NCBI GenBank assembly: GCA_016187565.1
Contig: JACPJR010000031.1
Span: forward strand, 9,796-73,795
Origin: Candidatus Woesearchaeota archaeon
Lineage (GTDB): Archaea > Nanobdellota > Nanobdellia > Woesearchaeales > JACPJR01
Length of the DNA: 64,000 nt
Direction of reading: 5' to 3'
This document shows positions 1 through 64,000 of the stretch, piece after piece. Positions within the stretch are counted from its first letter, which is position 1. Each line of letters opens with the position of its first letter. A program made the position numbers and the translations under genes. The notes under the pieces were generated by a model. The model was given only the letters and a program-made list of their open reading frames with translations, searched no databases and was not told the DNA's origin.

Positions 1-170
1 ATAGCAACAATTTCACTAATGTGGTGCACCGGTAAAGTATGCTGTACAGCACTAGTTGAAGAATTTCCTCCAGTAATTGCCACTTTTCTTATCTGTGGAT
101 ACTGTTTACAAAGCGCATCAATCAGCCGCGGAAGGGATTTATTGCTTTCTTTAATCCTGATCTCTTTCAT
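1..170 (-). CDS. Partial hypothetical CDS (N-terminal part only; runs off the window start)
   Basis: Minus-strand ATG at 170..168, then an open frame to position 1 (MKEIRIKESNKSLPRLIDALCKQYPQIRKVAITGG...). It is below the ORF-track length cutoff only because it is cut by the window edge. Confidence 0.2.
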   Translation of the reverse strand, partial: MKEIRIKESNKSLPRLIDALCKQYPQIRKVAITGGNSSTSAVQHTLPVHHISEIVA

Positions 171-222
171 GACGATTTTCTTTTCATGCATAACCACAAA
201 TTTCGTAGAGCTGTAACCAAGA

Positions 223-2025
223 TCAATGCCAAGTATCATGCGTATCCTCTTTTTTCATATACCAAATAAATGACATAACCGCTATGATTGCAAGGATACC
301 TATAAGTACGAATGCTCCGGTGGTAAATACAACTCCTGCTACGGTAAGTGTACCAGCAGTAAATCCTGCAATTCCTTCACCACCCATGACACCTGCTGCA
401 ATCAGAAGAACCGTGTGCGAGAGCGAACTATACTTTTTATCAACAATCCATCGGAGTAAAGCTCCTATTCCAAGGGGAATGGCAATGGCAAATCCAAGAA
501 AAAGGCCAATTCCTAAGGGCATCATCAATACTTTGTTTCGTCTATTTTTTGGAAGGAGCATGTTGATGAGTTCCACTAAGAATGCAAGTCCAAAGCCAAT
601 CATAAAAGCGAGAGGATATGCAAAACCAAAGATGCTTCCAGCAACGAGCTGTGCTTGAGGAGCAGGCATGGTTGGTGTAAACAGTTGTGCCTGAAATCCT
701 TGGAAGATGATATGGAGTACGAAGGGTGCAATAAGCCCGGCAACAACAACCGCAATAAGATCAACCCGTACAATATCAGAAATCCGAGTGCCGAGAATCT
801 GTGCTGATTTGTAATCATGGCCAATGTCTCCTGCGACTGCACAAGCGACGCTGACAAAGGCAACAATAAGAAACGAAGCAAAGGGATCAAGGTTGATTGC
901 TAGTAATCCATAGATGAGGGCAATAATTAATCCCACAAAGATACCGAACTGTTCTAAGGGATCAATGTTTGTCTCTCCGGTCATTCGTGCTGCTACAATA
1001 ACCATAATCCATGTACCCAACACCGTGAGTAATGCAGCAATAAGAGGAACACCTCCAACCCTTAACGCAATCACTGAGGCTACTGAGAGCAGCATAAGAG
1101 CGTACCATGATGAGCCCTTAAGGAATGGAGCGAAAAGTTTTTTCATCCTTGGAATGAGGTAGATAATAAAAAACCCTATCCCTGAACCAAGCACGATGCC
1201 CATCCCAAGATTCTGAGCAAGTGCAATTGCATTTCCTGAGGTCATCCCCTTGGCAGCCAGCATAGGAATAAGGATAAGCCAGCCAAGAATTGCTCCGAAA
1301 AACCATGAAACTCCTGGACGAACGCCAAGAATATAACCCGCACTTACTGCAAGAGGCATTGGATAGAAGGTGAGGAATATGCCTAAGGGAATGAGTGCAG
1401 CCCAGGTCCATCCTGCAGGAAAATAGAGATCTCGGAAAAGTGCAAAGATCCCGGTTAATGCACCAACCAACACAACTCCAAAGAAAAGCCTCCCGCCCTT
1501 TGTACCCAGTTTTAAGAGTTCAGCTCCTGCAATTCCTGAGGCATAGGGTAAATTTTCTTTATCAACAAATGCTTTTTTCAAAGGAATTGAAACAAGTACA
1601 CCTAAGACACCTGCAAGAACCGTAAGAAGGGCAAGTATCCACGGATTGGGAAGGGGTATGGCTAGTCCCTTGCTTTGATTAAGAAAAATAATCCCTGGAA
1701 TAGTAAACACAACACCCGCAGCAACAAGTCCACCAATACTTCCCCCTGCCTGCGCCACATTGATCTCATGGGGATTTTCTTTTCCTCTCCAGTTGATGAG
1801 TTTCAAAAGTCCGCCTGCCACAATAACGGAAAAAATAATTGGCCAGGGAAGTGCACCAAGCTTTATGGCAATGTAGGATGAGCTTGCTGTAAGAAAAATC
1901 GTAATCAGGATCGCGATGATCACCGCCCGTAAGGTAAATCCACTATTCCTTTTTGTTTCTTTTGCGTTACTCTCTTTTGTTGGTTGTGTCTTCATAAACA
2001 TCCCCCACTCTTCTGTCTTTGGCAA
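223..2025 (-). CDS. Polytopic membrane transporter, OPT (oligopeptide transporter) superfamily-like
   Basis: 600 aa with ~14-16 predicted hydrophobic helices, Gly-rich and glycine-zipper segments, and a length typical of prokaryotic OPT-family permeases. The family is assigned from overall architecture only. Confidence 0.4.
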   Translation of the reverse strand: MPKTEEWGMFMKTQPTKESNAKETKRNSGFTLRAVIIAILITIFLTASSSYIAIKLGALPWPIIFSVIVAGGLLKLINWRGKENPHEINVAQAGGSIGGLVAAGVVFTIPGIIFLNQSKGLAIPLPNPWILALLTVLAGVLGVLVSIPLKKAFVDKENLPYASGIAGAELLKLGTKGGRLFFGVVLVGALTGIFALFRDLYFPAGWTWAALIPLGIFLTFYPMPLAVSAGYILGVRPGVSWFFGAILGWLILIPMLAAKGMTSGNAIALAQNLGMGIVLGSGIGFFIIYLIPRMKKLFAPFLKGSSWYALMLLSVASVIALRVGGVPLIAALLTVLGTWIMVIVAARMTGETNIDPLEQFGIFVGLIIALIYGLLAINLDPFASFLIVAFVSVACAVAGDIGHDYKSAQILGTRISDIVRVDLIAVVVAGLIAPFVLHIIFQGFQAQLFTPTMPAPQAQLVAGSIFGFAYPLAFMIGFGLAFLVELINMLLPKNRRNKVLMMPLGIGLFLGFAIAIPLGIGALLRWIVDKKYSSLSHTVLLIAAGVMGGEGIAGFTAGTLTVAGVVFTTGAFVLIGILAIIAVMSFIWYMKKEDTHDTWH

Positions 2026-2139
2026 TAGTATGGATGATACAATGATCGTTTACTATTTAAAGATTGTTACAAACCGGAAATACGCAATTGTGGTGAGTGA
2101 TGAATAATATTTATATACTGGCAAGCGGTATGGGCAGAT

Positions 2140-2760
2140 ATGACGCTTTTTATAATCGATCTTCCCTGTACCGCACCTTATCGGAAGCAAGAACATCATT
2201 CATCAACTGAACTTTACAATCTTGATTTTATTTGTGAGTCATATGGTTTACAGAGTTGTGGGAAGAAATACATCCGTAAAAAATGGTCACATAACTCCTC
2301 GTGGATGGCGCAACATTTCCAGCGACCTCGATTGTTAATTGACGAACTCGAGAAAGATGGTTTTCGTGGCGCTCATGGTTTTTTCTTTGCAGCAAATGAC
2401 AAGGATAAATTACATTTCCTTATGGAGCATATTCGACATAATATTCCGTTAGTCGTTCGTATTGGTTCTGGCTATGGGATATTTGGAACATTATTCTACT
2501 TTTATCCTCGTGCATTCATTACTGCCCACTTTATTACGCTCCTTGGTTACGATGATCATGCTCATGTTTTTTATGTGTATGATCCTCGCATTTCTTCTGA
2601 GAAAAATGCTCAGCTTCCTATTGGTAACTTTGCCCTCCCAGAAAAGATCTTGTTGCAGGAATGGAATGTCGGTCTCTTTTGGCATCCGAACTTTTATTTT
2701 GCTATAGAGCAAAAAGTGGGGAAAACAAATGTTGATACTATCCAAAATACTATTCTCTGA
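2140..2760 (+). CDS. Hypothetical protein
   Basis: A 206-aa ORF with a TATA-like element upstream (aatatttatatact, 2106-2119). It has a Cys...His...Asp arrangement but no family I can name. A papain-like fold is only a possibility. Confidence 0.3.
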   Translation: MTLFIIDLPCTAPYRKQEHHSSTELYNLDFICESYGLQSCGKKYIRKKWSHNSSWMAQHFQRPRLLIDELEKDGFRGAHGFFFAANDKDKLHFLMEHIRHNIPLVVRIGSGYGIFGTLFYFYPRAFITAHFITLLGYDDHAHVFYVYDPRISSEKNAQLPIGNFALPEKILLQEWNVGLFWHPNFYFAIEQKVGKTNVDTIQNTIL

Positions 2761-2773
2761 ATTAGTCTGACTC

Positions 2774-3880
2774 ATGGTGAATCCTATGTTCAGTCGTTTT
2801 CCTTTACAACACAGCAACTCTTTGAACCACGCTGCTGGAAATAATCCTCTTCATGTCGCTATTGTTACTCCAAGCTATCCACCAACCATTAGCGGAAATG
2901 CAACTACAGTTTCAAGAATTGTGGAAGGCTTACAAAAGAAACATGTTTCTTGTCATGTTTTCCTGCCCTCTACATTCGCACAGATTTCGAGTAATAAACT
3001 TCGTACTTTACAGGTCTCATTAATCCATGCATTTCATGGCTATAAGTCTGGGATTATTGCTCAGGAGATTGCGACGCAGCTTAACATTCCACTAGTGCTT
3101 ACCTTAACAGGAACTGATATCAATGTTGATCTGCATCAACCATCAAAGCAAAAAAAACTTTGCCGAGTGTTCAATAAAACACAGGTTATTACCGTATTTC
3201 ATAAACGCATGCAAAAAACGCTTCTGGCGTATTATCCTCAACTTCACCATAAAATAGTTATTATTCACCAGAGTGTTAAACTTATCAAACAGCCTTATGC
3301 CTTACGAGAAAAGCTGACCATACCAAAAAAATCCTTTCTTTTTTATCTCTCTGCAGGATTGCGAAGATTAAAATACCATGCATTTTATCTTCCAGCATTT
3401 ATTCGCCTTCATAAATTAAACAAGCAACGTGATATCCATCTTGTCGTTGTTGGTTCGGTACTAGAACCTGATTTTGCTCAATCGTTTCTTGAGACGATTA
3501 AACCTTATTCATGGATCCATTACATTCCCTCAATTCCCCATGAAAATATTGCTGCTGCATTGCAAGAAGTTGACATCGTACTCAATACCTCTGAAAGCGA
3601 AGGCCAGTCTAACAATATACTTGAAGCAATGAGTCTTGGAAAGCCGGTTTTAGCAGCCGCCATCTCTGGAAATAAAGCTCTGATCTGTGATCAAAAAAAT
3701 GGATTACTCTTTTCCTCTCCGACGAACTTTTTTAAAAAAGCTTCATTGTTGATTGACAATGCGACCTTGAGAAGAGAACTTGGACAGGAAGCAAAGACAA
3801 TACTTGGTAAGCACGCATACACTCGTGAAATAAGCGCATATTTCCAAGCGTATCAACGTGCTTTATATCCAGTAAGGTAA
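2774..3880 (+). CDS. Glycosyltransferase family 4 (GT-B, retaining)
   Basis: C-terminal EX7E-type motif (ESEGQSNNILEAMSLGKPVLAAAISGNKALI) and an overall GT4 layout. The stop codon abuts the start of the next ORF. Confidence 0.8.
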   Translation: MVNPMFSRFPLQHSNSLNHAAGNNPLHVAIVTPSYPPTISGNATTVSRIVEGLQKKHVSCHVFLPSTFAQISSNKLRTLQVSLIHAFHGYKSGIIAQEIATQLNIPLVLTLTGTDINVDLHQPSKQKKLCRVFNKTQVITVFHKRMQKTLLAYYPQLHHKIVIIHQSVKLIKQPYALREKLTIPKKSFLFYLSAGLRRLKYHAFYLPAFIRLHKLNKQRDIHLVVVGSVLEPDFAQSFLETIKPYSWIHYIPSIPHENIAAALQEVDIVLNTSESEGQSNNILEAMSLGKPVLAAAISGNKALICDQKNGLLFSSPTNFFKKASLLIDNATLRRELGQEAKTILGKHAYTREISAYFQAYQRALYPVR

Positions 3881-4552
3881 TTGAATCTATTTTTACGTCA
3901 TAAGATCCAAAAATATTTATACTCTTTCTGTTCTGTCTTTCCTATGGCTATTCCTTTTGAAATCCGACGGCGTTGTTTCCATATTGGTTATGGTCTTTTG
4001 ATTGTTTTATTGTTAGTAACGCATATTCTCACTCCTTGGAGATTAGTCCTGCTGTTTGCTGTTGGTATTCTTCTTTCCATACTTTCCCATTCCATAAAAC
4101 TACCTCTAGTCTATTGGTTTCTCAAGCATTTTGAACGTCCGGAAGTTTTGGAGAAATTTCCTGGTAAAGGTGCAATGTTATTTACGCTTGGCTGTATCAT
4201 ACCCTTATTCTTATTTTCGAGAGATATTGCCTTGGCTGCTATTATGGTTCTCACCTTAGGTGATGGAGTCTCTCATCTTGTGGGTAAAACCTGGGGAAAA
4301 CGGAATATTCCTTTTAACCAAGCGAAACGTGTTGAGGGAAGTATTGCAGGGATGGGAGCAGCATTCCTTGGTGCATTGTTCTTTGTCAGTCCACTTGAGG
4401 CATTTTTAGCGTCATTTGTTGCAATGGCTGTAGAGGCTGTTGAAATAACATTCTTTAGGTACGATGTGGATGATAATATTACTGTTCCCCTTGTTGCCTC
4501 TGCAGTGATCTTCTTATTGCGAAACATTCTTAAAAAAGCCTTATTTTCTTGA
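3881..4552 (+). CDS. CTP-dependent polyprenol/dolichol kinase-like membrane protein (CTP_transf_1/DUF92 superfamily)
   Basis: Multi-TM protein with GKTWGKRN...RVEGSIAGMGAAF, which is typical of the dolichol kinase / phytol kinase / CDP-alcohol synthase superfamily. The track start is TTG at 3881. The first ATG, at ~3944 (MAIPFEI), is the more likely start. Confidence 0.45.
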   Translation: MNLFLRHKIQKYLYSFCSVFPMAIPFEIRRRCFHIGYGLLIVLLLVTHILTPWRLVLLFAVGILLSILSHSIKLPLVYWFLKHFERPEVLEKFPGKGAMLFTLGCIIPLFLFSRDIALAAIMVLTLGDGVSHLVGKTWGKRNIPFNQAKRVEGSIAGMGAAFLGALFFVSPLEAFLASFVAMAVEAVEITFFRYDVDDNITVPLVASAVIFLLRNILKKALFS

Positions 4553-4556
4553 GTTC

Positions 4557-5546
4557 ATGAAAGAACAGTTTCCTTTTGAAAGCACACCACGTATAGTATT
4601 TGTTAAAAAGAAAGCAAAGACTGATAAAAAGTTTGGTTGTCGACCAGAGGAACGATCAACACAGGAGTTACTCCAGTATGGCATTGTGAGGGTTAACAAA
4701 CCTCGGGGACCGACCTCACACCAAGTCTCTGCCTATGTCCAACAGATTCTAGGGATTACCAAAAGTGGTCATTCAGGAACATTAGATCCAAATGTTACTG
4801 GATTATTGCCTGTTGCATTAGGAAGAGCAACAAGAATTACCGAAGCATTACTAGGCGCTGGAAAAGAATATATTGCGCTTATGCGTCTTCATGGAGATGT
4901 TCCTGATGCTTACCTTACAGCCGCTTTAGAGAAGTTTACGGGAAAGATCAAACAGCTTCCTCCAGTGAAGAGTGCAGTAAAACGACAATGGCGTTATCGA
5001 CAGGTGTATTATCTTACGCTTCTTGAGCGCGATGATAAGGATGTGTTGTTTAAGATCGGTTGTGAGGCAGGGACTTACATTCGTAAGATTTGTCACGATA
5101 TTGGTAAACAGCTTGGTTGTGGCGCTCATATGCAGGAACTCGTTCGAACGCGGGTTGGGCCATTCGATCAGCAGAACATGGTTACTCTCCAAGATCTTAC
5201 TGACGCATACTACTACTACAAGGAACTGGGAAATGAAAAGTATATCCGTTCTATTGTTGAGCCTCCGGAAAATGCAGTCCAGCATTTACCAAAAATATGG
5301 GTACTAGATAGCACGGTTGAGAGCTTATGTCATGGAGCAATCCTCCATATCCCAGGGATTAGTGCTTTCGAAGAACCTATCGAGAAAGATCAACTGGTTG
5401 CTCTCGTAACTTTGAAGGATGAATTGGTCTGCCTTGGCAAAGCACACGGTAGTTCAACTCTCATGAAAGGAGAAAAAGGAGTTGCCGTCAAAACCACTAA
5501 GGTATTCATGCTTCCGGGTACGTATCCAAAGGTTGAGAAAGTATAA
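4557..5546 (+). CDS. cbf5: tRNA/rRNA pseudouridine synthase Cbf5 (H/ACA RNP catalytic subunit, TruB family with PUA domain)
   Basis: TruB motifs: VNKPRGPTSH and GHSGTLDP (catalytic Asp). It has a C-terminal PUA-like region and an archaeal length of 329 aa. Confidence 0.9.
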   Translation: MKEQFPFESTPRIVFVKKKAKTDKKFGCRPEERSTQELLQYGIVRVNKPRGPTSHQVSAYVQQILGITKSGHSGTLDPNVTGLLPVALGRATRITEALLGAGKEYIALMRLHGDVPDAYLTAALEKFTGKIKQLPPVKSAVKRQWRYRQVYYLTLLERDDKDVLFKIGCEAGTYIRKICHDIGKQLGCGAHMQELVRTRVGPFDQQNMVTLQDLTDAYYYYKELGNEKYIRSIVEPPENAVQHLPKIWVLDSTVESLCHGAILHIPGISAFEEPIEKDQLVALVTLKDELVCLGKAHGSSTLMKGEKGVAVKTTKVFMLPGTYPKVEKV

Positions 5547-5579
5547 GAAGTGTATTTTATTGCTTTGTTGACTGTGCCC

Positions 5580-6188
5580 TTATAGCAATTTATGCCGGGG
5601 TACATAAATTCTTCCCTCAAGGTTTCCCCCATCCATGGCAACCTCTGCATTGGTTCTATCATTTTGCCGCAAGCCTTCGGTTACTCTTTCTCTTGGAGGC
5701 GTAGGCTGATTGAGGAAAAATCCCACTTCCCGTACAGGACTAGATTTGCTTGTATTTGTCTTAGCTGGCATATGGCCTGCTACCAAACGGCATATAGCCT
5801 CTTCCGCTCTGTATGGTTCATGGAGAGCAATGAATTGAACTGCCGCTGATGTTCCATAAGGATCTCGTGCGGAATAAGTAATAGTATCGATGTAAAGGGT
5901 AGCTCCATTAAGATACGTTCGTGCTCGTTCAGGAAGTGCGTCTAATACCAAATGGTGCTCAACAGGTTGGCCGAACATATGTTCCACAGAGCCATTTATT
6001 CTTCGTAGATTGACAGTAGCGTAGAGAGAAAGATTTCCGTCCCAATAAAGCGTATACCCACGATTTCCTTGTGCTGCATGTTCAACAAGCCTGAGTAAAG
6101 TATGTACTCGAGGATCATGATTCATAAAACGTGCTAATCCTGAATTGGCTGGTGGTTCTGCAAGTGATGGTAGTGCATACATTGGCAT
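5580..6188 (-). CDS. Hypothetical protein (orphan, locally elevated GC)
   Basis: A 202-aa ORF, the longest of three overlapping frames, with no motif I recognise. Its base composition is visibly more GC-rich than the flanks. Confidence 0.35.
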   Translation of the reverse strand: MPMYALPSLAEPPANSGLARFMNHDPRVHTLLRLVEHAAQGNRGYTLYWDGNLSLYATVNLRRINGSVEHMFGQPVEHHLVLDALPERARTYLNGATLYIDTITYSARDPYGTSAAVQFIALHEPYRAEEAICRLVAGHMPAKTNTSKSSPVREVGFFLNQPTPPRERVTEGLRQNDRTNAEVAMDGGNLEGRIYVPRHKLL

Positions 6189-6202
6189 GCGGATCCTTTT
6201 TT

Positions 6203-6236
6203 AGTGGTTATTTATATACCTTTTGTCATATAACCA
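6203..6236. promoter_or_regulatory. 8-bp inverted repeat (GTGGTTAT...ATAACCAC) whose loop contains a TATA-like element
   Basis: Read from the sequence. It lies in the divergent region between the orphan ORF (minus, start 6188) and alaS (plus, 6334). Confidence 0.4.
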
Positions 6237-6333
6237 CAAAACTTTTAATACGAACCGATATCCAAGACCTAAGAGAATGAAAGAGAGTCACAAAAAGTGT
6301 CGTAAATACCCAGCAAATACTTAATTTATCACC

Positions 6334-8871
6334 ATGCAATCCGATAAAGAAATAAAAAAGGCATTCAAGGTAAAGGCCAGCAAAGATCCTGATGCTTATT
6401 ATGTTACTCAGGTGCTACGGGCAGAAGGATTTGTCAGAAAACACTGCACCTGTGGCACGTTTTACTGGACAGCTTGTAACAGCCCTGTCTGCGGTGATCC
6501 CTCGTGTTCAGGTGGTTTTCGATTCTTTACCGGAACACCTGCAAAATATCATTTGGACTATATCCAAGTCTGGCAGAAATTTGCTGCCATGTTTCAGGAA
6601 GCAGGGTATACACCTATTCCTCGTTATCCTGTAGCGGCGAGATGGCGTGATGATACTGATTTTGTTCAGGCTTCTATCTATGATTTTCAGCCGTATGTCG
6701 TGAGTGGTGAGGTAAAGCCGCCTGCAAATCCGCTTGTCGTGCCCCAGTTTTGTCTTCGCTTTAATGACATTGACAATGTGGGGATTACTGGAGCCCATTA
6801 TACTGGCTTTGTCATGATTGGCCAACATGCCTTTAATGCTCCACAAGAATGGAATCAAGCAAAGTATTTCCGTGATATCTATCATTGGCTTACCCAAGGA
6901 TTGGGCTTACCCAAGGAAGAGATTACCTTTCATGAGGATGCATGGGCTGGTGGAGGTAATTTCGGTCCGTGTATGGAATATTTCAGTCGTGGACTTGAAC
7001 TTGGGAATCAGGTATACATGATGTATGCAAATACACCCGAAGGTATAAAAGAACTCAATCTAAAAGTCTTAGACATGGGTATGGGTCATGAACGGAATGC
7101 ATGGTTTACCCAGGGAACCAGTACCAGTTATGAAACAACCTTTCCGACAGTAATGCAGTATCTCAGAAAACAAACAGGCATAAAGACGAATGAAAAACTC
7201 ATGCGTAAGTTCTTGCCGTATTCTTCCTACCTCAATGTTGATGAGGTTGAAAATATCGACAAGGTTTGGATGGATATTGCCAAAAAGATTGATGTTCCTG
7301 TTGCTTCACTGAAGACCATGGTTTTGAAAAGTGCTGCGCTGTACTCCATTGCAGAACATGCTCGGGCACTCTTGGTAGCGCTTTCTGATGGCGTTCTCCC
7401 CAGTAATGTGGGAGGTGGTTATAATTTACGTGTTATTTTGAGAAGGGCACTTTTTTTTATTGATAAATACAACTGGGAGATATCCCTTCCCGAGGTATGT
7501 CGTTGGCACGCAACCTATCTCCAACCTCTTTTTCCAGAGCTCATGGATTCTTTAGATTCTGTTGCTACGATCTTAACTATTGAACAGGAAAAGTATGAAC
7601 AGACAAAGCAAAAAACAAAGCTCTTAGTTCAAAATCTTTTCCAATCACCAGAGGTTGTTTCTGAAGAAACCTTGTTACAGCTCTATGATTCACATGGCAT
7701 TGACCCTGCATTGGTGAAGGAGGAGGCAGAAAAACAAGGAAAAAAGGTTAGTGTTCCTGATAATTTCTTTGCTCGTGTTGCTGAGCTCCACGAAACTAAA
7801 GAACAGGAATGGACAACAAAACGAACAGAAATACATCTCGATCTTCACGATGTCCCTGACACCGAGGCATTGTATTACCAGAATTATCTGCAGTTGGAGA
7901 GTAAAAGCAAGGCGCTCAACATTATTGATAAGTATGTTGTGCTTGACAAAACCGTTGCCTATCCGACGAGTGGTGGACAGTTGCATGACACTGGAACAAT
8001 AAACAACATTCCTCTGGTTGATGTCTTTAAGCAAGGTGCCCATATTGTTCATGTTTTAGCTCAACAGCCGAATTTTACCGTGGGTGATACGGTTACGGTA
8101 ATGATTGATCCTGTGAGGAGACGACAGCTAGCCCAACATCATACTGCTACGCATATTATTAATGCCGTTGCACGAAAAGTTTTAGGAAAACATATCAACC
8201 AGGCAGGTGCACGAAAAACAGAAGAAAAAGCAACCTTAGACCTTACGCATTATCAGAAAATAGATGATCATCAGCTGGCTCTCTTGGAGCAAGAAGCAAA
8301 TGGACTTGTTGCTAAAGCACTTCCCCTTTGCCTGAGTTTTATTCCTCGAAATGATGCAGAACAACGCTATGGTATGCGTATTTATCAAGGGGGGGTTGTT
8401 CCAGGAAAAAAACTTCGTATTGTGGAAATCCCCGGTATTGATGTTCAGGCCTGTGGAGGAACTCATGTGAACAATACCCGAGAAGTTGGTGACATTCACC
8501 TCTTGAAATCAACAAAAATCCAAGATGGTATTGTTCGCCTTACCTTTACTGCAGGAAAACGAGCAGAACAAACAGCAGGAGATGTCCATACTACTGCCAC
8601 AGCATTAGCAAAGCGTTTAGGTGTACCAGAATCGTCCATCCCTTCTCGGGTTGCTGAACTCTTTGCAGTCTGGAAAAAGGCAAAAAAAGCTGTTGAAAAA
8701 GGAAAGCCTTTGCTCCCTGAAGAGTTAACCTTAACATCAAAAGAAACCTCTCATGGTGATGTCTTGAAAGAAGCTGCTACCATCCTGAAAACACAGCCTG
8801 AGCATGTGATGAAAACCGTTGAACGATTCCTCAAAGAGATTGAAGAGTTTAAACAGAAGTCGGTAAAGTAA
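6334..8871 (+). CDS. alaS: Alanine--tRNA ligase, archaeal type
   Basis: 845 aa. The class II catalytic core is followed by the editing-domain metal motifs HTATHIINAV (HxxxH) and CGGTHV (CxxxH), plus a C-terminal domain. Confidence 0.95.
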   Translation: MQSDKEIKKAFKVKASKDPDAYYVTQVLRAEGFVRKHCTCGTFYWTACNSPVCGDPSCSGGFRFFTGTPAKYHLDYIQVWQKFAAMFQEAGYTPIPRYPVAARWRDDTDFVQASIYDFQPYVVSGEVKPPANPLVVPQFCLRFNDIDNVGITGAHYTGFVMIGQHAFNAPQEWNQAKYFRDIYHWLTQGLGLPKEEITFHEDAWAGGGNFGPCMEYFSRGLELGNQVYMMYANTPEGIKELNLKVLDMGMGHERNAWFTQGTSTSYETTFPTVMQYLRKQTGIKTNEKLMRKFLPYSSYLNVDEVENIDKVWMDIAKKIDVPVASLKTMVLKSAALYSIAEHARALLVALSDGVLPSNVGGGYNLRVILRRALFFIDKYNWEISLPEVCRWHATYLQPLFPELMDSLDSVATILTIEQEKYEQTKQKTKLLVQNLFQSPEVVSEETLLQLYDSHGIDPALVKEEAEKQGKKVSVPDNFFARVAELHETKEQEWTTKRTEIHLDLHDVPDTEALYYQNYLQLESKSKALNIIDKYVVLDKTVAYPTSGGQLHDTGTINNIPLVDVFKQGAHIVHVLAQQPNFTVGDTVTVMIDPVRRRQLAQHHTATHIINAVARKVLGKHINQAGARKTEEKATLDLTHYQKIDDHQLALLEQEANGLVAKALPLCLSFIPRNDAEQRYGMRIYQGGVVPGKKLRIVEIPGIDVQACGGTHVNNTREVGDIHLLKSTKIQDGIVRLTFTAGKRAEQTAGDVHTTATALAKRLGVPESSIPSRVAELFAVWKKAKKAVEKGKPLLPEELTLTSKETSHGDVLKEAATILKTQPEHVMKTVERFLKEIEEFKQKSVK

Positions 8872-8872
8872 T

Positions 8873-9778
8873 ATGCAACGTACCTATGTCAGCTTTGATG
8901 GGACAAAGATACATTACGATATCCATGAGGTGAAGACACAACAGCCCTCTACGTTGCATGCTCGACGAACAGCACAACAGAACCAGTCTTTTCTCGTCTT
9001 TATCCATGGTGCAGGTGGTGATTTAAATGCATGGAACAGAGAACGCCATGCTTTCCATAACCGAGGTATTGCAACCCTTGCCATTGACTTGCGTGGCCAT
9101 GGACTTTCTGATAGACCACACACCTTTGATGCTTATCAGCTTACCTCTTTTGCACAAGACATTGCCGGTGTGCTTCACCAAGAACGTTTAAAGAACGTTG
9201 TCCTTGTAGGCCATTGTTTTGGAGGCATGGTTGCTATTACCTTCTACAGCCTCTATCCTCGTTTGGCAAAGGCATATGTGCTTATTGACACGACCTACAA
9301 AGCCCCACAATACCTGAAAAAGATATTTACCAGTTATCCTTTTCTAAGAAATCTCCGCCATGCAATTTTGCAGCATAAGTTCCTGAGAAAGACGCAGCTT
9401 TCCCATGTTGATTTCTCGAAATTTAAGGGCACGGGAGATTTTAATCTGTTGAGGATTTATTCTGATATTACCCACACCTCACTACGGTCATGGTTGTTTA
9501 CTTATGAAGCCATTGCCCATTTTGATGGGACCGCTATCTTACGTCGTATGAAACGGCCTGTCCTTATCATCGTAGGAGAAAAAGACCTTATCTTTCCGGT
9601 GTTAGTTGCCCGAAAAATACGAATGCTCGTTAAGCAATCAACCTTGAATGTTATCCCAAATGCAAATCATATTATCGTGCTCAACAACCCAGAAATTGTC
9701 GAAAAAGAGATCGTGACGTTTATAAAGAGTCTGCCTCCCACCAAACAAAAACCTTCTCCGTATAACAAGCGTGGTTAG
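8873..9778 (+). CDS. Alpha/beta-hydrolase fold protein (Cys in the nucleophile-elbow position)
   Basis: FIHGAGGD oxyanion region and a G-H-C-F-G-G nucleophile elbow with Cys where Ser usually sits. It starts 2 nt after the alaS stop. Confidence 0.7.
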   Translation: MQRTYVSFDGTKIHYDIHEVKTQQPSTLHARRTAQQNQSFLVFIHGAGGDLNAWNRERHAFHNRGIATLAIDLRGHGLSDRPHTFDAYQLTSFAQDIAGVLHQERLKNVVLVGHCFGGMVAITFYSLYPRLAKAYVLIDTTYKAPQYLKKIFTSYPFLRNLRHAILQHKFLRKTQLSHVDFSKFKGTGDFNLLRIYSDITHTSLRSWLFTYEAIAHFDGTAILRRMKRPVLIIVGEKDLIFPVLVARKIRMLVKQSTLNVIPNANHIIVLNNPEIVEKEIVTFIKSLPPTKQKPSPYNKRG

Positions 9779-9817
9779 TACGTTGGGTTAGTTTTCATCG
9801 GACAGTAGATTATTTAT

Positions 9818-9834
9818 CGAAACATTTATATATA
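9818..9834 (+). promoter_or_regulatory. BRE/TATA promoter (cGAAACATTTATATAta) upstream of sepF
   Basis: It shares the GAAACATTTATATA motif with the two other promoters listed. It sits ~57 nt before the ATG at 9890. Confidence 0.45.
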
Positions 9835-9889
9835 TCTTTACCAATCTCTTTCCCAAAGCAAGAAGTTATATTCCTCGAAGAAGAGAGTA

Positions 9890-10348
9890 ATGGCGAGGGT
9901 CAAGGAGGGTAAGAAAATGGGATTTTTTTCACGTATTAAAGAAACAATCCTTGGTTCTGATGAAGAAGACGAGATGGAAGGCGAAGGAGAGTATGTTGAT
10001 GATTATGTCCAGCTCGATAGCACTGAACAAAAAGCTGATAAGAGTAAACTCGTTGTTCGCCCTTATGTGCTTGATGATTTTTCTGATGTAAAGGAAATCC
10101 TTGATGCAATACGAACAGGAAAAACTATTGCATTGATTAATATCCGTCCATTAAAGGATAAGGATCTTATTGAGCTAAAGCGAGCGGTAAACAAATTAAA
10201 GAAAACAACCGATGTAATTGATGGGGATATTGCTGGGTTTGGCGATGATTATCTCGTTGTAACACCTGCAATAGCACAGATCTATCGCAACAAACAAACG
10301 ACGGTTGTAAACGCTTCTGAACAATCTTCTGCCCAGGAGAATATGTAG
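9890..10348 (+). CDS. sepF: Cell division protein SepF (DUF552), archaeal FtsZ membrane anchor
   Basis: N-terminal amphipathic MGFFSRIKETILG, an acidic linker, and a C-terminal core (VVRPYVLDDFSDVKEILDAIRTGKTIALINIRPL...). The likely true start is the Met at 9917. Confidence 0.7.
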   Translation: MARVKEGKKMGFFSRIKETILGSDEEDEMEGEGEYVDDYVQLDSTEQKADKSKLVVRPYVLDDFSDVKEILDAIRTGKTIALINIRPLKDKDLIELKRAVNKLKKTTDVIDGDIAGFGDDYLVVTPAIAQIYRNKQTTVVNASEQSSAQENM

Positions 10349-10412
10349 CTCTTTGCAACGCTTATGCTTAATTAAAATATAAAGCGTAAACTTTTTATAG
10401 TCGCAGGGATCT

Positions 10413-10994
10413 ATGGAATGTATGGCAGAGACCAACGATAATGAACAGCAATCTTCTGAGCAGCAACCTTCTGGAGATGGTATAGATATCTTGAAAAATC
10501 AGCCGTGTCCTTTTTGTCATACAAATAACCTCATACTCAGCGAACAGGTCGTTGAAGTTCCTTACTTTAATAAATTGTATCTTTTTTCCATGCAGTGTAA
10601 TCATTGTCATGTCAAGAAATCTGATGTGGAGGCACTTGAGAAAAAAGAGTCTTCACGCTTTACGCTTGAAGTAACAGGTGAAGAAGACATGAACATCCGT
10701 ATTGTACGATCGAGCGAAGCAACGATTAAGATCCCGCATGTAACTACCATTACCCCAGGGATGGGTGCAGAAGGGTACATTACCAATGTTGAGGGTCTGC
10801 TTCAGCGGGTTAAGCAGCAGATTGATGTTGTTCGTGAAGAAGAGGAAGATAAAAGCACAAAAAAGAAAGCCAAAAATCTTGTGAAAAAATTACAGCGAGT
10901 TATGTTTGGTCAGGAAAAACTCAAAATCATTATTGAAGATCCAACAGGAAATAGTGCTATCATCTCTCCGAAGGCAATCCAAACTAAGTTATGA
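10413..10994 (+). CDS. ZPR1-type zinc-finger domain protein
   Basis: CPFC...(29 aa)...CNHC zinc ribbon followed by a ZPR1-like beta domain. Archaeal ZPR1 homologues are of this size. Confidence 0.65.
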   Translation: MECMAETNDNEQQSSEQQPSGDGIDILKNQPCPFCHTNNLILSEQVVEVPYFNKLYLFSMQCNHCHVKKSDVEALEKKESSRFTLEVTGEEDMNIRIVRSSEATIKIPHVTTITPGMGAEGYITNVEGLLQRVKQQIDVVREEEEDKSTKKKAKNLVKKLQRVMFGQEKLKIIIEDPTGNSAIISPKAIQTKL

Positions 10995-11021
10995 TGATGT
11001 TGTAGAGTGTTCACCTGATAC

Positions 11022-11546
11022 ATGAGAGCAAAAAAACATAATTCTCTTATGAAACAAGCCAAAGATACAGCTCAGAAAAATACGAGAAATACCATGAACT
11101 CCATGAACCTTGTCATAGGATCTGATCATGCAGGCTTTGCCCTCAAGGAGCAATTAAAAACCTATCTTCAGAAAAAAGGATATAGGGTTGAGGATAAAGG
11201 TGTTTTCAGCGTAAATCCTGCTGATTATCCCTCTGTTGGACAAACCGTAGCTCAACAAGTAGCAAAAAAACATGAGCGTGGCATACTTATTTGTGGTACA
11301 GGTATTGGTATGTCTATTGTTGCCAACAAAGTGAAAGGCATTCGTGCAGCACTCTGCCATGACCTGAAGACCGCTCAGGCAAGTCGAGAGCATAATGATG
11401 CAAATGTCCTTTGTCTCGGGGGAAGAATTCTTGATACAGAAACTGCCCAAAGGATTACTGATGTTTGGTTAATGACTCCTTTCTCAAGTGAGGAACGTCA
11501 TCATCGAAGAATAAAACTTATCGATAGTATCGAGAAAGAATGTTAG
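11022..11546 (+). CDS. rpiB: Ribose-5-phosphate isomerase B
   Basis: LVIGSDHAGFALKEQL...GILICGTGIGMSIVANKV...LCLGGR are RpiB/LacAB signature regions. The true start is probably Met25 or Met28 (~11094-11103). Confidence 0.85.
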   Translation: MRAKKHNSLMKQAKDTAQKNTRNTMNSMNLVIGSDHAGFALKEQLKTYLQKKGYRVEDKGVFSVNPADYPSVGQTVAQQVAKKHERGILICGTGIGMSIVANKVKGIRAALCHDLKTAQASREHNDANVLCLGGRILDTETAQRITDVWLMTPFSSEERHHRRIKLIDSIEKEC

Positions 11547-11579
11547 AAGGTTAATGTATCTGTTTATTATCTTAACTCT

Positions 11580-13184
11580 TTGCCAAAAATGAATAGCATT
11601 CCTAAGTGTATCCGTGAAATCTCGGAACAGGACATTGGAAGAATATCTCTGTTTGAGGTACAGGTAATTGACGTCCAACAAACGACTGGCCCAACACTCT
11701 TTTTTTTTGGTGATGGAACCGGAAAGGTTATGGCAAAGGCATTTGTTGGTCCTGGGCAGCGTGCATTTCCCAAACTTAATCCAGGAGATGTTATTCATGT
11801 GCGTATTGCGTTAACACAAATATTTCCTACCTTTGAGGGAACATTACAGGGATATACTCCTCTTGAGGGAAATGATCGTACCATGGCGTTACAGGTCATT
11901 CAAGAACGCATGGATGAACGAACAGAGCCAGAACAAACGAGCTTTTTGGTTTCTTCTTCTGTGTTGGATAGTCTGAGGCCACATATCCTTCAGGCAGTAA
12001 AAGTAATCCGCTATGCGATTCTTGAAGCAAGGCCTATTCTTCTCAGGCATCATGCTGATTGTGATGGTTATTGCGGTGCTCTTGCACTTGAACAAGCGAT
12101 CTTACCGCAGATAAAAAAAGAACATGGAGAAGATGCGTTACGAAAAAGATTATGGAAAAGAATTCCCTCCAAAACACCCTTTTATGATTACACCGATGCA
12201 CTCAAGGATATTACCTCAAGCCTTACTGATATACAGCGTTTACGGACAAAAGAACCTTTGATCATTGTTGTGGATAATGGTTCTACCCAAGATGATTTGT
12301 TCGCTCTCCAAAAATTACGGTTGTATGGTTGTCAGCTTTTGGTTATTGACCATCATGATCCAGGTAGGATCGTTGAGGGTAAATCTCTCGTGGATGCATT
12401 TCTGGATGCACATGTAAATCCTTATCTTGTTGGCGGCAATAAACAGCTTACAGCAGGGATGTTAGCTGCGGAAATTGCCCGATGGATATCCACAAGTGCA
12501 CGCGTACCAGCATTTTTGCCTGCCTTGAGTGGTATTGCAGATCGGAGTACAGGTTCAGAGTTTCAGGCATACATCAAACTTGCCTATGATGCAGGTTATG
12601 TCCCTCACTATCTTGAGGATCTTGCCGTGTGCGTTGATTTTGAAGCATCGTACTTAAAATACCTTGAATCATCGCTTATTGATGATCTTCTCACGAGTCC
12701 TCTCCAGACTCAACAATCCTTTCTCTTACATCTCAAAAAGGAGATTGAAACCAGAAAACAGCAATACCTTGCTTTATTCCAGTATTATGTGCGTGTTGAG
12801 CATCGACAGGCATTTATTCTTGCAACATTAGACTTGGATTCAATTGATGTACGAGGAGAATGGCCGTCGAGAGGTAAGATTACGGGTATGGCTTTTCGAT
12901 TTATCTTAAGCAAATACCAAAAAGAAGGTCAAGGAGAAAAGCCTCTTGTGCCTATTATCTTTTTAGGTATAGGAAATACTGCTCTTACTGTTCGTGCTAC
13001 TGAGGGGACGGCATTTAACCTGAACACGATGATTTATGAAATGAAGAAACGGTTTCCTTATGCTATGATTCATGGAGGAGGTCATGATGTTGCTGGCACA
13101 CTCATGTTTATCGAAGCTGCAAAGCCAGAGATTATGAATTTTGTTGCTATCTACCTCAATGCCTTGTTTTCTGTTGAAAAGTAA
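11580..13184 (+). CDS. RecJ/Cdc45-like DHH-DHHA1 phosphoesterase (GAN/RecJ-like nuclease) with N-terminal OB-like region
   Basis: DHH motifs I (HHADCDG), II (VVDNGS) and III (VIDHHD), and the DHHA1 GGGH motif (IHGGGHDVAG). Confidence 0.8.
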   Translation: MPKMNSIPKCIREISEQDIGRISLFEVQVIDVQQTTGPTLFFFGDGTGKVMAKAFVGPGQRAFPKLNPGDVIHVRIALTQIFPTFEGTLQGYTPLEGNDRTMALQVIQERMDERTEPEQTSFLVSSSVLDSLRPHILQAVKVIRYAILEARPILLRHHADCDGYCGALALEQAILPQIKKEHGEDALRKRLWKRIPSKTPFYDYTDALKDITSSLTDIQRLRTKEPLIIVVDNGSTQDDLFALQKLRLYGCQLLVIDHHDPGRIVEGKSLVDAFLDAHVNPYLVGGNKQLTAGMLAAEIARWISTSARVPAFLPALSGIADRSTGSEFQAYIKLAYDAGYVPHYLEDLAVCVDFEASYLKYLESSLIDDLLTSPLQTQQSFLLHLKKEIETRKQQYLALFQYYVRVEHRQAFILATLDLDSIDVRGEWPSRGKITGMAFRFILSKYQKEGQGEKPLVPIIFLGIGNTALTVRATEGTAFNLNTMIYEMKKRFPYAMIHGGGHDVAGTLMFIEAAKPEIMNFVAIYLNALFSVEK

Positions 13185-13230
13185 ACGATACAACTCTTGG
13201 TGGTATTCTTATAACAATACCATAAATAAT

Positions 13231-13256
13231 TTTGTCTTTTTCTCCTTTTTCTCTTA
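13231..13256 (+). terminator. T-rich tract between convergent genes (putative terminator)
   Basis: ttttgtctttttctcctttttctctt, downstream of the RecJ-like gene. Archaeal terminators are oligo-T tracts. Confidence 0.3.
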
Positions 13257-14201
13257 TAAGAATTTAATGTCTTGTGTGGTATTAAATCTATCAAACGTTT
13301 CCATTCCTTGCTCTAACTCTATTCCTCTTAATGCTTGCTGTTGGTCATGTTTTTCATCTTGCCAACCAATAAAAATTCTTGTGTCACTTCTTCGTGCGTC
13401 AATCTCTGCCTTCATTCTTCGTAATGCTTCTTTTGAATCTTCCAGACTTGCACGAGGATGATCTGGATATATAGCTCTACTTCTCTTCGATGGATAATAG
13501 GGATGAAAATTAAAATCTATGGGTGCTCCATATCTTTCTCCTAGATTCAAACCAGAACGGAGTGTTTCAACTGCTTCCCTTATTGCTTCTTCCCCAATTA
13601 ATTCTGGTGGTTGAAATACAATATTAACATCAATGCCCACGTTCCCTTTATATTCTCCTGCAACTTCAAAAGCCTTTTCAATTTTCTCTCTCTTCATTTT
13701 CTTATTAAGTTTTCCAATTCTCACTTCATCACTTTGAGATTCAACTCCTAAAATAACTCTTGCTTGTTGGTCTCCTCTTAATCTACCAACTAAATAATCC
13801 AATGAATCCTCAGTTACATACATCTCTCGTGAATCAAAAGATACAATGCTACATCGATTTAAAGATGAAGCATACGCTGCAATATTTTCCAATGTCATTC
13901 TTGACATTTCTGCTTTATTCAATGTTGAGCCTGAATTATACACTACCAAATGTTCTACATTCCTGAGAACATCACCATAATACTGTATGAAAAATTCTAG
14001 TCTCTTTTTGTTCATCTCAGTTGTAAATGGTGTTCCTTCTCCTGCTCCAATATCACAATGATAGCATTGCCTTGCTGTATAAAATGGGCATTCTCCACCT
14101 TTGAACTCATTGCCAAACACCAAAGCGAGCCGACTTCCATACGTATCTCTAACAGGATCAAACATGATCGATGCATCTGGAATCGCTGGGTTATCTGCCA
14201 T
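13254..14201 (-). CDS. Radical-SAM-like TIM-barrel protein with atypical Cys triad (C-x7-C-x2-C)
   Basis: GGECPFYTARQCYHCDIG near the N-terminus, an NSGS glycine-rich segment, and GVESQSDEVRIGKLNK, which resembles the GxES 'ribose' motif of MiaB/Elp3-like radical-SAM enzymes. The Cys spacing is not canonical, so the family call is tentative. It overlaps the upstream gene by 11 nt. Confidence 0.5.
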   Translation of the reverse strand: MADNPAIPDASIMFDPVRDTYGSRLALVFGNEFKGGECPFYTARQCYHCDIGAGEGTPFTTEMNKKRLEFFIQYYGDVLRNVEHLVVYNSGSTLNKAEMSRMTLENIAAYASSLNRCSIVSFDSREMYVTEDSLDYLVGRLRGDQQARVILGVESQSDEVRIGKLNKKMKREKIEKAFEVAGEYKGNVGIDVNIVFQPPELIGEEAIREAVETLRSGLNLGERYGAPIDFNFHPYYPSKRSRAIYPDHPRASLEDSKEALRRMKAEIDARRSDTRIFIGWQDEKHDQQQALRGIELEQGMETFDRFNTTQDIKFL

Positions 14202-15915
14202 TGTTCTCCTCCCTCGAGACTAAGAAATTGCCAATAGCAAGATAATCAATTCTCGTTTTGAGAAATGTACTAACAGCATCTTGCGGACTGCAAACTATTG
14301 GTTCTCTATCATTAAACGACGTATTCAGAATAAGAGGTACTCCTGTAAGAGCTTCAAATTCCTGTATGAGTTTGTAATATTTGGGATTTGTTCCTTCTCT
14401 AACCGTTTGAATTCTACTTGTTCCGTCAACATGAGTGACCGCAGAAATTACGCCTTTCTTCTCATCGTTTACACGGTAAGCAAAAAGCATAAAGTCAGAT
14501 GAAATTGACTTTTGAGGAATACTAAACCAATCATCAGCGTTATCTACTAATACCGACGGAGCAAATGGTCTGAAATATTCTCTATGTTTTACTTTCATGT
14601 TCAGAATATCTCTCATCTTAGGGTTGCGAGGATCAGCAAGAAGTGACCTGTTGCCCAATGCTCTTGGTCCAACTTCCATTCGTCCCTGAAACCATCCAAC
14701 AACATTACCATCTGCAACTAGCTTTGCGACTTCTTTTTCTATCTCTTCAACATGAACATACGTGAGCCTATTTTCGTCCAATGCCTGTCTGATCTCTTCT
14801 TGAGAATATTCTGGCCCAAAATAGGCATGGTCCATAACAAAACTTCTCGGATTTCCTAATTGATGATTCCAGATAAAATAAGCCGCTCCGATTGCAGTTC
14901 CTGCATCATGTGCTGCTGGTTGAATGTACACATCCTTAAATGGGCCTTTCTCGAGAAGAATGCTATTAGCAACACAATTGAGAGCAACTCCCCCAGCGAG
15001 ACATACGTTTGAGCTTCCGGTAGATTCGGAGAGATGATGAGCAAGTTTGAGCAGAATTTCTTCGGTGATTCTCTGTAATGCTGCTGCAATATCTGCGTGT
15101 CTTTCTTCTAATTCATCGTGGGGGTCTCTTTTACGTCCTAAAATTTGTTCTAAACCACTATGATCATTACCTCTAAATCTTACTACGGTGTGATCAACAG
15201 TAAAGCCTCTTGTACCAACGTTTACAAATTGTCTTAATGTATCATAATATCGGTTAGGGTCTCCATAGGAAGCCAATCCCATTACTTTACCGGCATCGTA
15301 TTCGGTAAACCCCAGAAATATTGAGAGTTTTTCCCACAAGAATCCTAAACTATGAGGGTAGTTAATACTCTTCAATAGCCTTATCTTGTTTCCTTCTCCT
15401 TTGGAGAGAGTTGTTGATTCAATTTCTCCAATACCATCAACTACTAAAATAGCTGCTTCTTCAAATGGAGAGACAAAATAAGCACTTCCTGCATGAGAGG
15501 TATGGTGGTCAATCCAGTGAAATCTTTCTCTCATGTCAAGCTCATAAATATCTGACAATTTTTGAGGTACTTGCCGAAGTTTCTCGTAAAAAAGAGATTC
15601 TCCCGTGTTACTGCCCCAATCTCCTTCAATAACCAGATCATGAAATTCTTTATTTCTTCCCTTATTTCTTAGCCTCTTTGCTGGACTAAAAGAACTGGCA
15701 ATGTAATCAACTTCTGCAAGAGTAATTCCTGCTTTTTCCAAGCAAAAATTGATGGTATTTATAGGAAGCTCATCAGGATTATCAATTTGTGCTGGTTTTG
15801 CGTGCTTTATCCTATTGAAACGTTCTTCTTCAGCTACCGCTACCATTGAGCCATCTTTAATCAGACATGCTGAAGATTCATGATAGGCATGGTTTATTCC
15901 AAGGAGGTATGTCAT
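14191..15915 (-). CDS. Carbamoyltransferase, NodU/CmcH/TobZ family (Kae1-like ASKHA N-domain + C-domain)
   Basis: N-terminus MTYLLGINHAYHESSACLIKDGSMVAVAEEERFNRIKH matches the family start (LGI..HDS.A.L..DG..VAA.EEERF.R.KH). 574 aa. Confidence 0.85.
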   Translation of the reverse strand: MTYLLGINHAYHESSACLIKDGSMVAVAEEERFNRIKHAKPAQIDNPDELPINTINFCLEKAGITLAEVDYIASSFSPAKRLRNKGRNKEFHDLVIEGDWGSNTGESLFYEKLRQVPQKLSDIYELDMRERFHWIDHHTSHAGSAYFVSPFEEAAILVVDGIGEIESTTLSKGEGNKIRLLKSINYPHSLGFLWEKLSIFLGFTEYDAGKVMGLASYGDPNRYYDTLRQFVNVGTRGFTVDHTVVRFRGNDHSGLEQILGRKRDPHDELEERHADIAAALQRITEEILLKLAHHLSESTGSSNVCLAGGVALNCVANSILLEKGPFKDVYIQPAAHDAGTAIGAAYFIWNHQLGNPRSFVMDHAYFGPEYSQEEIRQALDENRLTYVHVEEIEKEVAKLVADGNVVGWFQGRMEVGPRALGNRSLLADPRNPKMRDILNMKVKHREYFRPFAPSVLVDNADDWFSIPQKSISSDFMLFAYRVNDEKKGVISAVTHVDGTSRIQTVREGTNPKYYKLIQEFEALTGVPLILNTSFNDREPIVCSPQDAVSTFLKTRIDYLAIGNFLVSREENNGR

Positions 15916-16024
15916 GGTATCTAATTGACCACTTTATTGTAGTTACTATTGTGGAGGATTACTTAAAGTTTTGTCGCACTTTAAAGTACGAAAATTTATA
16001 TAGGATCAAGTTTTCCTATGAAGT

Positions 16025-16744
16025 ATGCATGAACAACAACTCAAAGAATTAGGGTTAACTGACAATGAAGTGAGGATTTACCTACTTTTGTTGGAGTATG
16101 GAATGACAAATCCCTCAGAAATTTCTCAAAAATTAGGATTACATAGGGGATATGTCTATGATGCACTTGAAAGAATGCAGGAAAAAGAGGTGGTTAATGT
16201 TCTTCTTAAAATGAACAAAAAATATTATCAAGCTACTAACCCTCAAAATCTTATTGAGCTGTTAAAATTCAGATTAGAAAGCCTTGAAAAAGCAGTGCCC
16301 GATTTAATGAAATTAGCAACATTGAAGAAAGAAGAAACAAAAGTAGAACTTCACCGAGGAAAGCGAATTTATAGAGTCCTCCTCAACGATATGGTTTCAA
16401 CGTTAAGGAAGAACGATAAAGCATATTTAGTAGGCATTGATGAAGATGTTTTAATGGAGGAAGTAGAGCCGATCTATCTTAAACAATATCTGAATACGAT
16501 GAAGTCTAGAAACATCAAAGAAAAAATAATTGTAAAAACTGGCGCTACAAAAATAAAAAATCCTCATCTTGAATACAAAGAACTGGATAGCAAATATATA
16601 GGAAAAACAGCACAGATAATATATAATGATAAAGTCGCTATTTTTATTCTAGGAACACCTTATTACCTTATTGTGATTGAGAATAAAGAAGTCGCCGAAA
16701 CTTATAGAAAACAGTTTAATCTTTTGTGGAACATAGCAAAATAA
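16025..16744 (+). CDS. TrmB-family transcriptional regulator
   Basis: N-terminal wHTH (LGLTDNEVRIYLLLLEYGMTNPSEISQKLGLHRGYVYDALERM) and a TrmB-like C-terminal domain. Confidence 0.7.
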   Translation: MHEQQLKELGLTDNEVRIYLLLLEYGMTNPSEISQKLGLHRGYVYDALERMQEKEVVNVLLKMNKKYYQATNPQNLIELLKFRLESLEKAVPDLMKLATLKKEETKVELHRGKRIYRVLLNDMVSTLRKNDKAYLVGIDEDVLMEEVEPIYLKQYLNTMKSRNIKEKIIVKTGATKIKNPHLEYKELDSKYIGKTAQIIYNDKVAIFILGTPYYLIVIENKEVAETYRKQFNLLWNIAK

Positions 16745-16823
16745 CCGTCTCCCGCCTTTGTTGTTGTTATTTTTGTAGTTATCACTTATAAAAATCACTC
16801 AGAAATTATTTTGTTCCTGATTT

Positions 16824-16840
16824 CCGAAACATTTATATAT
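16824..16840 (+). promoter_or_regulatory. BRE/TATA promoter (ccGAAACATTTATATAt) for the MNT gene
   Basis: Purine-rich BRE next to TTTATATA, ~45 nt upstream of the ATG at 16881. The same motif recurs at 9818-9834 and 55844-55856. Confidence 0.5.
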
Positions 16841-16881
16841 TATTACTAAAATGTAATAGTTCTATTATATAAAAGTAATAA
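16840..16881 (+). promoter_or_regulatory. Nested inverted repeats between TATA box and start codon (operator-like)
   Basis: TTATTACT (16840-16847) and AGTAATAA (16874-16881) form an 8-bp inverted repeat. An inner GTAATAG / CTATTAT pair sits at 16853-16868. Confidence 0.35.
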
Positions 16882-17489
16882 TGATCTCTCCTGAAAACTA
16901 CATGAATATGAACAACAACCTTAAAGTGTTAAAATTATTCGTTGATAATAAGGACAAAACATTTACGATAAAAAAAGTAGCTGAGTCCTTGAGAATGAAT
17001 TATAAAATAGTCTATGAAGAAATCATGAAATTAGCCCAAGAGGAGTTAATAAATATAACCAAACATGGGAATGCAAAGGTTTGTGTTTTTAATTACCGAT
17101 TTCATAGCAAAATTGTTGAAATTGAGGAAACGAAAAAGGAAGAATTATTCAAAAGCAAAAGCCTAAAATTAATCTACAAAAGAATCAAAGACGTAAAAAG
17201 TCCGTTCTATTGTTTAATTCTTTTTGGGTCCTATGCAAACAAAACTAATCAAAAAGGCTCAGATATTGATTTATGTTTAATAACTGATAATCAGCAAATA
17301 AGCAGGGACATAAATGCAATATTAAGCATAACTCCTATAAGCGTCCATTTGCAGGAATTTAATTCAGACCAGTTTCTAGCCATGCTAAAAAGCAAAGAAT
17401 TCAATGTTGGCAACGAAATTGTAAGAAACAATATAATTCTTTATGGGGTCGAAGCATTTTATGAGCTGGTAAACGATGTTAAACAATGA
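16881..17489 (+). CDS. wHTH + minimal nucleotidyltransferase (MNT) domain protein, HEPN/MNT-module antitoxin-like
   Basis: Pol-beta-type NTase motif LFGSYANKTNQKGSDIDLCLI (GS...D.D) with an N-terminal wHTH. Its end overlaps the start of a HEPN-like frame by 14 nt. Confidence 0.7.
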   Translation: MISPENYMNMNNNLKVLKLFVDNKDKTFTIKKVAESLRMNYKIVYEEIMKLAQEELINITKHGNAKVCVFNYRFHSKIVEIEETKKEELFKSKSLKLIYKRIKDVKSPFYCLILFGSYANKTNQKGSDIDLCLITDNQQISRDINAILSITPISVHLQEFNSDQFLAMLKSKEFNVGNEIVRNNIILYGVEAFYELVNDVKQ

Positions 17490-17559
17490 ACGAATAAAAG
17501 AAGCCGAAAAAAATGTTAAGTCCTATTTGTTGGATGGATTAATCAAAAAAGAGTATAGT

Positions 17560-17562
<3 letters not shown>
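17476..17562 (+). pseudogene. Possible remnant of a HEPN-domain gene (first ~28 codons only)
   Basis: MLNNERIKEAEKNVKSYLLDGLIKKE resembles HEPN N-termini. The frame then reads through antisense to gapdh, and no Rx4-6H motif is present. Confidence 0.2.
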
Positions 17563-18564
<1,002 letters not shown>

Positions 18565-18673
18565 TCAATCAATTCAATGGTTGTTTACCTTGCTGCTTCA
18601 TAACTTGTTGTCTTTTTTGTATAAACCAACGGTAAGCGAACATCATACGTTATATAAACCTTGCTAAGGTCGC

Positions 18674-19876
18674 TTAAAGTGAGATATGCCACTGGCGGCC
18701 ATAACTCAGATCATCTTCTCTGAGAGACCCTACCCGGCCATCCCCCATAGTCTCTTTGTTATGTTCATCACCAGGAAGAGGGGTGCCTTGAACCCGCATC
18801 TGATGACGGTACACTACCTCAAACCGTTCTACGAGCTCTTGTGGCTCAAATCTTGCAGGCTTTAGATCAAGATTAAAGAGATTGGGAGCTATGAACAGAA
18901 GAAAGGTCATTGTTTTGTGTAAATCACTCAGCTGTACCTTTTTCCTAGCTCGGTACAAGTTGTGCCACCCTTTGTCGGTAAACCCCTCAAGAGGAAAGAG
19001 TTTTGTACAGTATTCAATACGACAGTTTCCATATCCTCCTTCGCCGAGCTCAAATCGTACATCGAAGCTATCGTCTGCTGCATCATAGAGAATAAACCAA
19101 TAACCCATATGATAGCCGAGTTTACTGATCCACCAGAAACTTCGTTTGGTTATGAATCCACCTGCTACGCAATCGCGAGAAGATGCAATACCTCTATTGT
19201 AATGCTCAAATGCACGGACTATTGCGCCCATAGGACTCTTGAGAATTTCCTCAGGGACGGGTAATGTGTCTGGAGAAGAGATATGATGATGCCTACTGAG
19301 TTCATAGATACCATAACCCTCTGACAAACGCTCTGCCACTCTTCCAAAACTCCCTACTGCTTGTTCATGCATAACTCTCACATAATCTTCAAGCGTTGTG
19401 ATGGAAGATACCATAAGATGCGGACTACTGTCTGCAGCCAATATTCTTCGAAAAGAATCAAAGGGTTCTCGAATAAGAGGATGGATAAAGGGAGAATCAA
19501 CCGTACTCTGGGCCATCACCGGTTGATGATAGCCAAAGGTAAAGAGATAGTGAAGCTCTCGTGTAGCTTCTCCCAGTTTTCTCAGGAGATGAGTTTTTTT
19601 ACCTTTGAGTAGGGTTTTATTAACTTTAGGTATCTCTTCAAGATCATCAACATAATCAGTCAATGTAGTGATGGCATCCTCTAAAGCCTTGAACTGTTCG
19701 GGAAGTGCATCCTTTTGTCTATAGCTCTCTCCAACAAGGGCTCTACGAAAAACTGCTTCACCCAATACGCCCATCTCTTCTAAGGCGCGCCGATTGAGCC
19801 CATGGAAAGAGTCAACTTCCTGTTCTAAACCAATGCTTGGATCACTGGCCCCCAAAATCTTTGTGTAGATACTCAC
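18674..19876 (-). CDS. Hypothetical protein (400 aa, soluble, no recognisable motif; GC-richer than its surroundings)
   Basis: A long uninterrupted ORF with an oligo-T/TATA-like region upstream. I could not assign a family. Confidence 0.5.
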   Translation of the reverse strand: MSIYTKILGASDPSIGLEQEVDSFHGLNRRALEEMGVLGEAVFRRALVGESYRQKDALPEQFKALEDAITTLTDYVDDLEEIPKVNKTLLKGKKTHLLRKLGEATRELHYLFTFGYHQPVMAQSTVDSPFIHPLIREPFDSFRRILAADSSPHLMVSSITTLEDYVRVMHEQAVGSFGRVAERLSEGYGIYELSRHHHISSPDTLPVPEEILKSPMGAIVRAFEHYNRGIASSRDCVAGGFITKRSFWWISKLGYHMGYWFILYDAADDSFDVRFELGEGGYGNCRIEYCTKLFPLEGFTDKGWHNLYRARKKVQLSDLHKTMTFLLFIAPNLFNLDLKPARFEPQELVERFEVVYRHQMRVQGTPLPGDEHNKETMGDGRVGSLREDDLSYGRQWHISL

Positions 19877-19920
19877 CTATCAAGAATGATGGTGATCTTT
19901 AAAAATTTTGAGGAAACACA

Positions 19921-19948
19921 GAGAAAAAATAAAAAAATGGGAAGAAAG
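19921..19948 (-). terminator. Oligo-T terminator downstream of tRNA-Met
   Basis: The minus strand reads ...cccatttttttattttttctc immediately 3' of the tRNA. Confidence 0.4.
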
Positions 19949-20023
19949 TAGCGGGGAGAGGATTTGAACCTCCGACCTGAGGGTTATGAGCCCTCCGGGC
20001 ACTCCTGACTGCCCTACCCCGCT
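19949..20023 (-). tRNA. tRNA-Met (anticodon CAT), probably initiator type
   Basis: The reverse complement folds as a cloverleaf: acceptor AGCGGGG/CCCCGCU with an A1:U72 pair, D-stem GGGC/GCCC with a GG-containing D-loop, anticodon stem GAGGG/CCCTC (three G:C) with loop CTCATAA giving anticodon CAT, and a T-loop TTCAAAT. Discriminator A, no encoded CCA. Confidence 0.8.
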
Positions 20024-20050
20024 GTAGAGGAGGAAGAGATTTGACCCAGC

Positions 20051-20058
20051 TTTATAAA
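20051..20058 (-). promoter_or_regulatory. TATA box (TTTATAAA) ~28 nt upstream of the tRNA 5' end
   Basis: The spacing matches archaeal TATA-to-TSS distance. Confidence 0.5.
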
Positions 20059-20179
20059 GCTTTTGGGAGGGCGTTTCTTTAACAGTACTCAGGTGGATCT
20101 ATAATCGATAGGCTTTATATATAAGCGCCGCTTCCATCCACCAAAATAAAGAGAGGAGTTAACCTTCAAACTTGACGAC

Positions 20180-21169
20180 GTGGTTGGGATGAACATTCTG
20201 GTTACTGGAGTGGCAGGCTTTATCGGCTTTCATGTTGCAACAGCTCTCCTAGATCGTGGAGACATTGTTCTTGGCATTGATAACCTCAATGATTATTATG
20301 ACGTTTCTTTGAAAGAAGCACGACTAAAGAAGCTAGAGGAATATGCAAAAACAAAGCCACGATCCTTTGTCTTTGTCAAGGAAGATATTGCGCAGGGTGA
20401 TGCACTGCAACAAATCGTTAAGCACCATAAGATTGATGCCATCTGTCATTTAGCAGCCCAGGCAGGAGTCCGTTATAGCTTAACCAATCCCTTTGTTTAT
20501 GAAGAATCTAATCTGAAAGGAACGCTTACTATTCTTGAACTCGCACGAAAGCATAAGATAAACCATGTTGTCTTTGCCTCAAGTTCATCGGTCTATGGAG
20601 GAAATACGAAAATTCCTTTTGCTGAAGAAGATCCAGTCAACCAGCCAATCTCACTCTATGCTGCCACAAAACGTGCAGGAGAGCTTATGTGTCACAGTTA
20701 CCACTATCTCTATGGCATGAACATTACGTGCTTACGCTTTTTTACGGTCTATGGGCCGTATGGCAGGCCAGATATGGCCATGTTTATCTTTACGAAAAAC
20801 ATCCTCAATGGTAAGCCAATAGAAGTGTACAATCACGGAAAGATGAAGCGTGATTTTACCTATATTTCTGATATCGTCTCAGGTGTTATTGCTTCCCTTG
20901 ATAAGCCTAGGGGATTTGCCATCATTAATTTAGGAAATTCTCAGAGTGTTGAACTCTTGTATTTCATTGCATGCTTAGAAAAAGAACTCGGTAAGAAAGC
21001 AGAAAAGAAGTTATTACCCTTGCAACCAGGAGATGTTCCAGAAACCTTTGCGGACATCAGCAGGGCAAAACGTCTCTTAGGATTTGAACCAAAAACAAAA
21101 ATTGAGGATGGAGTTAAACGTTTTGTTGTGTGGTATAAATCATATTATGCTTTAGGAAAAAACGTTTAG
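20180..21169 (+). CDS. NAD-dependent sugar-nucleotide 4-epimerase (extended SDR; WbpP/TviC/GalE-like)
   Basis: GxxGxxG Rossmann motif (VTGVAGFIGFHVA) and the catalytic YAATKRAGE (YxxxK). The likely start is the Met at 20189 (MNILVTG). Confidence 0.85.
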   Translation: MVGMNILVTGVAGFIGFHVATALLDRGDIVLGIDNLNDYYDVSLKEARLKKLEEYAKTKPRSFVFVKEDIAQGDALQQIVKHHKIDAICHLAAQAGVRYSLTNPFVYEESNLKGTLTILELARKHKINHVVFASSSSVYGGNTKIPFAEEDPVNQPISLYAATKRAGELMCHSYHYLYGMNITCLRFFTVYGPYGRPDMAMFIFTKNILNGKPIEVYNHGKMKRDFTYISDIVSGVIASLDKPRGFAIINLGNSQSVELLYFIACLEKELGKKAEKKLLPLQPGDVPETFADISRAKRLLGFEPKTKIEDGVKRFVVWYKSYYALGKNV

Positions 21170-21197
21170 GAAAAAAGAATACAGAGGGAAAGAGTAC

Positions 21198-22502
21198 ATG
21201 AAACAAATACCAACCCATAATCGTATGATAGCACTTGTTGGCCTAGGGTATGTTGGTTTACCCTTAGCAGTTGCTTTTGGAAGACAGAAACCGGTTATTG
21301 GGTTTGATATCAGTCCAAAGCGTATCAAAGAACTGCGTGAGGGGTTTGATAGAACTAATGAAGTCACCAAAGCAGACTTACAGTCTGCTCAGATTACCTT
21401 AACGACCGATCCAACCTCGTTGGAACAATCGGATTTTATTATTGTTACCGTACCAACTCCTGTTGACCAAGTTAACCGACCTGATTTAGGGCCAGTCTAC
21501 GCCGCGACAAAAACCGTCGGTCAGCATCTGCAGAAAGGAGCTATTGTTGTTTACGAATCTACGGTGTATCCTGGATGCACTGAAGAGGATTGTGTCCCTA
21601 TTTTAGAACAAGAAAGTGGTTTGCGTTGCGGTAGTGATTTTAAGGTAGGATATTCACCAGAACGCATCAATCCTGGTGATAAAGAGCATACCGTTGATAA
21701 AATTGTTAAGGTTGTTTCAGGAATGGATCAAGAAAGTACAGGCATTATTGCTTCAGTTTATGGATCAATTATCAAAGCAGGAATCCATGTTGCACCAACC
21801 ATTAAAGTTGCAGAAGCAGCAAAGGTTATTGAAAATACCCAACGAGACCTCAACATTGCCTTGATGAATGAACTCTCCCTCATCTTTGCAAAGATGGGAA
21901 TTGATACCTATGATGTGCTTGAAGCAGCAGGTACAAAATGGAATTTTTTAAAATTTCATCCAGGTCTTGTGGGAGGTCATTGCATTGGTGTTGATCCCTA
22001 TTACCTTACCTATAAAGCCCAGCAACTTGGATATCATCCTCAGGTGATTCTTGCAGGAAGAACTATCAATGATTCTATGGCAACCTATGTTGCTGGAATG
22101 ACACTACAGGCATTACAAAAATATAATGCTGATCCGAGACGTTGCAATGTTCTCATTCTTGGATTGACCTTTAAAGAAAATGTACCTGATATACGAAATA
22201 GTAAAGTAAAGGATATTATTCGAGGACTTCAGCAACATGGTGTTAAGGTTTCTGTTTATGATCCCTATGTTACAAAAGAAGATGCAGAAAAGGAATTTCA
22301 TGCACCCTTTGTTACTCTGGATACTGCTGCTCACTACCATGCTATCATCCTTGCAGTTATTCATCGTGAATTTCTCGCTCTATCGCCCCAAACAGTCCTT
22401 AAATTACTATCCGATCCCAATATCTTCGTAGATTTACGCGGGGTCATGAAACAGAAACAAGAATTTGAGAAGTTTGAGAAGGTTCATTACTATTCTCTGT
22501 AG
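21198..22502 (+). CDS. UDP-N-acetyl-hexosamine 6-dehydrogenase (WbpA/TviB-type nucleotide-sugar dehydrogenase)
   Basis: N-terminal NAD fold (IALVGLGYVGLPLAVAF) and the catalytic Cys motif GGHCIGVDPYYL, which is characteristic of the UDP-GlcNAc/ManNAc dehydrogenase subgroup. 434 aa. Confidence 0.85.
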   Translation: MKQIPTHNRMIALVGLGYVGLPLAVAFGRQKPVIGFDISPKRIKELREGFDRTNEVTKADLQSAQITLTTDPTSLEQSDFIIVTVPTPVDQVNRPDLGPVYAATKTVGQHLQKGAIVVYESTVYPGCTEEDCVPILEQESGLRCGSDFKVGYSPERINPGDKEHTVDKIVKVVSGMDQESTGIIASVYGSIIKAGIHVAPTIKVAEAAKVIENTQRDLNIALMNELSLIFAKMGIDTYDVLEAAGTKWNFLKFHPGLVGGHCIGVDPYYLTYKAQQLGYHPQVILAGRTINDSMATYVAGMTLQALQKYNADPRRCNVLILGLTFKENVPDIRNSKVKDIIRGLQQHGVKVSVYDPYVTKEDAEKEFHAPFVTLDTAAHYHAIILAVIHREFLALSPQTVLKLLSDPNIFVDLRGVMKQKQEFEKFEKVHYYSL

Positions 22503-22508
22503 CAGTCT

Positions 22509-23093
22509 TTGAAAATGTCGTACCTCCTCTCTTTGCTTAGACAAGGAATTGCTGTTATCAAGCAACAACGTAGAGAGAGCACTTTTCATAACAAAGAAGA
22601 AAGATTCTCTCAACAATTTCATCTTTTTTCTCGCACGTCGACGTCTCGTGGACTTTTTAAAAGGATCAAGCAGCGTTTGTTCCTCTTGATAAACCATAGC
22701 TTTTTCCTTACCAAGAGTGTCTTTTCCCATCAAGGATTTTTTAAGGAGAGTTTCCTTTACCGTATTGTTTCACCCTATTTTAGCCGAAATGAAGAGATCA
22801 TAGCTACCAATAACGAAAAAGGTTTTTGTAATAAATGCTGGCATAAACTGCGAGAATTATTTTATTATCAGCCATTTCATATCTTAGGGGTAGGCATTGC
22901 CTTTGCATTAATAGGTAATAGCTTTGTATGGTTTATGCAAAATAATATGCTCAATGTTTCCCCTATAGAATTAAGCCTTCGTTTGTTATTTATTCTGTTT
23001 TTTCTATTGATGTCAACCAATAATGAAAGCTGGGAGGAACTTATGAAGCAAAGTATGTTGCTACAATCAGTACGGAGGGATAAGAATGATTGA
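22509..23093 (+). CDS. Hypothetical protein (possible small membrane protein)
   Basis: A 194-aa ORF whose stop overlaps the rmlC start (ATGA), consistent with translational coupling in the same operon. It has two hydrophobic segments near the C-terminus. Confidence 0.3.
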   Translation: MKMSYLLSLLRQGIAVIKQQRRESTFHNKEERFSQQFHLFSRTSTSRGLFKRIKQRLFLLINHSFFLTKSVFSHQGFFKESFLYRIVSPYFSRNEEIIATNNEKGFCNKCWHKLRELFYYQPFHILGVGIAFALIGNSFVWFMQNNMLNVSPIELSLRLLFILFFLLMSTNNESWEELMKQSMLLQSVRRDKND

Positions 23094-23547
23094 GGGTGTT
23101 AAAATAAAAAAACTAAAACTCTATAAGGATGAGCGAGGAGAACTTTTGGAGATATTCCGTCGTGATGACCCTCTTTTTGAAAAATTTGGTCAAGCATACA
23201 TTACCACTTCCTACCCGGGCTATGTCAAGGGATGGCACTATCATAAAGTACAACGCGATAATTTTTGCTGTGTTCAGGGCAAAGTAAAGGTAGTTCTCTA
23301 TGATGATCGTGAGGATTCACGCACTAAAGGAGAGGTTAATGAGTTTATTCTTGACCGTCAAGAAAACCCAATGGTTTTATCCATTCCACCGTATGTATTT
23401 CATGGGTTTGAATGTGCTTCCGATGAGCAGTCTATTATTCTGAATGTGCCAACAGAACCATATCATCACCAAAATCCAGATGAATACCGTTTACCTTTTA
23501 ATACTGATAAAATTCCCTACACCTGGAAAGGAACAAAGGGTGGTTAA
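23086..23547 (+). CDS. rmlC: dTDP-4-dehydrorhamnose 3,5-epimerase (short archaeal form, cupin)
   Basis: DERGELLEIF, KGWHYH, CVQGKVKVVLYDDRE, IPPYVFHGF and YHHQNPDEYRLPFNTDKIPYTW match RmlC conserved blocks. Confidence 0.75.
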   Translation: MIEGVKIKKLKLYKDERGELLEIFRRDDPLFEKFGQAYITTSYPGYVKGWHYHKVQRDNFCCVQGKVKVVLYDDREDSRTKGEVNEFILDRQENPMVLSIPPYVFHGFECASDEQSIILNVPTEPYHHQNPDEYRLPFNTDKIPYTWKGTKGG

Positions 23548-24531
23548 ATGCATGCTGCAAATCCAGAGCGTGTGACGGTTTTAGTAACTGGTGGAGCGGG
23601 ATTTATTGGAAGTAATTTTGTCCGTTATTACCTTCAAAAACATCCGCATGTGCATCTTGTTAATTTTGATGCCCTGACGTACTGTGGAAATCTGGACAAC
23701 CTCAAGGATATTGCATCTCATCCGCATTACCGTTTTGTCCATGGAGATGTTTGTGATCGAGAACTTGTTGAAAAATGTATGCAGCATGTCGATCTAGTCT
23801 TTCATTTTGCCGCAGAAAGCCATGTTGATAATTCTATTAAAGATCCGTATGTCTTTACACGAACCAATGTGTTGGGTACTCATGTTCTTCTCGAGGCAGC
23901 AAAAAAAATGCATGTTAAACGCTTTGTCCATATATCCACCGATGAAGTGTATGGAAGCATACTGAATGGATCCTTTAAAGAAACAGATCCTTTAGAGCCA
24001 AATTCTCCGTATGCGGCGTCGAAAGCAAGCGCAGAGTTACTTGTCAGAGGCTTTTTTGTTACTTTTGGATTGCCTGTTGTTGTTACGAGAAGCTCCAACA
24101 ATTTTGGGCCCTACCAGTATCCAGAAAAAATGATTCCTCTGTTTGTGACCAATCTTCTTGAAGGAAAAAAAGTTCCTCTGTATGGTGATGGTATGAATGT
24201 CCGCGATTGGTTGTATGTTCTTGATAACTGTGAGGCAATCGATTTTGTTGCTACGCAGGGAAAGACCGGTGAGATCTATAACATCGGCGGTGGGAATGAA
24301 TGTTCTAACTATGAACTTACCAAATTGTTGCTACAGTTTACTCATAGAGAAGAGTCATTTATTCAAAAAGTACCTGATCGACTCGGTCATGATAGAAGAT
24401 ATTCGCTGGATTGTCAAAAGATTCGTCAATTAGGGTGGCAACCTCAGTTTCATTTTACCGATGCCTTACAAGAAACCGTAGCATGGTATCAACAACATGA
24501 AGCATGGTGGAAAAAATTAAAAAAAATTTAA
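23548..24531 (+). CDS. rmlB: dTDP-glucose 4,6-dehydratase
   Basis: VTGGAGFIGSNFV, a TDEVYG region, YAASKASAE (YxxxK), 327 aa. Confidence 0.9.
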   Translation: MHAANPERVTVLVTGGAGFIGSNFVRYYLQKHPHVHLVNFDALTYCGNLDNLKDIASHPHYRFVHGDVCDRELVEKCMQHVDLVFHFAAESHVDNSIKDPYVFTRTNVLGTHVLLEAAKKMHVKRFVHISTDEVYGSILNGSFKETDPLEPNSPYAASKASAELLVRGFFVTFGLPVVVTRSSNNFGPYQYPEKMIPLFVTNLLEGKKVPLYGDGMNVRDWLYVLDNCEAIDFVATQGKTGEIYNIGGGNECSNYELTKLLLQFTHREESFIQKVPDRLGHDRRYSLDCQKIRQLGWQPQFHFTDALQETVAWYQQHEAWWKKLKKI

Positions 24532-24592
24532 ACGTACCTATGTCGATGGCTCTTGCAACAGTAATGAAAAAAACGAGGATCCTTGAATAAAA

Positions 24593-25462
24593 ATGAAAAT
24601 TCTTATTCTTGGTAGCCATGGTATGCTTGGTCATGACCTCTTGGAGGCATTTCATGAGTATTCTCCGGTAGGATGGGGAAAAGATGAACTAGATATAACT
24701 GATAGAGCAATGGTTCAGAAGCGTCTAGCATTGCTCCGTCCAGACATTATTATTAATGCTGCTGCATATACTGATGTTGATGGTTGTGAGACTAATCTTG
24801 CTTATGCATATAAGGTAAATGGCGATGCAGTCGGCAACTTGGCACAAATAGCTAGCACGATTCATGCTACTTTGGTTCATGTAAGCACCGATTATGTCTT
24901 TGATGGTACGAACACCCAAGGATATAAAGAAAATGATCTTACTCATCCGATCAATGTCTATGGGAAGTCAAAAGAACAAGGGGAACAGCTGTTAGTCTCA
25001 ACTATGTCCTCTATGTCCTCCCCGCAATCACGTTATTTTATTGTGAGAAGCTCATGGTTGTATGGTCATTATGGAAAGAACTTCGTCAAAACAATTCTCC
25101 AGCTAGCACAAAAGCAGGATGAGATTTCTGTCGTTAATGATCAACAGGGTTGTCCTACGTATACCAAAGATCTTGCTTCTGGTATTAAACAAATACTGAT
25201 GCACCAGCCCCATCCATACCCTTCGGGGATCTATCATATAACCAACCAGGGGAACTGTACCTGGTATGAGTTTGCTCAGGAGATTAAAAGGATAACAAAT
25301 ATAAAGGTTAGAGTAATTCCCATCACGAGTAACGAACTTAAAAGAGCTGCACAGCGGCCGATGTGTTCTATTCTTTTGGACACTAAGACGACCATAACAC
25401 TAAGGCCATGGAAAGAGGCTCTGAAAGCATACATCGATGAATCGATAAGGATGCCTCGATGA
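24593..25462 (+). CDS. rmlD: dTDP-4-dehydrorhamnose reductase
   Basis: MKILILGSHGMLG N-terminus, STDYVFDG and YGKSKEQGE motifs, 289 aa. Confidence 0.85.
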   Translation: MKILILGSHGMLGHDLLEAFHEYSPVGWGKDELDITDRAMVQKRLALLRPDIIINAAAYTDVDGCETNLAYAYKVNGDAVGNLAQIASTIHATLVHVSTDYVFDGTNTQGYKENDLTHPINVYGKSKEQGEQLLVSTMSSMSSPQSRYFIVRSSWLYGHYGKNFVKTILQLAQKQDEISVVNDQQGCPTYTKDLASGIKQILMHQPHPYPSGIYHITNQGNCTWYEFAQEIKRITNIKVRVIPITSNELKRAAQRPMCSILLDTKTTITLRPWKEALKAYIDESIRMPR

Positions 25463-25505
25463 AGTTTTTTTGATAAAAATATAAGGCAATATAAGGAGCA
25501 TTATC

Positions 25506-26222
25506 ATGAAAGGGGTTATTCTTGCAGGGGGGACAGGAAGTCGTTTAATGCCATTGACTAAAGTAACGAATAAGCATCTTTTGCCGATTTACCACAAGCC
25601 GATGATCTATTACCCCTTAGAAACCTTGATTAAGGCAGGAATTACCGAGATTCTTATTGTTTCTGGTCCAGGTCACGCTGGTCATTTCCTTAACTTACTT
25701 GGTTCAGGAAAGGAATTTAGTGTTAAGTTAACCTACGAGATTCAGGATGAGGCCGGAGGTATTGCACAGGCTTTAGGGCTTGCTGAGCGTTTTGCTGATG
25801 ACCACCCTCTTATGGTTGTTCTCGGAGACAATATCTTTGAAGATGATTTTAAAATTCCTATTGCAAACTTTCACGAAGGTGCTATGATTTTTCTCAAAGA
25901 GGTTCCTGACCCACAACGTTTTGGCGTTGCAGAGCTTCAAGGTAATAAGGTGGTGGGCATTGAGGAAAAGCCAAAACATCCAAAATCTCATTATTGTGTT
26001 ACTGGATTGTATGTGTATGACTCTAAGGTGTTTACCGTCATTAAAGCATTACAGCCCTCAGCTCGCGGAGAACTGGAAATTACTGATGTTAATAACTGGT
26101 ATGTTCGTAACAATAAGATGATGGCCCATTTTGTTTCGGGGTTTTGGAGTGATGCGGGTACGTTTGAAAGCCTCCTTCGCGCAAATAATCTTGTTCAGGA
26201 GAAAATAAAAAAACACCATTAA
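25506..26222 (+). CDS. rmlA: Glucose-1-phosphate thymidylyltransferase (short form sugar nucleotidyltransferase)
   Basis: MKGVILAGGTGSRLMPLT signature and a GIEEKP region. 238 aa. Confidence 0.85.
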   Translation: MKGVILAGGTGSRLMPLTKVTNKHLLPIYHKPMIYYPLETLIKAGITEILIVSGPGHAGHFLNLLGSGKEFSVKLTYEIQDEAGGIAQALGLAERFADDHPLMVVLGDNIFEDDFKIPIANFHEGAMIFLKEVPDPQRFGVAELQGNKVVGIEEKPKHPKSHYCVTGLYVYDSKVFTVIKALQPSARGELEITDVNNWYVRNNKMMAHFVSGFWSDAGTFESLLRANNLVQEKIKKHH

Positions 26223-26261
26223 CATCTGACTTGAGTAATATTTAATCAAAGACTAAATACC

Positions 26262-27290
26262 ATGCCTCTTCCTCTGAAAAAACAATTAAGGAATCTTTTC
26301 GAGAACAAAACCATCCTTATTACGGGTGGCACTGGTTTTTTAGGGAGGCATTTGGTGAAAAATATTCTTCCGTATGGTCCTCACAGTATTCGTGTTTTAA
26401 GCAGAGATGAAGTCAAACACCATTACATGCAGCAACTTTTTGCTGAAAATCCTCTTCTTCGTCATTTTATCGGTGATGTCCGTGATTATGATCGATTACG
26501 AAGGGCTGCACAAGGTGCCGATATCGTCATTCATGCTGCTGCACTCAAGCGACTTGATATGATTGAGTATAATGTTGACGAGTCCATTAAGACCAATATT
26601 TTAGGAACAGTTAATGTTGTCCAAGCCTGCTTGGAGAATAATGTCACCACGGCTGTTTTTGTTTCCACTGATAAAGCCTGCTCTCCGATCAACACTTATG
26701 GTGCTTGTAAATTCCTTGCAGAACGGATTTTTTCAGTAAGCAATAGAAGAAGGGGAAGTGCACCAACCATTTTTACCATAGTGCGTTATGGAAATGTTCT
26801 TGAGAGTACCGGATCTGTTATTCCTTTTTTTACTCAGAAGATTAAAGATGGAGAAGACATTCCACTGACAGATCCACGAATGACGCGTTTTATTATCAGT
26901 CCTGAACAAGCAGTTCATCTTGTTTTTGATGCTATTGCCTATGGAAGGTGCGGTGAGATTTTTGTTCCTAAACTTCCTGCATTCCGTATTATCGATTTGA
27001 TTGACATCCTTAAAGAGAAATATCAAGCGAAAAATCGTGTAAAAATTGTCGGTATCCGACCAGGAGAGAAAATCCATGAGTACATGGTTAATGAAGCAGA
27101 GATGAGAAGGACCTATGAGTTCAAGAACATGTATGTCATTGCCTCTGAGGTGTATCCAAGTGAAGATGGAGAATTTGTGCTATCCGGCACCAAAGTTCCA
27201 GAGGGAGCGTTAACTCATTACAGTTCGGATCAAGCAGTTATTGGCAAAGAAGAGATACTGAGTTTATTTAAAAAATACAAGTTGTTATAA
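26262..27290 (+). CDS. pseB: UDP-N-acetylglucosamine 4,6-dehydratase (inverting), PseB/FlaA1/CapD-like
   Basis: ITGGTGFLG, VSTDKAC (TDKA) and YGACKFLAE (YxxxK). ~340 aa, as in PseB. Confidence 0.8.
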   Translation: MPLPLKKQLRNLFENKTILITGGTGFLGRHLVKNILPYGPHSIRVLSRDEVKHHYMQQLFAENPLLRHFIGDVRDYDRLRRAAQGADIVIHAAALKRLDMIEYNVDESIKTNILGTVNVVQACLENNVTTAVFVSTDKACSPINTYGACKFLAERIFSVSNRRRGSAPTIFTIVRYGNVLESTGSVIPFFTQKIKDGEDIPLTDPRMTRFIISPEQAVHLVFDAIAYGRCGEIFVPKLPAFRIIDLIDILKEKYQAKNRVKIVGIRPGEKIHEYMVNEAEMRRTYEFKNMYVIASEVYPSEDGEFVLSGTKVPEGALTHYSSDQAVIGKEEILSLFKKYKLL

Positions 27291-27318
27291 AAATATTAAA
27301 TCTAAAATTAAATCTAAA

Positions 27319-28491
27319 ATGACGTATATCCCCTACGGGCTCCACACTATTGATCGTGAAGATATCCACGCTGTTACTGAGGTACTGAACAGTAGCTTTC
27401 TCACCACAGGGCCGAAAGTAAAAGAATTTGAAGATGCTTTGTGTCAGTATCTAGGAGCAAAATACTGTGTAGTTGTTAATTCTGGGACTTCTGCGTTAGA
27501 TGTTGCTGTCCATGCTCTTGGACTAGACCCTGGTTCTGAAGTCATAACAACACCAATGACTTTTGTTGCAAGTGCTAATGCATTGCTCTATAATTCTCTC
27601 GTGCCTGTTTTTGTTGATATTGATCCTATAACCCACAATATTGATTGTGAAAAAATCAAGCAAAAAATTACTTCCAAAACCAAAGCAATTCTCTTTGTAG
27701 ATCTTAAAGGAAATCCTGCAGAGCTTAACAAACTTCGTGAAATAGCAATGCAGTATCACCTTAAACTTGTCGAAGATGCTTGTCAGGCTTTTAGTGCAGA
27801 ATATGACAGAAGAAAAGTTGGATGTGGAGATTTCGCTGAGCTTACTACTTTTAGTTTTCATCCGGTAAAACATATCTGTACTGGTGAGGGAGGAGCGATA
27901 ACAACTCCTGATGAACAATTATATCAGAAAATGCTGAAATTGCGCAATCATGGGATAGCCAGAAATATCCTTGCTCAAAGTAGAAAAGAAGGTACGTATC
28001 TTTTTGATATGGATTGTCTTGGAAGAAATTATCGTCTTCCTGATATTAATTGTGCTCTGGGATTAAGCCAACTCAAGAAGAGTGATGCTTTCTTGATGAG
28101 ACGTGAGGAAATCGTACACAGATATAAGGAGGCTTTTCAAAAAATCCCTGAGATTACCTTACCCTCACTTACCAAACGAGCGAGGTCTTCATGGCACCTC
28201 TTTGTTGTCCTCCTTGATAAACAAATCAATCGAGACCAGTTTTTTTTGCAGATGCGATCAAAGGAGATTGGTGTCAATGTCCACCATATCCCTGTATATC
28301 ATCACAGCCATTATGCTCAGTTTGCTGTTGATCGTCATGATTTTCCTGTTACTGAGGATTATTTTCAGCGTGCTCTCACCTTGCCCTTATACCCTGCAAT
28401 GACTGATGCAGATGTTGATCGAGTTGTCCATGAAACTATTGCGACCATCGAGATACTTAAAACAAATCCTCGGGTAAATGAGTCTAAATAA
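27319..28491 (+). CDS. pseC: DegT/DnrJ/EryC1-family PLP aminotransferase (PseC-like UDP-4-keto-6-deoxy sugar transaminase)
   Basis: ALCQYLGAKYCVVVNSGTSALDVA and the PLP-Lys block SFHPVKHICTGEGG. Confidence 0.8.
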   Translation: MTYIPYGLHTIDREDIHAVTEVLNSSFLTTGPKVKEFEDALCQYLGAKYCVVVNSGTSALDVAVHALGLDPGSEVITTPMTFVASANALLYNSLVPVFVDIDPITHNIDCEKIKQKITSKTKAILFVDLKGNPAELNKLREIAMQYHLKLVEDACQAFSAEYDRRKVGCGDFAELTTFSFHPVKHICTGEGGAITTPDEQLYQKMLKLRNHGIARNILAQSRKEGTYLFDMDCLGRNYRLPDINCALGLSQLKKSDAFLMRREEIVHRYKEAFQKIPEITLPSLTKRARSSWHLFVVLLDKQINRDQFFLQMRSKEIGVNVHHIPVYHHSHYAQFAVDRHDFPVTEDYFQRALTLPLYPAMTDADVDRVVHETIATIEILKTNPRVNESK

Positions 28492-28523
28492 GCTAAAGAA
28501 GCTTTGATGAGGGGTAGTTAGCT

Positions 28524-29594
28524 ATGAAACCTGTGAAGATAGGTCAACGGCTTATTGGCCAGGGCTGTCCACCGTATGTTATTCTCGAAGCAAGTTCAAA
28601 CTGGTGCGACATGAAATCTGCTCCCGAAAGTCGTGAGAATTTTGAAAATGCTCGAGAGATGATTCGTGTTGCAAAAGAGTGTGGTGCTGATGCTGTCAAA
28701 TTTCAATTGTTTGACAGTAATAAAATTGTTAATCCATTTACTCCGTTTAGTTGGGCAATTGGAAAAAAATTAGGTGTTTCTACAACAGCACAACTGTTTG
28801 ACCATTTAAAAATGCCACGTTCATTTGTTCCTCAGCTTATTGATTATGCTAGAACAATGAAGATTGATTTTTTGGTAACTCCTTTTGACAAAGATGCAGT
28901 CGACCTTCTCGTTACTCTTGGAGTTCCTGCATTGAAGATAGCCTCGTATGAGATTACAGACATTCCCTTTTTGCAATACTGTGCACAGCAAAAACTTCCC
29001 CTTATTATTTCAACAGGCATTGCAACGCCAGAAGATATTCATGTTGCATTACAATCAGTTACTACGAGTGGCTGTGAAGAAGTGATTTTTTTGCTCTGTG
29101 AATCAACCTATCCTTGTCCGATAGAGGAAGTAAATTTGGCACGATTACAGACTCTTAAACAGATGACTGATACTATTGTTGGTTATTCTGATCACTCGGT
29201 TGAGGAATGGGTTCCTGCTGTAGCTGTCGCTTTGGGAGCGAAGGTTATTGAAAAGCATTTTGTCCTTGATAAGGAAATCCTTGGTCCTGATGAAGCATTT
29301 TCTATACGGCCAAAACGAGCAAAGGAAATGATCGCTTTGATCCATGCAGTGTATAAGGCTGTAGGAAACCAAACTTGGGTTCATACACTTACCTCTCAAG
29401 ACGAGCGAAAAGTAGCACGACGATGTTTATGTGCAGGTTCACAGGGAATAAAGTATGGAGAGTCTTTTGATGTAGATGCGCTTGTGATTCTGCGTGGTTC
29501 TGGTATTCTTCCTCGAGATGTTGCAAAGTTAGCCGGAAAAGTTGCTTCACGAGATTATAAGCCCTATGAGCCTATCTTGGAAAATGAAGTGTAA
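28524..29594 (+). CDS. pseI: Nonulosonic acid (pseudaminic/sialic) synthase, NeuB/PseI family with C-terminal SAF domain
   Basis: NeuB TIM-barrel region (AREMIRVAKECGADAVKFQLFD) and a C-terminal SAF/antifreeze-like domain (ARRCLCAGSQGIKYGESF...). The canonical EIGxNH block reads EASSNW instead. Confidence 0.8.
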   Translation: MKPVKIGQRLIGQGCPPYVILEASSNWCDMKSAPESRENFENAREMIRVAKECGADAVKFQLFDSNKIVNPFTPFSWAIGKKLGVSTTAQLFDHLKMPRSFVPQLIDYARTMKIDFLVTPFDKDAVDLLVTLGVPALKIASYEITDIPFLQYCAQQKLPLIISTGIATPEDIHVALQSVTTSGCEEVIFLLCESTYPCPIEEVNLARLQTLKQMTDTIVGYSDHSVEEWVPAVAVALGAKVIEKHFVLDKEILGPDEAFSIRPKRAKEMIALIHAVYKAVGNQTWVHTLTSQDERKVARRCLCAGSQGIKYGESFDVDALVILRGSGILPRDVAKLAGKVASRDYKPYEPILENEV

Positions 29595-29624
29595 ATTTCC
29601 TCTTAACGTGCTCTCGGATCTCTT

Positions 29625-31430
29625 TTGTCAATAGGGGTACATTTTATGAAAAAAGTCGTTGCCATTGTCCAAGCGCGTATGGGTGCTTCACGATTACCAG
29701 GAAAAGTCCTCATGCCTCTTTTAGGAAAACCTCTTCTTTTGCATATTCTGCAGCGGTTACAAACAGTAAAAAGACTTAATCATATTATTGTAGCAACAAC
29801 TACAAGCAATGAAGATAATGTTCTTGTGGAACATCTAGATTCTTGGAACATATCTTACTATCGTGGATCTGAAGATAATGTGCTTGATCGATTTATCAGA
29901 GCTGCAGAATCAACTCATGCAGATATTGTTGTAAGGATCTGTGCAGATAGCCCGCTTATTGAGCCAAACGAAATTGATAAAATGGTTGAAATAATCCTCG
30001 AAAAGAATGCTGATTATGTTATGGTTAAGTCAGGTGTCTTATGTATGCATGAAGGTTTTGAAGTAGTAACGCTAAAAGCACTTCGACACCAGCTTGATTT
30101 TTCTGATGGGAGTTATGTTAAAGAGCATGTTACTGCGTTTATTCGAGAACATCCTGAAAAGTTTGCTATTGCTTATTTTGTTCCTGAGCAAGAATATCAA
30201 CGTAAAGGATTTCGATTATCAATTGATACCATGCAGGATTTTCGATTTATGGAGCAGATTTATAAACGCCTCTACAATGAGGGAACCATTGTTGATCTCA
30301 AACAAGTTACGCAGCTTCTTGATCAACATCCAGAGATTCTTGTTATTAATAAGGAGGTAACACAGAAGGGATTACATGAGAAGAGTTTACGTATAGCTTT
30401 CAGAACCGATGGTGATTCCCAAATGGGCATGGGGCATGTCTTTCGCTGTTTGCATCTTGCAAGGACATTTCAAAACGCCTTTCATTTGGGTATTATTTTT
30501 TTAGTAAAAAAATCAACCGTTGCAAAAGAATTTATTCAGAAGCAAGGTTATCCTCTTATTTCCATTAGCGAGCACTTCAGTGAGGTAGAGGAGGTTGATT
30601 TCATTGCATCAATCTTGTTAGAAAAAAAAATAGATTGCCTTATTATTGACCAAAAGATACCACCATCACAACAATATTTTCGCTCGTTGAAAACAATTTC
30701 ACCTACCAAGCTTGTTGTTATGGATAAAATCACCAATTTTCCTGAGGTAAATGTAACCATCCTCCCGACAGCACATGTTGACCAGAAAAAAATTATTCCT
30801 GAATCTCAGGAAAGAACATTTTTTGGGATAGAATATGCTGTTTTTTCAGACGAACTTCTCAAGCGAAAAAAAACACATCTTAATCCAACGGTGAAGAATA
30901 TCCTTATTTCTATGGGGGGAAGTGATCCAAGCCGAATTACGCTTCGAATTCTTTCTTATTTGAGAAAGATGAAACAGGAAACTCCAGATCAGTTCAACCA
31001 ATTTGAATGGCATGTAGTGATTGGACCTGCATTTGACTTTATTCACGAAATAAAAACATTTATGAATGAAAACCAGTTACCCCTTAAAATCCATGAGGGG
31101 ATTACTGATTTATCTCCGTTGCTTGAACAAGCTGATCTGTGTGTTGTTTCGTTTGGTATTACACCTTATGAAGCACTTGCTGTTCGAGTTCCTGCGCTTG
31201 TCGTCAGTCATGATCAGCCAAACTATACAGATTCGCTGATTTTTGAAAAACTTAATACGTGCATTAATCTTGGATATTATGAAAACCTCACTTACGAGCG
31301 TTTCAACAAAGAGCTTTTTGAGATGATAGGTAATCGGGAGTTGCGGGAGCGAATATTTGAACGCGACAAAGACCTTATCAGAGGAAATGGGAAAGAAGCA
31401 ATTGCGAAACTTATACGAGGGATCTTATGA
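29625..31430 (+). CDS. pseF/pseG: Fusion: CMP-nonulosonate cytidylyltransferase (PseF-like) + UDP-2,4-diacetamido-2,4,6-trideoxy-altropyranose hydrolase (PseG-like GT28 fold)
   Basis: N-terminal KVVAIVQARMGASRLPGKVLMPL (CMP-NeuAc synthetase family). The C-terminal half has IAFRTDGDSQMGMGHVFRCLHLA and ISMGGSDPSRITLRIL, which are the PseG signature blocks. Confidence 0.75.
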   Translation: MSIGVHFMKKVVAIVQARMGASRLPGKVLMPLLGKPLLLHILQRLQTVKRLNHIIVATTTSNEDNVLVEHLDSWNISYYRGSEDNVLDRFIRAAESTHADIVVRICADSPLIEPNEIDKMVEIILEKNADYVMVKSGVLCMHEGFEVVTLKALRHQLDFSDGSYVKEHVTAFIREHPEKFAIAYFVPEQEYQRKGFRLSIDTMQDFRFMEQIYKRLYNEGTIVDLKQVTQLLDQHPEILVINKEVTQKGLHEKSLRIAFRTDGDSQMGMGHVFRCLHLARTFQNAFHLGIIFLVKKSTVAKEFIQKQGYPLISISEHFSEVEEVDFIASILLEKKIDCLIIDQKIPPSQQYFRSLKTISPTKLVVMDKITNFPEVNVTILPTAHVDQKKIIPESQERTFFGIEYAVFSDELLKRKKTHLNPTVKNILISMGGSDPSRITLRILSYLRKMKQETPDQFNQFEWHVVIGPAFDFIHEIKTFMNENQLPLKIHEGITDLSPLLEQADLCVVSFGITPYEALAVRVPALVVSHDQPNYTDSLIFEKLNTCINLGYYENLTYERFNKELFEMIGNRELRERIFERDKDLIRGNGKEAIAKLIRGIL

Positions 31431-32035
31431 TTGAGCGTTATCGAAAACGACGGGAAGAGGAAATGCAACGACAAAGTTCTGACGCTTATTGGCTTTGGTA
31501 CAATGAAAGGTATATTAAAACCTACAAGCGCATATTAGGACAACGATTTGACTCAAAAATTCTTGATCTTGGTTGTGGTGCAGGCCATCTTGTTTTAGCA
31601 TGTAAAAAGCAGGGTTATGATGCAGAGGGTATTGATATTGAGACCTGTGATTTTGAGAATGAAAACCTGCCCTACAAGGATCAGACCTTTAACCTTGTTA
31701 TTGCTAATGCAGTAATTGAGCATATCGGATCGCCAGATCACATTTTTCAAGAAGCATATCGCGTTCTTAAGCCAGGAGGATCTTTTATTATGCGAACTCC
31801 AAATTGGCAACAAGACGCCAAAAACTTTTACAATGATCCAACCCATAAAAAGCCTTATACTCCTCATGGATTGAAAATGATTTTACAAATGCATGGATTT
31901 AGCGTTCCATTTATAGAGCCAGGACTTATCGAGAAGCCAGCTTTCTATTGGAAACTTCCTTCACCAATTAAATGGAAAATCGCTTCGATCATTCCTGGAG
32001 GAACAAAATCCATTCTTGCAATTGGAAGAAAATAA
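31427..32035 (+). CDS. Class I SAM-dependent methyltransferase
   Basis: Motif I ILDLGCGAGHLV and motif II/post-I YRVLKPGGSFIM. It overlaps the preceding stop by 4 nt. Confidence 0.7.
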   Translation: MIERYRKRREEEMQRQSSDAYWLWYNERYIKTYKRILGQRFDSKILDLGCGAGHLVLACKKQGYDAEGIDIETCDFENENLPYKDQTFNLVIANAVIEHIGSPDHIFQEAYRVLKPGGSFIMRTPNWQQDAKNFYNDPTHKKPYTPHGLKMILQMHGFSVPFIEPGLIEKPAFYWKLPSPIKWKIASIIPGGTKSILAIGRK

Positions 32036-32041
32036 AATACT

Positions 32042-33499
32042 ATGTCAAATAAAATCAATGTTATTGGACTAGATGGTGCAACTTTTTATCTCCTTGATAA
32101 GATTGTTGCTCGGGGATTAACACCAAACATCCATCGTATTATGACGCAAGGTTACAAAAATGTCTGTACTTCTATTTATCCGCCCCTTTCCCCTCCTGCA
32201 TGGGCGACTATTGCCACAGGGGTTAATCCTGCAAAGCATGGTGTCTTTGACTTTTTTTATATGCCTTTTCGGCGAGAAGGAAGTTATGCCCGGCGGATTG
32301 TGAACACGACACAGTGGAAAATAGACACGGTTTTTCACCACTTTAATAAAGCCGGTTATAGCTGTGGTGTTATTAATTATCCCATGGGTTACCCACCGTT
32401 AATCGTGAACAAGTATTTTATTTCTGGTCTTGGAACACCTGGGCTTGATACTGATTATACCTATCCTCTCGATCTCAAGAAAGAGATTGCTCAACAATTC
32501 CCTGATTATCTTATTGATGTTGGCGGTGGTATTGGCCAGACCTCAGAGGCTTTTTTGCAATCCTGCAGACAGATGATGCTCGAGCAAATAAAGGCAGCAA
32601 AATATCTTTTTGATAAGTATCCTGTTGATATGTTTTACGCTGTTTTTGCTTTTACTGATCGCTTTCAGCATTGGTTTTGGCAATTTATTGATCCTCAATC
32701 TCCCTCCTATGGAACATGGAAAAAACCCATTGAGGTCTATGAAGAATTTTTTAAAGAAGTAGATGCTTTTTTTGGTCTTCTCCTTGAAAGAATGCATGCT
32801 GATGATGTTCTTCTTGTTCTTTCAGATCATGGGTTTGGTCCTATCAAAAAATATTTTTACATCAACAAGTTCTTGTATGAGGCAGGGCTTCTTCATTTTC
32901 TTCCCGAAGCAAAAATATTCCACCAAAAAAATACCCCTGACGGGTTACTCACTTCTATTGATTGGACAAAAACCGTTGCTTATTCATTAGGTGATTATGG
33001 TGAGATCCGTATTAATCTTAAAGGCCGTGAACCAAAGGGCATTGTTCAGCCTGGAGAGGAGTATCACCGCCTCCGTCTGTTTATCAAAAATATTTTGGAA
33101 AATGTCGTAGACCCAGAAGACGGCAAAAAAATAACTGATACCGTCTTTTTGAAAGAAGAGGTTTATAACGGGCCAATGCTTCATGAGGCTCCTGATCTTC
33201 TCTTTACTTTGCGACATTGTTCATATTTGTGTTACATTAATGGGAGAGGAAATGAATTTTATAATTACGATAAGGTTCTTTTCAGACCACCAAGCAAAAA
33301 CGAAATGGAGCAGTGGACAGGAGGCCATACCCTTGACGGCATTTTTATGGCATATGGTAAAACCGTAAACAAGGATGCTGTTATTCCAAAAATAACCCTC
33401 TATGATATCCCGGCAACGCTTCTCTTCCTCAAGGGAATACCTCTGCCGCAATCACTTGATGGAAAGGCTCTACAGGAATTATTTATTAATCATCCTTGA
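32042..33499 (+). CDS. Alkaline-phosphatase superfamily protein (type I phosphodiesterase/nucleotide pyrophosphatase family)
   Basis: VIGLDGATFYLLD...GLTPNI...SIYPPLSPPAWATIATGVNPAKHGVFDF is the family N-terminal metal-site block. 485 aa. Confidence 0.65.
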   Translation: MSNKINVIGLDGATFYLLDKIVARGLTPNIHRIMTQGYKNVCTSIYPPLSPPAWATIATGVNPAKHGVFDFFYMPFRREGSYARRIVNTTQWKIDTVFHHFNKAGYSCGVINYPMGYPPLIVNKYFISGLGTPGLDTDYTYPLDLKKEIAQQFPDYLIDVGGGIGQTSEAFLQSCRQMMLEQIKAAKYLFDKYPVDMFYAVFAFTDRFQHWFWQFIDPQSPSYGTWKKPIEVYEEFFKEVDAFFGLLLERMHADDVLLVLSDHGFGPIKKYFYINKFLYEAGLLHFLPEAKIFHQKNTPDGLLTSIDWTKTVAYSLGDYGEIRINLKGREPKGIVQPGEEYHRLRLFIKNILENVVDPEDGKKITDTVFLKEEVYNGPMLHEAPDLLFTLRHCSYLCYINGRGNEFYNYDKVLFRPPSKNEMEQWTGGHTLDGIFMAYGKTVNKDAVIPKITLYDIPATLLFLKGIPLPQSLDGKALQELFINHP

Positions 33500-34749
33500 T
33501 CAATGAATATTTTATTTCATTCCATAGACGAGCTCTGCGTATCATGAACAATCCAATGAAGAATTCCATGAACTGTGATTTTTGTAAGCATCCAATAACT
33601 CCAGTCTATAACGTACCTTCATCACCACGAAAAGCTGTTGTTAAGGTTTGCAGCCACTGTGGGCTTGTCCAAAGTACATTTCTTAACAACTCTTCTCTTC
33701 CTCGACAGGTTGCGGTTACCTCAGAAGCAAGTTGGGGAAATGTGCGCTATGGTAAATCCTTCAGAACAACTCCGCATGTAGATATCCTCGATAAGTTTCT
33801 TTCCTGGCACAGGCTTCAGCAGGTAATAGATGTTGGGTCTAATCGAGGAAGTTTTATTCAGGCGATCTATAATAAAGGAAATTTTCCCATTCTTGCTGTT
33901 GAACCAGATAAGCATATCTCTCCAGACTTTCATGATTTTCCGAGAGTGAAGCTTCTTTTAGATCGTATTGAGCATATTTCTTTTATCAACGAAAAAGCCA
34001 ACGAAAAATTTGACCAAAAATTTGACCTTATCTATCTTTCTCATACCCTCGAACATCTTGAGTCGCCGTTTCTGACCCTTCAACAACTTACCCATCATGC
34101 ACAGCAACATGCGTATCTGTTTGTAGAGGTTCCTAATATTGAGTTCCTGAGGAGTAAAGATATTGTTGAAGAATTCTTTATTGATAAGCATACCTTCCAT
34201 TTTTCTCGATCTACGCTAAAAAACTATCTCTTGCATTTTGGATGGCAGATCCTCTATGAGAACCCTTCTGATGATATCCTGAATATTACGTTGTTAGCAA
34301 CATTGCATCCCTCAGGTATTCAGGGAAAAACGTTTCTTTCGGTTGATGTACCGAAAACAATTGCGCAGATCACACAATACAAAGAAACAAAAGAAAAGAA
34401 TATGCGTGCTCTAAATAACGTTGCAACATACATTGAAGCCTTGTATCCGAAAAAAATTGGTATTTGGGGGGCTGGGCGTCTTTACCATGCATTAGTACAA
34501 CACGGTAACCTTAACAAAGAAAAGATAGCAGTTCTTATTGATTCCTATCTTCCTGCGTATGTCGATAACCTTAATGATCAGCGTATTTTGCTTCCTGATG
34601 AAGTCTCTTTTAAGGACATTGATGTTCTTGTGATCATGTCACGGCAGTATGTTACTGAAATAACTACAAGAGCTCGTCAACTGGGTTTTCATGGTGAGAT
34701 CATAGAGTATAGCGGACTATTACAGCAAATGTCTTCTTCAGTAGTTTAA
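33496..34749 (+). CDS. NDP-sugar C-methyltransferase-like protein (N-terminal zinc ribbon + class I MTase + C-methyltransferase C-domain)
   Basis: CDFC...CSHC zinc ribbon, SAM motif VIDVGSNRGSFIQAI, and a C-terminal extension, as in the TylCIII/EryBIII architecture. Confidence 0.55.
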   Translation: MINEYFISFHRRALRIMNNPMKNSMNCDFCKHPITPVYNVPSSPRKAVVKVCSHCGLVQSTFLNNSSLPRQVAVTSEASWGNVRYGKSFRTTPHVDILDKFLSWHRLQQVIDVGSNRGSFIQAIYNKGNFPILAVEPDKHISPDFHDFPRVKLLLDRIEHISFINEKANEKFDQKFDLIYLSHTLEHLESPFLTLQQLTHHAQQHAYLFVEVPNIEFLRSKDIVEEFFIDKHTFHFSRSTLKNYLLHFGWQILYENPSDDILNITLLATLHPSGIQGKTFLSVDVPKTIAQITQYKETKEKNMRALNNVATYIEALYPKKIGIWGAGRLYHALVQHGNLNKEKIAVLIDSYLPAYVDNLNDQRILLPDEVSFKDIDVLVIMSRQYVTEITTRARQLGFHGEIIEYSGLLQQMSSSVV

Positions 34750-34822
34750 GAAAGTTTAAGAAAGAAGGTCACGAAAATATACTACTCAACCAAAAAAATT
34801 ATAAAGATAGGTAATCCCCTCA

Positions 34823-35077
34823 TTGAATACCATGAATGAACGTTTGATCGATGATAACCAACAGGTATCTATAGCATTGCCGAAATCCTTAGTTCAGGAG
34901 CTTGAACACCATATGAAGCAGTATGGCTATACGTCTCTTTCCGACTATGTGCAGCATCTTCTCAATGAATCATTAGTTACCTTGAACGCTTCTCAGAAAG
35001 GTACCAGTAGCGGGTTTAGTCAAGAGGATGAGGAACGAGTTAAAGAACGGTTAAAGCAGCTTGGTTATCTTAACTAG
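34823..35077 (+). CDS. Ribbon-helix-helix (CopG/Arc-like) small DNA-binding protein
   Basis: 84 aa with QVSIALPKSLVQELEHHMKQYGY, a beta-strand/helix pattern typical of RHH proteins. Confidence 0.45.
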   Translation: MNTMNERLIDDNQQVSIALPKSLVQELEHHMKQYGYTSLSDYVQHLLNESLVTLNASQKGTSSGFSQEDEERVKERLKQLGYLN

Positions 35078-35136
35078 CTACAGGTAATAGCAATAATGAT
35101 ATGACCCTACATCTGTAGATGATAGACGATTGTAAG

Positions 35137-35181
35137 GAGAATAAAGAAAATAAAGAAAATAAAGAAAATAAAGAAAATAAA
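35137..35181. repeat. 9-bp tandem repeat (GAAAATAAA) x5 (first copy imperfect), between an AGGAGA Shine-Dalgarno-like element and the cysD ATG at 35191
   Basis: The repeat is read directly from the sequence. If the upstream ATG at 35119 is used, it encodes an (ENK)5 N-terminal tail. Confidence 0.9.
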
Positions 35182-35190
35182 GATAGTACC

Positions 35191-35994
35191 ATGGAATACC
35201 TCGACGAACTTGAAAGCAAAAGTGTCTATGTCATCAGGGAAGCATATCATCAATTTAGAAATCTAGCGTTACTTTGGAGCATTGGTAAGGATTCAACAGC
35301 ACTACTTTGGCTTTGTCGGAAGGCCTTTTATGGAAAAATTCCCTTTAAAGTTCTCCATATTGATACTACGTTTAAATTTCCTGAAATGTATGCTTTCCGT
35401 GATAAATATGCTCGAGAATGGAACCTTCCGTTGGTTATTGTTAAGAACGAGGAAGCATTAGCCCGAGGAGTCAATTACGATACCTGTGATTCTTTGACCG
35501 TTTGCACTGAACTAAAAACCAATGCTCTTAAACAGGCTGTTGCAGCGTATGGATTTAAGGCCCTCTTAGTAGGCATCCGAAGAGATGAACATGGCATTCG
35601 GGCTAAAGAACGTTATTTTTCTCTACGAAACCAGGATTTTCAGTGGAATTATAAGGCGCAGGCGCCTGAATTATGGGATCAGTATAAAACCAAGCAAGAA
35701 GAAGATGAACATATCCGGGTTCATCCGTTGCTTCACTGGACCGAACTTGACATTTGGGAATATATCAAGAGAGAAAATATTCCTATTAACACCTTGTATT
35801 TTGCGAAAAATGGTAAGCGCTATCGTAGTCTTGGTTGTATGCCTATAACGAAGCCTATTGTTTCAAATGCCGACAATGTTGATAGAATTATCGAAGAGAT
35901 TCGGACATCAAAGACCACTGAACGTGCAGGACGGGCGCAGGATAAAGAACAGATGCACGCCATGCAAAAATTACGTGCATTGGGTTATATGTAA
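35191..35994 (+). CDS. cysD: Sulfate adenylyltransferase subunit 2 (ATP sulfurylase small subunit, PAPS-reductase fold)
   Basis: LWSIGKDSTALLWL PP-loop and CysD-family blocks (HIDTTFKFPEMY, LVGIRRDE). Homologues start near MEYLDELES (35191). The ORF track offers an alternative in-frame start at 35119. Confidence 0.85.
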   Translation: MEYLDELESKSVYVIREAYHQFRNLALLWSIGKDSTALLWLCRKAFYGKIPFKVLHIDTTFKFPEMYAFRDKYAREWNLPLVIVKNEEALARGVNYDTCDSLTVCTELKTNALKQAVAAYGFKALLVGIRRDEHGIRAKERYFSLRNQDFQWNYKAQAPELWDQYKTKQEEDEHIRVHPLLHWTELDIWEYIKRENIPINTLYFAKNGKRYRSLGCMPITKPIVSNADNVDRIIEEIRTSKTTERAGRAQDKEQMHAMQKLRALGYM

Positions 35995-36050
35995 GGGTAG
36001 GGGTAGGTAGCTTTTGGGATGAAAGTAATGACAGTAATGAGGGTAATGGT
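35995..36050. repeat. Short tandem repeats in cysD-cysN spacer (GGGTAG x2; three AGTAATGA-like 9-mers)
   Basis: gggtaggggtaggtag at 35995-36010, and gtaatg at 36025, 36034 and 36043 with 9-bp phasing. Confidence 0.6.
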
Positions 36051-36069
36051 GATATCTGGTGATAAATAA

Positions 36070-37335
36070 ATGAATAACAGGATTGCTTCTCTTCCTCAAG
36101 AAAATCGAGAAAATCTTCGTGTAGTTATTGTTGGCCATGTTGATCACGGCAAGTCTACCTTTATTGGAAGATTACTCTATGATACGAATAGTTTACCTGA
36201 TGAGAAGATTCAAGAGCTTAAAACTATCGCCGAAGCCCTTGGAAAAGATATCGAGTTCAGTTATATCATGGATCATCTACAGGAAGAGCGTGATCAGGGG
36301 ATCACTATTGATACTGCCCAAATTTTCTTCAATACCATAAAACGACACTATACCATTATTGATGCTCCGGGCCATGTTGAATTCTTGAAGAATATGATCA
36401 CTGGAGCTTCACAGGCAGATGCAGCAATCTTACTTGTTGATGTAGCTGAGGGAATACAGGAACAGACAAGGAGGCATGCATATCTCCTGAGTATGCTTGG
36501 ATTCCATCATATTGTTGTTTTATTGAATAAGATGGATTTAGTTCATTACCAACAAGAAGTATTTGATGCACTTGTATCCTCTCTTGGCGTATTCCTTGCT
36601 CCGCTTCATATGCATGCCCAGTACATTCCTTTTTCAGCAAAAAATGGAGACAACCTTGCTGTTCTTTCTCCAAATATGCCTTGGTATAAGGGAAAAACCG
36701 TACTTGATGCCTTGGATGCATTGCCCTTGCAAAAAGACTTACGTCAGTCTCCACTTCGTTTTCTTGTTCAGGACATTTATAATTTTGATAAACGAATCTA
36801 CGTCGGAGTTGTTGGAAGCGGTAGCCTGAATAAAGGGGACAAGGTTGTTATCCTTCCTTCAGGTGAAAAAACATGCATTGCCTCTCTCGAAGAATGGAAC
36901 CGCTCGATAACTACTGCAGAAGCGGGAAAATGTCCAGGGTTTATAACAACAACAAAAGTCTTTATTGACCGTGGAAATGTTATTGTAAAAGAACATGAAA
37001 CACATCCTATTATTACAAAAAATTTTACTGCTCATCTTTTTTGGCTAGAGAGCAAGCCCTTTGTAACAGGCGAACGGCTCATGTTTCGATGTGGGACCCA
37101 GCAGACGCTTTGTGATGTCACGGTAAAAAAGACCATAGATTCTTCTACCCTGGCGCTTATTGCAGAGTCGCCTGATGAAATTAAGAATCGGGAAGTAGCC
37201 GAAGTTGTTATTACTACAAGTCAGCCGGTGATCATAGAGAATTTCCATAATGTTCCTGAACTAGGAAGATTTGTGCTTGAGAGGAACGACACTTGTGCAG
37301 GAGGCATTATTATAGCTAATGGTGATTCTGTATGA
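36070..37335 (+). CDS. cysN: Sulfate adenylyltransferase subunit 1 (GTPase CysN, no APS-kinase domain)
   Basis: G1 [10 protein letters not shown]3 DAPGH and G4 NKMD, with EF-Tu-like domains II/III. 421 aa. Confidence 0.85.
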
Positions 37336-38060
37336 TCGTTGTTCTTGCGATTGATGCCTTAGAGTTTGACCTTGTTGAAAAGTTCTCCTGTACACATTTA
37401 AAGCAGCAGTTTTATGGGAAGACTAACATCCAAGAATTCTCAGAGCCTCGTACCATGGTCTTATGGAGTTCGTTTATGACCGGTATAAATAAAGAAAAAG
37501 AGGTTTTGGCAGGTGGAAATCAAGAGATGTGGGATAAACAGTGGTCTTATGATGAAACCTTCTTCAAGACTTTTAAGAATCCTTGTGTTCTTGATCTGCC
37601 AGGATACAGTTATGATCTCAAAGTGCACGAAAAATCTCGGCTTTTACTTAAAAAATTTTTTCTTGTCAATTCTCCCGAAGAAAAAGAGGCTATACGTAAA
37701 GAGTACAATCAGGATGCATTTGTCCATCATCGAGCTATAAAAACTGCCTTTTTTGAGGCTTTACAGAGTAATCATGATTTTGTTCTTGGCTATTTCTCGG
37801 TTGCCGATGTTATCGGTCATCTCAATTTTGGAAATACCCTTATGATGCGGATGATCTATAGTGATTTAGAGGAGATTGCATCGAAGATTATGGTAAAGAA
37901 ATGCATCATTCTCTCTGATCATGGCATGTATGGCGTTGGCATGTTTGGAGATCATTCTTCATATGGTTTCTGGAGTACGAATTTCCGGGATTTAGGGTTA
38001 CCCCGTATTACGGATTTTCGGAGCATTATTGAAGAACTGAACAACGTTGAAATAAAATAG
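37332..38060 (+). CDS. Small alkaline-phosphatase-superfamily protein (phosphodiesterase/sulfatase-like fold)
   Basis: [12 protein letters not shown]-terminal metal-site block and a C-terminal LSDHGMYG motif. The start overlaps the cysN stop (ATGA), so the two are probably translationally coupled. Confidence 0.5.
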
Positions 38061-38122
38061 AATCTTCTCTTTTTAGGAAGAAACCTTTTTAAAGAACAAG
38101 CCTTCCCCTCATCAGGGGAATC

Positions 38123-40030
38123 ATGGACGTAACAACGATTAAAAATCTCTATCTGAAAGCAGTAGGCATTCGAGAAGATGTCCTCCATATGCTGAAGTTT
38201 GCAGGGAGTGGTCATCTTGGTGGATCTTTTTCTGCGGCCGAATTATTGAGTGTTTTATATTTCCATGAACTAAAACTTGATCCCAAACATCCAAATTGGG
38301 AAGAACGAGACCGTTTTGTGCTTTCAAAAGGGCACTGTTGTCCTGGATTGTATGCCGTACTTGCTGAAAGAGGCTTTTTCTCAAAAGAAGAATTTAAAAT
38401 GCTAAGAAAGGTCAATGGAAATTTACAGGGCCATCCTGAGCGCATTACTCCAGGAGTTGAATTTATTGCAGGATTCTTGGGACAAGGGCTTTCTGCTGGT
38501 TTAGGTATGGCATTAGGCTTTAAGCGGATGAAAAAAAACAATAGGATTTATGTTATGATCGGAGATGGAGATAATCAAGAAGGCCAGACGTGGGAAGCAG
38601 CACGCTTTGGTGTCCACAATAAACTGGATAATCTCGTAGCAATATATGATTATAACAATCTCCAGAGCGATGACCGAACAGAAAACATCCTCACGATTAA
38701 AGATCCTGAAAAGCAATGGACCAGTTTTGGATGGCATGCTATTGTTATTGACGGGCATCATGTTGAGCAGATTGTGCGTGCGTTGACAGAAGCTAAGACC
38801 ATCAAACAGAAACCAACGATTATTATTGCCCACACCCTCAAGGGAAATGGGGTTTCCTTCTATGCTGATAATCCTAACTCTCATGGAAGCTGGGCACCGT
38901 CAGATAGTGATTACAAAAATGCCCTTGCAGAGCTCCAAGAAACACGTAATAGACTGGTGAGAGAGGAATTTCCTCTTGCTCGTAGAGAATTGACGTTTTT
39001 CAATCCACAAATTGATGTTCGTTCGAGTAAAGATAATTGTTCGACAGATCAACAGGGAGAAGCATTTGAGCCCTATGTTTTTAAGAAAGAGGAGAAGTAC
39101 AGCTTACGAAATGCATTTGGTATGGCTGCCGCAAACCTTGCCAAGAAGTACGATAACTTTGATCTTTTTGATGGCGATGTTCGTGGTGGAACCATGACTT
39201 GTATTTTTGAAAAACATTTTCCCCATCGTTTTATCCAATGTGGCATTGCTGAACAAAACATGATGAGTGTAGCTGCAGGATATCATCTGGCAACAGAGAG
39301 AATTCCTATTGTTACTACCTATGCTGCGTTTACCTCGCTACTCACTGCAGCACAGTTTAGAAATAACATTGCCATGCAGAAACTTCCGGTCATAGTTGCA
39401 TCGAGCCACAACGGAACAGATACTGGACCAGATGGACCTACGCATCAGGCAATTGAGGATTTAGGTGTCTTTCGAACCTATCCTGGGGTTGTTGTTATTT
39501 CTGCTGCTTGTCCGTATCAGATTCACGGCTTGTTAGAGGCAGCACTCTTAGGCAAGAAGCCAGTCTACATGCGAACAGGAAGAAGCCCTACCCCTGTCTT
39601 GTACGGTCCGTCTGAACATTTTAGCATTGGTAAGGATACAGTACTGAGAAAAGGGACTGACATCACGTTTTTTGCAACAGGCCTTCTCGTTAAACGAGCC
39701 CTTGATGCAGCAGAACAATTGAGCAGTGAGGGCATTGATGCTGAGGTTATTAATATCGCCACGCTTAACCCCCTTGATACTCAATTGATTTTACAATCAG
39801 TCAGGAAAACTAAGCGTGCACTTGTTGCCGAGGATCATTATCTTCACAATGGATTAGGCGGAGCAATAAGCCAGTTTTTGGGAGAACAATTTCCCGTGCC
39901 CCTAAGATATATTGCTCTCCGAACCTATGCTGAATCAGGAGATCCTCAGGAATTGGCAGCAAAGTATCACCTTACATCAAATGATATTTTTTTAACCGCT
40001 CAAGAAATGATTCGAGGTGATTTACATTAA
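38123..40030 (+). CDS. tkt: Transketolase, fused N-terminal (TPP-binding) and C-terminal (pyrimidine-binding) sections
   Basis: The N-part (GSGHLGGSFSAAELLSVLYF...RDRFVLSKGH...IGDGDNQEGQTWEA) matches split-type TK N subunits. The C-part (FGMAAANLAKKYDNFDLFDGDV...CGIAEQNMMSVAAG) matches TK C subunits. A ~100-aa linker joins them. Confidence 0.85.
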   Translation: MDVTTIKNLYLKAVGIREDVLHMLKFAGSGHLGGSFSAAELLSVLYFHELKLDPKHPNWEERDRFVLSKGHCCPGLYAVLAERGFFSKEEFKMLRKVNGNLQGHPERITPGVEFIAGFLGQGLSAGLGMALGFKRMKKNNRIYVMIGDGDNQEGQTWEAARFGVHNKLDNLVAIYDYNNLQSDDRTENILTIKDPEKQWTSFGWHAIVIDGHHVEQIVRALTEAKTIKQKPTIIIAHTLKGNGVSFYADNPNSHGSWAPSDSDYKNALAELQETRNRLVREEFPLARRELTFFNPQIDVRSSKDNCSTDQQGEAFEPYVFKKEEKYSLRNAFGMAAANLAKKYDNFDLFDGDVRGGTMTCIFEKHFPHRFIQCGIAEQNMMSVAAGYHLATERIPIVTTYAAFTSLLTAAQFRNNIAMQKLPVIVASSHNGTDTGPDGPTHQAIEDLGVFRTYPGVVVISAACPYQIHGLLEAALLGKKPVYMRTGRSPTPVLYGPSEHFSIGKDTVLRKGTDITFFATGLLVKRALDAAEQLSSEGIDAEVINIATLNPLDTQLILQSVRKTKRALVAEDHYLHNGLGGAISQFLGEQFPVPLRYIALRTYAESGDPQELAAKYHLTSNDIFLTAQEMIRGDLH

Positions 40031-40754
40031 ACTCAACAATAAAGTCGCTATTGTTACTGGTTCAAGTAGAGGGATTGGCAAATCCATTGCCCTTGCCTTT
40101 GCCAAAGAAGGTGCAGATGTTGTTATTACCTATAAATCTGAAGAGACAAAAGCAAAGGAAGTTGTAAACGCTATTAAGGCATTGAAGAGGGATGCAATTG
40201 CTGTAAAAGTCGATGTAAGTCAACGTAAAGATTTAATTGTTCTTGTCCAAGAAACCATGAAACATTTCAGAAGGATTGATATTTTGGTGAACAATGCAGG
40301 GATTAACAAACCCAGCGACTTTCTTGATATCACTGAAGAAGATTGGGATGCTATCATTGATACGAATCTCAAAGGAGCATTTTTATGCTCCCAGGAAGTC
40401 TTGAAAGTAATGAAGGAACAAAAAAGTGGTGTTATCATTAACATCTCCTCAGTGAGCGGTCAATATGGAGGCCCACGCACATGCCATTACGCGGTTTCTA
40501 AAGCTGGTCTCATCATGATGGGGTATAATCTTGCACTGAACTTTGCCAAGTACAATATCCGCGTTATTAATATTGCCCCAGGCGTTATCGAATCAGAAAT
40601 GGCCAAGGCAGCTGCAAGTCTCGATCTTAAAATTCCTTTACAGCGCCTTGGTAAAGCAGATGAAGTAGCAAAAGCAGCAGTTTTTTTAGCATCTGATGAT
40701 GCAAGTTATATTACCGCCTTTACCATGAATGTCAATGGCGGCTTGTATTTTTAG
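40017..40754 (+). CDS. Short-chain dehydrogenase/reductase, FabG-like (classical SDR)
   Basis: TGSSRGIGKSIA cofactor motif, an NNAG region, and the catalytic YAVSKAG (YxxxK). It overlaps the tkt end by 14 nt. Confidence 0.85.
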   Translation: MIYIKLNNKVAIVTGSSRGIGKSIALAFAKEGADVVITYKSEETKAKEVVNAIKALKRDAIAVKVDVSQRKDLIVLVQETMKHFRRIDILVNNAGINKPSDFLDITEEDWDAIIDTNLKGAFLCSQEVLKVMKEQKSGVIINISSVSGQYGGPRTCHYAVSKAGLIMMGYNLALNFAKYNIRVINIAPGVIESEMAKAAASLDLKIPLQRLGKADEVAKAAVFLASDDASYITAFTMNVNGGLYF

Positions 40755-40784
40755 TAACTAAGTTTTAGCAACAAGGTAAATCTC

Positions 40785-42014
40785 ATGCAAAAGCGATTAT
40801 TGGTTATTGGAGGAGGACCTGAGATGGTCCCTCTGTTTTCACTCACCAAGCAAATGGGATTACAAACAGTTGTCACTGATAGAGATCCTCATGCACCTGG
40901 TTTTTTATACGCAGATGATCATATTCTTGCAAGTACCAGGGATATTAAAGAGACAGTTGAGAAGGTTCTTGTTTTTCATGCAAAAAAACCAATTCATGGT
41001 GTTATGACCATTGCTAATGATGTTCCCTTGACGGTTGCCAGTGTCGCACGTGTCTTGCACTTGCCTGAAATCCCACCGCTTGAAATTGCTGAAATATTGT
41101 CTGATAAATTCAAGATGAAAGAGGTTTTTAAGGCATCTGGTATTCCATTACCATGGTTTCAACAGATCACCACTTTTAAAGAACTTCAGCAGATTGTTCA
41201 TGAACGTGGATTTCCTCTGGTCCTTAAGCCCGTAGATAACTGTGGGGGGAGGGGTGTCTTTCGGCTGACATCTGTGGATAATCTTCAGGAAGCATTCTCT
41301 ACTGCACAGACCTTTTCACGACGAGGAACCCTCCTTGTTGAAGCTTTTCTTGAAGGCCCACAGGTAAGTACTGAGTCCATTGTCTATCACGGAAGGGTTT
41401 ATACTATTGGATTTTCTGATCGGAATTATGAATTTTTAGAGAAGTATGCACCCCACTTCATTGAAAATGGTGGTGAGCTTCCGTCTCATCTCTCTCCAGC
41501 TGATCAACGCAAAATGTACCAGCTTCTGGAGAAAACTGCGCAGGCGCTTCATCTTACCAATGGTGTTCTTAAAGGGGATCTCATCCTCCACAATGGTGAA
41601 GCGAAAATTATCGAAGTGGCTGGCAGGTTAAGTGGGGGTTACTTTTGTACCCATGAAACACCACTTTCGACCGGTATTGAAATTGTTGTACCTGTTATTA
41701 AGATGGCTCTTGGAGAAAAGGTTGATGAACAGGACTTGAAACCAAAATACCACCGTGGAGTTTGCCAGCGTTATTTTTTTCCAACAGAAGGGAAGGTTGT
41801 TGCTGTTGAGGGCATTGATCAAGTCAAAAAACTTCCATGGGTAAAGCTTTTCTCGCTTAATGTTAAGATTGGAGACATTATTAAAAAACCAGTAGATTCT
41901 AATGCAAGTGTAGGAGTTATCATGACTATTGGAGAAACCAGAGAAGAGGCATTGGAGCGAATGGCTGAGGCAATGGCCCATATTAAGATAAAAACCATTA
42001 AACAAACATTGTGA
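40785..42014 (+). CDS. ATP-grasp ligase (carboxylate-amine ligase-like)
   Basis: Pre-ATP-grasp + ATP-grasp layout: LVLKPVDNCGGRGVFRL, with downstream acidic/Asn catalytic regions. 409 aa. Confidence 0.7.
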   Translation: MQKRLLVIGGGPEMVPLFSLTKQMGLQTVVTDRDPHAPGFLYADDHILASTRDIKETVEKVLVFHAKKPIHGVMTIANDVPLTVASVARVLHLPEIPPLEIAEILSDKFKMKEVFKASGIPLPWFQQITTFKELQQIVHERGFPLVLKPVDNCGGRGVFRLTSVDNLQEAFSTAQTFSRRGTLLVEAFLEGPQVSTESIVYHGRVYTIGFSDRNYEFLEKYAPHFIENGGELPSHLSPADQRKMYQLLEKTAQALHLTNGVLKGDLILHNGEAKIIEVAGRLSGGYFCTHETPLSTGIEIVVPVIKMALGEKVDEQDLKPKYHRGVCQRYFFPTEGKVVAVEGIDQVKKLPWVKLFSLNVKIGDIIKKPVDSNASVGVIMTIGETREEALERMAEAMAHIKIKTIKQTL

Positions 42015-42042
42015 AAACATAATCCAAAAAACGGAGGGTATT

Positions 42043-42726
42043 ATGAATATTTTAGTAGTCGCTGCACATCCTGACGATGAAGTGTTGGGTTGTGGAGGAA
42101 CAATGGTTCATCATGTTCGGCAAGGAGACAAGGTTTTTATATTAATCACCGGAGAAGGTATTACTGCACGGTATACTCATCGTGATCAAGCTAATTTACT
42201 GCATCTTGAAAACCTCCATGTTCAAACACAGAAAGTTGCCGATATTTTAGGAGCGACAAAGCTTTTTACTCATAATTTTCCTGACAATCGTTTGGACAGT
42301 GTTCCTTTACTTGATGTTATTAAAGTGGTTGAGAAGGTTCAACAAGAGGTAAAACCAGAAATGGTGTATACCCATCATCGTGCAGATTTAAACATAGACC
42401 ATCGTATTTTGTATCATGCAGTGCTGACTGCATGTCGACCTATGCAAAAGAGTCGTGTTAGAAGGATCCTTTCATTTTATAATATCTCATCAACTGAATG
42501 GAATGTACCTCCTCCTAAAGATCTTTTCTTTCCTAATGTCTTCGTTGATATTACTCGGTCGATGAAAACAAAGCTTAAAGCAATGAGTATCTATAAAACA
42601 GAACTGTGTAAATATCCTCATCCACGATCCTTAAAGGCAATAGAAAACACAGCGAAATATTGGGGTAATTGTGTTGGTTTTGAAGCTGCAGAACCGTTCA
42701 TGCTTGTTCGTGAGAGGATTACATGA
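42043..42726 (+). CDS. PIG-L/LmbE-family N-acetyl-sugar deacetylase
   Basis: Canonical N-terminus ILVVAAHPDDEVLGCGGTM, and HxxH in YTHHRADLNIDHR. Confidence 0.85.
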   Translation: MNILVVAAHPDDEVLGCGGTMVHHVRQGDKVFILITGEGITARYTHRDQANLLHLENLHVQTQKVADILGATKLFTHNFPDNRLDSVPLLDVIKVVEKVQQEVKPEMVYTHHRADLNIDHRILYHAVLTACRPMQKSRVRRILSFYNISSTEWNVPPPKDLFFPNVFVDITRSMKTKLKAMSIYKTELCKYPHPRSLKAIENTAKYWGNCVGFEAAEPFMLVRERIT

Positions 42727-43676
42727 GAACAGCATTTATTGGTGCGCTTATTGGCGGATATGATGCACTCAAAGCTTTGCTTGATAATGGGATTACTATT
42801 GATCTTGTTTTTACGCTTGATGAACATTATGCCGAAAATGTGAGCTGCTTTCAGTTATTTGATCCGCTCTTTAAGCAATACAATGTTCCATACTCTAAAA
42901 TAAAGGATATCAATGATCCAGAAAATATTTTGCGACTAAAAAATCTTAAACCAGATTTAATGATTGTTAATTGCTGGTCGCAACTTCTTACCAAGGAAAT
43001 TTTGGACATTCCTAGCATAGGAGTCCTTGGCATGCATCCTACCTTATTGCCAAAACATCGGGGACGAGCTCCAATTCCCTGGGCCCTTATCCACGGCCTT
43101 GATAAAACTGGTGTTACCTGGTTTTTTTATAATGAGAAACCAGATGCAGGTGATATTGTTGCGCAGCGTGAAATACCCATCACCTTTCAAGACACGGCGA
43201 TGTCCCTGGGCAAAAAGGTTGATACGGTTGCTATCGAACTTCTTATTGAGGCAGTAAAAAGCATCCAACAAGGCATCTACAAAAGAATTCCTCAGGATCA
43301 TACCCAGGCAACCTATTGGAAGCGAAGAAGACCAGAGGATGGTATTATTGACTGGAACAAAACAAATCTTGCATTGTATAATTGGGTACGAGCGTTGACA
43401 AGACCATATCCTGGAGCATTCACGTATCATAACGGAAAAAAACTCTTCGTGTGGAAAGCATCTCTTCCCTTAAAGGATTTAGCAGAGGTATCATTCACCA
43501 CAGAGGATGTCCGTACATCAGGTACTATTATGAATGTTGACCCTGATGGAATTACGGTAAGTACAGGACAAGGGAATCTTATCCTTGAAGAAGTCCAATA
43601 TGAAGATGAACCAGTTCTTAATTTAGCTCTTGCGACACTACACTTTCAAATAGGTGAGGTACTTGGTAATGTCTGA
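42723..43676 (+). CDS. Formyltransferase (Fmt/ArnA-N-like, N10-formyl-THF-dependent), probable sugar N-formyltransferase
   Basis: Formyl_trans_N catalytic block NCWSQLL...GVLGMHPTLLPKHRGRAPIPWALIHG...TGVT (HxSLLPxxRG motif) and a C-terminal Formyl_trans_C-like beta domain. It overlaps the LmbE stop (ATGA). Confidence 0.8.
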   Translation: MRTAFIGALIGGYDALKALLDNGITIDLVFTLDEHYAENVSCFQLFDPLFKQYNVPYSKIKDINDPENILRLKNLKPDLMIVNCWSQLLTKEILDIPSIGVLGMHPTLLPKHRGRAPIPWALIHGLDKTGVTWFFYNEKPDAGDIVAQREIPITFQDTAMSLGKKVDTVAIELLIEAVKSIQQGIYKRIPQDHTQATYWKRRRPEDGIIDWNKTNLALYNWVRALTRPYPGAFTYHNGKKLFVWKASLPLKDLAEVSFTTEDVRTSGTIMNVDPDGITVSTGQGNLILEEVQYEDEPVLNLALATLHFQIGEVLGNV

Positions 43677-45696
43677 AGTAAAACCAAAACTGTATCTAGC
43701 CATGGTTTTTCATGGTAATCTTGGATATTCAAGTATTCCAGAAGGACATTATCCAGAAGTAATTGCAAAATGTTACTGGCCGATTCTTTCGTTGCTTGAG
43801 AAACATGGCATTCCTGCAGGTTTTGAATTTCCAGGAAGAACCCTTGAGATAATCGAGGAAAAGGATCCAAACTTTATCAAAAGATTCAAAGTCCTTATGA
43901 CTAACAAACGTGTCGAGTTTATTGGTTCGGGTTATGTGCAAAGCATATTCCCCTTAATTCCGGCAGCGGTTAATCTCAAGAATCTTTTTTTGGGTAATGA
44001 GGTTTATCAACAGATTCTTGGTTTACAACCGAAGATAGCTTTCATTAATGAGCATGTGTATGCTGATGGATTGGTGAAACTCTATAATCAAGCAGGTTAT
44101 GAAGCGATCATTTTGGATTGGGTTAATGCCGCTCATTTTAATAAAGATTTGAAGTCCTGTAAATATTCTGCAACAGGTATTGAGGGTACAGATCATCAAA
44201 AGATAAAGGTGCTTTGGAACAATTCATTCTTTTTCCAGCTCTTTCAGCGGTATGTCTATGGGGATATAGACCTTGTGGATTACCAGAAGCATGTACAATC
44301 AATGAAATCAAAAAAAGAATCTCGTGTTGCTATGATTTATGGCAATGATATGGAAGTTTTTAATTTTCGTCCACGGGATCCTCAAATCCTCCACTCAGGA
44401 GATATTAAAGAGGATGAGATCAAAAAAATTGAGCGTTTACTTCTTATGCTTAAGCAAGATTCAGATATTGAGTTTGTTCTTCCTTCACAAGCGCTTGATG
44501 TCTGTTTTTTACCTCACGTTTTTCGTATAGGAACTGCAGAAAGTCCTATCACTACAAAAAAACAGGAAAAGTACAATGTTTCTCGATGGGCTGTTTGTGG
44601 AAAAAATAGTTATCTGAGCAATACCTATTGTATGCAAGTGTATCATGAATTGATTGCCGATAGCAAGCAAACTTCTTTTAAAGATAAAGACTGGAAAGAA
44701 TTGGTGTTGTTATGGGCCAGTGATTTTAGGACTCACACTGAACCAAAAAAGCATGCAGCATTTGTGACTAAGTTAGATGAGTTAAAGAAACGCTTAGTTA
44801 CTCCTCCTGGCATAACTTTTCCTGACATCACTTCTAGCTTGATAGTTCGTAGTAATGACAGAGATATGCCTTCACTACATACGCATTCTGTTGAGCAAGG
44901 TGTTGTTACGACTGATGCTGTTCTTCTCGCTTTATCCGCCAGAAAAGGAGCAGCCATCAAAAAATTAACATTTAAAAACGTTCATAACCACCCGTTAATA
45001 GCTACGTTGCCCTATGGCTATTATGATGATATTACCCACGCGTTTGATTTTTTTTCCGGGCATTGTATTATTCTTGAGGGAAATCAGCAAATTACTGATT
45101 TACAATCTACAAAACTCGATACAAGAGAGTTTGATTCTTTTGTTGAAATAACGGCTAAAGTTCCTCTTACTCAGGGAGCTGGAACCGTAGATAAACTATT
45201 TCGTGTCTACAAAAAAATACCTAAAGTAGATGTGCAGTTACTTTTTACTTTTCATCGAGCAATTAACCCAACCTTTGCTCGTATGATGATCCTTACCTTA
45301 AATCCACATGCTTTTACAAAAAATAAACTTTTTTATCGTACGAGTAATGGAGGATTTGAAGAGGAGACTTATTTTTTTCGGAAGAATTTTGATCAGACTC
45401 TTCCAGTCGATTTTCGATTTTCTGCACGTGGCTGTTTAGGAACAACGAATGAACATTTGACTATAGGTGACAATCAGTGTGCATTAACGATTTATGCGGA
45501 TAAAACTGCAACGTATACTGTTCCGTTGCTTACCTATGAGCGATTGTCAAAATCTTTTTTTCTTCGAGTATCTCATTCATTGATAGAAACTGATGAGACT
45601 ACCCATTGTATGCTTACAGGAACTCTTCCTTTACGCTTCTCACTGGTGGCACAACCGCTGAAAAAAACAAATAGGCAACAAGGAAGTAATAGGTAA
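43654..45696 (+). CDS. Glycoside hydrolase family 57-like protein (divergent)
   Basis: Colinear matches to the GH57 N-terminal regions: VFHGNL (HQP region, here H-G-N), FPGRTLEIIEE, RVEFIGSGYVQSIFPLIP (GQLEIV region) and FINEHVYADG...AIILDW (nucleophile-Glu region). The likely start is the Met at 43669. Confidence 0.45.
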   Translation: MRYLVMSEVKPKLYLAMVFHGNLGYSSIPEGHYPEVIAKCYWPILSLLEKHGIPAGFEFPGRTLEIIEEKDPNFIKRFKVLMTNKRVEFIGSGYVQSIFPLIPAAVNLKNLFLGNEVYQQILGLQPKIAFINEHVYADGLVKLYNQAGYEAIILDWVNAAHFNKDLKSCKYSATGIEGTDHQKIKVLWNNSFFFQLFQRYVYGDIDLVDYQKHVQSMKSKKESRVAMIYGNDMEVFNFRPRDPQILHSGDIKEDEIKKIERLLLMLKQDSDIEFVLPSQALDVCFLPHVFRIGTAESPITTKKQEKYNVSRWAVCGKNSYLSNTYCMQVYHELIADSKQTSFKDKDWKELVLLWASDFRTHTEPKKHAAFVTKLDELKKRLVTPPGITFPDITSSLIVRSNDRDMPSLHTHSVEQGVVTTDAVLLALSARKGAAIKKLTFKNVHNHPLIATLPYGYYDDITHAFDFFSGHCIILEGNQQITDLQSTKLDTREFDSFVEITAKVPLTQGAGTVDKLFRVYKKIPKVDVQLLFTFHRAINPTFARMMILTLNPHAFTKNKLFYRTSNGGFEEETYFFRKNFDQTLPVDFRFSARGCLGTTNEHLTIGDNQCALTIYADKTATYTVPLLTYERLSKSFFLRVSHSLIETDETTHCMLTGTLPLRFSLVAQPLKKTNRQQGSNR

Positions 45697-45700
45697 TGAA

Positions 45701-47170
45701 ATGTCAGAAAGAATACAGATCATGAAGGATGCTTCAATTTATTCCTTAACCACGTATATTGGTGAAGCTCTCAATTTTATTCGTGGTTTAATTGTTGCAG
45801 CTATGCTGGGTCCAACATTCTTTGGAATCTGGAGGGGCTTACAACTTATTCCCATGTATGGAGCCTATGCACATCTTGGAACAATCAATGCAATGGAACG
45901 CCAGCTTCCATATTATCGTGCAAAACAAGAGCATGAACATTGCCTGCATATACGAAATGTAACCCTTTCCTCTACCATTATCATTACGCTTTTAGTGACC
46001 TTTGGTATTATTATTTATTCATTTTTCGCCTCTCTATCTCGTGAATTCCTTCTTGGTATTCAGTTGATTGCTGTTGTTGTTCTACTGCAACAGCTGTGGA
46101 TATTTTTTACTAAATATCTCAATACTGAGAAAAAATTTATAATTAAAAGCACCTCTAATCTGATTTTAGCAGTTGCGAGCATTCTCTTTATGCCTGGTCT
46201 TATTTTTATTATGGGATTTACTGGTCTTTTTATTGGTCTTATTTTGGCGTATCTTGTGACGCTCGTTTATATCTGGATTCATCTTGATTTCAAGTTTTCT
46301 TTTTCTCTTGAGGGACTGGAGCTAAAGACATTATTACAAATAGGATTTCCGATTATTATTCTCGGTTTACTTGCAACCCTTCTTATGAGTATTGATCGTT
46401 TACTGATCCTTCGTTATAGTGATGCTAAAAATCTTGGGTATTACAGTATTGGTATTATGTTTCTTACCCTTATCCGTCTAGGATCTCGTGTTATCACCGA
46501 AGTCCTCTCGCCCAGAATCTATGAACGTCTTGGATCTACTGAGAAATTAGAATCAATACAGGGGCTTGTTTTCAAACCAACCTATGTCTCAAGCCTTCTC
46601 TTTCCCTTTCTTCTTGGTATTTCTTTTTTTTTACTCCCTCTGATTATAACGATGTTTCTCCCAGAATATGTTGCAGGGATAGATGCTCTTAAAATTCTCA
46701 TTGTTGCTTCCTTTTTTATTCCCTTAAACCCTCTTGGCATGATTTTTTTTATAGGTATTTCGAAGCAGCATAAATTAATCCCTCTTGCCGTTCTTCTCAT
46801 TATCTTTACCTTTCTCACACAATATCTCTTGTTAAAAGCAGGGTTTGGTATTCTTGGAGTAGCCATTGCTGTTGGTCTTACCATTGTAGTTGAGGTCACG
46901 TTATATCTGTTGTATATGCTCTGGCATTTTACGAAAAAAGCATCAGATTTTTTCCGTTTGTTATTACGGGTCTATGCTCCATTTTTGTATTTTTTGCTCG
47001 TTGTTATTGTTGTGCAATCCATACCATTGTCTGCCTTAGGTAATATTCTGGCAACTTTATTGCAGGTATTTATTGTTGTTATTCTTCTTTCTCCTCTCCT
47101 TTACTTTTTTAATGCCATTATCCCACTGAAAGAACTTGTTGGACTTATCAAAAAAAATGACCATGCCTAA
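45701..47170 (+). CDS. Wzx-like oligosaccharide flippase (polysaccharide biosynthesis protein, MOP superfamily)
   Basis: 489 aa with ~12-14 TM helices in the Polysacc_synt arrangement. It sits between glycan enzymes and a Wzy-like gene. Confidence 0.7.
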   Translation: MSERIQIMKDASIYSLTTYIGEALNFIRGLIVAAMLGPTFFGIWRGLQLIPMYGAYAHLGTINAMERQLPYYRAKQEHEHCLHIRNVTLSSTIIITLLVTFGIIIYSFFASLSREFLLGIQLIAVVVLLQQLWIFFTKYLNTEKKFIIKSTSNLILAVASILFMPGLIFIMGFTGLFIGLILAYLVTLVYIWIHLDFKFSFSLEGLELKTLLQIGFPIIILGLLATLLMSIDRLLILRYSDAKNLGYYSIGIMFLTLIRLGSRVITEVLSPRIYERLGSTEKLESIQGLVFKPTYVSSLLFPFLLGISFFLLPLIITMFLPEYVAGIDALKILIVASFFIPLNPLGMIFFIGISKQHKLIPLAVLLIIFTFLTQYLLLKAGFGILGVAIAVGLTIVVEVTLYLLYMLWHFTKKASDFFRLLLRVYAPFLYFLLVVIVVQSIPLSALGNILATLLQVFIVVILLSPLLYFFNAIIPLKELVGLIKKNDHA

Positions 47171-49052
47171 TACCTCCGAAACTGTTCTGATCATATCATC
47201 CCAAGAAAATCAACCGCTTGTACCTTTGGGAAGAAATGATAGTGAAAAGGATCCAGAAAAAAAAGTTATTGCTTTAACCCCTCTATCTTTACAAAAATAT
47301 AATGCTATTATAGATTATAACCATGTGCGAAAAAGAGTTGATGATATTGCTGATTCTTTACTTGCCTTCTTAGAAAAGGAATATGCTGACTTACTACATG
47401 TTGAAGACATCAGTTTAAGTACGATGGTACGGTTAGCTATGCAAAACGCTTTCCTCGAAGTCGTTTTCTTCCATGAATACCTTGATAAGGTCTTGCAAAC
47501 GGAAAAACCGGTATCTATCATTCTTTACGATGATGCGTCTTCTTTTGTTGATATCATGAAAACATGGTTGTCGAGCAAAGATTTGTCAGTAACAATCATA
47601 CCTGCTCCTTCTTCACTTGTTCTTTTCTCGAAAAGAAGGAACATGAAAACCTTGGTTCATTTTCAGCTGAAAAAATCGTATATTTTAACTCTTCGACCAC
47701 TTCTTTTCAAGCTCCAGCGGTTCTATACTTGTTCTGCTCGGCTTGACACGAAAAAGGATGCAATAAGTTCTCTTGATATGCTTTTTATTACTTGTCATCC
47801 TGCTTCTTATCGTTGTCTTCTTCCAATAATTGAGGAAGCAAGGAATCAACAAAAAAAAGTACTGCTTTTGGTGCAAAATGCTAAAGTCCAATCATTGTTG
47901 CGAAAAACAACCATCCCCTTCATGCTTTTTTCTGATTTTCTTCCGAAAAATTCTCCTCAATTAATTGCACGTCTTCGTCATAACATAGAACATGCATGGA
48001 ATAATCTTCTCCAGAATGATTCATTTACCACATTAATAGTTGGATGGGGAATACCTAAATCTCAGGTACTTACCCTTTTGAAAGAGATTTTTTTCATTCG
48101 TATGGTACAAGCTGCAGAATGTGTTCTTGCTTCAAAGGAATTTATCGGCCGATATAATCCAAAGATTCTTGTTGTCGGAACTGACACGCATCTTCAAGAA
48201 AAATCTTGTATCCATTACGCAAAAAAATACAATATCCCTTCGTTGAATATCCAGCATGGGACTGTAGGTTACACTGAACTTATGCTTCCTCTCTCTGCAG
48301 ATTACATGGCAGTTTGGGATAAAGCAAACCTGGATAAGCTTGTTGCTAAAGGTGCAGATCCCAAGCGATTAGTAATCACTGGTCAGCCTCGTTATGATTC
48401 ACTCGTCCAGGGAAAGGTTATGTATGACCGCGATGAGGTATGCCGTATTTTTCACATTGATCTCAAAAAACCGTTGTTACTTATACTCACAAGTCCCTTT
48501 CCAAAAGCATTGAATACTGAATTCTTACTAGCAGCACTTGATGCAGCAATTCATCTTCCGGGTATGCAAATTCTTATTAAGGCCCATCCTGAAGAGGATG
48601 TTTCACTTCATAAAATTATCCTCCATATTTTTGCCAAGCGTTTTGCTCTTTCTAAAGATGCTGGTGAATTTCCCAACATTCCTATAATTCGCCATTTTGA
48701 TACCTTTTCTCTTCTCAAGGCTTCTGATCTCATTCTTTCTATGTATTCGAGCGTAGTTCTTGAGGCCGTTCTTCTTAACAAAGACGTCATCGTGAGTGAC
48801 CTCAGTGGTGACAAAACCGAGGATTTTGAAGAACGAGGGATTGTTCTTGTTGCTCATCAAAAAAAGGATATTGCTTCCCTCATCAACCAGTTGATAACAT
48901 CTCCTGATCGTAAACATACCTTGGCAACAAAGAGAAAAACATTTTTAAAAGAATATGCCTTTGCTGATGGAAAAGCAACTGATCGTGTTATGGATCTTAT
49001 GCAAAAAATGGTTCAACACCGTACCCATACTATGGATACATCCCTTTTGTAG
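47136..49052 (+). CDS. GT-B fold transferase, TagF/KpsS-like (CDP-glycerol glycerophosphotransferase / capsule Kdo-type transferase family); candidate nonulosonate transferase
   Basis: C-terminal half has ILVVGTDTHL...NIQHGTVGY...ITGQPRYD...LLLILTSPFPK...IKAHPEE...ASDLILSMYSSVVLEA, which resembles the TagF/KpsS catalytic domain layout (HP motif). The likely start is Met8 or Met10 (47157-47163). Confidence 0.45.
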   Translation: MLDLSKKMTMPNTSETVLIISSQENQPLVPLGRNDSEKDPEKKVIALTPLSLQKYNAIIDYNHVRKRVDDIADSLLAFLEKEYADLLHVEDISLSTMVRLAMQNAFLEVVFFHEYLDKVLQTEKPVSIILYDDASSFVDIMKTWLSSKDLSVTIIPAPSSLVLFSKRRNMKTLVHFQLKKSYILTLRPLLFKLQRFYTCSARLDTKKDAISSLDMLFITCHPASYRCLLPIIEEARNQQKKVLLLVQNAKVQSLLRKTTIPFMLFSDFLPKNSPQLIARLRHNIEHAWNNLLQNDSFTTLIVGWGIPKSQVLTLLKEIFFIRMVQAAECVLASKEFIGRYNPKILVVGTDTHLQEKSCIHYAKKYNIPSLNIQHGTVGYTELMLPLSADYMAVWDKANLDKLVAKGADPKRLVITGQPRYDSLVQGKVMYDRDEVCRIFHIDLKKPLLLILTSPFPKALNTEFLLAALDAAIHLPGMQILIKAHPEEDVSLHKIILHIFAKRFALSKDAGEFPNIPIIRHFDTFSLLKASDLILSMYSSVVLEAVLLNKDVIVSDLSGDKTEDFEERGIVLVAHQKKDIASLINQLITSPDRKHTLATKRKTFLKEYAFADGKATDRVMDLMQKMVQHRTHTMDTSLL

Positions 49053-49061
49053 TTATTTTCT

Positions 49062-49679
49062 GTGGAGGACAGAACTATGAATGATCTACTCTATTTTATC
49101 TACCGAGCGTTTCGTCATATATCATTTCGGCTGCGAGCATTTTACTTCTCACTCCTTGTAAAAAAAATGGGAACTAGAGTAAAAATTGGTCCCGGATTTC
49201 AAACAAATGATCCTCACCATATTATCATAGGAGATCATGTCTATATTGATGCGTACTGTAATGTCATGGCTGTTGCTTCGTGGAAAGGAGAAAAATATAA
49301 CCCTTTATTAGAAATAGGGCATCATACGACCATCGGAAGATTTGCTCATATTACCTGTGTCAACAAGGTACGTATTGGCAGTAATGTTATGTTTGCTGAG
49401 CGTGTGTTTATAGGTGATCACGACCATGCCTATAAAGAGATTCATCAACCCATTCTTCATCAACCCTTGAGTAGAGATGGTGTTACTGAAATCGGCGATG
49501 GTTGTTGGTTAGGTGTAGGTTGTGTTATTCTTAAGGATGTGCATATTGGCAAGCATTGTGTTATTGGATCTAACAGCGTTGTTACAAAGGATATTCCTGC
49601 GTATTCAGTAGCAGTTGGCATTCCTGCTCGGGTTATACAGCAATACGATCACGCCACAGGAACATGGATACACGTTTAG
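49062..49679 (+). CDS. Hexapeptide-repeat (left-handed beta-helix) sugar acetyltransferase
   Basis: Tandem hexapeptide repeats: IGDGCWLGVGCVILKDVHIGKHCVIGSNSVVTKDIPAYSVAVGIPARVI. Confidence 0.8.
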   Translation: MEDRTMNDLLYFIYRAFRHISFRLRAFYFSLLVKKMGTRVKIGPGFQTNDPHHIIIGDHVYIDAYCNVMAVASWKGEKYNPLLEIGHHTTIGRFAHITCVNKVRIGSNVMFAERVFIGDHDHAYKEIHQPILHQPLSRDGVTEIGDGCWLGVGCVILKDVHIGKHCVIGSNSVVTKDIPAYSVAVGIPARVIQQYDHATGTWIHV

Positions 49680-49692
49680 GTGATAGGACACT

Positions 49693-51096
49693 ATGAAATT
49701 ATTAGGGAAGAAACCTTTTGTTCTAAAATCGTGGATTATAACCCTTACCATTGCAGTCTTGGGCATTATTTTTGGAATACTTAGTGCACTGGTTCCTTTT
49801 CGTTATCTGTTGCTTGGTTGTATAGGCATGGTTCTCTTCATAGCTCTTCTTAGAATTCTTACTAAAGGACCTACGCCTTTACTTCTGTCTCTTGTTATTT
49901 TTATTCCCTTGCTTCCTAAAATACCTCTTTTCGGTGTTCCTGGCTCTCCTGTTGGTATTCGTCTTGATGACATACTTTTGCTTGTTCTAGTTAGTGCCTG
50001 GCTAGTCTATCTTATCGTAAACAAACAGGAAATCCCTGTTACACCCCTTCATATCCCTATCTTTGTTTTTCTGAGTATTTCATTGATCTCCACGCTAATT
50101 GGTGTTTTGAATAATGAGCTCCAACCATTAGTAGCCTTTTTTTACTTTGCTCGAAAAATAGAATATCTTTTTGCCTTTTTTATCGCTATAAGCACACTTA
50201 AACGATCTTCCTTCCCGCTGGTTATGAGAACGATTATTCTTGTTTCTTGGGTAGTCGCAATCTTTGGGATTCTGCAATTGCTGGATATAACTGGTCCTCT
50301 TTACCAGTACACCCAAGCAGGTACTGAATATGGTCCAGAATTCTATAAATATGAACTCGTGAGTACCTTTGCAGGGAATTATGATCTTGCTGCGTATTTT
50401 TTATTGATCATTCCCCTTATTCTCTGCCTATTGTTTGCCGAACATCACGATCGGTATCTACCAAGATGGCTTTTGTTTATTATTCTCCTTTCTGATCTTT
50501 TTATTTTTATTGCAGCAGAGGCAAGAACACCACTTGTTGCCATGATTGTTGTTATTATGCTTTTTGTTATTATTCGTGAAAGTCGTTTATTTTATTATCT
50601 TATTCCACTGCTTTTTGTTTTTCCTTTTCTCTTGGATAAACAGCAACAAAAAAAGATTCTTGATGCTATTGCAACATTAAAAGGAGGCGGTTCAGAGATT
50701 TTAGATGCGAGCTTAGGACTTCGATTTACGGTTCAATGGCCACGGGCATTAGAAGCTTTTCGAAAAAATCCAGTTTTTGGTTCAGGTTTATCTTCAGTAG
50801 GCACGGCTGTTGACGGGAATTACTTTAGGATACTCGCTGAAACTGGCATTCTAGGGATTCTTGCTTTTTTTTGGATAATTTTTGCTTTTATTCGGGTTGG
50901 CATGCATATCTTTACCAACAAAAAAATAAATCCACTCCTACAAACAACTGCGCTCGGAATCTTCTTAGGAATTATTGGCATTTTGGTTGATGCCACATTC
51001 ATCGATATTCTTGAATCCTCAAAAATAGCCATGTATTTCTGGCTTTTCGTAGGTATTCTCATGTGGCTGCATAATGAAGCCCATGAACTAAGTTAA
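49693..51096 (+). CDS. O-antigen ligase/polymerase-like membrane protein (Wzy_C domain)
   Basis: ~11 TM helices and the Wzy_C signature FGSGLSSVGTAVDGNYFRILAETGILG in a late loop. Confidence 0.65.
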   Translation: MKLLGKKPFVLKSWIITLTIAVLGIIFGILSALVPFRYLLLGCIGMVLFIALLRILTKGPTPLLLSLVIFIPLLPKIPLFGVPGSPVGIRLDDILLLVLVSAWLVYLIVNKQEIPVTPLHIPIFVFLSISLISTLIGVLNNELQPLVAFFYFARKIEYLFAFFIAISTLKRSSFPLVMRTIILVSWVVAIFGILQLLDITGPLYQYTQAGTEYGPEFYKYELVSTFAGNYDLAAYFLLIIPLILCLLFAEHHDRYLPRWLLFIILLSDLFIFIAAEARTPLVAMIVVIMLFVIIRESRLFYYLIPLLFVFPFLLDKQQQKKILDAIATLKGGGSEILDASLGLRFTVQWPRALEAFRKNPVFGSGLSSVGTAVDGNYFRILAETGILGILAFFWIIFAFIRVGMHIFTNKKINPLLQTTALGIFLGIIGILVDATFIDILESSKIAMYFWLFVGILMWLHNEAHELS

Positions 51097-51111
51097 ATAA
51101 ATCTCTGTTCG

Positions 51112-53163
51112 TTAGATTACTTCACCGTCTGACGTATAAAACAAGACTTCGCCTAAAGCGACGTAGTATACTCCTGGCAAGTTAGGATTGAATAGCCTAA
51201 CTTGGATCATATTTGCTTGAATTGGTGTCGAAAGGTTATGAGTTGTTTTTATTAACTTTGTTGATAAGGGAATCTTTTGGTATGGAATAATTTCAACAAG
51301 TTCACCATTTGATGCATAGTAAGAAATGCTGTAATCTGCCCATGAATTAGGTGATTTGAGAACATCTTCAGCAAAGGCTGTTTTTTGGTAGTTTTGAACT
51401 ACATCTATCCTGTTGATAACTATTTCTTTGGTAAATGTAAAATTAACAGAGCAAATGTTCTTTGTATTACATCTCTCAGGGTTATCAGTTACCTCAGCAA
51501 TTATATATCTATTATCTGCCACTTTCCCATCAATAAGGGATTCTATCTTATATACTTCGGAGATACTTTCGTTTTTATTTGAACTGACTTTAATCGGTTG
51601 AGTGTATCCCCTTCGATTCGACAAATTTATGATTACAAAATGATCTGGAACCTTATAAAGTACTATGTCATAGGATGCATTTAAAAGCCCTTTTGAAAGA
51701 GAATTATTCTCAAATAAAAAAGAACTTTCTAAACGAACAACGTATTTTGCTCCTCTTTCTTTAGCATATTCAATAAACTCAAAGGTCATACCTTCAGGTG
51801 GAATGCGCCACCCTTGTATGTTGGCGTAATACATGTACGAAGGATTGATCATATCGGTAACAACAAGCTCATTGTCAGGAATAATCTGATCTATTTTTGA
51901 GAACATCTCGAAGGTAATGGGATCATATCTATGGGGTATTGGGCTATGCAATAAGATCATGATTGAAGAATACAGTAGGATCCCAGTTACCACTCCATAC
52001 CTGATGAAATTTCGTTCTTTACTTCCACGAAGAAACTGAAGCTCGGTTATCCTACTAAGGCTCCTTGCAGCAAAGATGGACATCGGTATCACCACTGGTA
52101 GGATATAGTAATGGTGGATAAAGGTTCGTTTTGCTGCAAAAATTAAGAAGACAGAAATGCCTAAAAAAAGGAAATGAGTGAAGTATCCTGAATGATTCTT
52201 TGGTTTCACAAATATTCCGAGTAATGCTAAAATTCCCCCAAGTAATCCAAGTGCAAAAAAGACTCTCCGTATAAACACTGTCTTGTACCATCCAATCTCT
52301 TTGTACAAGGGATATACCATAGGGCCCCACATAGGATCCTCGTCAGGGGTTTGTTGCATTTTAAAATCAAATAATTCAAAAGACAGACCCGTCTTTTCAT
52401 AAAGAGAAACAGTGTGTATGTAATACCAGTAATAAAAAGGAGTTAGGACAAGTATAAGAAAAAGCCATAATTTCCACCGAGTGAATATTCGAAGCCTATA
52501 TTTAACAACACCTAAAAAAAGTAGAGAAAATGGTAAATATAATACTACAGGCATTTTAACTAAAAACGCAAAAGCAGTTGTGGTTGTTGCAAGCACAAAA
52601 TACAGCCATGAATTTTCTTTATCTAACCATTTGGAAAAAAAATAAAGAGAAGCTAAAGAAAAAAAAGTTACCATGGATTCTGGCTGTAAATTTCTGCTCA
52701 TATGAACAAAGACTGGAGCAATTGCAAGAAAGAACATAGCAAACAATGCTGTTTTTTTGTTTTCGTAATGCTTAACAAGATGGTACATGATAATCAATGA
52801 ACTAATAGATAATAGTAGAGATGTAATCCTCCCTATGATGATGTGAACACCAAATATGGGATAAAAGAGCGCAATAACATAGGAATAAAGTGGGAATTCA
52901 CTCTGAACATATCCGGGTGTGTCTGCTCGCCAATCAACTTGGGGATAGAAAATGTTGTAGCCATTAAGATAAAAGTTCTTTGCAATTGCTGCAACATCTC
53001 CTTCTCTCCACGCATAATCTCCCACAAGAGGTAAATCAAGGTACTGGATCCGTAAATAGATTCCAAAGGCAAGAATCAAGACAAAAATGAGCGAAGTCTT
53101 ATTAAAGAAATCTAAGTGCTTTTTAGTAAAAAAATGATTAAATGGTTTTAGTCTTCTTGTCAA
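51112..53163 (-). CDS. GT-C membrane glycosyltransferase, ArnT/PMT-like (GT39/GT83-type) with C-terminal extracytoplasmic beta-rich domain
   Basis: N-terminal ~420 aa with 11+ TM helices and acidic-loop motifs (DLPLVGDYAWREGD), then a ~250-aa soluble domain. This architecture suggests a polyprenyl-phosphate-sugar-dependent transferase. Confidence 0.6.
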   Translation of the reverse strand: MTRRLKPFNHFFTKKHLDFFNKTSLIFVLILAFGIYLRIQYLDLPLVGDYAWREGDVAAIAKNFYLNGYNIFYPQVDWRADTPGYVQSEFPLYSYVIALFYPIFGVHIIIGRITSLLLSISSLIIMYHLVKHYENKKTALFAMFFLAIAPVFVHMSRNLQPESMVTFFSLASLYFFSKWLDKENSWLYFVLATTTTAFAFLVKMPVVLYLPFSLLFLGVVKYRLRIFTRWKLWLFLILVLTPFYYWYYIHTVSLYEKTGLSFELFDFKMQQTPDEDPMWGPMVYPLYKEIGWYKTVFIRRVFFALGLLGGILALLGIFVKPKNHSGYFTHFLFLGISVFLIFAAKRTFIHHYYILPVVIPMSIFAARSLSRITELQFLRGSKERNFIRYGVVTGILLYSSIMILLHSPIPHRYDPITFEMFSKIDQIIPDNELVVTDMINPSYMYYANIQGWRIPPEGMTFEFIEYAKERGAKYVVRLESSFLFENNSLSKGLLNASYDIVLYKVPDHFVIINLSNRRGYTQPIKVSSNKNESISEVYKIESLIDGKVADNRYIIAEVTDNPERCNTKNICSVNFTFTKEIVINRIDVVQNYQKTAFAEDVLKSPNSWADYSISYYASNGELVEIIPYQKIPLSTKLIKTTHNLSTPIQANMIQVRLFNPNLPGVYYVALGEVLFYTSDGEVI

Positions 53164-53257
53164 TGATGATTCCCCTCAACCCACATCCTTTTTTCACGGT
53201 TACTGTTTTAGAGTTCTTTGCAACTATTTAAACTATTCTATGTGTGAGATTTATTTT

Positions 53258-53725
53258 TTAGAAAAGTATTGTTGAGATCCAAAAGACCATAAGGCCGAGT
53301 AGAATTCCACCAATAATGTCAATCCAATCATGCTTCTTAAGGTAGATTCTTGAATACACTACTAAAATCATGAGGATGAAGAACCAAGCAGTAATAAAAC
53401 TGTTACTGAAGAAATTAATAAACACTAAGGAATAGAAAACAACCCTCGTTGCATGAAGACTTGGAAAGGATGACGCGTCAATTCTCTCCAAAAAGCCTGA
53501 ATAGTGTTGTTTGTTTGGTCTGTCCTTAAAATAAAAGGTTCGGATAAGAACCACGAAACCTGTAGTTGCAATAAATCCTAACAGGAGTTGGTAAAAAAGT
53601 TCTAACTCACCAATTCCTAAAACAAAAAGCATCATAATCCCATAGAAAAAAGAGCCGCCAAGGGTGGTAATGTCTCTAAAGAGTGATTGAATTAGCTCTT
53701 TGAACTGGTTTCTCATTACAACCAT
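53258..53725 (-). CDS. PAP2-family (phospho)lipid phosphatase
   Basis: PAP2 motifs KDRP (KxxxxxxRP), SFPSLHA (PSGH) and SRIYLKKHDWIDIIGG (SRxxxxxHxxxD). Confidence 0.7.
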   Translation of the reverse strand: MVVMRNQFKELIQSLFRDITTLGGSFFYGIMMLFVLGIGELELFYQLLLGFIATTGFVVLIRTFYFKDRPNKQHYSGFLERIDASSFPSLHATRVVFYSLVFINFFSNSFITAWFFILMILVVYSRIYLKKHDWIDIIGGILLGLMVFWISTILF

Positions 53726-53780
53726 ACAAGTAAGTATATATCGACAACTTTATAAATTTATCATCATTTCTTACTACGAC

Positions 53781-54827
53781 ATGAAATCAAAGACTTTTTT
53801 GGTAACTGGCGGTGCCGGCTTCTTGGGGATTAATCTTGTTCGCTTTTTGATTCAGAAAGGTCATATGGTTATTTCTGTTGATATCCAACCCTTTGATTAC
53901 CCTGATATGATACGGAAAGTCGAGGTTGTCAATGGAGATATTCGAAACCTTAGCATGCTTAAAAAGGCAATGAAAGGGGTTGATGTAGTGATACACACTG
54001 CAGCTGCCCTCCCTTTATATACAAAAAAAGAAATCTTCTCTACCGATGTTAAAGGTACTAAAAATGTTCTTGATGCTGCGAAAGAAAATAATGTTAAGCG
54101 GGTTATTCACATCTCAAGTACTGCAGTCTATGGCATCCCTGACCATCATCCGTTGTATGAAGATGATACATTAGATGGAGTTGGGAATTACGGCAAAGCA
54201 AAGATACTTGCCGAAAAAATATGTCTTGGATATAGAGAACAGGGAATGTGTGTGCCTATTTTACGACCCAAATCATTTATTGGACCAGAACGACTGGGAG
54301 TTTTTGCGATTTATTATGACTGGATAAAAAGCGGAAAAAGTGTTCCGATTGTTGGTTCTGGAAAAAATCGTTACCAATTGCTTGATGTAGAAGATCTGTG
54401 CGAAGCAATATACCTTTGTGCAATCAAGCCAAGACAAATAGTAAATGATACTTTTAACATTGGCGCAAAAGAATACACTACTATGAAGGAAGATTTTGGC
54501 GCTGTTCTTAAATATGCGGGATATGGCAAAAAGATTGTTCCAGTACCTGCGAAGCCCCTTATTTGGACATTGAGGTTCTTAGAGTTCTTGCATCTTTCTC
54601 CATTGTACAAATGGGTTTATGAGACTGCTCCAGAAGATTCATTTGTTTCTATTGAGAAAGCAGAAAAAGTTCTTGGTTTTGTACCAAAGTATTCCAATAA
54701 GCAAGCATTGATTCGAAATTATGAGTGGTACTTGAAGAACTATAGTGAGTACCAGAACAGAACAGGAGTTACTCATAGGGTTCCTTGGAAGCAGGGGATT
54801 TTAGGAGTAATAAAGCATTTTTTTTGA
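53781..54827 (+). CDS. NAD-dependent epimerase/dehydratase (extended SDR)
   Basis: TFLVTGGAGFLGINLV and YGKAKILAE (YxxxK). The track ORF begins at 53700 and overlaps the PAP2 gene on the opposite strand. The Met at ~53781 (MKSKTFLVTG) is the likely start. Confidence 0.8.
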   Translation: MKSKTFLVTGGAGFLGINLVRFLIQKGHMVISVDIQPFDYPDMIRKVEVVNGDIRNLSMLKKAMKGVDVVIHTAAALPLYTKKEIFSTDVKGTKNVLDAAKENNVKRVIHISSTAVYGIPDHHPLYEDDTLDGVGNYGKAKILAEKICLGYREQGMCVPILRPKSFIGPERLGVFAIYYDWIKSGKSVPIVGSGKNRYQLLDVEDLCEAIYLCAIKPRQIVNDTFNIGAKEYTTMKEDFGAVLKYAGYGKKIVPVPAKPLIWTLRFLEFLHLSPLYKWVYETAPEDSFVSIEKAEKVLGFVPKYSNKQALIRNYEWYLKNYSEYQNRTGVTHRVPWKQGILGVIKHFF

Positions 54828-54847
54828 ATCTTCTCGTTTTATCCCCC

Positions 54848-55717
54848 TCAGTTAAAAAGTCCTGAATACATGATAACGAGAGTTAAGAGAGTCCATAAGG
54901 CAATTCCAATAACCATCTCTTTGTCAGTAATTACTTTTTCTGGATGTCTGGCGATAATCGATCCGCTATGAATAAGGTAGAAGTAGCGAAAAATAACAAA
55001 AAGTGCAAGAGGAAGGGTGTAAATTAGTTTTGTATAGTTGCTTAAAAAAGAGTATAAAGCATAGGAGATGACTAATAAAGCAGTTGAAATGTTCATAAGC
55101 GCGTTGGTTAATCCAAGGCTGTAGCTATCTAACACTTTTCTTGTTTCCACTGCCTTCTCTTTGAGAAAGAGTACCTCACCATGACGTTTTCCTATCGACA
55201 TAAATAAGGACAAGAAAAATGGACAAAGGATTAGCCAAGGAGATACCGTAACGTTAATAGCAAAAGCTCCCAAAAGAGCACGGGTCACAAAAAGCGTAGC
55301 AATAGTCAAGATGTCAGCACAAAGAATATGCTTTAGGAAAAAGGTATATATTTGAGAAAACAGAAAAAACAGAACTAGGCCTACAAAAAACAGAGAACCG
55401 AGCAAGAAACCTAAGTAAAACCCAAAACCAAGGAGTGCAACTGCTATTACTATTGCAGTACTTACCTTCATTCTCCCACTAGGAAGTGACCTTAATTTTT
55501 TCTCAGGATGGAGACGATCTTTTTCTACGTCAACAAGATCATTAATGATATAGTTTGATGAAGAGATAAACGAAAGAGATAAGAAGGCGAGGAGCGTTAA
55601 GAAAAGCGAATGAAGATCGAATAATTGTCCTATAAAGAACAGTGCTAAGAAAACAACTAAATTCTTGTACCACTGTCGTACTCTTATAAGATCAACATAA
55701 ACAGAGAGTTTTGTCAT
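54848..55717 (-). CDS. UbiA-family prenyl-phosphate phosphoribosyltransferase-like (DPPR synthase / Rv3806c-like)
   Basis: LIRVRQWYKNLVVFLALFF and NDLVDVEKDRLHPEKKLRSLPSGRM match the decaprenyl-phosphate 5-phosphoribosyltransferase subgroup (RPRQWVKN...; NDxxDxExDRxHPxKxxRPLxSG). They do not match DGGGP synthase. 8-9 TM helices. Confidence 0.65.
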   Translation of the reverse strand: MTKLSVYVDLIRVRQWYKNLVVFLALFFIGQLFDLHSLFLTLLAFLSLSFISSSNYIINDLVDVEKDRLHPEKKLRSLPSGRMKVSTAIVIAVALLGFGFYLGFLLGSLFFVGLVLFFLFSQIYTFFLKHILCADILTIATLFVTRALLGAFAINVTVSPWLILCPFFLSLFMSIGKRHGEVLFLKEKAVETRKVLDSYSLGLTNALMNISTALLVISYALYSFLSNYTKLIYTLPLALFVIFRYFYLIHSGSIIARHPEKVITDKEMVIGIALWTLLTLVIMYSGLFN

Positions 55718-55843
55718 TTGATTTGTTAGGAGGAGATCATAACCGAGTGCATCTTTATATTAGGCTTTAGACTGAGTGGTTTAGCTTCTGGATATAAAAA
55801 ATGTTCGAAAAAATACTTCATCCCACATTAATCCGCTTAATAA

Positions 55844-55856
55844 AAACATTTATATA
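55844..55856 (+). promoter_or_regulatory. BRE/TATA promoter (AAAACATTTATATA) upstream of epimerase gene at 55911
   Basis: The same motif recurs at 9818-9834 and 16824-16840. It sits ~55 nt before the ATG. Confidence 0.45.
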
Positions 55857-55910
55857 GGTTGTTTTTTACCCTGCTTAGGGTTAGTATGTCAACTGTTCTA
55901 GGATGATCGC

Positions 55911-56918
55911 ATGAAACAACGAATTTTTATTACTGGCGTCGCAGGATTTCTCGGAAGTCATCTCGCTGATACCATGATTGCAAAAGGTCATCATGTTATT
56001 GGTTGTGATAGCTTAATTGGTGGCTATCTGGATAATGTGCCAAGTCAGGTTGAATTCTATCAATATGATTGCAATTATCTCAATTCGATGAAAAAGATTA
56101 TGAAGGATGTTGATATAGTTTACCATTGTGCAGCAACAGCCTATGAAGGGTTAAGCGTTTTCTCTCCGTATCTAGTAACTAAAAATGTGTATCAGTGTAC
56201 AGCCTCTGTTGTTTCTGCAGCAGTTGCAACGAATGTTAAACGTTTTGTTCTTTGCTCAAGTATGGCACGATATGGGGAGAATAAGGTTCCTTTTACTGAG
56301 GATATGGAACCAAAACCTCAAGATCCTTATGGTATTGGAAAATATGCTTCAGAATTATTGGTTAGAAACGTTGCCCAAACCCACAACATGGAATATGTTA
56401 TTGCAGTTCCTCACAATATCATAGGGCCACGGCAAAAATATGATGATCCTTATCGAAATGTTGCTTCGATTATGATTAATATGATGCTCCAGGGAAGACA
56501 GCCTATTATCTATGGAGATGGCGAACAAAAACGCTGCTTTTCATTTGTTCAGGATTGCATTCAATGTTTAGAAAAATTAGCTTTTGAGAAGAATATTTCT
56601 GGAGAAATTATAAATATTGGTCCAGATGAAGAAGTTATCACTATTAATGAGCTTGCAAAGATTATTGCTGAACTTCTTAATTTTAAATTACATCCCATGT
56701 ACATGCCTGATCGGCCACAGGAAGTAAAACTTGCAACCTGTTCTGCAAATAAAGCAAGAAAGCTCCTTGGTTATCAAACAAAATATGCCCTTAGGCAAGG
56801 ACTTCAAGAGATGATTATGTATATTAAAGGACGAGGCCCCAAGCCTTTTAAGTACCATCTTGATCTTGAAATTGTTAATGAACGTACACCGAAAACATGG
56901 AAAGATAGAATGTTCTGA
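55911..56918 (+). CDS. NAD-dependent epimerase/dehydratase (extended SDR, nucleotide-sugar modifying)
   Basis: IFITGVAGFLGSHLAD and YGIGKYASE (YxxxK). 335 aa. Confidence 0.85.
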   Translation: MKQRIFITGVAGFLGSHLADTMIAKGHHVIGCDSLIGGYLDNVPSQVEFYQYDCNYLNSMKKIMKDVDIVYHCAATAYEGLSVFSPYLVTKNVYQCTASVVSAAVATNVKRFVLCSSMARYGENKVPFTEDMEPKPQDPYGIGKYASELLVRNVAQTHNMEYVIAVPHNIIGPRQKYDDPYRNVASIMINMMLQGRQPIIYGDGEQKRCFSFVQDCIQCLEKLAFEKNISGEIINIGPDEEVITINELAKIIAELLNFKLHPMYMPDRPQEVKLATCSANKARKLLGYQTKYALRQGLQEMIMYIKGRGPKPFKYHLDLEIVNERTPKTWKDRMF

Positions 56919-56939
56919 CTTTACTTCATTTCAGCGTGA

Positions 56940-56968
56940 TCGTTTTATTGCTTTATTGTTTTATTGAT
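56940..56968 (+). terminator. T-rich tract downstream of epimerase gene
   Basis: cgttttattgctttattgttttattga. Confidence 0.3.
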
Positions 56969-57024
56969 CATCTACCAGCCACTTATCGATGTAATTTATA
57001 TACTTCTTATCCACTTTTCATAGC

Positions 57025-57980
57025 ATGCACGCTTCAAATTTTCCTAAATTTCCTAAAATCTCAGTAATTGTTATTAATTATAATGGTATTGGTTTTCTTA
57101 AAGACTGTTTTGAATCATTAGAATCAGTTGATTATCCAGACTATGAGGTTTTTTTAATGGATAATGCCTCAACTGATGACTCTGTTACTTATGCTCAGAA
57201 AACATTTCCTTGGGTAAAAATCCTTGCGTTTGACAAGAACTATGCCTTTGCTGAGGGATATAACCGTGCAGTTAATTCTATCACTAGTGAATACCTTTAT
57301 TTTCTGAACAATGATACAAAGGTTGACAAGAATTTTTTGAAAGAGGCAATAAAGCCCATGCTTGAAGATAGTACTATTGCTGTGTGTGGGAGTAAAATGT
57401 ATTTTTATGATAAACCGGCTCATCTCAATTATGCTGGTGGTAAAATAACTCAGGTCTTGCCTGTGGCGGAGCAATGCTTGTGAAAAGATATCTTTTTCTT
57501 GATATTGGAGGATTTGATCCCTCGTACGTTATCTATTTTGAGGATGTTGATCTTGCCTGGCGTGCATGGCTCTATGGGTATAAGGTGGTTTATGTGCCCA
57601 TGTCTGTTGTGTATCATAAGTATGGAGGATATTTTGGGGGTTTTAATAAATCCAGCAGAAGTGTTTACCTCGGCCAAATCAATCGTTTAAGTAATCTTTG
57701 GAAGAATGCAGAACCGTTTACTGTTTTTAAAGGAAGCCTTCTTTCATTACTGTATGACCTCGTGAAAAGTGCTTATTTTTTACGCTACCTCCGATTTTCT
57801 CGATGGCTTGCTTTGCATAAAGGAAACATCGCATTTCTTATGAAACTACCAAGAGTATTGCAACAACGAAAGACCGTACAACAGCGACGGAAATATTCAG
57901 ATAAATGGTTGATGCAGAACAACATCATTGCAAGCCTCAATGAGAGTATTGCGGTCTTTTTTCGACTTTTGAAGATATAA
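57025..57980 (+). pseudogene. GT2 glycosyltransferase interrupted by a frameshift near 57440-57476 (pseudogene or homopolymer sequencing error)
   Basis: ORF 57025..57483 carries the GT2 N-terminus (KISVIVINYNG...LMDNASTDDS). ORF 57474..57980, in another frame, carries the C-terminal GT2 block. Extending the second frame back gives ...SGLACGGAMLVKRYLFLDIGGFDPSYVIYFEDVDL. The junction lies in the aaaataact run. Confidence 0.6.
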
Positions 57981-58055
57981 GTTGTTTAACAATATCCCCA
58001 ACAGAATAATTTAATATACTATGCACGTTTACCCGCTTTCTATAATCTGTTTTTA

Positions 58056-59042
58056 ATGATCATGACATCAACAATACGAACAACATACCGATGGATATTC
58101 TATTTGATCGGCTTTATTCTTTTATTTTTTATTATAACACAAGTTGATCTCCAAGAGGTTCTCGCTATTTTTGCCCAAGCAAAACTTCATCTTATTGCGC
58201 TAGGACTGTTGGTTTCCTTGGTTCTGGTTGTTTTCCGTGCCTTAAAATGGCATTGGGTTCTTTCTATCTATGGTATTTCACTGCCTTTTCGAAAGACCTT
58301 TACTTATTACATTATGGGAGCTTCGCTTGGTATGATCTCACCAGCAAAACTTGGAGAATTCACCAAGATGATCCCACTCAGAAAATACGCCTTATTTCCT
58401 GTGTTCATGAGCATTTTTCTTGATCGACTATCTGATTTCTTGATTCTGTTAAGCATTGGTCTTCCTGGACTTTTTTTTGTGTATGATGTCATACCTGAGC
58501 AAGCACTTTTCATTGCTATAGTTCTGCTGATGGTTGTTCTGTTTGGGATTCTTCTTTTGTTTCAAAATATCCCACTATTCCTTTTTAAGCTCGCTCAAAA
58601 AATATATCATAAAAAATTATCTACATCTTCATCTGTTCAGTCACCTAGCTTCAATGCTTCTCTAGAGAAAAAAGCACATCTTTCATTGAGAAACATCTTT
58701 TCGTTGATGCTTTTTTCTCTGTTTTGTTGGAGTCTTTCTTTTCTTGCTACAGTCTTTTTGGCACGGTCACTAGAAATAAACCTTCCTGTTCTTATTATTC
58801 TCGTTGTCACTGCTGCTTATACGATTGTTGATTTATTACCCATTAGCATTCTCGGTATTGGAACCAGAGATTCTCTTGTTATTCTTCTTTTTGGTATGTA
58901 TGGAATCTCTTGGGAGCTTGCGCTTGCATACTCAACCCTTATTTTAGCAAGTACGATTTTTGTTGTCATTGTTCCTTATAGTCTCCTCTTCTTTTTTTCC
59001 TTTTTTGCTAAAAAACACATTTCCCATGGTGATCTCGAATGA
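58056..59042 (+). CDS. LPG-synthase-TM/UPF0104 family membrane protein (flippase-like)
   Basis: 8 TM helices with a C-terminal ...ISILGIGTRDSLVILLFGMYGIS... block typical of this family. The family often accompanies GT2 enzymes. Confidence 0.45.
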   Translation: MIMTSTIRTTYRWIFYLIGFILLFFIITQVDLQEVLAIFAQAKLHLIALGLLVSLVLVVFRALKWHWVLSIYGISLPFRKTFTYYIMGASLGMISPAKLGEFTKMIPLRKYALFPVFMSIFLDRLSDFLILLSIGLPGLFFVYDVIPEQALFIAIVLLMVVLFGILLLFQNIPLFLFKLAQKIYHKKLSTSSSVQSPSFNASLEKKAHLSLRNIFSLMLFSLFCWSLSFLATVFLARSLEINLPVLIILVVTAAYTIVDLLPISILGIGTRDSLVILLFGMYGISWELALAYSTLILASTIFVVIVPYSLLFFFSFFAKKHISHGDLE

Positions 59043-61012
59043 ATTTCAAAACAAATCAAGGACTTTCTCTTCGTAACATCATCTTTACTCTTGTTATTCC
59101 ACTTTTCTTTTATTTTTTCTCTCTTTTTTCTGCTTTTCTTGCATTTCCACTTCCAGCAAAAATGTTCCTCTCCTTTTACGTGTTTATTCTCTTTCCAGGA
59201 CACCTTCTGTCTTTACTTCTTTTTCACACCATGAGAAGAACAGCACTTCTCCATCTGTTTTTTTCTTTTGCCTCAGGCCTTTTGTTTTTGAGTGTATTCT
59301 CACTGATAGGCTATGTATTTCAGACTTCTCTTACCTTTATTTTTTTTCTTGTTATCGCTCTTACTTTTATTCTCACTCTTTTGATTGTTTTGCTCCCTTA
59401 TATATCTTCGCTTCGATTTTCTCTTCCCACTTTCTCTGAAACTTCTTCTTCTATTTTTCCTGTGCTTATTATCCTTTTTTTAATGCTCTTCATTTCATTT
59501 GTTGGCTACACGCATCCTGCTCCTGATACAGGTGATATTTGGTATAATATGGCTGTGAACCGAGAGATGGTTATCCTTGATGCTATTTCTCCTTTTATCC
59601 CCATTCTTAATATTCCTGAAATAGACCCCGCCTACGGTCTTAACACTTGGTATGTTATGACTTCCCTTATGGTTAAACTATCTGGCGTTGATCCAGTATT
59701 CTTTAATACTCATCTTTCTTTCCTTGTACTTCCTTTTTTTCTTGTTGCCTTTTTTGCATTTGGTATGCGATTGTTTGAGAATAACCAGACAATGGGATAT
59801 CTTTCCGCTATCCTTGGGTTTCTCTTTCTTGTAATTCAGCCATTCCTTGACTACATTTATTATTCGGGCTTTCAGCGATATATCATGCTTTTTTTTATTA
59901 TGCCATTCCTATTCTACCTCACTTTTGAATATCTCTCCCGGCCGACTACTTCTCTGCGGTTTATAATTGCAATTACAGTTTCTCTTTTTTCATGGTTTCA
60001 CTCGATGGTACTCTTTCTTTTTTTTCTTGCGCTCGTATTTTTTGCTCTAGGAGTGATACTCTTTTCAAAGAGTTTTCATGATGTTTTTTCTTCTCAATCC
60101 CATTTTCACCGAATTGTTCTATTATTTTTCCTATCTTTTCTCTTGAGCACACCCACTATTCTTGTCAAATTTTTTAACTATGGCGCTGGAGGAATTCCTC
60201 CAACGTATCCTACTCAGCTATTTCTATCTAAAACTCTCTTTCTTATCAACCCAATTTCTTATCTAAAAATGCCCGTTATTCTCTCGCTGTTTGTTTGCGT
60301 TCCTCTTTTTTTCTTCAAACGAGAAAAAATCTGGTCAGTGTTTCTTGTATCTCTCTTTTTCTTTCCCCTTATTGTTCTATTTACTCCCCCATTAATAACG
60401 TTTCTCTCTACTATCCTTTCCATTCGCCTGCTTGTTAAAATGGACTATCTTATGCCACTTGTTTACCTCTTGGCATATGGATTATTCATCTTCCTTTCCT
60501 TTATTACTACCCATTCTTTTTTCAGTCAACGAAAAAAAACGATTGTATTTCTGATCGTTCCTTTAATTCTCTTTGGTGCTCTACTCCTTCTCGTTCCAGC
60601 CTCTGCAAATCTTACAAAGGGAAGCATTCAGGCATGGAAAACAAAGCAACCATTCTCCTTAAAACCTACTGAATTATTTATGCAAGAAACCCTTACACCA
60701 GGAAGTACGCTTACTTCGAGTGATGTCATTGCGAATCTTGCGATTAGTTCTCGAGTACCTGTCTTTGTACTTACTATTTATGGTGGACATCTTCCGTCAC
60801 TTAACCTTACGGAGCGTGTGCAAGCGATGAATATCATTTTCAATTCTTCCACAAGTATTAACGATACACTTATGTCTCTTCAAACCTATAACATTACCTA
60901 CATTTATGTGAATACAGAAAAAGATGATCCACAAAAATTCGTTGTATCGCCTCTCCATTTCAGGGAGGTCTACAGCAAAGATGGCAAGATGATTTTTCAG
61001 ATGAATCAATAA
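59039..61012 (+). CDS. Polytopic membrane protein, putative GT-C fold glycosyltransferase
   Basis: 657 aa with ~14 TM helices and a ~130-aa C-terminal soluble domain ending ...YIYVNTEKD...FREVYSKDGKMIFQMN, similar to the C-terminus of the PMT_2-like protein at 51112-53163. No WWDYG (AglB/STT3) motif is present. Confidence 0.4.
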   Translation: MNFKTNQGLSLRNIIFTLVIPLFFYFFSLFSAFLAFPLPAKMFLSFYVFILFPGHLLSLLLFHTMRRTALLHLFFSFASGLLFLSVFSLIGYVFQTSLTFIFFLVIALTFILTLLIVLLPYISSLRFSLPTFSETSSSIFPVLIILFLMLFISFVGYTHPAPDTGDIWYNMAVNREMVILDAISPFIPILNIPEIDPAYGLNTWYVMTSLMVKLSGVDPVFFNTHLSFLVLPFFLVAFFAFGMRLFENNQTMGYLSAILGFLFLVIQPFLDYIYYSGFQRYIMLFFIMPFLFYLTFEYLSRPTTSLRFIIAITVSLFSWFHSMVLFLFFLALVFFALGVILFSKSFHDVFSSQSHFHRIVLLFFLSFLLSTPTILVKFFNYGAGGIPPTYPTQLFLSKTLFLINPISYLKMPVILSLFVCVPLFFFKREKIWSVFLVSLFFFPLIVLFTPPLITFLSTILSIRLLVKMDYLMPLVYLLAYGLFIFLSFITTHSFFSQRKKTIVFLIVPLILFGALLLLVPASANLTKGSIQAWKTKQPFSLKPTELFMQETLTPGSTLTSSDVIANLAISSRVPVFVLTIYGGHLPSLNLTERVQAMNIIFNSSTSINDTLMSLQTYNITYIYVNTEKDDPQKFVVSPLHFREVYSKDGKMIFQMNQ

Positions 61013-61701
61013 GCTTTTTTCTGTAATAGTTTTTGTCTCGCGAATTTTAGAATTATCGTTGGTGATAGTAAAGAAATGCCGAAGAGAGGGTTTATTTTCA
61101 TCAGGAAAAGTCCTTGTTGAGAGAACAACCGCTTCATTTCTGTAATAGTATGCCCATACATCTTCACGTCTGGAATGAGGAGTCGGTGTTTAAAAACTTT
61201 AATTGGATAGTACGGGCAATGTTTGTTCTTTATTTCTATGATTATTTCTTTTTTTGTTCCAATACAAATATTAGTAATAACTTTCTTGAGTGCTGATGGG
61301 CTAATGTAGAGGAGAACCCCTAACATTACTGTAGTATCATACTTGTTCTGCAAAGGAAAATGAATGTCATGCACAGAGAAAGAGACATTCTCTGTTTTTG
61401 TTATTTTTTTTAGCTCTTGTGCACGTTGTATCATCCATATGGATGCATCAAGACCGTATACTCTGGTGTGAGGATGTGTTTGTGCCATCATTATGCTGAG
61501 ATCTCCACGCCCACAACCAATGTCCGCAATGGTACTGCTTTCCTTGCTGACCATGCTATTTATTCTTGTTTTCATTTTCTGTTGAAAATAGTAAGAAATA
61601 GACCCTGGCAAAGAGTGTAACCCTTTTTTTTTCTGAGCAATGTTATCGTATGCACTAATAATCTTGTGTCTTTGTTTTATTTCATTCATTTTATTTTCCA
61701 A
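61006..61701 (-). CDS. Class I SAM-dependent methyltransferase
   Basis: Motif I IADIGCGRGDLSIMMAQ and a motif II region VYGLDAS. Confidence 0.7.
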   Translation of the reverse strand: MENKMNEIKQRHKIISAYDNIAQKKKGLHSLPGSISYYFQQKMKTRINSMVSKESSTIADIGCGRGDLSIMMAQTHPHTRVYGLDASIWMIQRAQELKKITKTENVSFSVHDIHFPLQNKYDTTVMLGVLLYISPSALKKVITNICIGTKKEIIIEIKNKHCPYYPIKVFKHRLLIPDVKMYGHTITEMKRLFSQQGLFLMKINPLFGISLLSPTIILKFARQKLLQKKAY

Positions 61702-62770
61702 TGTGTTTTCTTAATGGTGGTCCAATAATGCGAAGGGCTTCGAGAGGGAATATTGATATAATCTTTTGTGCCACATAAAACTTCCTGTTTTCCGGGTCAA
61801 GGTTGAGATCTACTTTTTTGTATATCTTAAAGAGATAATCAACTTCTTTCTCCTCACCCCCCCATTTTTTCTTATAGATATAAACACCACTGTTCTTTCG
61901 GGTCCTGCACAAATCAAATGTTTCCATTCCTTTGTTTTTTGCATACGTAATCATTGCATCATGGATGCTATAGTGTGGACTTAATGAATTGTATTTTGGA
62001 TCTGAAACCCCATAGAGATAATAAACTGTTTTTTTCCAGCAGACAAAAACCAATGCACTAATCAATCGTTCATTATAATATGCCCCGAGTATATGGTAAT
62101 GTTCTCCAAGAATTTTTTTTTGCAAAGCAAAAAATTTTTTGGGATAGGGTGGGGAGCAAAAGCGTCTCATGGTCTGTAAATAAAGATTGTAAAATGTTTT
62201 CATCTCTTTCTCTTCTACCTCCTTCAGTAAGAGTCGACTAACATTTTTTTTCACTATGCGTTGTACTGACGGAGATCTTAAACTAATTTCTTTTTTTTCC
62301 TGAAGCGGGATAATAAACGTAACATAGGGAGCAGTATGTATGAAGTTATTGTGTTGAAGCACTCCTTTAGAAAGAGGATCATTCATTTGTTGCCCTCTTA
62401 TTTCTATAGCGGAACAATTATTTTTTTTTGCAGTGGAATCGAGTAATGAGAGTATCTGTGGCATGATTTTTTCTTTTTCCTCTTGGTTAAGCTGTGAAGC
62501 AAAACATATACCTCCATAATCAGAAAAAGGGAGTGAAATTATTCTATTCTTGAAGATAAACGATTTAACCAAAAACGCAGGAAATAGAGCGACGACTTTT
62601 CTTGTTTCTTTTTCTCTTGCCATTAGATATTCTGGAATATGCGCAAATGTTTTTTCTATTATTTCCTTCCACTCAAGGCTATGGAATACGGTCGCATGCT
62701 TTTGCTCAGCAACAAACTCTTGCCAATCATGTACATTGTTTGCATTCAGGCTTTCAATGATGAAAGGCAT
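61691..62770 (-). CDS. FemAB-like / GNAT-fold (Acetyltransf_6, BioF2-like) acyl- or aminoacyl-transferase
   Basis: 359 aa. The N-terminus (WQEFV...ATVFHSLEWKEII) and two GNAT-like halves are typical of FemAB/BioF2-like proteins found in exopolysaccharide loci. It overlaps both neighbours. Confidence 0.4.
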   Translation of the reverse strand: MPFIIESLNANNVHDWQEFVAEQKHATVFHSLEWKEIIEKTFAHIPEYLMAREKETRKVVALFPAFLVKSFIFKNRIISLPFSDYGGICFASQLNQEEKEKIMPQILSLLDSTAKKNNCSAIEIRGQQMNDPLSKGVLQHNNFIHTAPYVTFIIPLQEKKEISLRSPSVQRIVKKNVSRLLLKEVEEKEMKTFYNLYLQTMRRFCSPPYPKKFFALQKKILGEHYHILGAYYNERLISALVFVCWKKTVYYLYGVSDPKYNSLSPHYSIHDAMITYAKNKGMETFDLCRTRKNSGVYIYKKKWGGEEKEVDYLFKIYKKVDLNLDPENRKFYVAQKIISIFPLEALRIIGPPLRKHIGK

Positions 62771-62773
62771 TGT

Positions 62774-63643
62774 TTACTGCCTCCCCAGAAGAGAAAGCTG
62801 ATCAGCAATGAGGCCGAAGAAAAAGACAAGAAATGATACAATAAAGAGAAGAACTGTAGGATCTGAAAGATTGCTTAGCATAATATCATGAATTAGCCAG
62901 CTAAGGGCCACGACAAAAGTCAATATACTTACCGGAAGCAACACTTTCAAAGGGCTGAACAGCATGGTCATACGGAGTATAAGAACAAAAAATCTTACTG
63001 TGTCTTTGAGAGGGTGGATCGTACTTTTTCCTCTTTTTCTTTCTTTAATGTGAATAGGAATGTACTTTACTTGATATCCCTCTTTGAAACAGGCTAATGT
63101 TATTGTTGTTGTAAAGGAGAAGCTGTTTGGTAATATTCCTAGGAAACGTTCTGCAACACTCTTTCGAATGAGCCTAAATCCAGAATTGAGGTCAGGAATC
63201 TTTGTTTCAGCGATATAATTCGCGAACATCTCAATAGCCATCTTTGTTGGTTTTCTTACTAAAGAAGTAGTTTTTGTTCTTTTACCAACTATCATGTCAT
63301 ACTGTTCTTTTTCTCTCAGTAGTCGAGGGATATCTTCCGCGTAGTGTTGTCCGTCTGCATCCATGATCAGAAGATATTCACCTTTTGCTTGGCGAATACC
63401 TGTTTTTAAAGCAGCACCATATCCTCGGTTAAACTGATGAGAAATAAGTTTTACCTTTGGAAAACTTGCAACGACTTCTACGGTTTTATCTGAGGAACCA
63501 TCATTTATCACGAGGATTTCAAAAGCAATCTTAAGACTTTTCAGTATGCTGAGTGTTTCTTCTAAGACGCGGTGAATTGTATTTTCTTCGTTATATGCCG
63601 GAATGACAACACTTATCACAAAAACCCCCACCGAAAGAATCAC
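62774..63643 (-). CDS. GT2 polyprenyl-phosphate glycosyltransferase (DPM1/ArnC/GtrB-like) with C-terminal TM helices
   Basis: ISVVIPAYNEE, VINDGSSDKT, LIMDADGQH (DxD) and two C-terminal TM helices. Confidence 0.85.
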   Translation of the reverse strand: MILSVGVFVISVVIPAYNEENTIHRVLEETLSILKSLKIAFEILVINDGSSDKTVEVVASFPKVKLISHQFNRGYGAALKTGIRQAKGEYLLIMDADGQHYAEDIPRLLREKEQYDMIVGKRTKTTSLVRKPTKMAIEMFANYIAETKIPDLNSGFRLIRKSVAERFLGILPNSFSFTTTITLACFKEGYQVKYIPIHIKERKRGKSTIHPLKDTVRFFVLILRMTMLFSPLKVLLPVSILTFVVALSWLIHDIMLSNLSDPTVLLFIVSFLVFFFGLIADQLSLLGRQ

Positions 63644-63651
63644 CTTTCCAT

Positions 63652-63972
63652 TTAAAATGGTTTCGTTGTCTTTTTACTTTTCGCAATAATCCGTATGTTT
63701 GAGGAGAAATAGCTCATCAATGGAACTTTTCCAAGAATTTTCTCAAATCTGTACATTGCATGAACAACGGTGTTAATCCCAGGAATTTTGTCTGCATGTT
63801 TGATGCAAGGGATAACATCGCTGTGGAACAACTGTGAATAAAAGGCGTCTTTTTCAATGCTCTTAATAGAAAATCCGGTCTTTTTTAGCGCTTGGATAAG
63901 CTCTTTTGTTTGAAAACCCCGTTCTGTTTTCTCGTCAAATTTTGATGAAACTGTATAAATAAACGTTCTCAT
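63652..63972 (-). CDS. Hypothetical small protein
   Basis: A 106-aa ORF immediately upstream of, and co-directional with, the GT2 gene. No motif recognised. Confidence 0.3.
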   Translation of the reverse strand: MRTFIYTVSSKFDEKTERGFQTKELIQALKKTGFSIKSIEKDAFYSQLFHSDVIPCIKHADKIPGINTVVHAMYRFEKILGKVPLMSYFSSNIRIIAKSKKTTKPF

Positions 63973-64000
63973 GAATCGAATGATAAAAAAATCATCACAC

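Follow-up and report, generated by a model that had tools for sequence, protein, structure and literature searches.

We identified a block of co-directional genes in a 64-kb window, the whole stretch of DNA analysed, lying inside a glycan island that also holds rml genes, Pse genes, a flippase, Wzy_C and PMT_2, which bears out the setting given in an earlier sequence-only reading of this DNA. The host is a DPANN archaeon (Woesearchaeota). Its archaeal AlaRS scores 808 bits (cutoff 744.7), Cbf5 and the HAN nuclease are also present, and 100 % protein matches to NCBI entries named Candidatus Woesearchaeota are a further sign of an archaeal source. The block and its neighbours are as follows.

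26262-27290, plus strand, PseB-like 4,6-dehydratase (TIGR03589, 353 bits, cutoff 408)
27319-28491, plus strand, PseC aminotransferase (TIGR03588, 449.8 bits, cutoff 423.5)
28524-29594, plus strand, NeuB/PseI-type nonulosonate synthase (profile match)
29625-31430, plus strand, cytidylyltransferase::PseG fusion (CTP_transf_3, 122 bits)
31427-32035, plus strand, second, small SAM methyltransferase
33496-34749, plus strand, SAM methyltransferase (Methyltransf_23 and C2185-like_N)
35119-38060, plus strand, CysD, CysN and a 242-aa AlkP-like protein, between the Pse genes and the block
38123-40030, plus strand, transketolase (Tkt), 635 aa, full-length with N- and C-terminal parts fused
40017-40754, plus strand, SDR, 245 aa, classical ketoreductase
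40785-42014, plus strand, ATP-grasp ligase, 409 aa, the anchor gene of the module
42043-42726, plus strand, LmbE/PIG-L zinc de-N-acetylase by family assignment, 227 aa
42723-43676, plus strand, formyltransferase-like (Fmt-like) protein, ArnA-like, 317 aa
43669-45696, plus strand, GH57-like two-domain protein
45701-47170, plus strand, polysaccharide flippase (profile match)
47136-49052, plus strand, GT-B-like 'surface carbohydrate biosynthesis' protein, 638 aa

ORF calls, profile matches and inspection of the junctions agree with the five co-directional ORFs, their domains and their overlaps as first described, and a Pfam search recovered all five assigned domain families. The SDR starts at a GTG (40017) that overlaps the Tkt stop (40028-40030) by 14 nt, and LmbE and Fmt share an ATGA at 42723-42726. 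The GH57-like gene, which lies beyond the coordinates first assigned to the block, most likely starts at ATG 43669 (alternatives 43654 and 43702), overlapping the Fmt stop by 8 nt, and the co-translated block thus extends to 45696. The original limits, 38123-43676, cut off the partner of the ATP-grasp ligase.

Homologues of the ATP-grasp ligase numbered 2920, in 355 genome loci, and the neighbourhood was compared across 80 bacterial loci, each representing a species and together spanning many phyla, and across several metagenomic loci. The order ThDP enzyme, SDR, ATP-grasp, (LmbE-Fmt), GH57-like recurs in the 80 bacterial loci, so that the co-occurrence is more than chance and the synteny on which the sequence-only reading had made its proposal depend is conserved. 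In 55 of 73 loci the SDR gene lies directly 5′ of the ATP-grasp gene and shares its strand, a ThDP enzyme is present in 57 of 65 (Tkt in 47, an AHAS-like enzyme interchangeable with it in 10) and the GH57-like gene lies 3′ of the ATP-grasp gene in 59 of 63. The LmbE and Fmt pair occurs in 7 of 63 loci, the ATP-grasp gene being found without both in approximately 89 %. The block splits into three couples: ThDP enzyme with SDR, ATP-grasp with GH57-like protein, and LmbE with Fmt.

A NeuB or CMP-transferase gene lies no more than 10 kb away in 37 of 42 loci. Here PseB, PseC, NeuB and the CMP-transferase::PseG fusion (PseG domain at residues 256-528; TIGR03590, 138 bits, cutoff 153.6) lie directly upstream on the same strand, and the block is an add-on to a CMP-pseudaminic-acid-type pathway, not a free-standing unit. 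The module is real and widely conserved, while its sugar-tailoring chemistry is what we infer. The tailoring role assigned earlier stands, although the link to these upstream genes had been missed and with it the target, a pseudaminic-acid-type nonulosonic acid. No PseH-type acetyltransferase is present within the 64-kb window, where the sole acyltransferase resembles the WbbJ/WcaF O-acetyltransferases; a PseH gene may lie elsewhere in the genome. Likewise, when 96 residual ORFs of 17 self-contained clusters were grouped by family, none of the frequent families was one of acetyltransferases.

The transketolase combines Transketolase_N, Transket_pyr and Transketolase_C in one chain (NF004559, 538 bits, cutoff 488), with human TKT as its best PDB match (E 1e-105). 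It retains the catalytic residues His37, His77, His110, His258, Glu366, His416 and Asp424 as well as the phosphate-binding Arg318 and Arg474, with Gly replacing Ser345. The four homologues sampled (60-69 % identity, one of them from Nitrosopelagicus) all adjoin an SDR and an ATP-grasp gene, which contradicts the suggestion that the enzyme simply feeds pentose phosphates to neighbouring pathways. It is dedicated to the module, in which we propose that it donates a C2 (glycolaldehyde) unit. The earlier suggestion of a two-carbon transfer followed by ketoreduction is sensible as a ThDP-dependent reaction. The SDR matches adh_short (208 bits) and is FabG-like by similarity; its score against TIGR01830 (244.6, cutoff 297.75) rules out a FabG equivalog.

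The ATP-grasp ligase consists of ATP-grasp_3 and LAL_C2 domains, and its best PDB matches are 4dim and the L-amino-acid ligase BL00235, which identify it by sequence as a predicted carboxylate-amine ligase of the L-amino-acid-ligase type. The GH57-like protein is its obligate partner, the two being fused in P0161 and in a 1096-aa protein of locus L086. The GH57-like protein matches PF03065 (65.5 bits), and its AF2 model (pLDDT 88.8, pTM 0.90) has as top Foldseek match the GH57 4-alpha-glucanotransferase 1k1x (E 2e-22), followed by GH38 mannosidases. All 43 family members compared keep the nucleophile and acid/base motifs of GH57, the nucleophile aligning with Glu123 of TLGT, while their barrel domain has no metal-site pattern or invariant His.

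LmbE (PF02585, 85 bits) carries the AHPDD and H..IDH motifs; characterised LmbE enzymes (MshB, BshB, PIG-L) act on 2-acetamido sugars. It is found only together with Fmt, the two being inserted between the ATP-grasp and GH57-like genes and fused in P0393 and P0505, and this pairing argues for a single nitrogen as their target. The Fmt-like protein has Formyl_trans_N and Formyl_trans_C domains. As the sequence-only reading had held, it is not a Met-tRNA formyltransferase: it falls below the TIGR00460 cutoff (169 bits, cutoff 201.5), the solved structure nearest to it is that of the ArnA formyltransferase domain (E 3.6e-44, compared with 1.5e-33 for Fmt), and its homologues occupy the same slot in bacterial clusters. 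The C-terminal domain, previously taken as a possible mark of a genuine Met-tRNA enzyme, is present but does not discriminate, since ArnA has Formyl_trans_C too. Gly103 replaces the catalytic Asn (ArnA Asn102), placing the protein in a 'G-H-D' subfamily; the same Gly occurs in 8 of 8 module-linked homologues and in 111 of 150 top cluster representatives. A connection of the family with folate comes from a close relative that carries a fused 5-formyl-THF cyclo-ligase.

Among studied systems, the sfmABCDE operon of Shewanella oneidensis comes closest. It encodes a NeuB-like protein, an IlvB-like ThDP enzyme, a FabG-like SDR, a methyltransferase and an ATP-grasp protein and is needed for a flagellin glycan (PMC3765264). 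Likened by gene set, it is the AHAS-type version of the block, whereas the block here is of the Tkt type. The view that this gene set is not a described pathway is thus only partly upheld, although the module is biochemically uncharacterised. The Shewanella glycan comprises a mono-N-acetyl nonulosonic acid and a nitrogen-free, O-methylated C9H16O7 moiety; without the ATP-grasp protein, only part of the glycan mass disappears (PMC3765264). Flagellin of Treponema denticola bears a pseudaminic-type acid with a 2-methoxy-4,5,6-trihydroxyhexanoyl group (PMC13439194), and Halorubrum has 5-N-formyl-legionaminic acid with a predicted formyltransferase within its leg cluster (PMC6137143).

We suggest, with about even confidence, that the block serves a CMP-pseudaminic-acid-type pathway as its tailoring unit, in which the three couples replace the standard acetyl groups with a hydroxy acid and a formyl group. 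What we observe directly are the identities of the genes, their active-site motifs, their synteny and fusions, and the exchange of one ThDP enzyme for another; all substrates, the sequence and timing of the reactions and the part played by the GH57-like protein are conjectural. Tkt would move a two-carbon ketol from a ketose phosphate onto an aldehyde-bearing acid precursor, and reduction of the resulting ketone by the SDR would yield a polyhydroxy carboxylic acid; where sister clusters have an AHAS-like enzyme, this would act in place of Tkt and, with pyruvate, give the deoxy analogue. The ATP-grasp ligase, with the GH57-like protein, would activate the acid as an acyl phosphate and join it by an amide bond to the PseC-made 4-amine of UDP-6-deoxy-AltNAc, the future N7, thereby standing in for the missing N-acetyltransferase PseH. 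LmbE would strip the GlcNAc-derived 2-N-acetyl (the future N5), and the ArnA-like formyltransferase would place a formyl group, taken from N10-formyl-tetrahydrofolate, on the amine so exposed. NeuB and the two domains of the cytidylyltransferase::PseG fusion would then complete the CMP-sugar for transfer onto a surface glycan.

Several observations count against this scheme. With its Asp424 and phosphate-binding arginines retained, Tkt suits ordinary sugar phosphates no less than an oxo-acid acceptor. Catalytic residues of the glycosidase type persist in the GH57-like protein, for which the scheme has no evident task, and an enzyme with Gly103 in place of the canonical catalytic Asn may be unable to transfer formyl. 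The sequence-only reading had de-N-acetylation of an amino sugar followed by N-acylation with an amino acid or carboxylate. In a rival built on this order, the ATP-grasp ligase would re-acylate the amine freed by LmbE (the future N5) and Fmt would formylate the PseC-derived 4-amine (the future N7) as a PseH substitute. This order is possible but unlikely. ArnA, the nearest solved relative of the Fmt-like protein, takes a UDP-4-amino sugar from ArnB, a PseC homologue, and formylates its 4-amine; PseC here scores 270 bits against the ArnB model. Both the L-amino-acid-ligase C-terminal domain and the absence of PseH from the window are in keeping with this order. However, the many loci with an ATP-grasp gene and neither LmbE/Fmt nor an evident deacetylase would require a switch of regiospecificity here, and separate amines are more parsimonious given that LmbE and Fmt form a self-contained pair; the nitrogen-free extra mass in Shewanella also argues against an amino-acid donor (PMC3765264).

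It is rather unlikely that the ThDP enzyme and SDR extend or branch the sugar backbone by two carbons (YerE/YerF-like, or towards an octulose) and make no acyl donor, a neutral sugar or polyol then being bound by an ester or glycosidic bond through the ATP-grasp and GH57-like proteins. The AHAS-like alternative resembles YerE chemistry, Tkt retains the residues for 2-hydroxy-aldose phosphate substrates, and the GH57-like partner keeps a glycosidase/transglycosidase catalytic pair. The Shewanella moiety is easily lost in the ion source, a behaviour commoner for ester or glycosidic linkages than for the amide that we favour, and C9H16O7 fits an O-methyl-octose or deoxy-nonose equally with an acyl group (PMC3765264). 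Yet ATP-grasp requires a carboxylate, for which C1 of the nonulosonic acid would be the sole option, nothing would account for the amine that stays free where PseH is missing, and amide-linked polyhydroxyacyl pseudaminic-type acids do exist in T. denticola (PMC13439194). Tailoring of finished Pse5Ac7Ac or CMP-Pse5Ac7Ac, with the GH57-like protein (of a glycoside hydrolase/deacetylase barrel superfamily) exposing an amine for the ATP-grasp ligase and LmbE/Fmt acting on the other nitrogen, appears improbable. In Caulobacter, PseI orthologues of several species are interchangeable, from which the authors infer post-condensation derivatisation (bioRxiv 10.1101/2022.03.25.485807); this would require a deacetylase even in loci lacking LmbE and so also counts against our preferred scheme. 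The tight coupling and fusion of ATP-grasp and GH57-like proteins would suit deacylation followed by re-acylation, but the invariant GH57 motifs in a barrel lacking an invariant His or metal site oppose it, and no N-acetyltransferase for a diacetyl intermediate was found in the clusters. That Tkt is a housekeeping pentose-phosphate enzyme, or the Fmt-like protein a Met-tRNA formyltransferase, is highly improbable. Tkt passes the 'transketolase' equivalog cutoff with an intact active site and the Fmt-like protein has its Formyl_trans_C domain, but Tkt adjoins the SDR and ATP-grasp genes in all sampled close homologues and in 47 of 65 bacterial loci and is replaced by an AHAS-like enzyme in 10, while the Fmt-like gene, here in an archaeal host and nearest to ArnA, sits within the module in bacteria with an Fmt of their own.

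Several neighbouring genes may decorate or transfer the product. Homologues of the 33496-34749 methyltransferase, a candidate SfmD-like side-chain O-methylase, lie directly 5′ of Tkt in 31 of 80 loci and also occur in L086 and L088; the second methyltransferase has homologues in 20 of 80. CysD (NF003587, 360 bits, cutoff 195), CysN (TIGR02034, 336.5 bits, cutoff 336.1) and the AlkP-like protein form a candidate sulfation accessory set, an arrangement that recurs in L086 (242-aa protein 62 % identical), and sulfotransferase genes were found in 9 of 17 related clusters. Both methyltransferases and this set could act on hydroxyls of the proposed acid. The modified sugar may be transferred by the 638-aa GT-B-like protein, whose C-terminal part weakly matches BFO_1060 (70 bits, cutoff 200) and TIGR04396 and which is homologous (E 2e-30) to a 647-aa protein 3′ of the module in L004.

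Five open reading frames, all on the + strand, were found at the positions given by the sequence-only reading, and its domain calls for all five were borne out by Pfam and NCBIfam.

Genes of the block (window positions)
38123-40030, + strand: single-chain transketolase (Tkt) with N, pyrimidine-binding and C domains
40017-40754, + strand: classical SDR (Pfam/NCBIfam)
40785-42014, + strand: ATP-grasp ligase with LAL_C2, the L-amino-acid-ligase C-terminal domain (Pfam/NCBIfam)
42043-42726, + strand: PIG-L/LmbE deacetylase with AHPDD and H..IDH motifs
42723-43676, + strand: formyltransferase-like (Fmt-like) protein with Formyl_trans_N and Formyl_trans_C

The overlaps described between Tkt and SDR (14 nt) and between LmbE and Fmt (ATGA) can both be read in the sequence. 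The five genes are real, but the block does not end at 43676 as had been proposed, as a GH57-like gene continues the co-directional array. This gene most likely starts at the ATG at 43669, 8 nt within the Fmt gene; the N-terminal strand conserved in its family lies upstream of 43702, the start in a public gene call. The block boundary should be extended to 45696 and, functionally, also to the upstream pseudaminic acid (Pse) genes and methyltransferases. The observation was thus confirmed, while its interpretation, de-N-acetylation of an amino sugar followed by N-acylation or N-formylation beside a transketolase building a sugar or feeding pentose phosphates, was only partly supported.

The block belongs to a glycan island of approximately 27 genes on the + strand between 20180 and 51096. 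Directly upstream of it, all co-directional, are genes for a PseB-like protein, PseC, a NeuB/PseI-type synthase and a cytidylyltransferase::PseG fusion. PseC passed its equivalog cutoff (449.8 bits against 423.5), whereas PseB, PseG and PseI were the best matches yet scored under their cutoffs. Given these genes directly upstream, the tailored sugar is, as judged from sequence, a pseudaminic-acid-type nonulosonic acid. The Pse genes are followed by two methyltransferases, an AlkP-superfamily protein, CysD, CysN and a 242-aa protein, and downstream of the block lie a flippase, a GT-B-like protein of 638 aa whose C-terminal part weakly matches the nonulosonate-transferase family of Tannerella BFO_1060, a hexapeptide protein (O-acetyltransferase-like), a Wzy_C protein and a PMT_2 protein. 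No PseH-type N-acetyltransferase was found in the 64-kb window. The 205-aa hexapeptide transferase (49062-49679) was considered as the missing PseH/PglD and ruled out, its best matches being the O-acetyltransferases WbbJ and WcaF.

The ATP-grasp ligase has thousands of homologues at approximately 50% identity. A scan with this protein, using one genome per species, returned 355 loci, of which the best 80 were compared further by tblastn with the window proteins, the denominators below being loci with enough flanking DNA. All 80 are bacterial, including Acidobacteriota, Alpha-, Beta- and Gammaproteobacteria, Desulfobacterota, Chloroflexota, Bacteroidota, Nitrospinota and others.

Gene neighbourhood of the ATP-grasp ligase among the best 80 of 355 loci
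ThDP enzyme upstream: 57/65 loci, transketolase in 47 (mostly split over two genes) and AHAS-like in 10
SDR directly upstream of ATP-grasp: 55/73 loci
GH57-like protein downstream: 59/63 loci
LmbE and Fmt between ATP-grasp and GH57-like: 7/63 loci, always paired
NeuB or cytidylyltransferase within 10 kb: 37/42 loci
Homologue of the 417-aa methyltransferase just upstream of Tkt: 31/80 loci

The recurrence of this arrangement among the best 80 of 355 loci bears out conserved synteny of the block. We also selected 17 clusters for carrying PseB, PseC, NeuB and cytidylyltransferase and grouped their remaining ORFs into families, the commonest being split-Tkt N subunits (10), flagellins (10), sulfotransferases (9) and TPR proteins (8); among the 25 families with at least 4 members none was an acetyltransferase family. 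The closest relative of the window island, locus L086, has a Tkt 69% identical to that of the window and shares its methyltransferase, AlkP, CysDN and 241-aa genes, while LmbE and Fmt are absent there. The module is also present in Nitrosopelagicus and DPANN archaea. In bacteria it usually adjoins flagellin genes (10/17 clusters) and TPR (FlmG-like) proteins, as in L028 (13583-15112), and the archaeal copy in the window has instead a flippase, Wzy and PMT_2 as neighbours, which points to one tailoring set used with different acceptor systems. A marine island (L089, 15965-17682 and 820-4110) combines the Tkt-SDR-ATP-grasp triad with a second, split transketolase pair; it further encodes two Fe-alcohol dehydrogenases, a member of the DAHP-synthase family and a B12-radical-SAM enzyme, the last of a type likewise seen with the module in L086, L087 and L028.

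On the strength of gene fusions, and of a ThDP enzyme that swaps between two superfamily branches (Tkt and AHAS-like) while the SDR stays constant, the six-gene block is best read as three couples, Tkt with SDR and ATP-grasp with the GH57-like protein, with LmbE and Fmt inserted. The Tkt has Transketolase_N, Transket_pyr and Transketolase_C domains and scored 538.1 bits against the NF004559 cutoff of 488, as expected of a transketolase (EC 2.2.1.1) of the short/mammalian-split type; human TKT (E 1e-105) and the split enzyme of Carboxydothermus are its nearest solved relatives. Alignment to human TKT (6rjb) showed that His37, His77, His110, His258, Glu366, His416 and Asp424 are kept, as are Asp155, Asn185 and the phosphate-binding Arg318, His416 and Arg474, with Ser345 replaced by Gly and Gln428 by His. 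Since catalytic and phosphate-binding residues are kept the protein should be a competent transketolase using a ketose-phosphate donor. A housekeeping role in the pentose phosphate pathway is nevertheless unlikely, because each of the four homologues sampled (60-69% identity, one of them in Nitrosopelagicus) is in a glycan island with an SDR and an LAL-type ATP-grasp as neighbours; with 64 kb of the genome inspected we rejected that role on synteny, which favours a dedicated paralogue. The AHAS-like alternative falls just below the biosynthetic AHAS large subunit (513 against a cutoff of 538), and glyoxylate-carboligase-like donor chemistry is not favoured for it, as its score of 248 for that enzyme is far lower. 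The SDR did not reach the equivalog level of the FabG (3-oxoacyl-ACP reductase) model TIGR01830 (244.6 against 297.75) and passed broad SDR subfamily models only.

The ATP-grasp ligase matched ATP-grasp_3 (62.8 bits) and LAL_C2 (70.4 bits), and has 4dim and BL00235 as PDB relatives. By fold and LAL_C2 domain it is a predicted L-amino-acid-ligase-like carboxylate-amine ligase with putative donor and acceptor. Fusions to the GH57-like protein occur in the homologue P0161, of 912 aa, and in L086, where the fused protein has 1096 aa. The GH57-like protein itself matched PF03065 (65.5 bits against a cutoff of 21.2) and comprises a (beta/alpha)7 barrel and a C-terminal beta-domain, its AF2 model (pLDDT 88.8, pTM 0.90) showing GH57/GH38 architecture with 1k1x as top Foldseek match (E 2e-22). 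The GH57 nucleophile Glu is invariant, HMMER aligning this residue to Glu123 of the Thermococcus enzyme TLGT, and a candidate acid/base Asp in 'GND.EIF' is assigned solely through motif resemblance to 'HDDGEKF'. We rejected a metal-dependent deacetylase as the primary reading, since no His of the barrel is invariant across the family alignment and the GH57 motifs persist; the protein looks like a glycosidase or transglycosidase, and the gene context makes activity on alpha-glucans unlikely. Another member of the GH57-like family, P0193 (957 aa), is fused to an aminoglycoside-3-N-acetyltransferase-like (Antibiotic_NAT) domain, and a stand-alone gene of this type occurs in a related island (L088, 16929-17762); the Antibiotic_NAT-type protein may offer another means of N-acetylating the amino sugar.

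LmbE scored 85.2 bits against the PF02585 cutoff of 28.2 and carries AAHPDDE and HHRADLNIDH motifs. It belongs to the PIG-L family and lies under the BshB and MshB equivalog cutoffs, and is thus given no substrate assignment. LmbE/Fmt fusions were identified in the homologues P0393 and P0505. The nearest solved relative of the Fmt-like protein is the formyltransferase domain of ArnA (E 3.6e-44; Fmt itself gave 1.5e-33), and the protein scored 169.3 bits against the TIGR00460 cutoff of 201.5, with PDB Fmt matches weaker than ArnA. These scores, together with synteny, led us to reject a Met-tRNA Fmt, in agreement with the earlier proposal that it is not one. The C-domain, which that reading had taken as a mark of the tRNA enzyme, is indeed present (Formyl_trans_C, residues 203-300) but does not separate Fmt from a sugar formyltransferase, as ArnA has the same domain. 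The canonical Asn-His-Asp triad is altered, ArnA Asn102 being replaced by Gly103 while His105 and Asp141 are kept. Gly occupies this position in 8/8 module-linked homologues and, in an exhaustive search, in 111 of the top 150 cluster representatives, placing the protein by sequence in a large 'G-H-D' subfamily. One relative (47% identity) carries a fused 5-formyl-THF cyclo-ligase, a link to folate which supports folate use by the family, with formyl transfer as the predicted reaction. Within the subfamily there are fusions with PIG-L, GT2, GNAT or methyltransferase domains, and N-H-D-type relatives in the same top 150 (P0361-P0510) include fusions with GT2 (P0396) or 5-formyl-THF cyclo-ligase (P0362).

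From these assignments a route can be proposed in which PseB and PseC would make UDP-4-amino-4,6-dideoxy-beta-L-AltNAc, the new 4-amine of which would stay free since no PseH is encoded. An aldehyde already carrying the future carboxylate would be extended by a C2 ketol unit through Tkt or the AHAS-like enzyme, and the SDR would convert the ketone by reduction into a vicinal diol or triol acid, which the methyltransferases and a sulfation system may decorate. The ATP-grasp ligase with the GH57-like protein, the latter in a putative role, would join the acid to this free 4-amine, the future N7. LmbE and Fmt would be required solely for the other nitrogen, which derives from UDP-GlcNAc and is already acetylated, so that a deacetylase must precede any new cap; this order would account for LmbE and Fmt being always together and sometimes fused. 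LmbE enzymes such as MshB, BshB and PIG-L prefer 2-acetamido sugars, which fits action of the pair on the GlcNAc-derived nitrogen. The PseG domain, NeuB and the cytidylyltransferase domain would then finish the CMP-sugar. Counting against this model are the canonical catalytic Asn missing from the formyltransferase, evidence that in some species derivatisation may come after condensation (bioRxiv 10.1101/2022.03.25.485807) and the lability in the ion source of the outer glycan moiety of Shewanella (PMC3765264).

More broadly, the module may be a previously unrecognised general diversification route for sialic-acid-like sugars in bacteria, marine Thaumarchaeota and DPANN archaea. Through C-C bond formation, a dedicated Tkt or AHAS-like enzyme would make a custom polyhydroxy acid, which a bifunctional ATP-grasp/GH57-like enzyme, substituting for PseH, would attach to the sugar amine, and the Asn-less 'G-H-D' formyltransferase subfamily would carry out an acetyl-to-formyl exchange with LmbE. 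Taken jointly, we offer these three proposals tentatively and regard them as somewhat doubtful. If true, this Woesearchaeote would display a Pse5Fo7(hydroxyacyl) residue, possibly methylated or sulfated.

The gene set had been put forward as an undescribed one, which does not hold in full, since it is partly known from the flagellin-modification operon sfmABCDE (SO_3261-3265) of Shewanella oneidensis MR-1, encoding a NeuB-like protein, an IlvB-like ThDP enzyme, a FabG-like SDR, a 395-aa methyltransferase and a 412-aa ATP-grasp (PMC3765264). All five gene types, matched by type and not by sequence orthology, are co-located in the window and in related loci as a NeuB-type synthase, ThDP enzyme, SDR, SAM methyltransferase (~400 aa) and ATP-grasp (~410 aa), and the set likewise adjoins Pse genes and an oversized cytidylyltransferase, a likeness drawn from gene types and operon description. 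The window however has a fused transketolase where Shewanella has an IlvB/AHAS-like enzyme from a separate superfamily branch, neither an LmbE/Fmt pair nor a GH57-like partner is reported for Shewanella (PMC3765264), and a bacterial flagellin system contrasts with an archaeal surface-glycan island. The Tkt type, the LmbE/Fmt insertion and the archaeal host are thus new features of a partly known nonulosonic-acid tailoring module. The flagellin glycan requiring sfmABCDE consists of a 274-Da mono-N-acetyl nonulosonic acid and a second moiety that is nitrogen-free and O-methylated (236/250/264 Da, C9H16O7 plus CH2 units), and deletion of the ATP-grasp gene caused a smaller mass loss than deletion of the other sfm genes (PMC3765264). 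The nonulosonic acid derivative is still treated as undefined in a later preprint.

The window resembles the canonical PseB-PseC-PseH-PseG-PseI-PseF pathway of Helicobacter and Campylobacter in its co-directional PseB-like, PseC, PseG-domain, NeuB/PseI-type synthase and cytidylyltransferase genes, and differs in the absence of PseH, the fusion of PseG to the cytidylyltransferase and six extra tailoring genes. The Fmt-like protein has the same N- and C-subdomains as ArnA of the L-Ara4N pathway, and PseC is a homologue of ArnB. Both the Arn system (ArnA, ArnB and the deformylase ArnD) and the window pair N-formylation of an amino-sugar nucleotide, predicted in the window, with a de-N-acylase. 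Unlike ArnA, the Fmt-like protein has no decarboxylase domain and, with its whole subfamily, has Gly for catalytic Asn102, and the partner in the window is an LmbE-type deacetylase rather than a CE4-type deformylase, with a probably different target nitrogen. During yersiniose synthesis by YerE/YerF, transfer of a C2 unit by an AHAS-superfamily ThDP enzyme is followed by a reductase step. The window similarly places a ThDP enzyme and a reductase in a sugar-tailoring cluster, although here a true transketolase (a near-AHAS enzyme elsewhere) is paired with an ATP-grasp ligase. PseC uses the 4-keto position, which makes an acyl side chain a more likely product than the branched sugar that had been suggested.

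An archaeal precedent is provided by Halorubrum sp. PV6, in which 5-N-formyl-legionaminic acid occurs in the same glycan as a sulfated sugar and the cluster contains a predicted formyltransferase, HrrPV6_1050 (PMC6137143). As predicted in the window, this is an archaeal nonulosonic acid with an N5-formyl group and a formyltransferase gene in its cluster, assigned by prediction in both cases; PV6 differs in using the legionaminic route, with no ATP-grasp, Tkt or GH57-like genes reported (PMC6137143). A chemical precedent for the predicted product is the Treponema denticola flagellin glycan, a Pse-type acid with an O-methylated polyhydroxyacyl group whose triol terminus matches the expected outcome of ketol transfer followed by ketoreduction; this comparison rests on structure, which later papers give without genes. 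A full-text literature search for transketolase with pseudaminic acid or formyltransferase returned nothing relevant, no open-access paper linking transketolase to these clusters, and for ATP-grasp with pseudaminic acid returned only the Shewanella paper (PMC3765264).

Nonulosonic acids cap flagellins, S-layers, capsules and archaeal glycans, and their N-acyl groups decide recognition by the immune system, phages and other cells. Knowledge of the enzymes modifying them is scarce according to the Tannerella authors, those behind unusual acyl groups being largely unknown (PMC5378307). With thousands of members over many phyla, the module as divided into three couples gives testable roles to a dedicated transketolase, an ATP-grasp/GH57-like pair and an LmbE/formyltransferase pair. 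With this division the Shewanella glycan moiety (2013) gains a proposed genetic basis, as possibly does the T. denticola acyl group (2017), if T. denticola carries the module, and the enzymes would serve the synthesis of modified sialic-acid analogues.

Within the glycan operon CysD and CysN, for sulfate activation, are flanked by a 485-aa type I phosphodiesterase/AlkP-superfamily protein and the 242-aa protein, which has no Pfam match and contains the AlkP-like motifs 'IDAL' and 'LSDHGM..GDHS'; the whole set of genes occupies 35119-38060 and 32042-33499. The CysD/CysN/AlkP arrangement is kept in L086 (249-6797); L066 (5286-6128) and L088 (4004-4813) were noted alongside it. No APS kinase or recognisable sulfotransferase accompanies CysD/CysN in the window operon, and sulfotransferase genes are present in 9/17 related bacterial clusters, which together suggest a sulfated glycan made via an unconventional transferase. 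The 242-aa protein was ruled out as the sulfotransferase, having no similarity to the Sulfotransfer_3 protein of L088, and looks like a small alkaline-phosphatase-superfamily protein.

Further sugar-modification genes in the window (14191-15915, - strand, and 20180-26222) include a NodU-like carbamoyltransferase, a TviC/TviB-like UDP-GlcNAc(A) epimerase and dehydrogenase, and rmlB/rmlD/rmlA with a cupin. Downstream of the island lie envelope-related genes (61691-62770, - strand; 58056-59042; 54848-55717, - strand; 51112-53163, - strand), a set unusual for a DPANN archaeon comprising a FemAB-like/GNAT peptidyl-transfer-type protein, LPG_synthase_TM, a UbiA prenyltransferase and a PMT_2 glycosyltransferase. 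Archaeal markers in the window include an archaeal-type AlaRS, Cbf5 and HAN nuclease, and two window proteins match NCBI entries for Candidatus Woesearchaeota archaeon at 100% identity. A type I (bacterial/eukaryal-type) glyceraldehyde-3-phosphate dehydrogenase at 17560-18555 (- strand; 448 bits against an equivalog cutoff of 367) was probably acquired horizontally by this otherwise archaeal contig.

Follow-up and report, generated by a model that had tools for sequence, protein, structure and literature searches.

Gene content of the locus

The window analysed here is the whole 64,000-nucleotide stretch of a contig from a very small, uncultured archaeon of the Woesearchaeota. It contains four adjacent genes: a GT-C fold glycosyltransferase of the PMT_2/ArnT-like kind (683 aa; 51112..53163, minus strand; Pfam PMT_2 E=3.8e-21, PMT E=2.3e-9), a PAP2-family membrane phosphatase (155 aa; 53258..53725, minus strand; Pfam PAP2 E=8e-14), an extended SDR with the NAD-dependent epimerase/dehydratase fold (348 aa; 53781..54827, plus strand; Pfam Epimerase E=8.5e-43), and a UbiA-superfamily protein assigned to the DPPRS/PPPRS type of polyprenyl-phosphate 5-phosphoribosyltransferases (289 aa; 54848..55717, minus strand; Pfam UbiA E=1.2e-22). 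All four genes are thus present where the original prediction placed them, and Pfam bears out each of its family calls. The SDR ORF was first called at 53700-54827(+) from a TTG at 53700; its start is most likely the ATG at 53781, since the protein is 348 aa long on sibling contigs and homologues measure 345-350 aa. Since the four ORFs alternate between strands, they require three or more transcription units, which counts against a single pathway.

Conservation of the gene neighbourhood

Gene order was compared across 80 species-level related archaeal genomes. The core that recurs in them is a GT-C, UbiA and then a phosphatase (PAP2 or PHP), and the UbiA-phosphatase-GT-C linkage is found in both Woesearchaeota and haloarchaea. 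A PMT_2-type GT-C occurs within 2 genes of UbiA in 38/80 loci, mostly at -1 on the same strand, and PAP2 stands at +1 or -1 of UbiA in 22/80, a position held by 22 of the 23 PAP2 homologues; these frequencies place the adjacency beyond chance. Co-conservation of all four genes, as anticipated by the original prediction, was not observed: besides the limited occurrence of PAP2, an SDR orthologue adjoins UbiA in only ~5/80 genomes, and the usual GT-C partner is a different PMT_2 protein of ~489 aa. Elsewhere, the phosphatases in DPPRS-UbiA/SDR clusters belong to the PAP2, PHP, HAD or EEP families, and haloarchaeal DPPRS modules include a Mannosyl_trans4 (AglS-type) GT-C. Halostagnicola larsenii XH-48 is one of the haloarchaea with a homologous module.

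The extended SDR as a candidate epimerase

The motifs of the SDR are invariant (G-x-x-G-x-x-G, S112-S-T-A-V-Y-G and Y137-x3-K141). No close characterised relative was found, the best PDB matches reaching ~99 bits. The protein is probably the epimerase of a lipid-linked ribofuranose, the weakest step of the proposed pathway. Members of its family lie beside DPPRS-type UbiA genes in Woesearchaeota, haloarchaea (on megaplasmids), Patescibacteria (CPR), Streptomyces, Nonomuraea and rhizobia. Eight plasmid matches were examined (the seven of highest identity, H1-H7, and H13), and all are in or beside a UbiA cluster. Among them is Rhizobium sp. CCGE531 pRCCGE531b, a candidate pentofuranose system in Kelly et al. 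(PMC11127046); the SDR of that rhizobial cluster is 34% identical to the window SDR over its full length.

It is possible, but rather unlikely, that the pathway ends at lipid-P-ribofuranose and that the substrate of the SDR is a nucleotide sugar destined for the neighbouring Wzx/Wzy glycan, with its proximity to UbiA reflecting only a shared glycan island. Most related Woesearchaeota loci indeed consist of UbiA, phosphatase and GT-C without the SDR, the nearest solved structures are nucleotide-sugar enzymes, and a second nucleotide-sugar-type SDR is encoded at 55911-56918. In addition, ~80% of SDR-seeded metagenome loci have no adjacent UbiA, which counts against a lipid-linked substrate; one UbiA-free setting is a conserved Ignavibacteria-like context next to ribosomal protein genes. 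In favour of the linkage, 14/82 of these SDR-seeded loci have a DPPRS-type UbiA no more than 3 genes away. SDR-UbiA adjacency also recurs in at least six phyla from two domains, with boundaries that are often immediate or overlapping, a pattern difficult to account for unless the two genes share a pathway. Moreover, the genetics of Kelly et al. show that an SDR so placed alters a lipid-derived pentose (PMC11127046). In this reading the SDR appears to be an accessory that determines the pentose transferred; it is absent from most related Woesearchaeota, which would add plain ribofuranose.

That pentose was originally predicted to be ribose or arabinose-like, with the SDR as a possible one-enzyme substitute for DprE1/DprE2; an arabinose-forming SDR found no direct support. 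An NAD-retaining SDR could in principle epimerise any secondary hydroxyl via a keto intermediate, and no DprE1- or DprE2-like gene was found in the cluster or the window, as such a substitution would have it. However, 2'-epimerisation yielding a lipid-P-arabinofuranose donor is improbable, given that the sequence gives no sign of C2 regiospecificity and that a Flammeovirgaceae plasmid carries a distinct type of arrangement, DPPRS with an FAD-oxidoreductase and a short-SDR. The sole characterised single-SDR precedent, Citrobacter youngae O2 ORF13, gives xylofuranose through C3 epimerisation, whereas all arabinofuranose systems surveyed by Kelly et al. carry DprE1/E2 homologues (PMC11127046).

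The PAP2 phosphatase and its replacements

The PAP2 protein is the candidate 5'-phosphatase that would convert lipid-P-ribose-5-P to lipid-P-ribose. Its three catalytic motifs are intact (R62-x6-RP, P88-S-L-H and S125-R-x5-H-x3-D) and invariant in 24 UbiA-adjacent homologues. In other clusters its place is taken by a PHP phosphatase (7 Woesearchaeota loci and 3 haloarchaeal plasmids), by a HAD phosphatase (Patescibacteria, Lactococcus and rhizobia, fused in the last) or by an EEP phosphatase (Streptomyces). This exchange of unrelated phosphatases at UbiA indicates a conserved dephosphorylation step.

PAP2 active sites usually face outward, which is an awkward fit with cytoplasmic dephosphorylation and would better suit a BcrC/PgpB-like phosphatase recycling dolichyl- or polyprenyl-diphosphate for the whole glycan island. 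Lipid diphosphate is released by Wzx/Wzy and AglB pathways, and the NCBIfam similarity of the PAP2 protein is limited to weak undecaprenyl-diphosphate phosphatase matches (41 bits). Nevertheless, we give a recycling role little chance: the homologues are placed strictly next to UbiA, and the substitutes found elsewhere are cytoplasmic PHP, HAD or EEP enzymes, unable to recycle externally released lipid diphosphate. In Mycobacterium tuberculosis, too, the PAP2 protein Rv3807c adjoins Rv3806c (PMC3229680).

The UbiA protein as a DPPRS-type phosphoribosyltransferase

The best NCBIfam match of the UbiA protein is decaprenyl-phosphate phosphoribosyltransferase NF008977 (DPPRS) at 219.4 bits, 15 bits short of the curated equivalog cutoff of 234, which counts against the assignment. 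It scores at most 38.9 bits on DGGGP-synthase models and at most 58 bits on other prenyltransferase models. Similarly, phmmer searches of the PDB gave E=8.7e-30 for Rv3806c (8j8j) and E=4.7e-6 for DGGGPS (6m31). When the residue roles of Rv3806c (PMC10994848) are mapped onto the protein, 14/16 Mg, PRPP and DP-phosphate (substrate or catalytic) positions are identical (R22, K28, Y70, N73, D74, D77, D81, K87, R90, Y138, K143, K191, R192 and K208), and these are mostly invariant across 26 Woesearchaeota sequences. Among them are K28 and Y70, ligands of the 5'-phosphate that are unconserved in ordinary UbiA enzymes (PMC10994848). The two differences are Y157 to F and Q135 to S; the latter, a ribose O3 ligand in Rv3806c, is S/T/N in the homologues and likewise counts against the assignment. 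Both motifs quoted in the original prediction are literally there (R12-V-R-Q-W-Y-K-N19 and N59-D-L-V-D-V-E-K-D-R-L-H-P-E-K-K-L-R-S-L-P-S-G81), with most positions invariant in 26 homologues.

The UbiA proteins of equivalent clusters behave alike, all scoring 143-240 bits on DPPRS models and below 55 on other prenyltransferase models. Thus, the protein groups with Rv3806c, as had been proposed, and not with DGGGP synthases or quinone/heme prenyltransferases, and at the level of sequence its assignment to the DPPRS type is strongly supported. The idea that it is one of those ordinary prenyltransferases in a coincidental neighbourhood, suggested by superfamily membership, common Asp-rich motifs and the DGGGP synthase expected in an archaeal genome, has almost no probability left and is effectively refuted by the model scores, the PDB matches, the retained phosphoribose-specific ligands and the comparators. 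The lipid acceptor of the DPPRS-type enzyme is probably dolichyl phosphate; DPANN archaea may possibly have no polyprenol synthesis of their own, which counts against the pathway as a whole.

The GT-C transferase

The GT-C protein has ~13 TM helices, an extracytoplasmic alpha/beta domain (aa ~410-520) and a beta-rich C-terminal region. Its AlphaFold model has a pLDDT of 68 overall and is of high confidence for residues 20-520. The best Foldseek match in the PDB is ArnT (5ezm; E=5.5e-10, TM 0.64), with further matches to AglB, STT3, ALG9/12, PglB, AftA and, weakly, Emb; the ArnT/PMT-like call thus agrees with both Pfam and the predicted fold. The loop-1 residues R53, D56, N63, D77 and E89 are kept. 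Only 12 homologues were found among 5.8 billion proteins, and no similarity was detectable to the 658-aa GT-C-sized protein of the rhizobial cluster. The beta-rich C-terminal ~164 aa (51115..51606, minus strand) are of low confidence (pLDDT <50 for residues 520-683), have no Pfam or PDB sequence match even at E<=10, and are missing from the homologues (coverage 59-73%, with two partial matches at 27-29%). This region is possibly a carbohydrate-binding module.

Flippase candidate and glycan-assembly genes

No flippase is encoded within the four-gene span, and no SMR, GtrA or MATE flippase is present, which counts against a complete pathway. A candidate lipid-P-sugar flippase is the LPG_synthase_TM/'flippase-like domain' membrane protein at 58056..59042 (328 aa, plus strand; Pfam LPG_synthase_TM E=1.6e-34), which scores 50.7 bits on the NCBIfam flippase-like domain TIGR00374 (cutoff 43.2). 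Three haloarchaeal megaplasmids carry genes of this family in translational coupling with PHP and DPPRS, and the Streptomyces cluster has a member too. In the window, by contrast, the coupling partners of the gene are a GT2 and a 657-aa membrane protein, which counts against it, and its membership of the module is uncertain. The segment 45701..51096 (plus strand) encodes a Wzx-like flippase, an Epimerase_2/Glyphos_transf protein, a hexapeptide acetyltransferase and a Wzy_C polymerase/ligase-like protein (Pfam Polysacc_synt, Epimerase_2, Hexapep, Wzy_C). These genes are a probable assembly set for the acceptor glycan, and their membership of the module is inferred. The same layout recurs on a Lactococcus plasmid (Wzy-Wzx-(GT-C-sized protein)-DPPRS-phosphatase-GtrA).

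A proposed pathway and its relation to known systems

Most likely, the four Woesearchaeota genes would charge a membrane lipid with a five-carbon sugar taken from PRPP and deliver that sugar to a surface glycan outside the cell. At the cytoplasmic face, the UbiA-type enzyme would use PRPP to place 5-phosphoribose on a polyprenyl monophosphate, presumably dolichyl phosphate in this archaeon. The adjacent PAP2 would then strip the 5'-phosphate to leave lipid-P-ribofuranose, which the cytoplasmic extended SDR, with tightly bound NAD, would probably epimerise at C3 (to xylofuranose, the only option with a characterised single-SDR precedent) or at C2 (to arabinofuranose). Following flipping, for which the nearby LPG_synthase_TM protein is a candidate, the ArnT-like GT-C would pass the pentofuranose, outside the membrane, to a surface glycan or glycoprotein, likely one made by the Wzx/Wzy-type genes nearby.

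These results support the core logic of the original prediction, namely that the DPPRS-type UbiA, the phosphatase and the GT-C serve to produce and consume a polyprenyl-phospho-pentofuranose donor. The locus is well supported as an archaeal example of an already known type of system, lipid-linked pentose glycosylation; the lipid-linked pentofuranose pathway in an archaeal form, with every step as proposed, is a somewhat favoured reading. The pathway is already well known from mycobacteria and other bacteria. Kelly et al. (PNAS 2024, PMC11127046) defined a three-component pentofuranose system, widespread in bacteria, in which a single SDR leads to xylofuranose and DprE1/E2 to arabinofuranose, and every step has experimental precedent in bacteria (PMC11127046). 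A literature search found no paper characterising such a pathway in Archaea, in line with the novelty originally claimed; the case is less unprecedented than that claim implied, given the bacterial system and given that NCBI already names archaeal homologues 'decaprenyl-phosphate phosphoribosyltransferase'.

The C. youngae O1/O2 system (ORF15-ORF14-ORF12, plus ORF13 in O2; PMC11127046) resembles the locus in its PRPP-using UbiA-type polyprenyl-phosphate phosphoribosyltransferase, dedicated 5'-phosphatase, optional single SDR epimerase setting pentose identity, GT-C with an extra C-terminal beta-rich domain, and position inside a surface-polysaccharide gene cluster. In contrast, the window belongs to an archaeon with presumably dolichyl-P as lipid, its phosphatase is a separate PAP2 and not a fused HAD (PRP) domain, it has no MATE or SMR flippase, and its GT-C has a PMT_2/ArnT-like sequence; GT136, by contrast, was established because it resembled no existing family. 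The mycobacterial decaprenyl-phospho-arabinose pathway (Rv3806c, Rv3807c, DprE1/DprE2, Emb/Aft) likewise has a DPPRS-type UbiA, in which PRPP, Mg and lipid-phosphate ligands are conserved, an adjoining small PAP2 gene and GT-C transferases that use lipid-P-pentofuranose outside the membrane. It differs in its FAD oxidase (DprE1) and classical SDR (DprE2), in place of an extended SDR, and in its Emb/Aft families, in place of one ArnT-like 683-aa GT-C; the likely window product is a side-chain decoration and not an arabinan polymer.

Pilin arabinosylation by Pseudomonas aeruginosa TfpW (PsPA7 D-Araf genes) also combines a PPPRS homologue, a separate phosphatase and a GT-C decorating a surface protein (PMC11127046), but it relies on homologues of DprE1/DprE2 and its GT-C is specific for pilin; the window module has no linked pilin or archaellin gene. 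ArnT, whose solved structure comes nearest to the window GT-C, also uses a polyprenyl-monophosphate pentose, in the undecaprenyl-phosphate-L-Ara4N modification of lipid A; however, its donor is derived from a UDP-sugar via a GT2 enzyme (ArnC) and not from PRPP via UbiA, and its acceptor is absent from Archaea. An archaeal precedent for a flipped lipid-monophosphate sugar with GT-C-type transfer outside the cell is Haloferax volcanii AglD/AglR/AglS, which mannosylates the N-glycan externally from Dol-P-Man. Unlike the window module, it handles a hexose from a nucleotide sugar via GT2, with no PRPP, phosphatase or epimerase. Elsewhere in the window, the two genes originally proposed as sources of ribose-5-P were confirmed, the fused transketolase as ORF 38123-40030 and rpiB as ORF 11022-11546, which encodes RpiB.

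Gene content and setting of the module

All four ORFs of the predicted module are present in the window, and Pfam upheld every family call with E-values of 1e-14 to 1e-43. They encode a GT-C transferase (51112–53163, minus strand, 683 aa; PMT_2, E = 3.8e-21), a PAP2 phosphatase (53258–53725, minus strand, 155 aa), an extended SDR (53781–54827, plus strand, 348 aa) and a UbiA protein (54848–55717, minus strand, 289 aa). The predicted start of the 348-aa SDR is most likely the ATG at 53781, because sibling contigs, which come from several runs of one sequencing project, call the same start and the lengths of homologues agree. PAP2 and GT-C are read in the same direction, and the SDR points away from PAP2 and towards UbiA, which lies 1.1 kb from PAP2; this alternating orientation implies at least three transcription units. 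The PAP2/GT-C junction (53163–53258) varies among sibling contigs (L001 and L002 versus the window and L004), with either a 637-aa GT-C and a 233-bp spacer or a 683-aa GT-C and a 95-bp spacer, which is strain-level variation of the GT-C N-terminus.

Pfam matches and annotation of the window place the module in a glycan-biosynthesis island at 43–64 kb. The island also encodes a GH57 enzyme, a Wzx-like flippase, an Epimerase_2/Glyphos_transf protein, a hexapeptide acetyltransferase, a Wzy_C protein, a second SDR, GT2 enzymes, an LPG_synthase_TM flippase-like protein, methyltransferases and a FemAB-like protein. Upstream of it, a small separate cluster (40017–43676) holds a classical SDR resembling FabG or glucose dehydrogenase, an ATP-grasp protein resembling L-amino-acid ligases, a PIG-L deacetylase and a formyltransferase, which points to a pathway for a modified amino sugar. 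Within the island, a 70-bp deletion near 57452, relative to sibling contig L001, splits a GT2 gene (57025–57980) in two, leaving ORFs of 152 and 168 aa; L001 has the gene intact at 341 aa. Either the split gene is a pseudogene at strain level or the deletion is a variant of the assembly.

The UbiA protein belongs with the phosphoribosyltransferases

The best NCBIfam match of the UbiA protein is NF008977 (decaprenyl-phosphate phosphoribosyltransferase) at 219.4 bits, which lies below the curated equivalog cutoff of 234, followed by NF008978 at 169.8 bits. The best model of a prenyltransferase other than a phosphoribosyltransferase scores 57.9 bits, and the DGGGP synthase, heme O synthase and quinone prenyltransferase models all stay at or below 58 bits. 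A Halostagnicola homologue clears the NF008977 cutoff at 240.5 bits, and NCBI labels some Woesearchaeota homologues as DPPRS, the Rv3806c-type phosphoribosyltransferase. One NCBI protein from an uncultured Candidatus Woesearchaeota (DPANN) matches the window protein with 100% identity. Against the PDB, the Rv3806c cryo-EM structure is matched with E = 8.7e-30 and DGGGP synthase with E = 4.7e-6.

In Rv3806c, Mg2+ is bound by N73 and D77, pyrophosphate by R22, K87, R90, K143, Y138 and K208, the ribose by N73 and Q135, the 5'-phosphate by K28, Y70 and Y157, and the head group of decaprenyl phosphate by K28, Y157 and K191 (PMC10994848). In a MAFFT alignment, 14 of the 16 ligand positions checked are identical in the window protein. 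The exceptions are Y157, replaced by F, which is also a natural mycobacterial variant (PMC10994848), and Q135, replaced by S here and by S, T or N in homologues. Ordinary UbiA prenyltransferases do not conserve the phosphoribose ligands (PMC10994848), so it is telling that 26 Woesearchaeota sequences keep these ligands invariant. The protein contains, letter for letter, the two motifs given in the original prediction. On sequence grounds it is an Rv3806c-type phosphoribosyltransferase whose nearest UbiA subfamily is DPPRS, with the catalysis itself predicted; HMM scores and ligand residues rule out a DGGGP synthase or an ordinary prenyltransferase.

Co-conservation and the dephosphorylation step

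The four genes had been proposed to form one module, which is expected to be kept together in related genomes. An alignment of UbiA homologues was used as a query, with one genome per species, yielding 80 loci, nearly all from Woesearchaeota or Nanoarchaeota, whose neighbouring genes were clustered and then searched with iterated profiles. The recurrent co-directional core is GT-C, then UbiA, then a phosphatase. A PMT_2 GT-C, mostly of about 489 aa, lies within two genes of UbiA in 38 of the 80 loci (22 of the 48 whose two flanks each span 3 kb or more), and PAP2 stands directly beside UbiA in 22. Its place is taken by a PHP-domain phosphatase in seven loci and by an alkaline-phosphatase-superfamily enzyme in two. 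Orthologues of the window SDR (68–75% identical) adjoin UbiA in only four loci, with one further SDR at 41% identity. Measured against the co-conservation condition of the original prediction, the outcome is thus mixed: the logic of the module is conserved across these loci, and the exact set of four genes is not.

Many records in this set are titled 'uncultured Methanosarcinales archaeon' (L007, L009, L011, L012 and others); their UbiA proteins are 55–60% identical to the Woesearchaeota protein and the synteny is the same, and as taxonomy these titles are probably not reliable. An S_layer_C-domain protein of about 800 aa is encoded one to five genes upstream of UbiA in L026 and two other Woesearchaeota loci, in two of them at position -1, and is a possible acceptor glycoprotein.

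A PRPP-derived 5-phosphoribosyl lipid needs to lose its phosphate after the UbiA step, and the window encodes a candidate 5'-phosphoribose phosphatase together with the phosphoribosyltransferase. The PAP2 protein shares with Rv3807c of M. tuberculosis its family, its small size and its position beside the UbiA gene. The catalytic motifs C1, C2 and C3 (R62-x6-RP, PSLH and SR-x5-H-x3-D) are intact and are invariant in 24 UbiA-adjacent homologues, so the protein is by motif predicted to be catalytically competent, with 5'-phosphoribose as its putative substrate. Across all the clusters found, four mutually unrelated phosphatase families (PAP2, PHP, HAD and EEP) alternate at one position beside the UbiA gene. 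In our view, no other indirect evidence speaks more strongly than this exchange for the need to remove a phosphate after the UbiA step, and unrelated phosphatases beside a UbiA gene might serve as a bioinformatic marker for finding such systems.

The extended SDR as a candidate pentose epimerase

In the homologue alignment, the SDR has an invariant NAD motif (G-x-x-G-x-x-G), an invariant Y137-x3-K141 and an invariant S-S-T-A-V-Y-G segment, which is epimerase-like and unlike the T-D-E-V-Y-G of 4,6-dehydratases. It is an extended SDR (adh_short gives 17 bits, short of its cutoff) and has no close characterised relative, its best PDB matches reaching about 99 bits. Family members are 66–78% identical in Woesearchaeota, Nanohalarchaeota, Patescibacteria, Gracilibacteria, Ignavibacteria and Anaerolineae, about 50% (49–51%) in haloarchaea, and 34–41% in actinomycetes and rhizobia. 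When metagenomes were scanned with the SDR as seed, 14 of 82 loci (8 of 38 with long flanks) had a DPPRS-type UbiA gene no more than three genes away. For a gene present about once per genome, a rough calculation puts the number of such loci expected by chance at well below one.

Many of the SDR loci without UbiA represent a single Ignavibacteria-like synteny beside ribosomal protein genes. Contigs L087 and L089 and about 24 metagenome loci among L090–L169 encode an SDR that shares 66–70% identity with the archaeal one; it is flanked by a ribosomal-protein/EF-Ts block on one side and a deoxyhypusine-synthase-like gene on the other, and no UbiA gene occurs inside 7 kb. Even in these stand-alone loci the sequence is conserved across domains. 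As a large, unnamed and very conserved family of probable pentose-diversifying enzymes, these SDRs are a promising lead.

The closest precedent is bacterial. In Citrobacter youngae, a HAD::UbiA enzyme was shown experimentally to form polyprenyl-P-ribofuranose from PRPP, a small transporter flips this lipid, and a single cytoplasmic SDR, ORF13, changes the side chain from ribofuranose to xylofuranose (Kelly et al., PNAS 2024, PMC11127046). The corresponding profile, an extended SDR with the NAD glycine motif and Y-x3-K beside a phosphoribosyltransferase of this type, is present in the window and in many taxa. The original prediction saw the SDR as a possible one-enzyme replacement for DprE1/DprE2 in 2'-epimerisation, with a ribose or arabinose-like pentofuranose as the donor sugar. 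Such a single-enzyme substitute is possible; ORF13, the only characterised single-SDR precedent, points to C3 epimerisation instead, and in the survey by Kelly et al. arabinofuranose glycans accompany DprE1/DprE2 homologues (PMC11127046). The two-enzyme route itself, a DprE1 with a classical short SDR beside DPPRS, does not occur in the window: the cluster contains no DprE1-like FAD oxidoreductase, tblastn of the window with a Woesearchaeota flavin amine-oxidase-like protein and a rhizobial GMC oxidoreductase returned nothing, and the classical SDR at 40017–40754 is FabG- or glucose-dehydrogenase-like, which rejects it as a DprE2 orthologue.

The amine-oxidase-like protein has 426 aa, scores 253 bits, above the cutoff of NCBIfam NF005560 ('hypothetical protein'), and is encoded near a DPPRS-type UbiA in 13 of the 80 Woesearchaeota loci (L023, L043, L048, L053, L056, L066, L071, L079 and others). 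It adjoins the SDR in several loci (L090, L106) and could be a DprE1-like oxidase partner, although the window does not encode it.

The GT-C transferase and candidate flippases

The AlphaFold model of the GT-C protein is confident for residues 20–520. In structure searches it comes closest to ArnT (E = 5.5e-10, with a TM-score of 0.64 when normalised to ArnT); AglB, STT3, ALG9/12, PglB and AftA come next, and Emb ranks lower. R53, D56, N63, D77 and E89 are conserved and lie after the first transmembrane helix, the usual place of GT-C catalytic acids. The last ~164 residues are beta-rich and modelled with low confidence, and have no Pfam or PDB sequence match at E ≤ 10; a visual impression of a discoidin-like domain was dropped for these reasons. 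Only 12 homologues are detectable in a collection of 5.8 billion proteins, all without this C-terminal region. Membership of CAZy family GT136, that of C. youngae ORF12, is unlikely because the window protein belongs to PMT_2. By hhalign it showed no relation to the rhizobial 658-aa GT-C-sized protein (probability 0.2%) and no similarity to a 657-aa membrane protein of the window.

Transfer outside the cell would require flipping of the lipid-linked sugar. No SMR homologue was found in the window, nor any small-transporter family of the MATE/SMR/GtrA kind among the Pfam matches at 45–61 kb. The LPG_synthase_TM flippase-like protein at 58056–59042 is a candidate flippase of the module on account of the coupling of this family to DPPRS in haloarchaea. 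Its gene is operonic with a GT2 gene and the gene of the 657-aa membrane protein. It is not a regular partner in Woesearchaeota, being near UbiA in none of the 80 loci. The stretch 57025–61012, in which GT2, LPG_synthase_TM protein and 657-aa polytopic membrane protein follow each other with overlapping gene boundaries, looks like a second three-component set for a lipid-linked sugar; searches of Pfam and NCBIfam with the 657-aa protein gave no match, and it shows no detectable similarity to the GT-C profile.

Relation to bacterial systems and proposed route

Read from the proteins themselves, the module encodes a DPPRS-type phosphoribosyltransferase, a PAP2 phosphatase with intact catalytic motifs, an NAD-dependent extended SDR and an ArnT-like GT-C. 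Like the three-component systems of Kelly et al., it combines a phosphoribosyltransferase, a candidate phosphatase and a GT-C; it differs in lacking a MATE, SMR or GtrA flippase. Rhizobium sp. CCGE531 (CP032687) is among their candidate systems (PMC11127046), and the window SDR matches that same cluster. The module is well supported as an archaeal representative of a type of system that was defined recently and is widespread in Bacteria. Its logic is not new, and archaeal homologues of the key enzyme are already named in public annotation. Archaea are not treated by Kelly et al. (PMC11127046), and a full-text literature search found no paper describing the route in Archaea. The core of the original prediction stands; arabinose was too specific and the novelty overstated.

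From conserved context and the bacterial experiments, PRPP and a lipid phosphate, assumed to be dolichyl phosphate, would give lipid-P-ribose-5-P, which would be dephosphorylated and then optionally epimerised. The lipid-linked pentose would be flipped and transferred extracytoplasmically to a surface glycan. A fuller reading makes the SDR a single-enzyme lipid-phospho-ribofuranose epimerase and the module the first archaeal route of lipid-linked Xylf/Araf glycosylation, with dolichyl phosphate as carrier and the ArnT-like GT-C decorating the episymbiont cell envelope; we offer it tentatively, judging its chances to be a little below even. If confirmed, PRPP-derived lipid-linked pentofuranose glycosylation would extend from Bacteria to Archaea (DPANN and Halobacteria), and archaeal surface glycobiology would gain a new type of sugar donor, from a chemistry whose known occurrences so far are the mycobacterial cell wall, Pseudomonas pili and Gram-negative O antigens.

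Distribution on plasmids and in other phyla

The SDR adjoins UbiA in Streptomyces and Nonomuraea, and the Streptomyces cluster also encodes an EEP-family phosphatase and an LPG-synthase-domain protein. A Patescibacteria genome combines UbiA, the SDR (71% identical), a HAD phosphatase and a small EamA/SMR-like transporter, and rhizobial symbiotic plasmids carry the SDR, an SMR transporter, a GMC oxidoreductase, a 658-aa membrane protein, a second SDR and a HAD::UbiA fusion. The UbiA proteins of these clusters and of the haloarchaeal ones described below score 143–240 bits on DPPRS models and below 55 bits on other prenyltransferase models; the top match of the rhizobial protein is the HAD-fused UbiA model NF006088 (609 bits). 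The other two types of system are exemplified by a Lactococcus plasmid (Wzy, Wzx, a GT-C-sized protein, DPPRS, HAD and GtrA, with no epimerase) and a Flammeovirgaceae plasmid (DPPRS, FAD oxidoreductase and short SDR).

Each of the eight plasmid matches of the SDR that were examined, which include the top seven by identity, is located within or next to a UbiA cluster. A search of IMG/VR for viral copies of the archaeal UbiA gave no confirmed match, and tblastn of UbiA against phages returned nothing. A Halanaeroarchaeum genome report lists PHP, DPPRS and epimerase genes within a 'phage-like element' without comment (PMC4866403). Haloarchaeal megaplasmid carriers are Natronococcus (two strains), Halostagnicola and Haloterrigena, and the UbiA of Natronococcus CG52 is 38% identical to that of the window. 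On the three annotated megaplasmids, genes for an LPG_synthase_TM protein, a PHP phosphatase and DPPRS are accompanied by a divergently transcribed SDR and AglS-type GT-C, and two of these plasmids also encode a GT39 GT-C. As these carriers are cultured, the prediction is testable without growing the Woesearchaeote. Two haloarchaeal DPPRS modules (L171 and L173) have sulfotransferase and adenylyl-sulfate kinase genes as neighbours, which hints that they belong to the context of a sulfated glycan.
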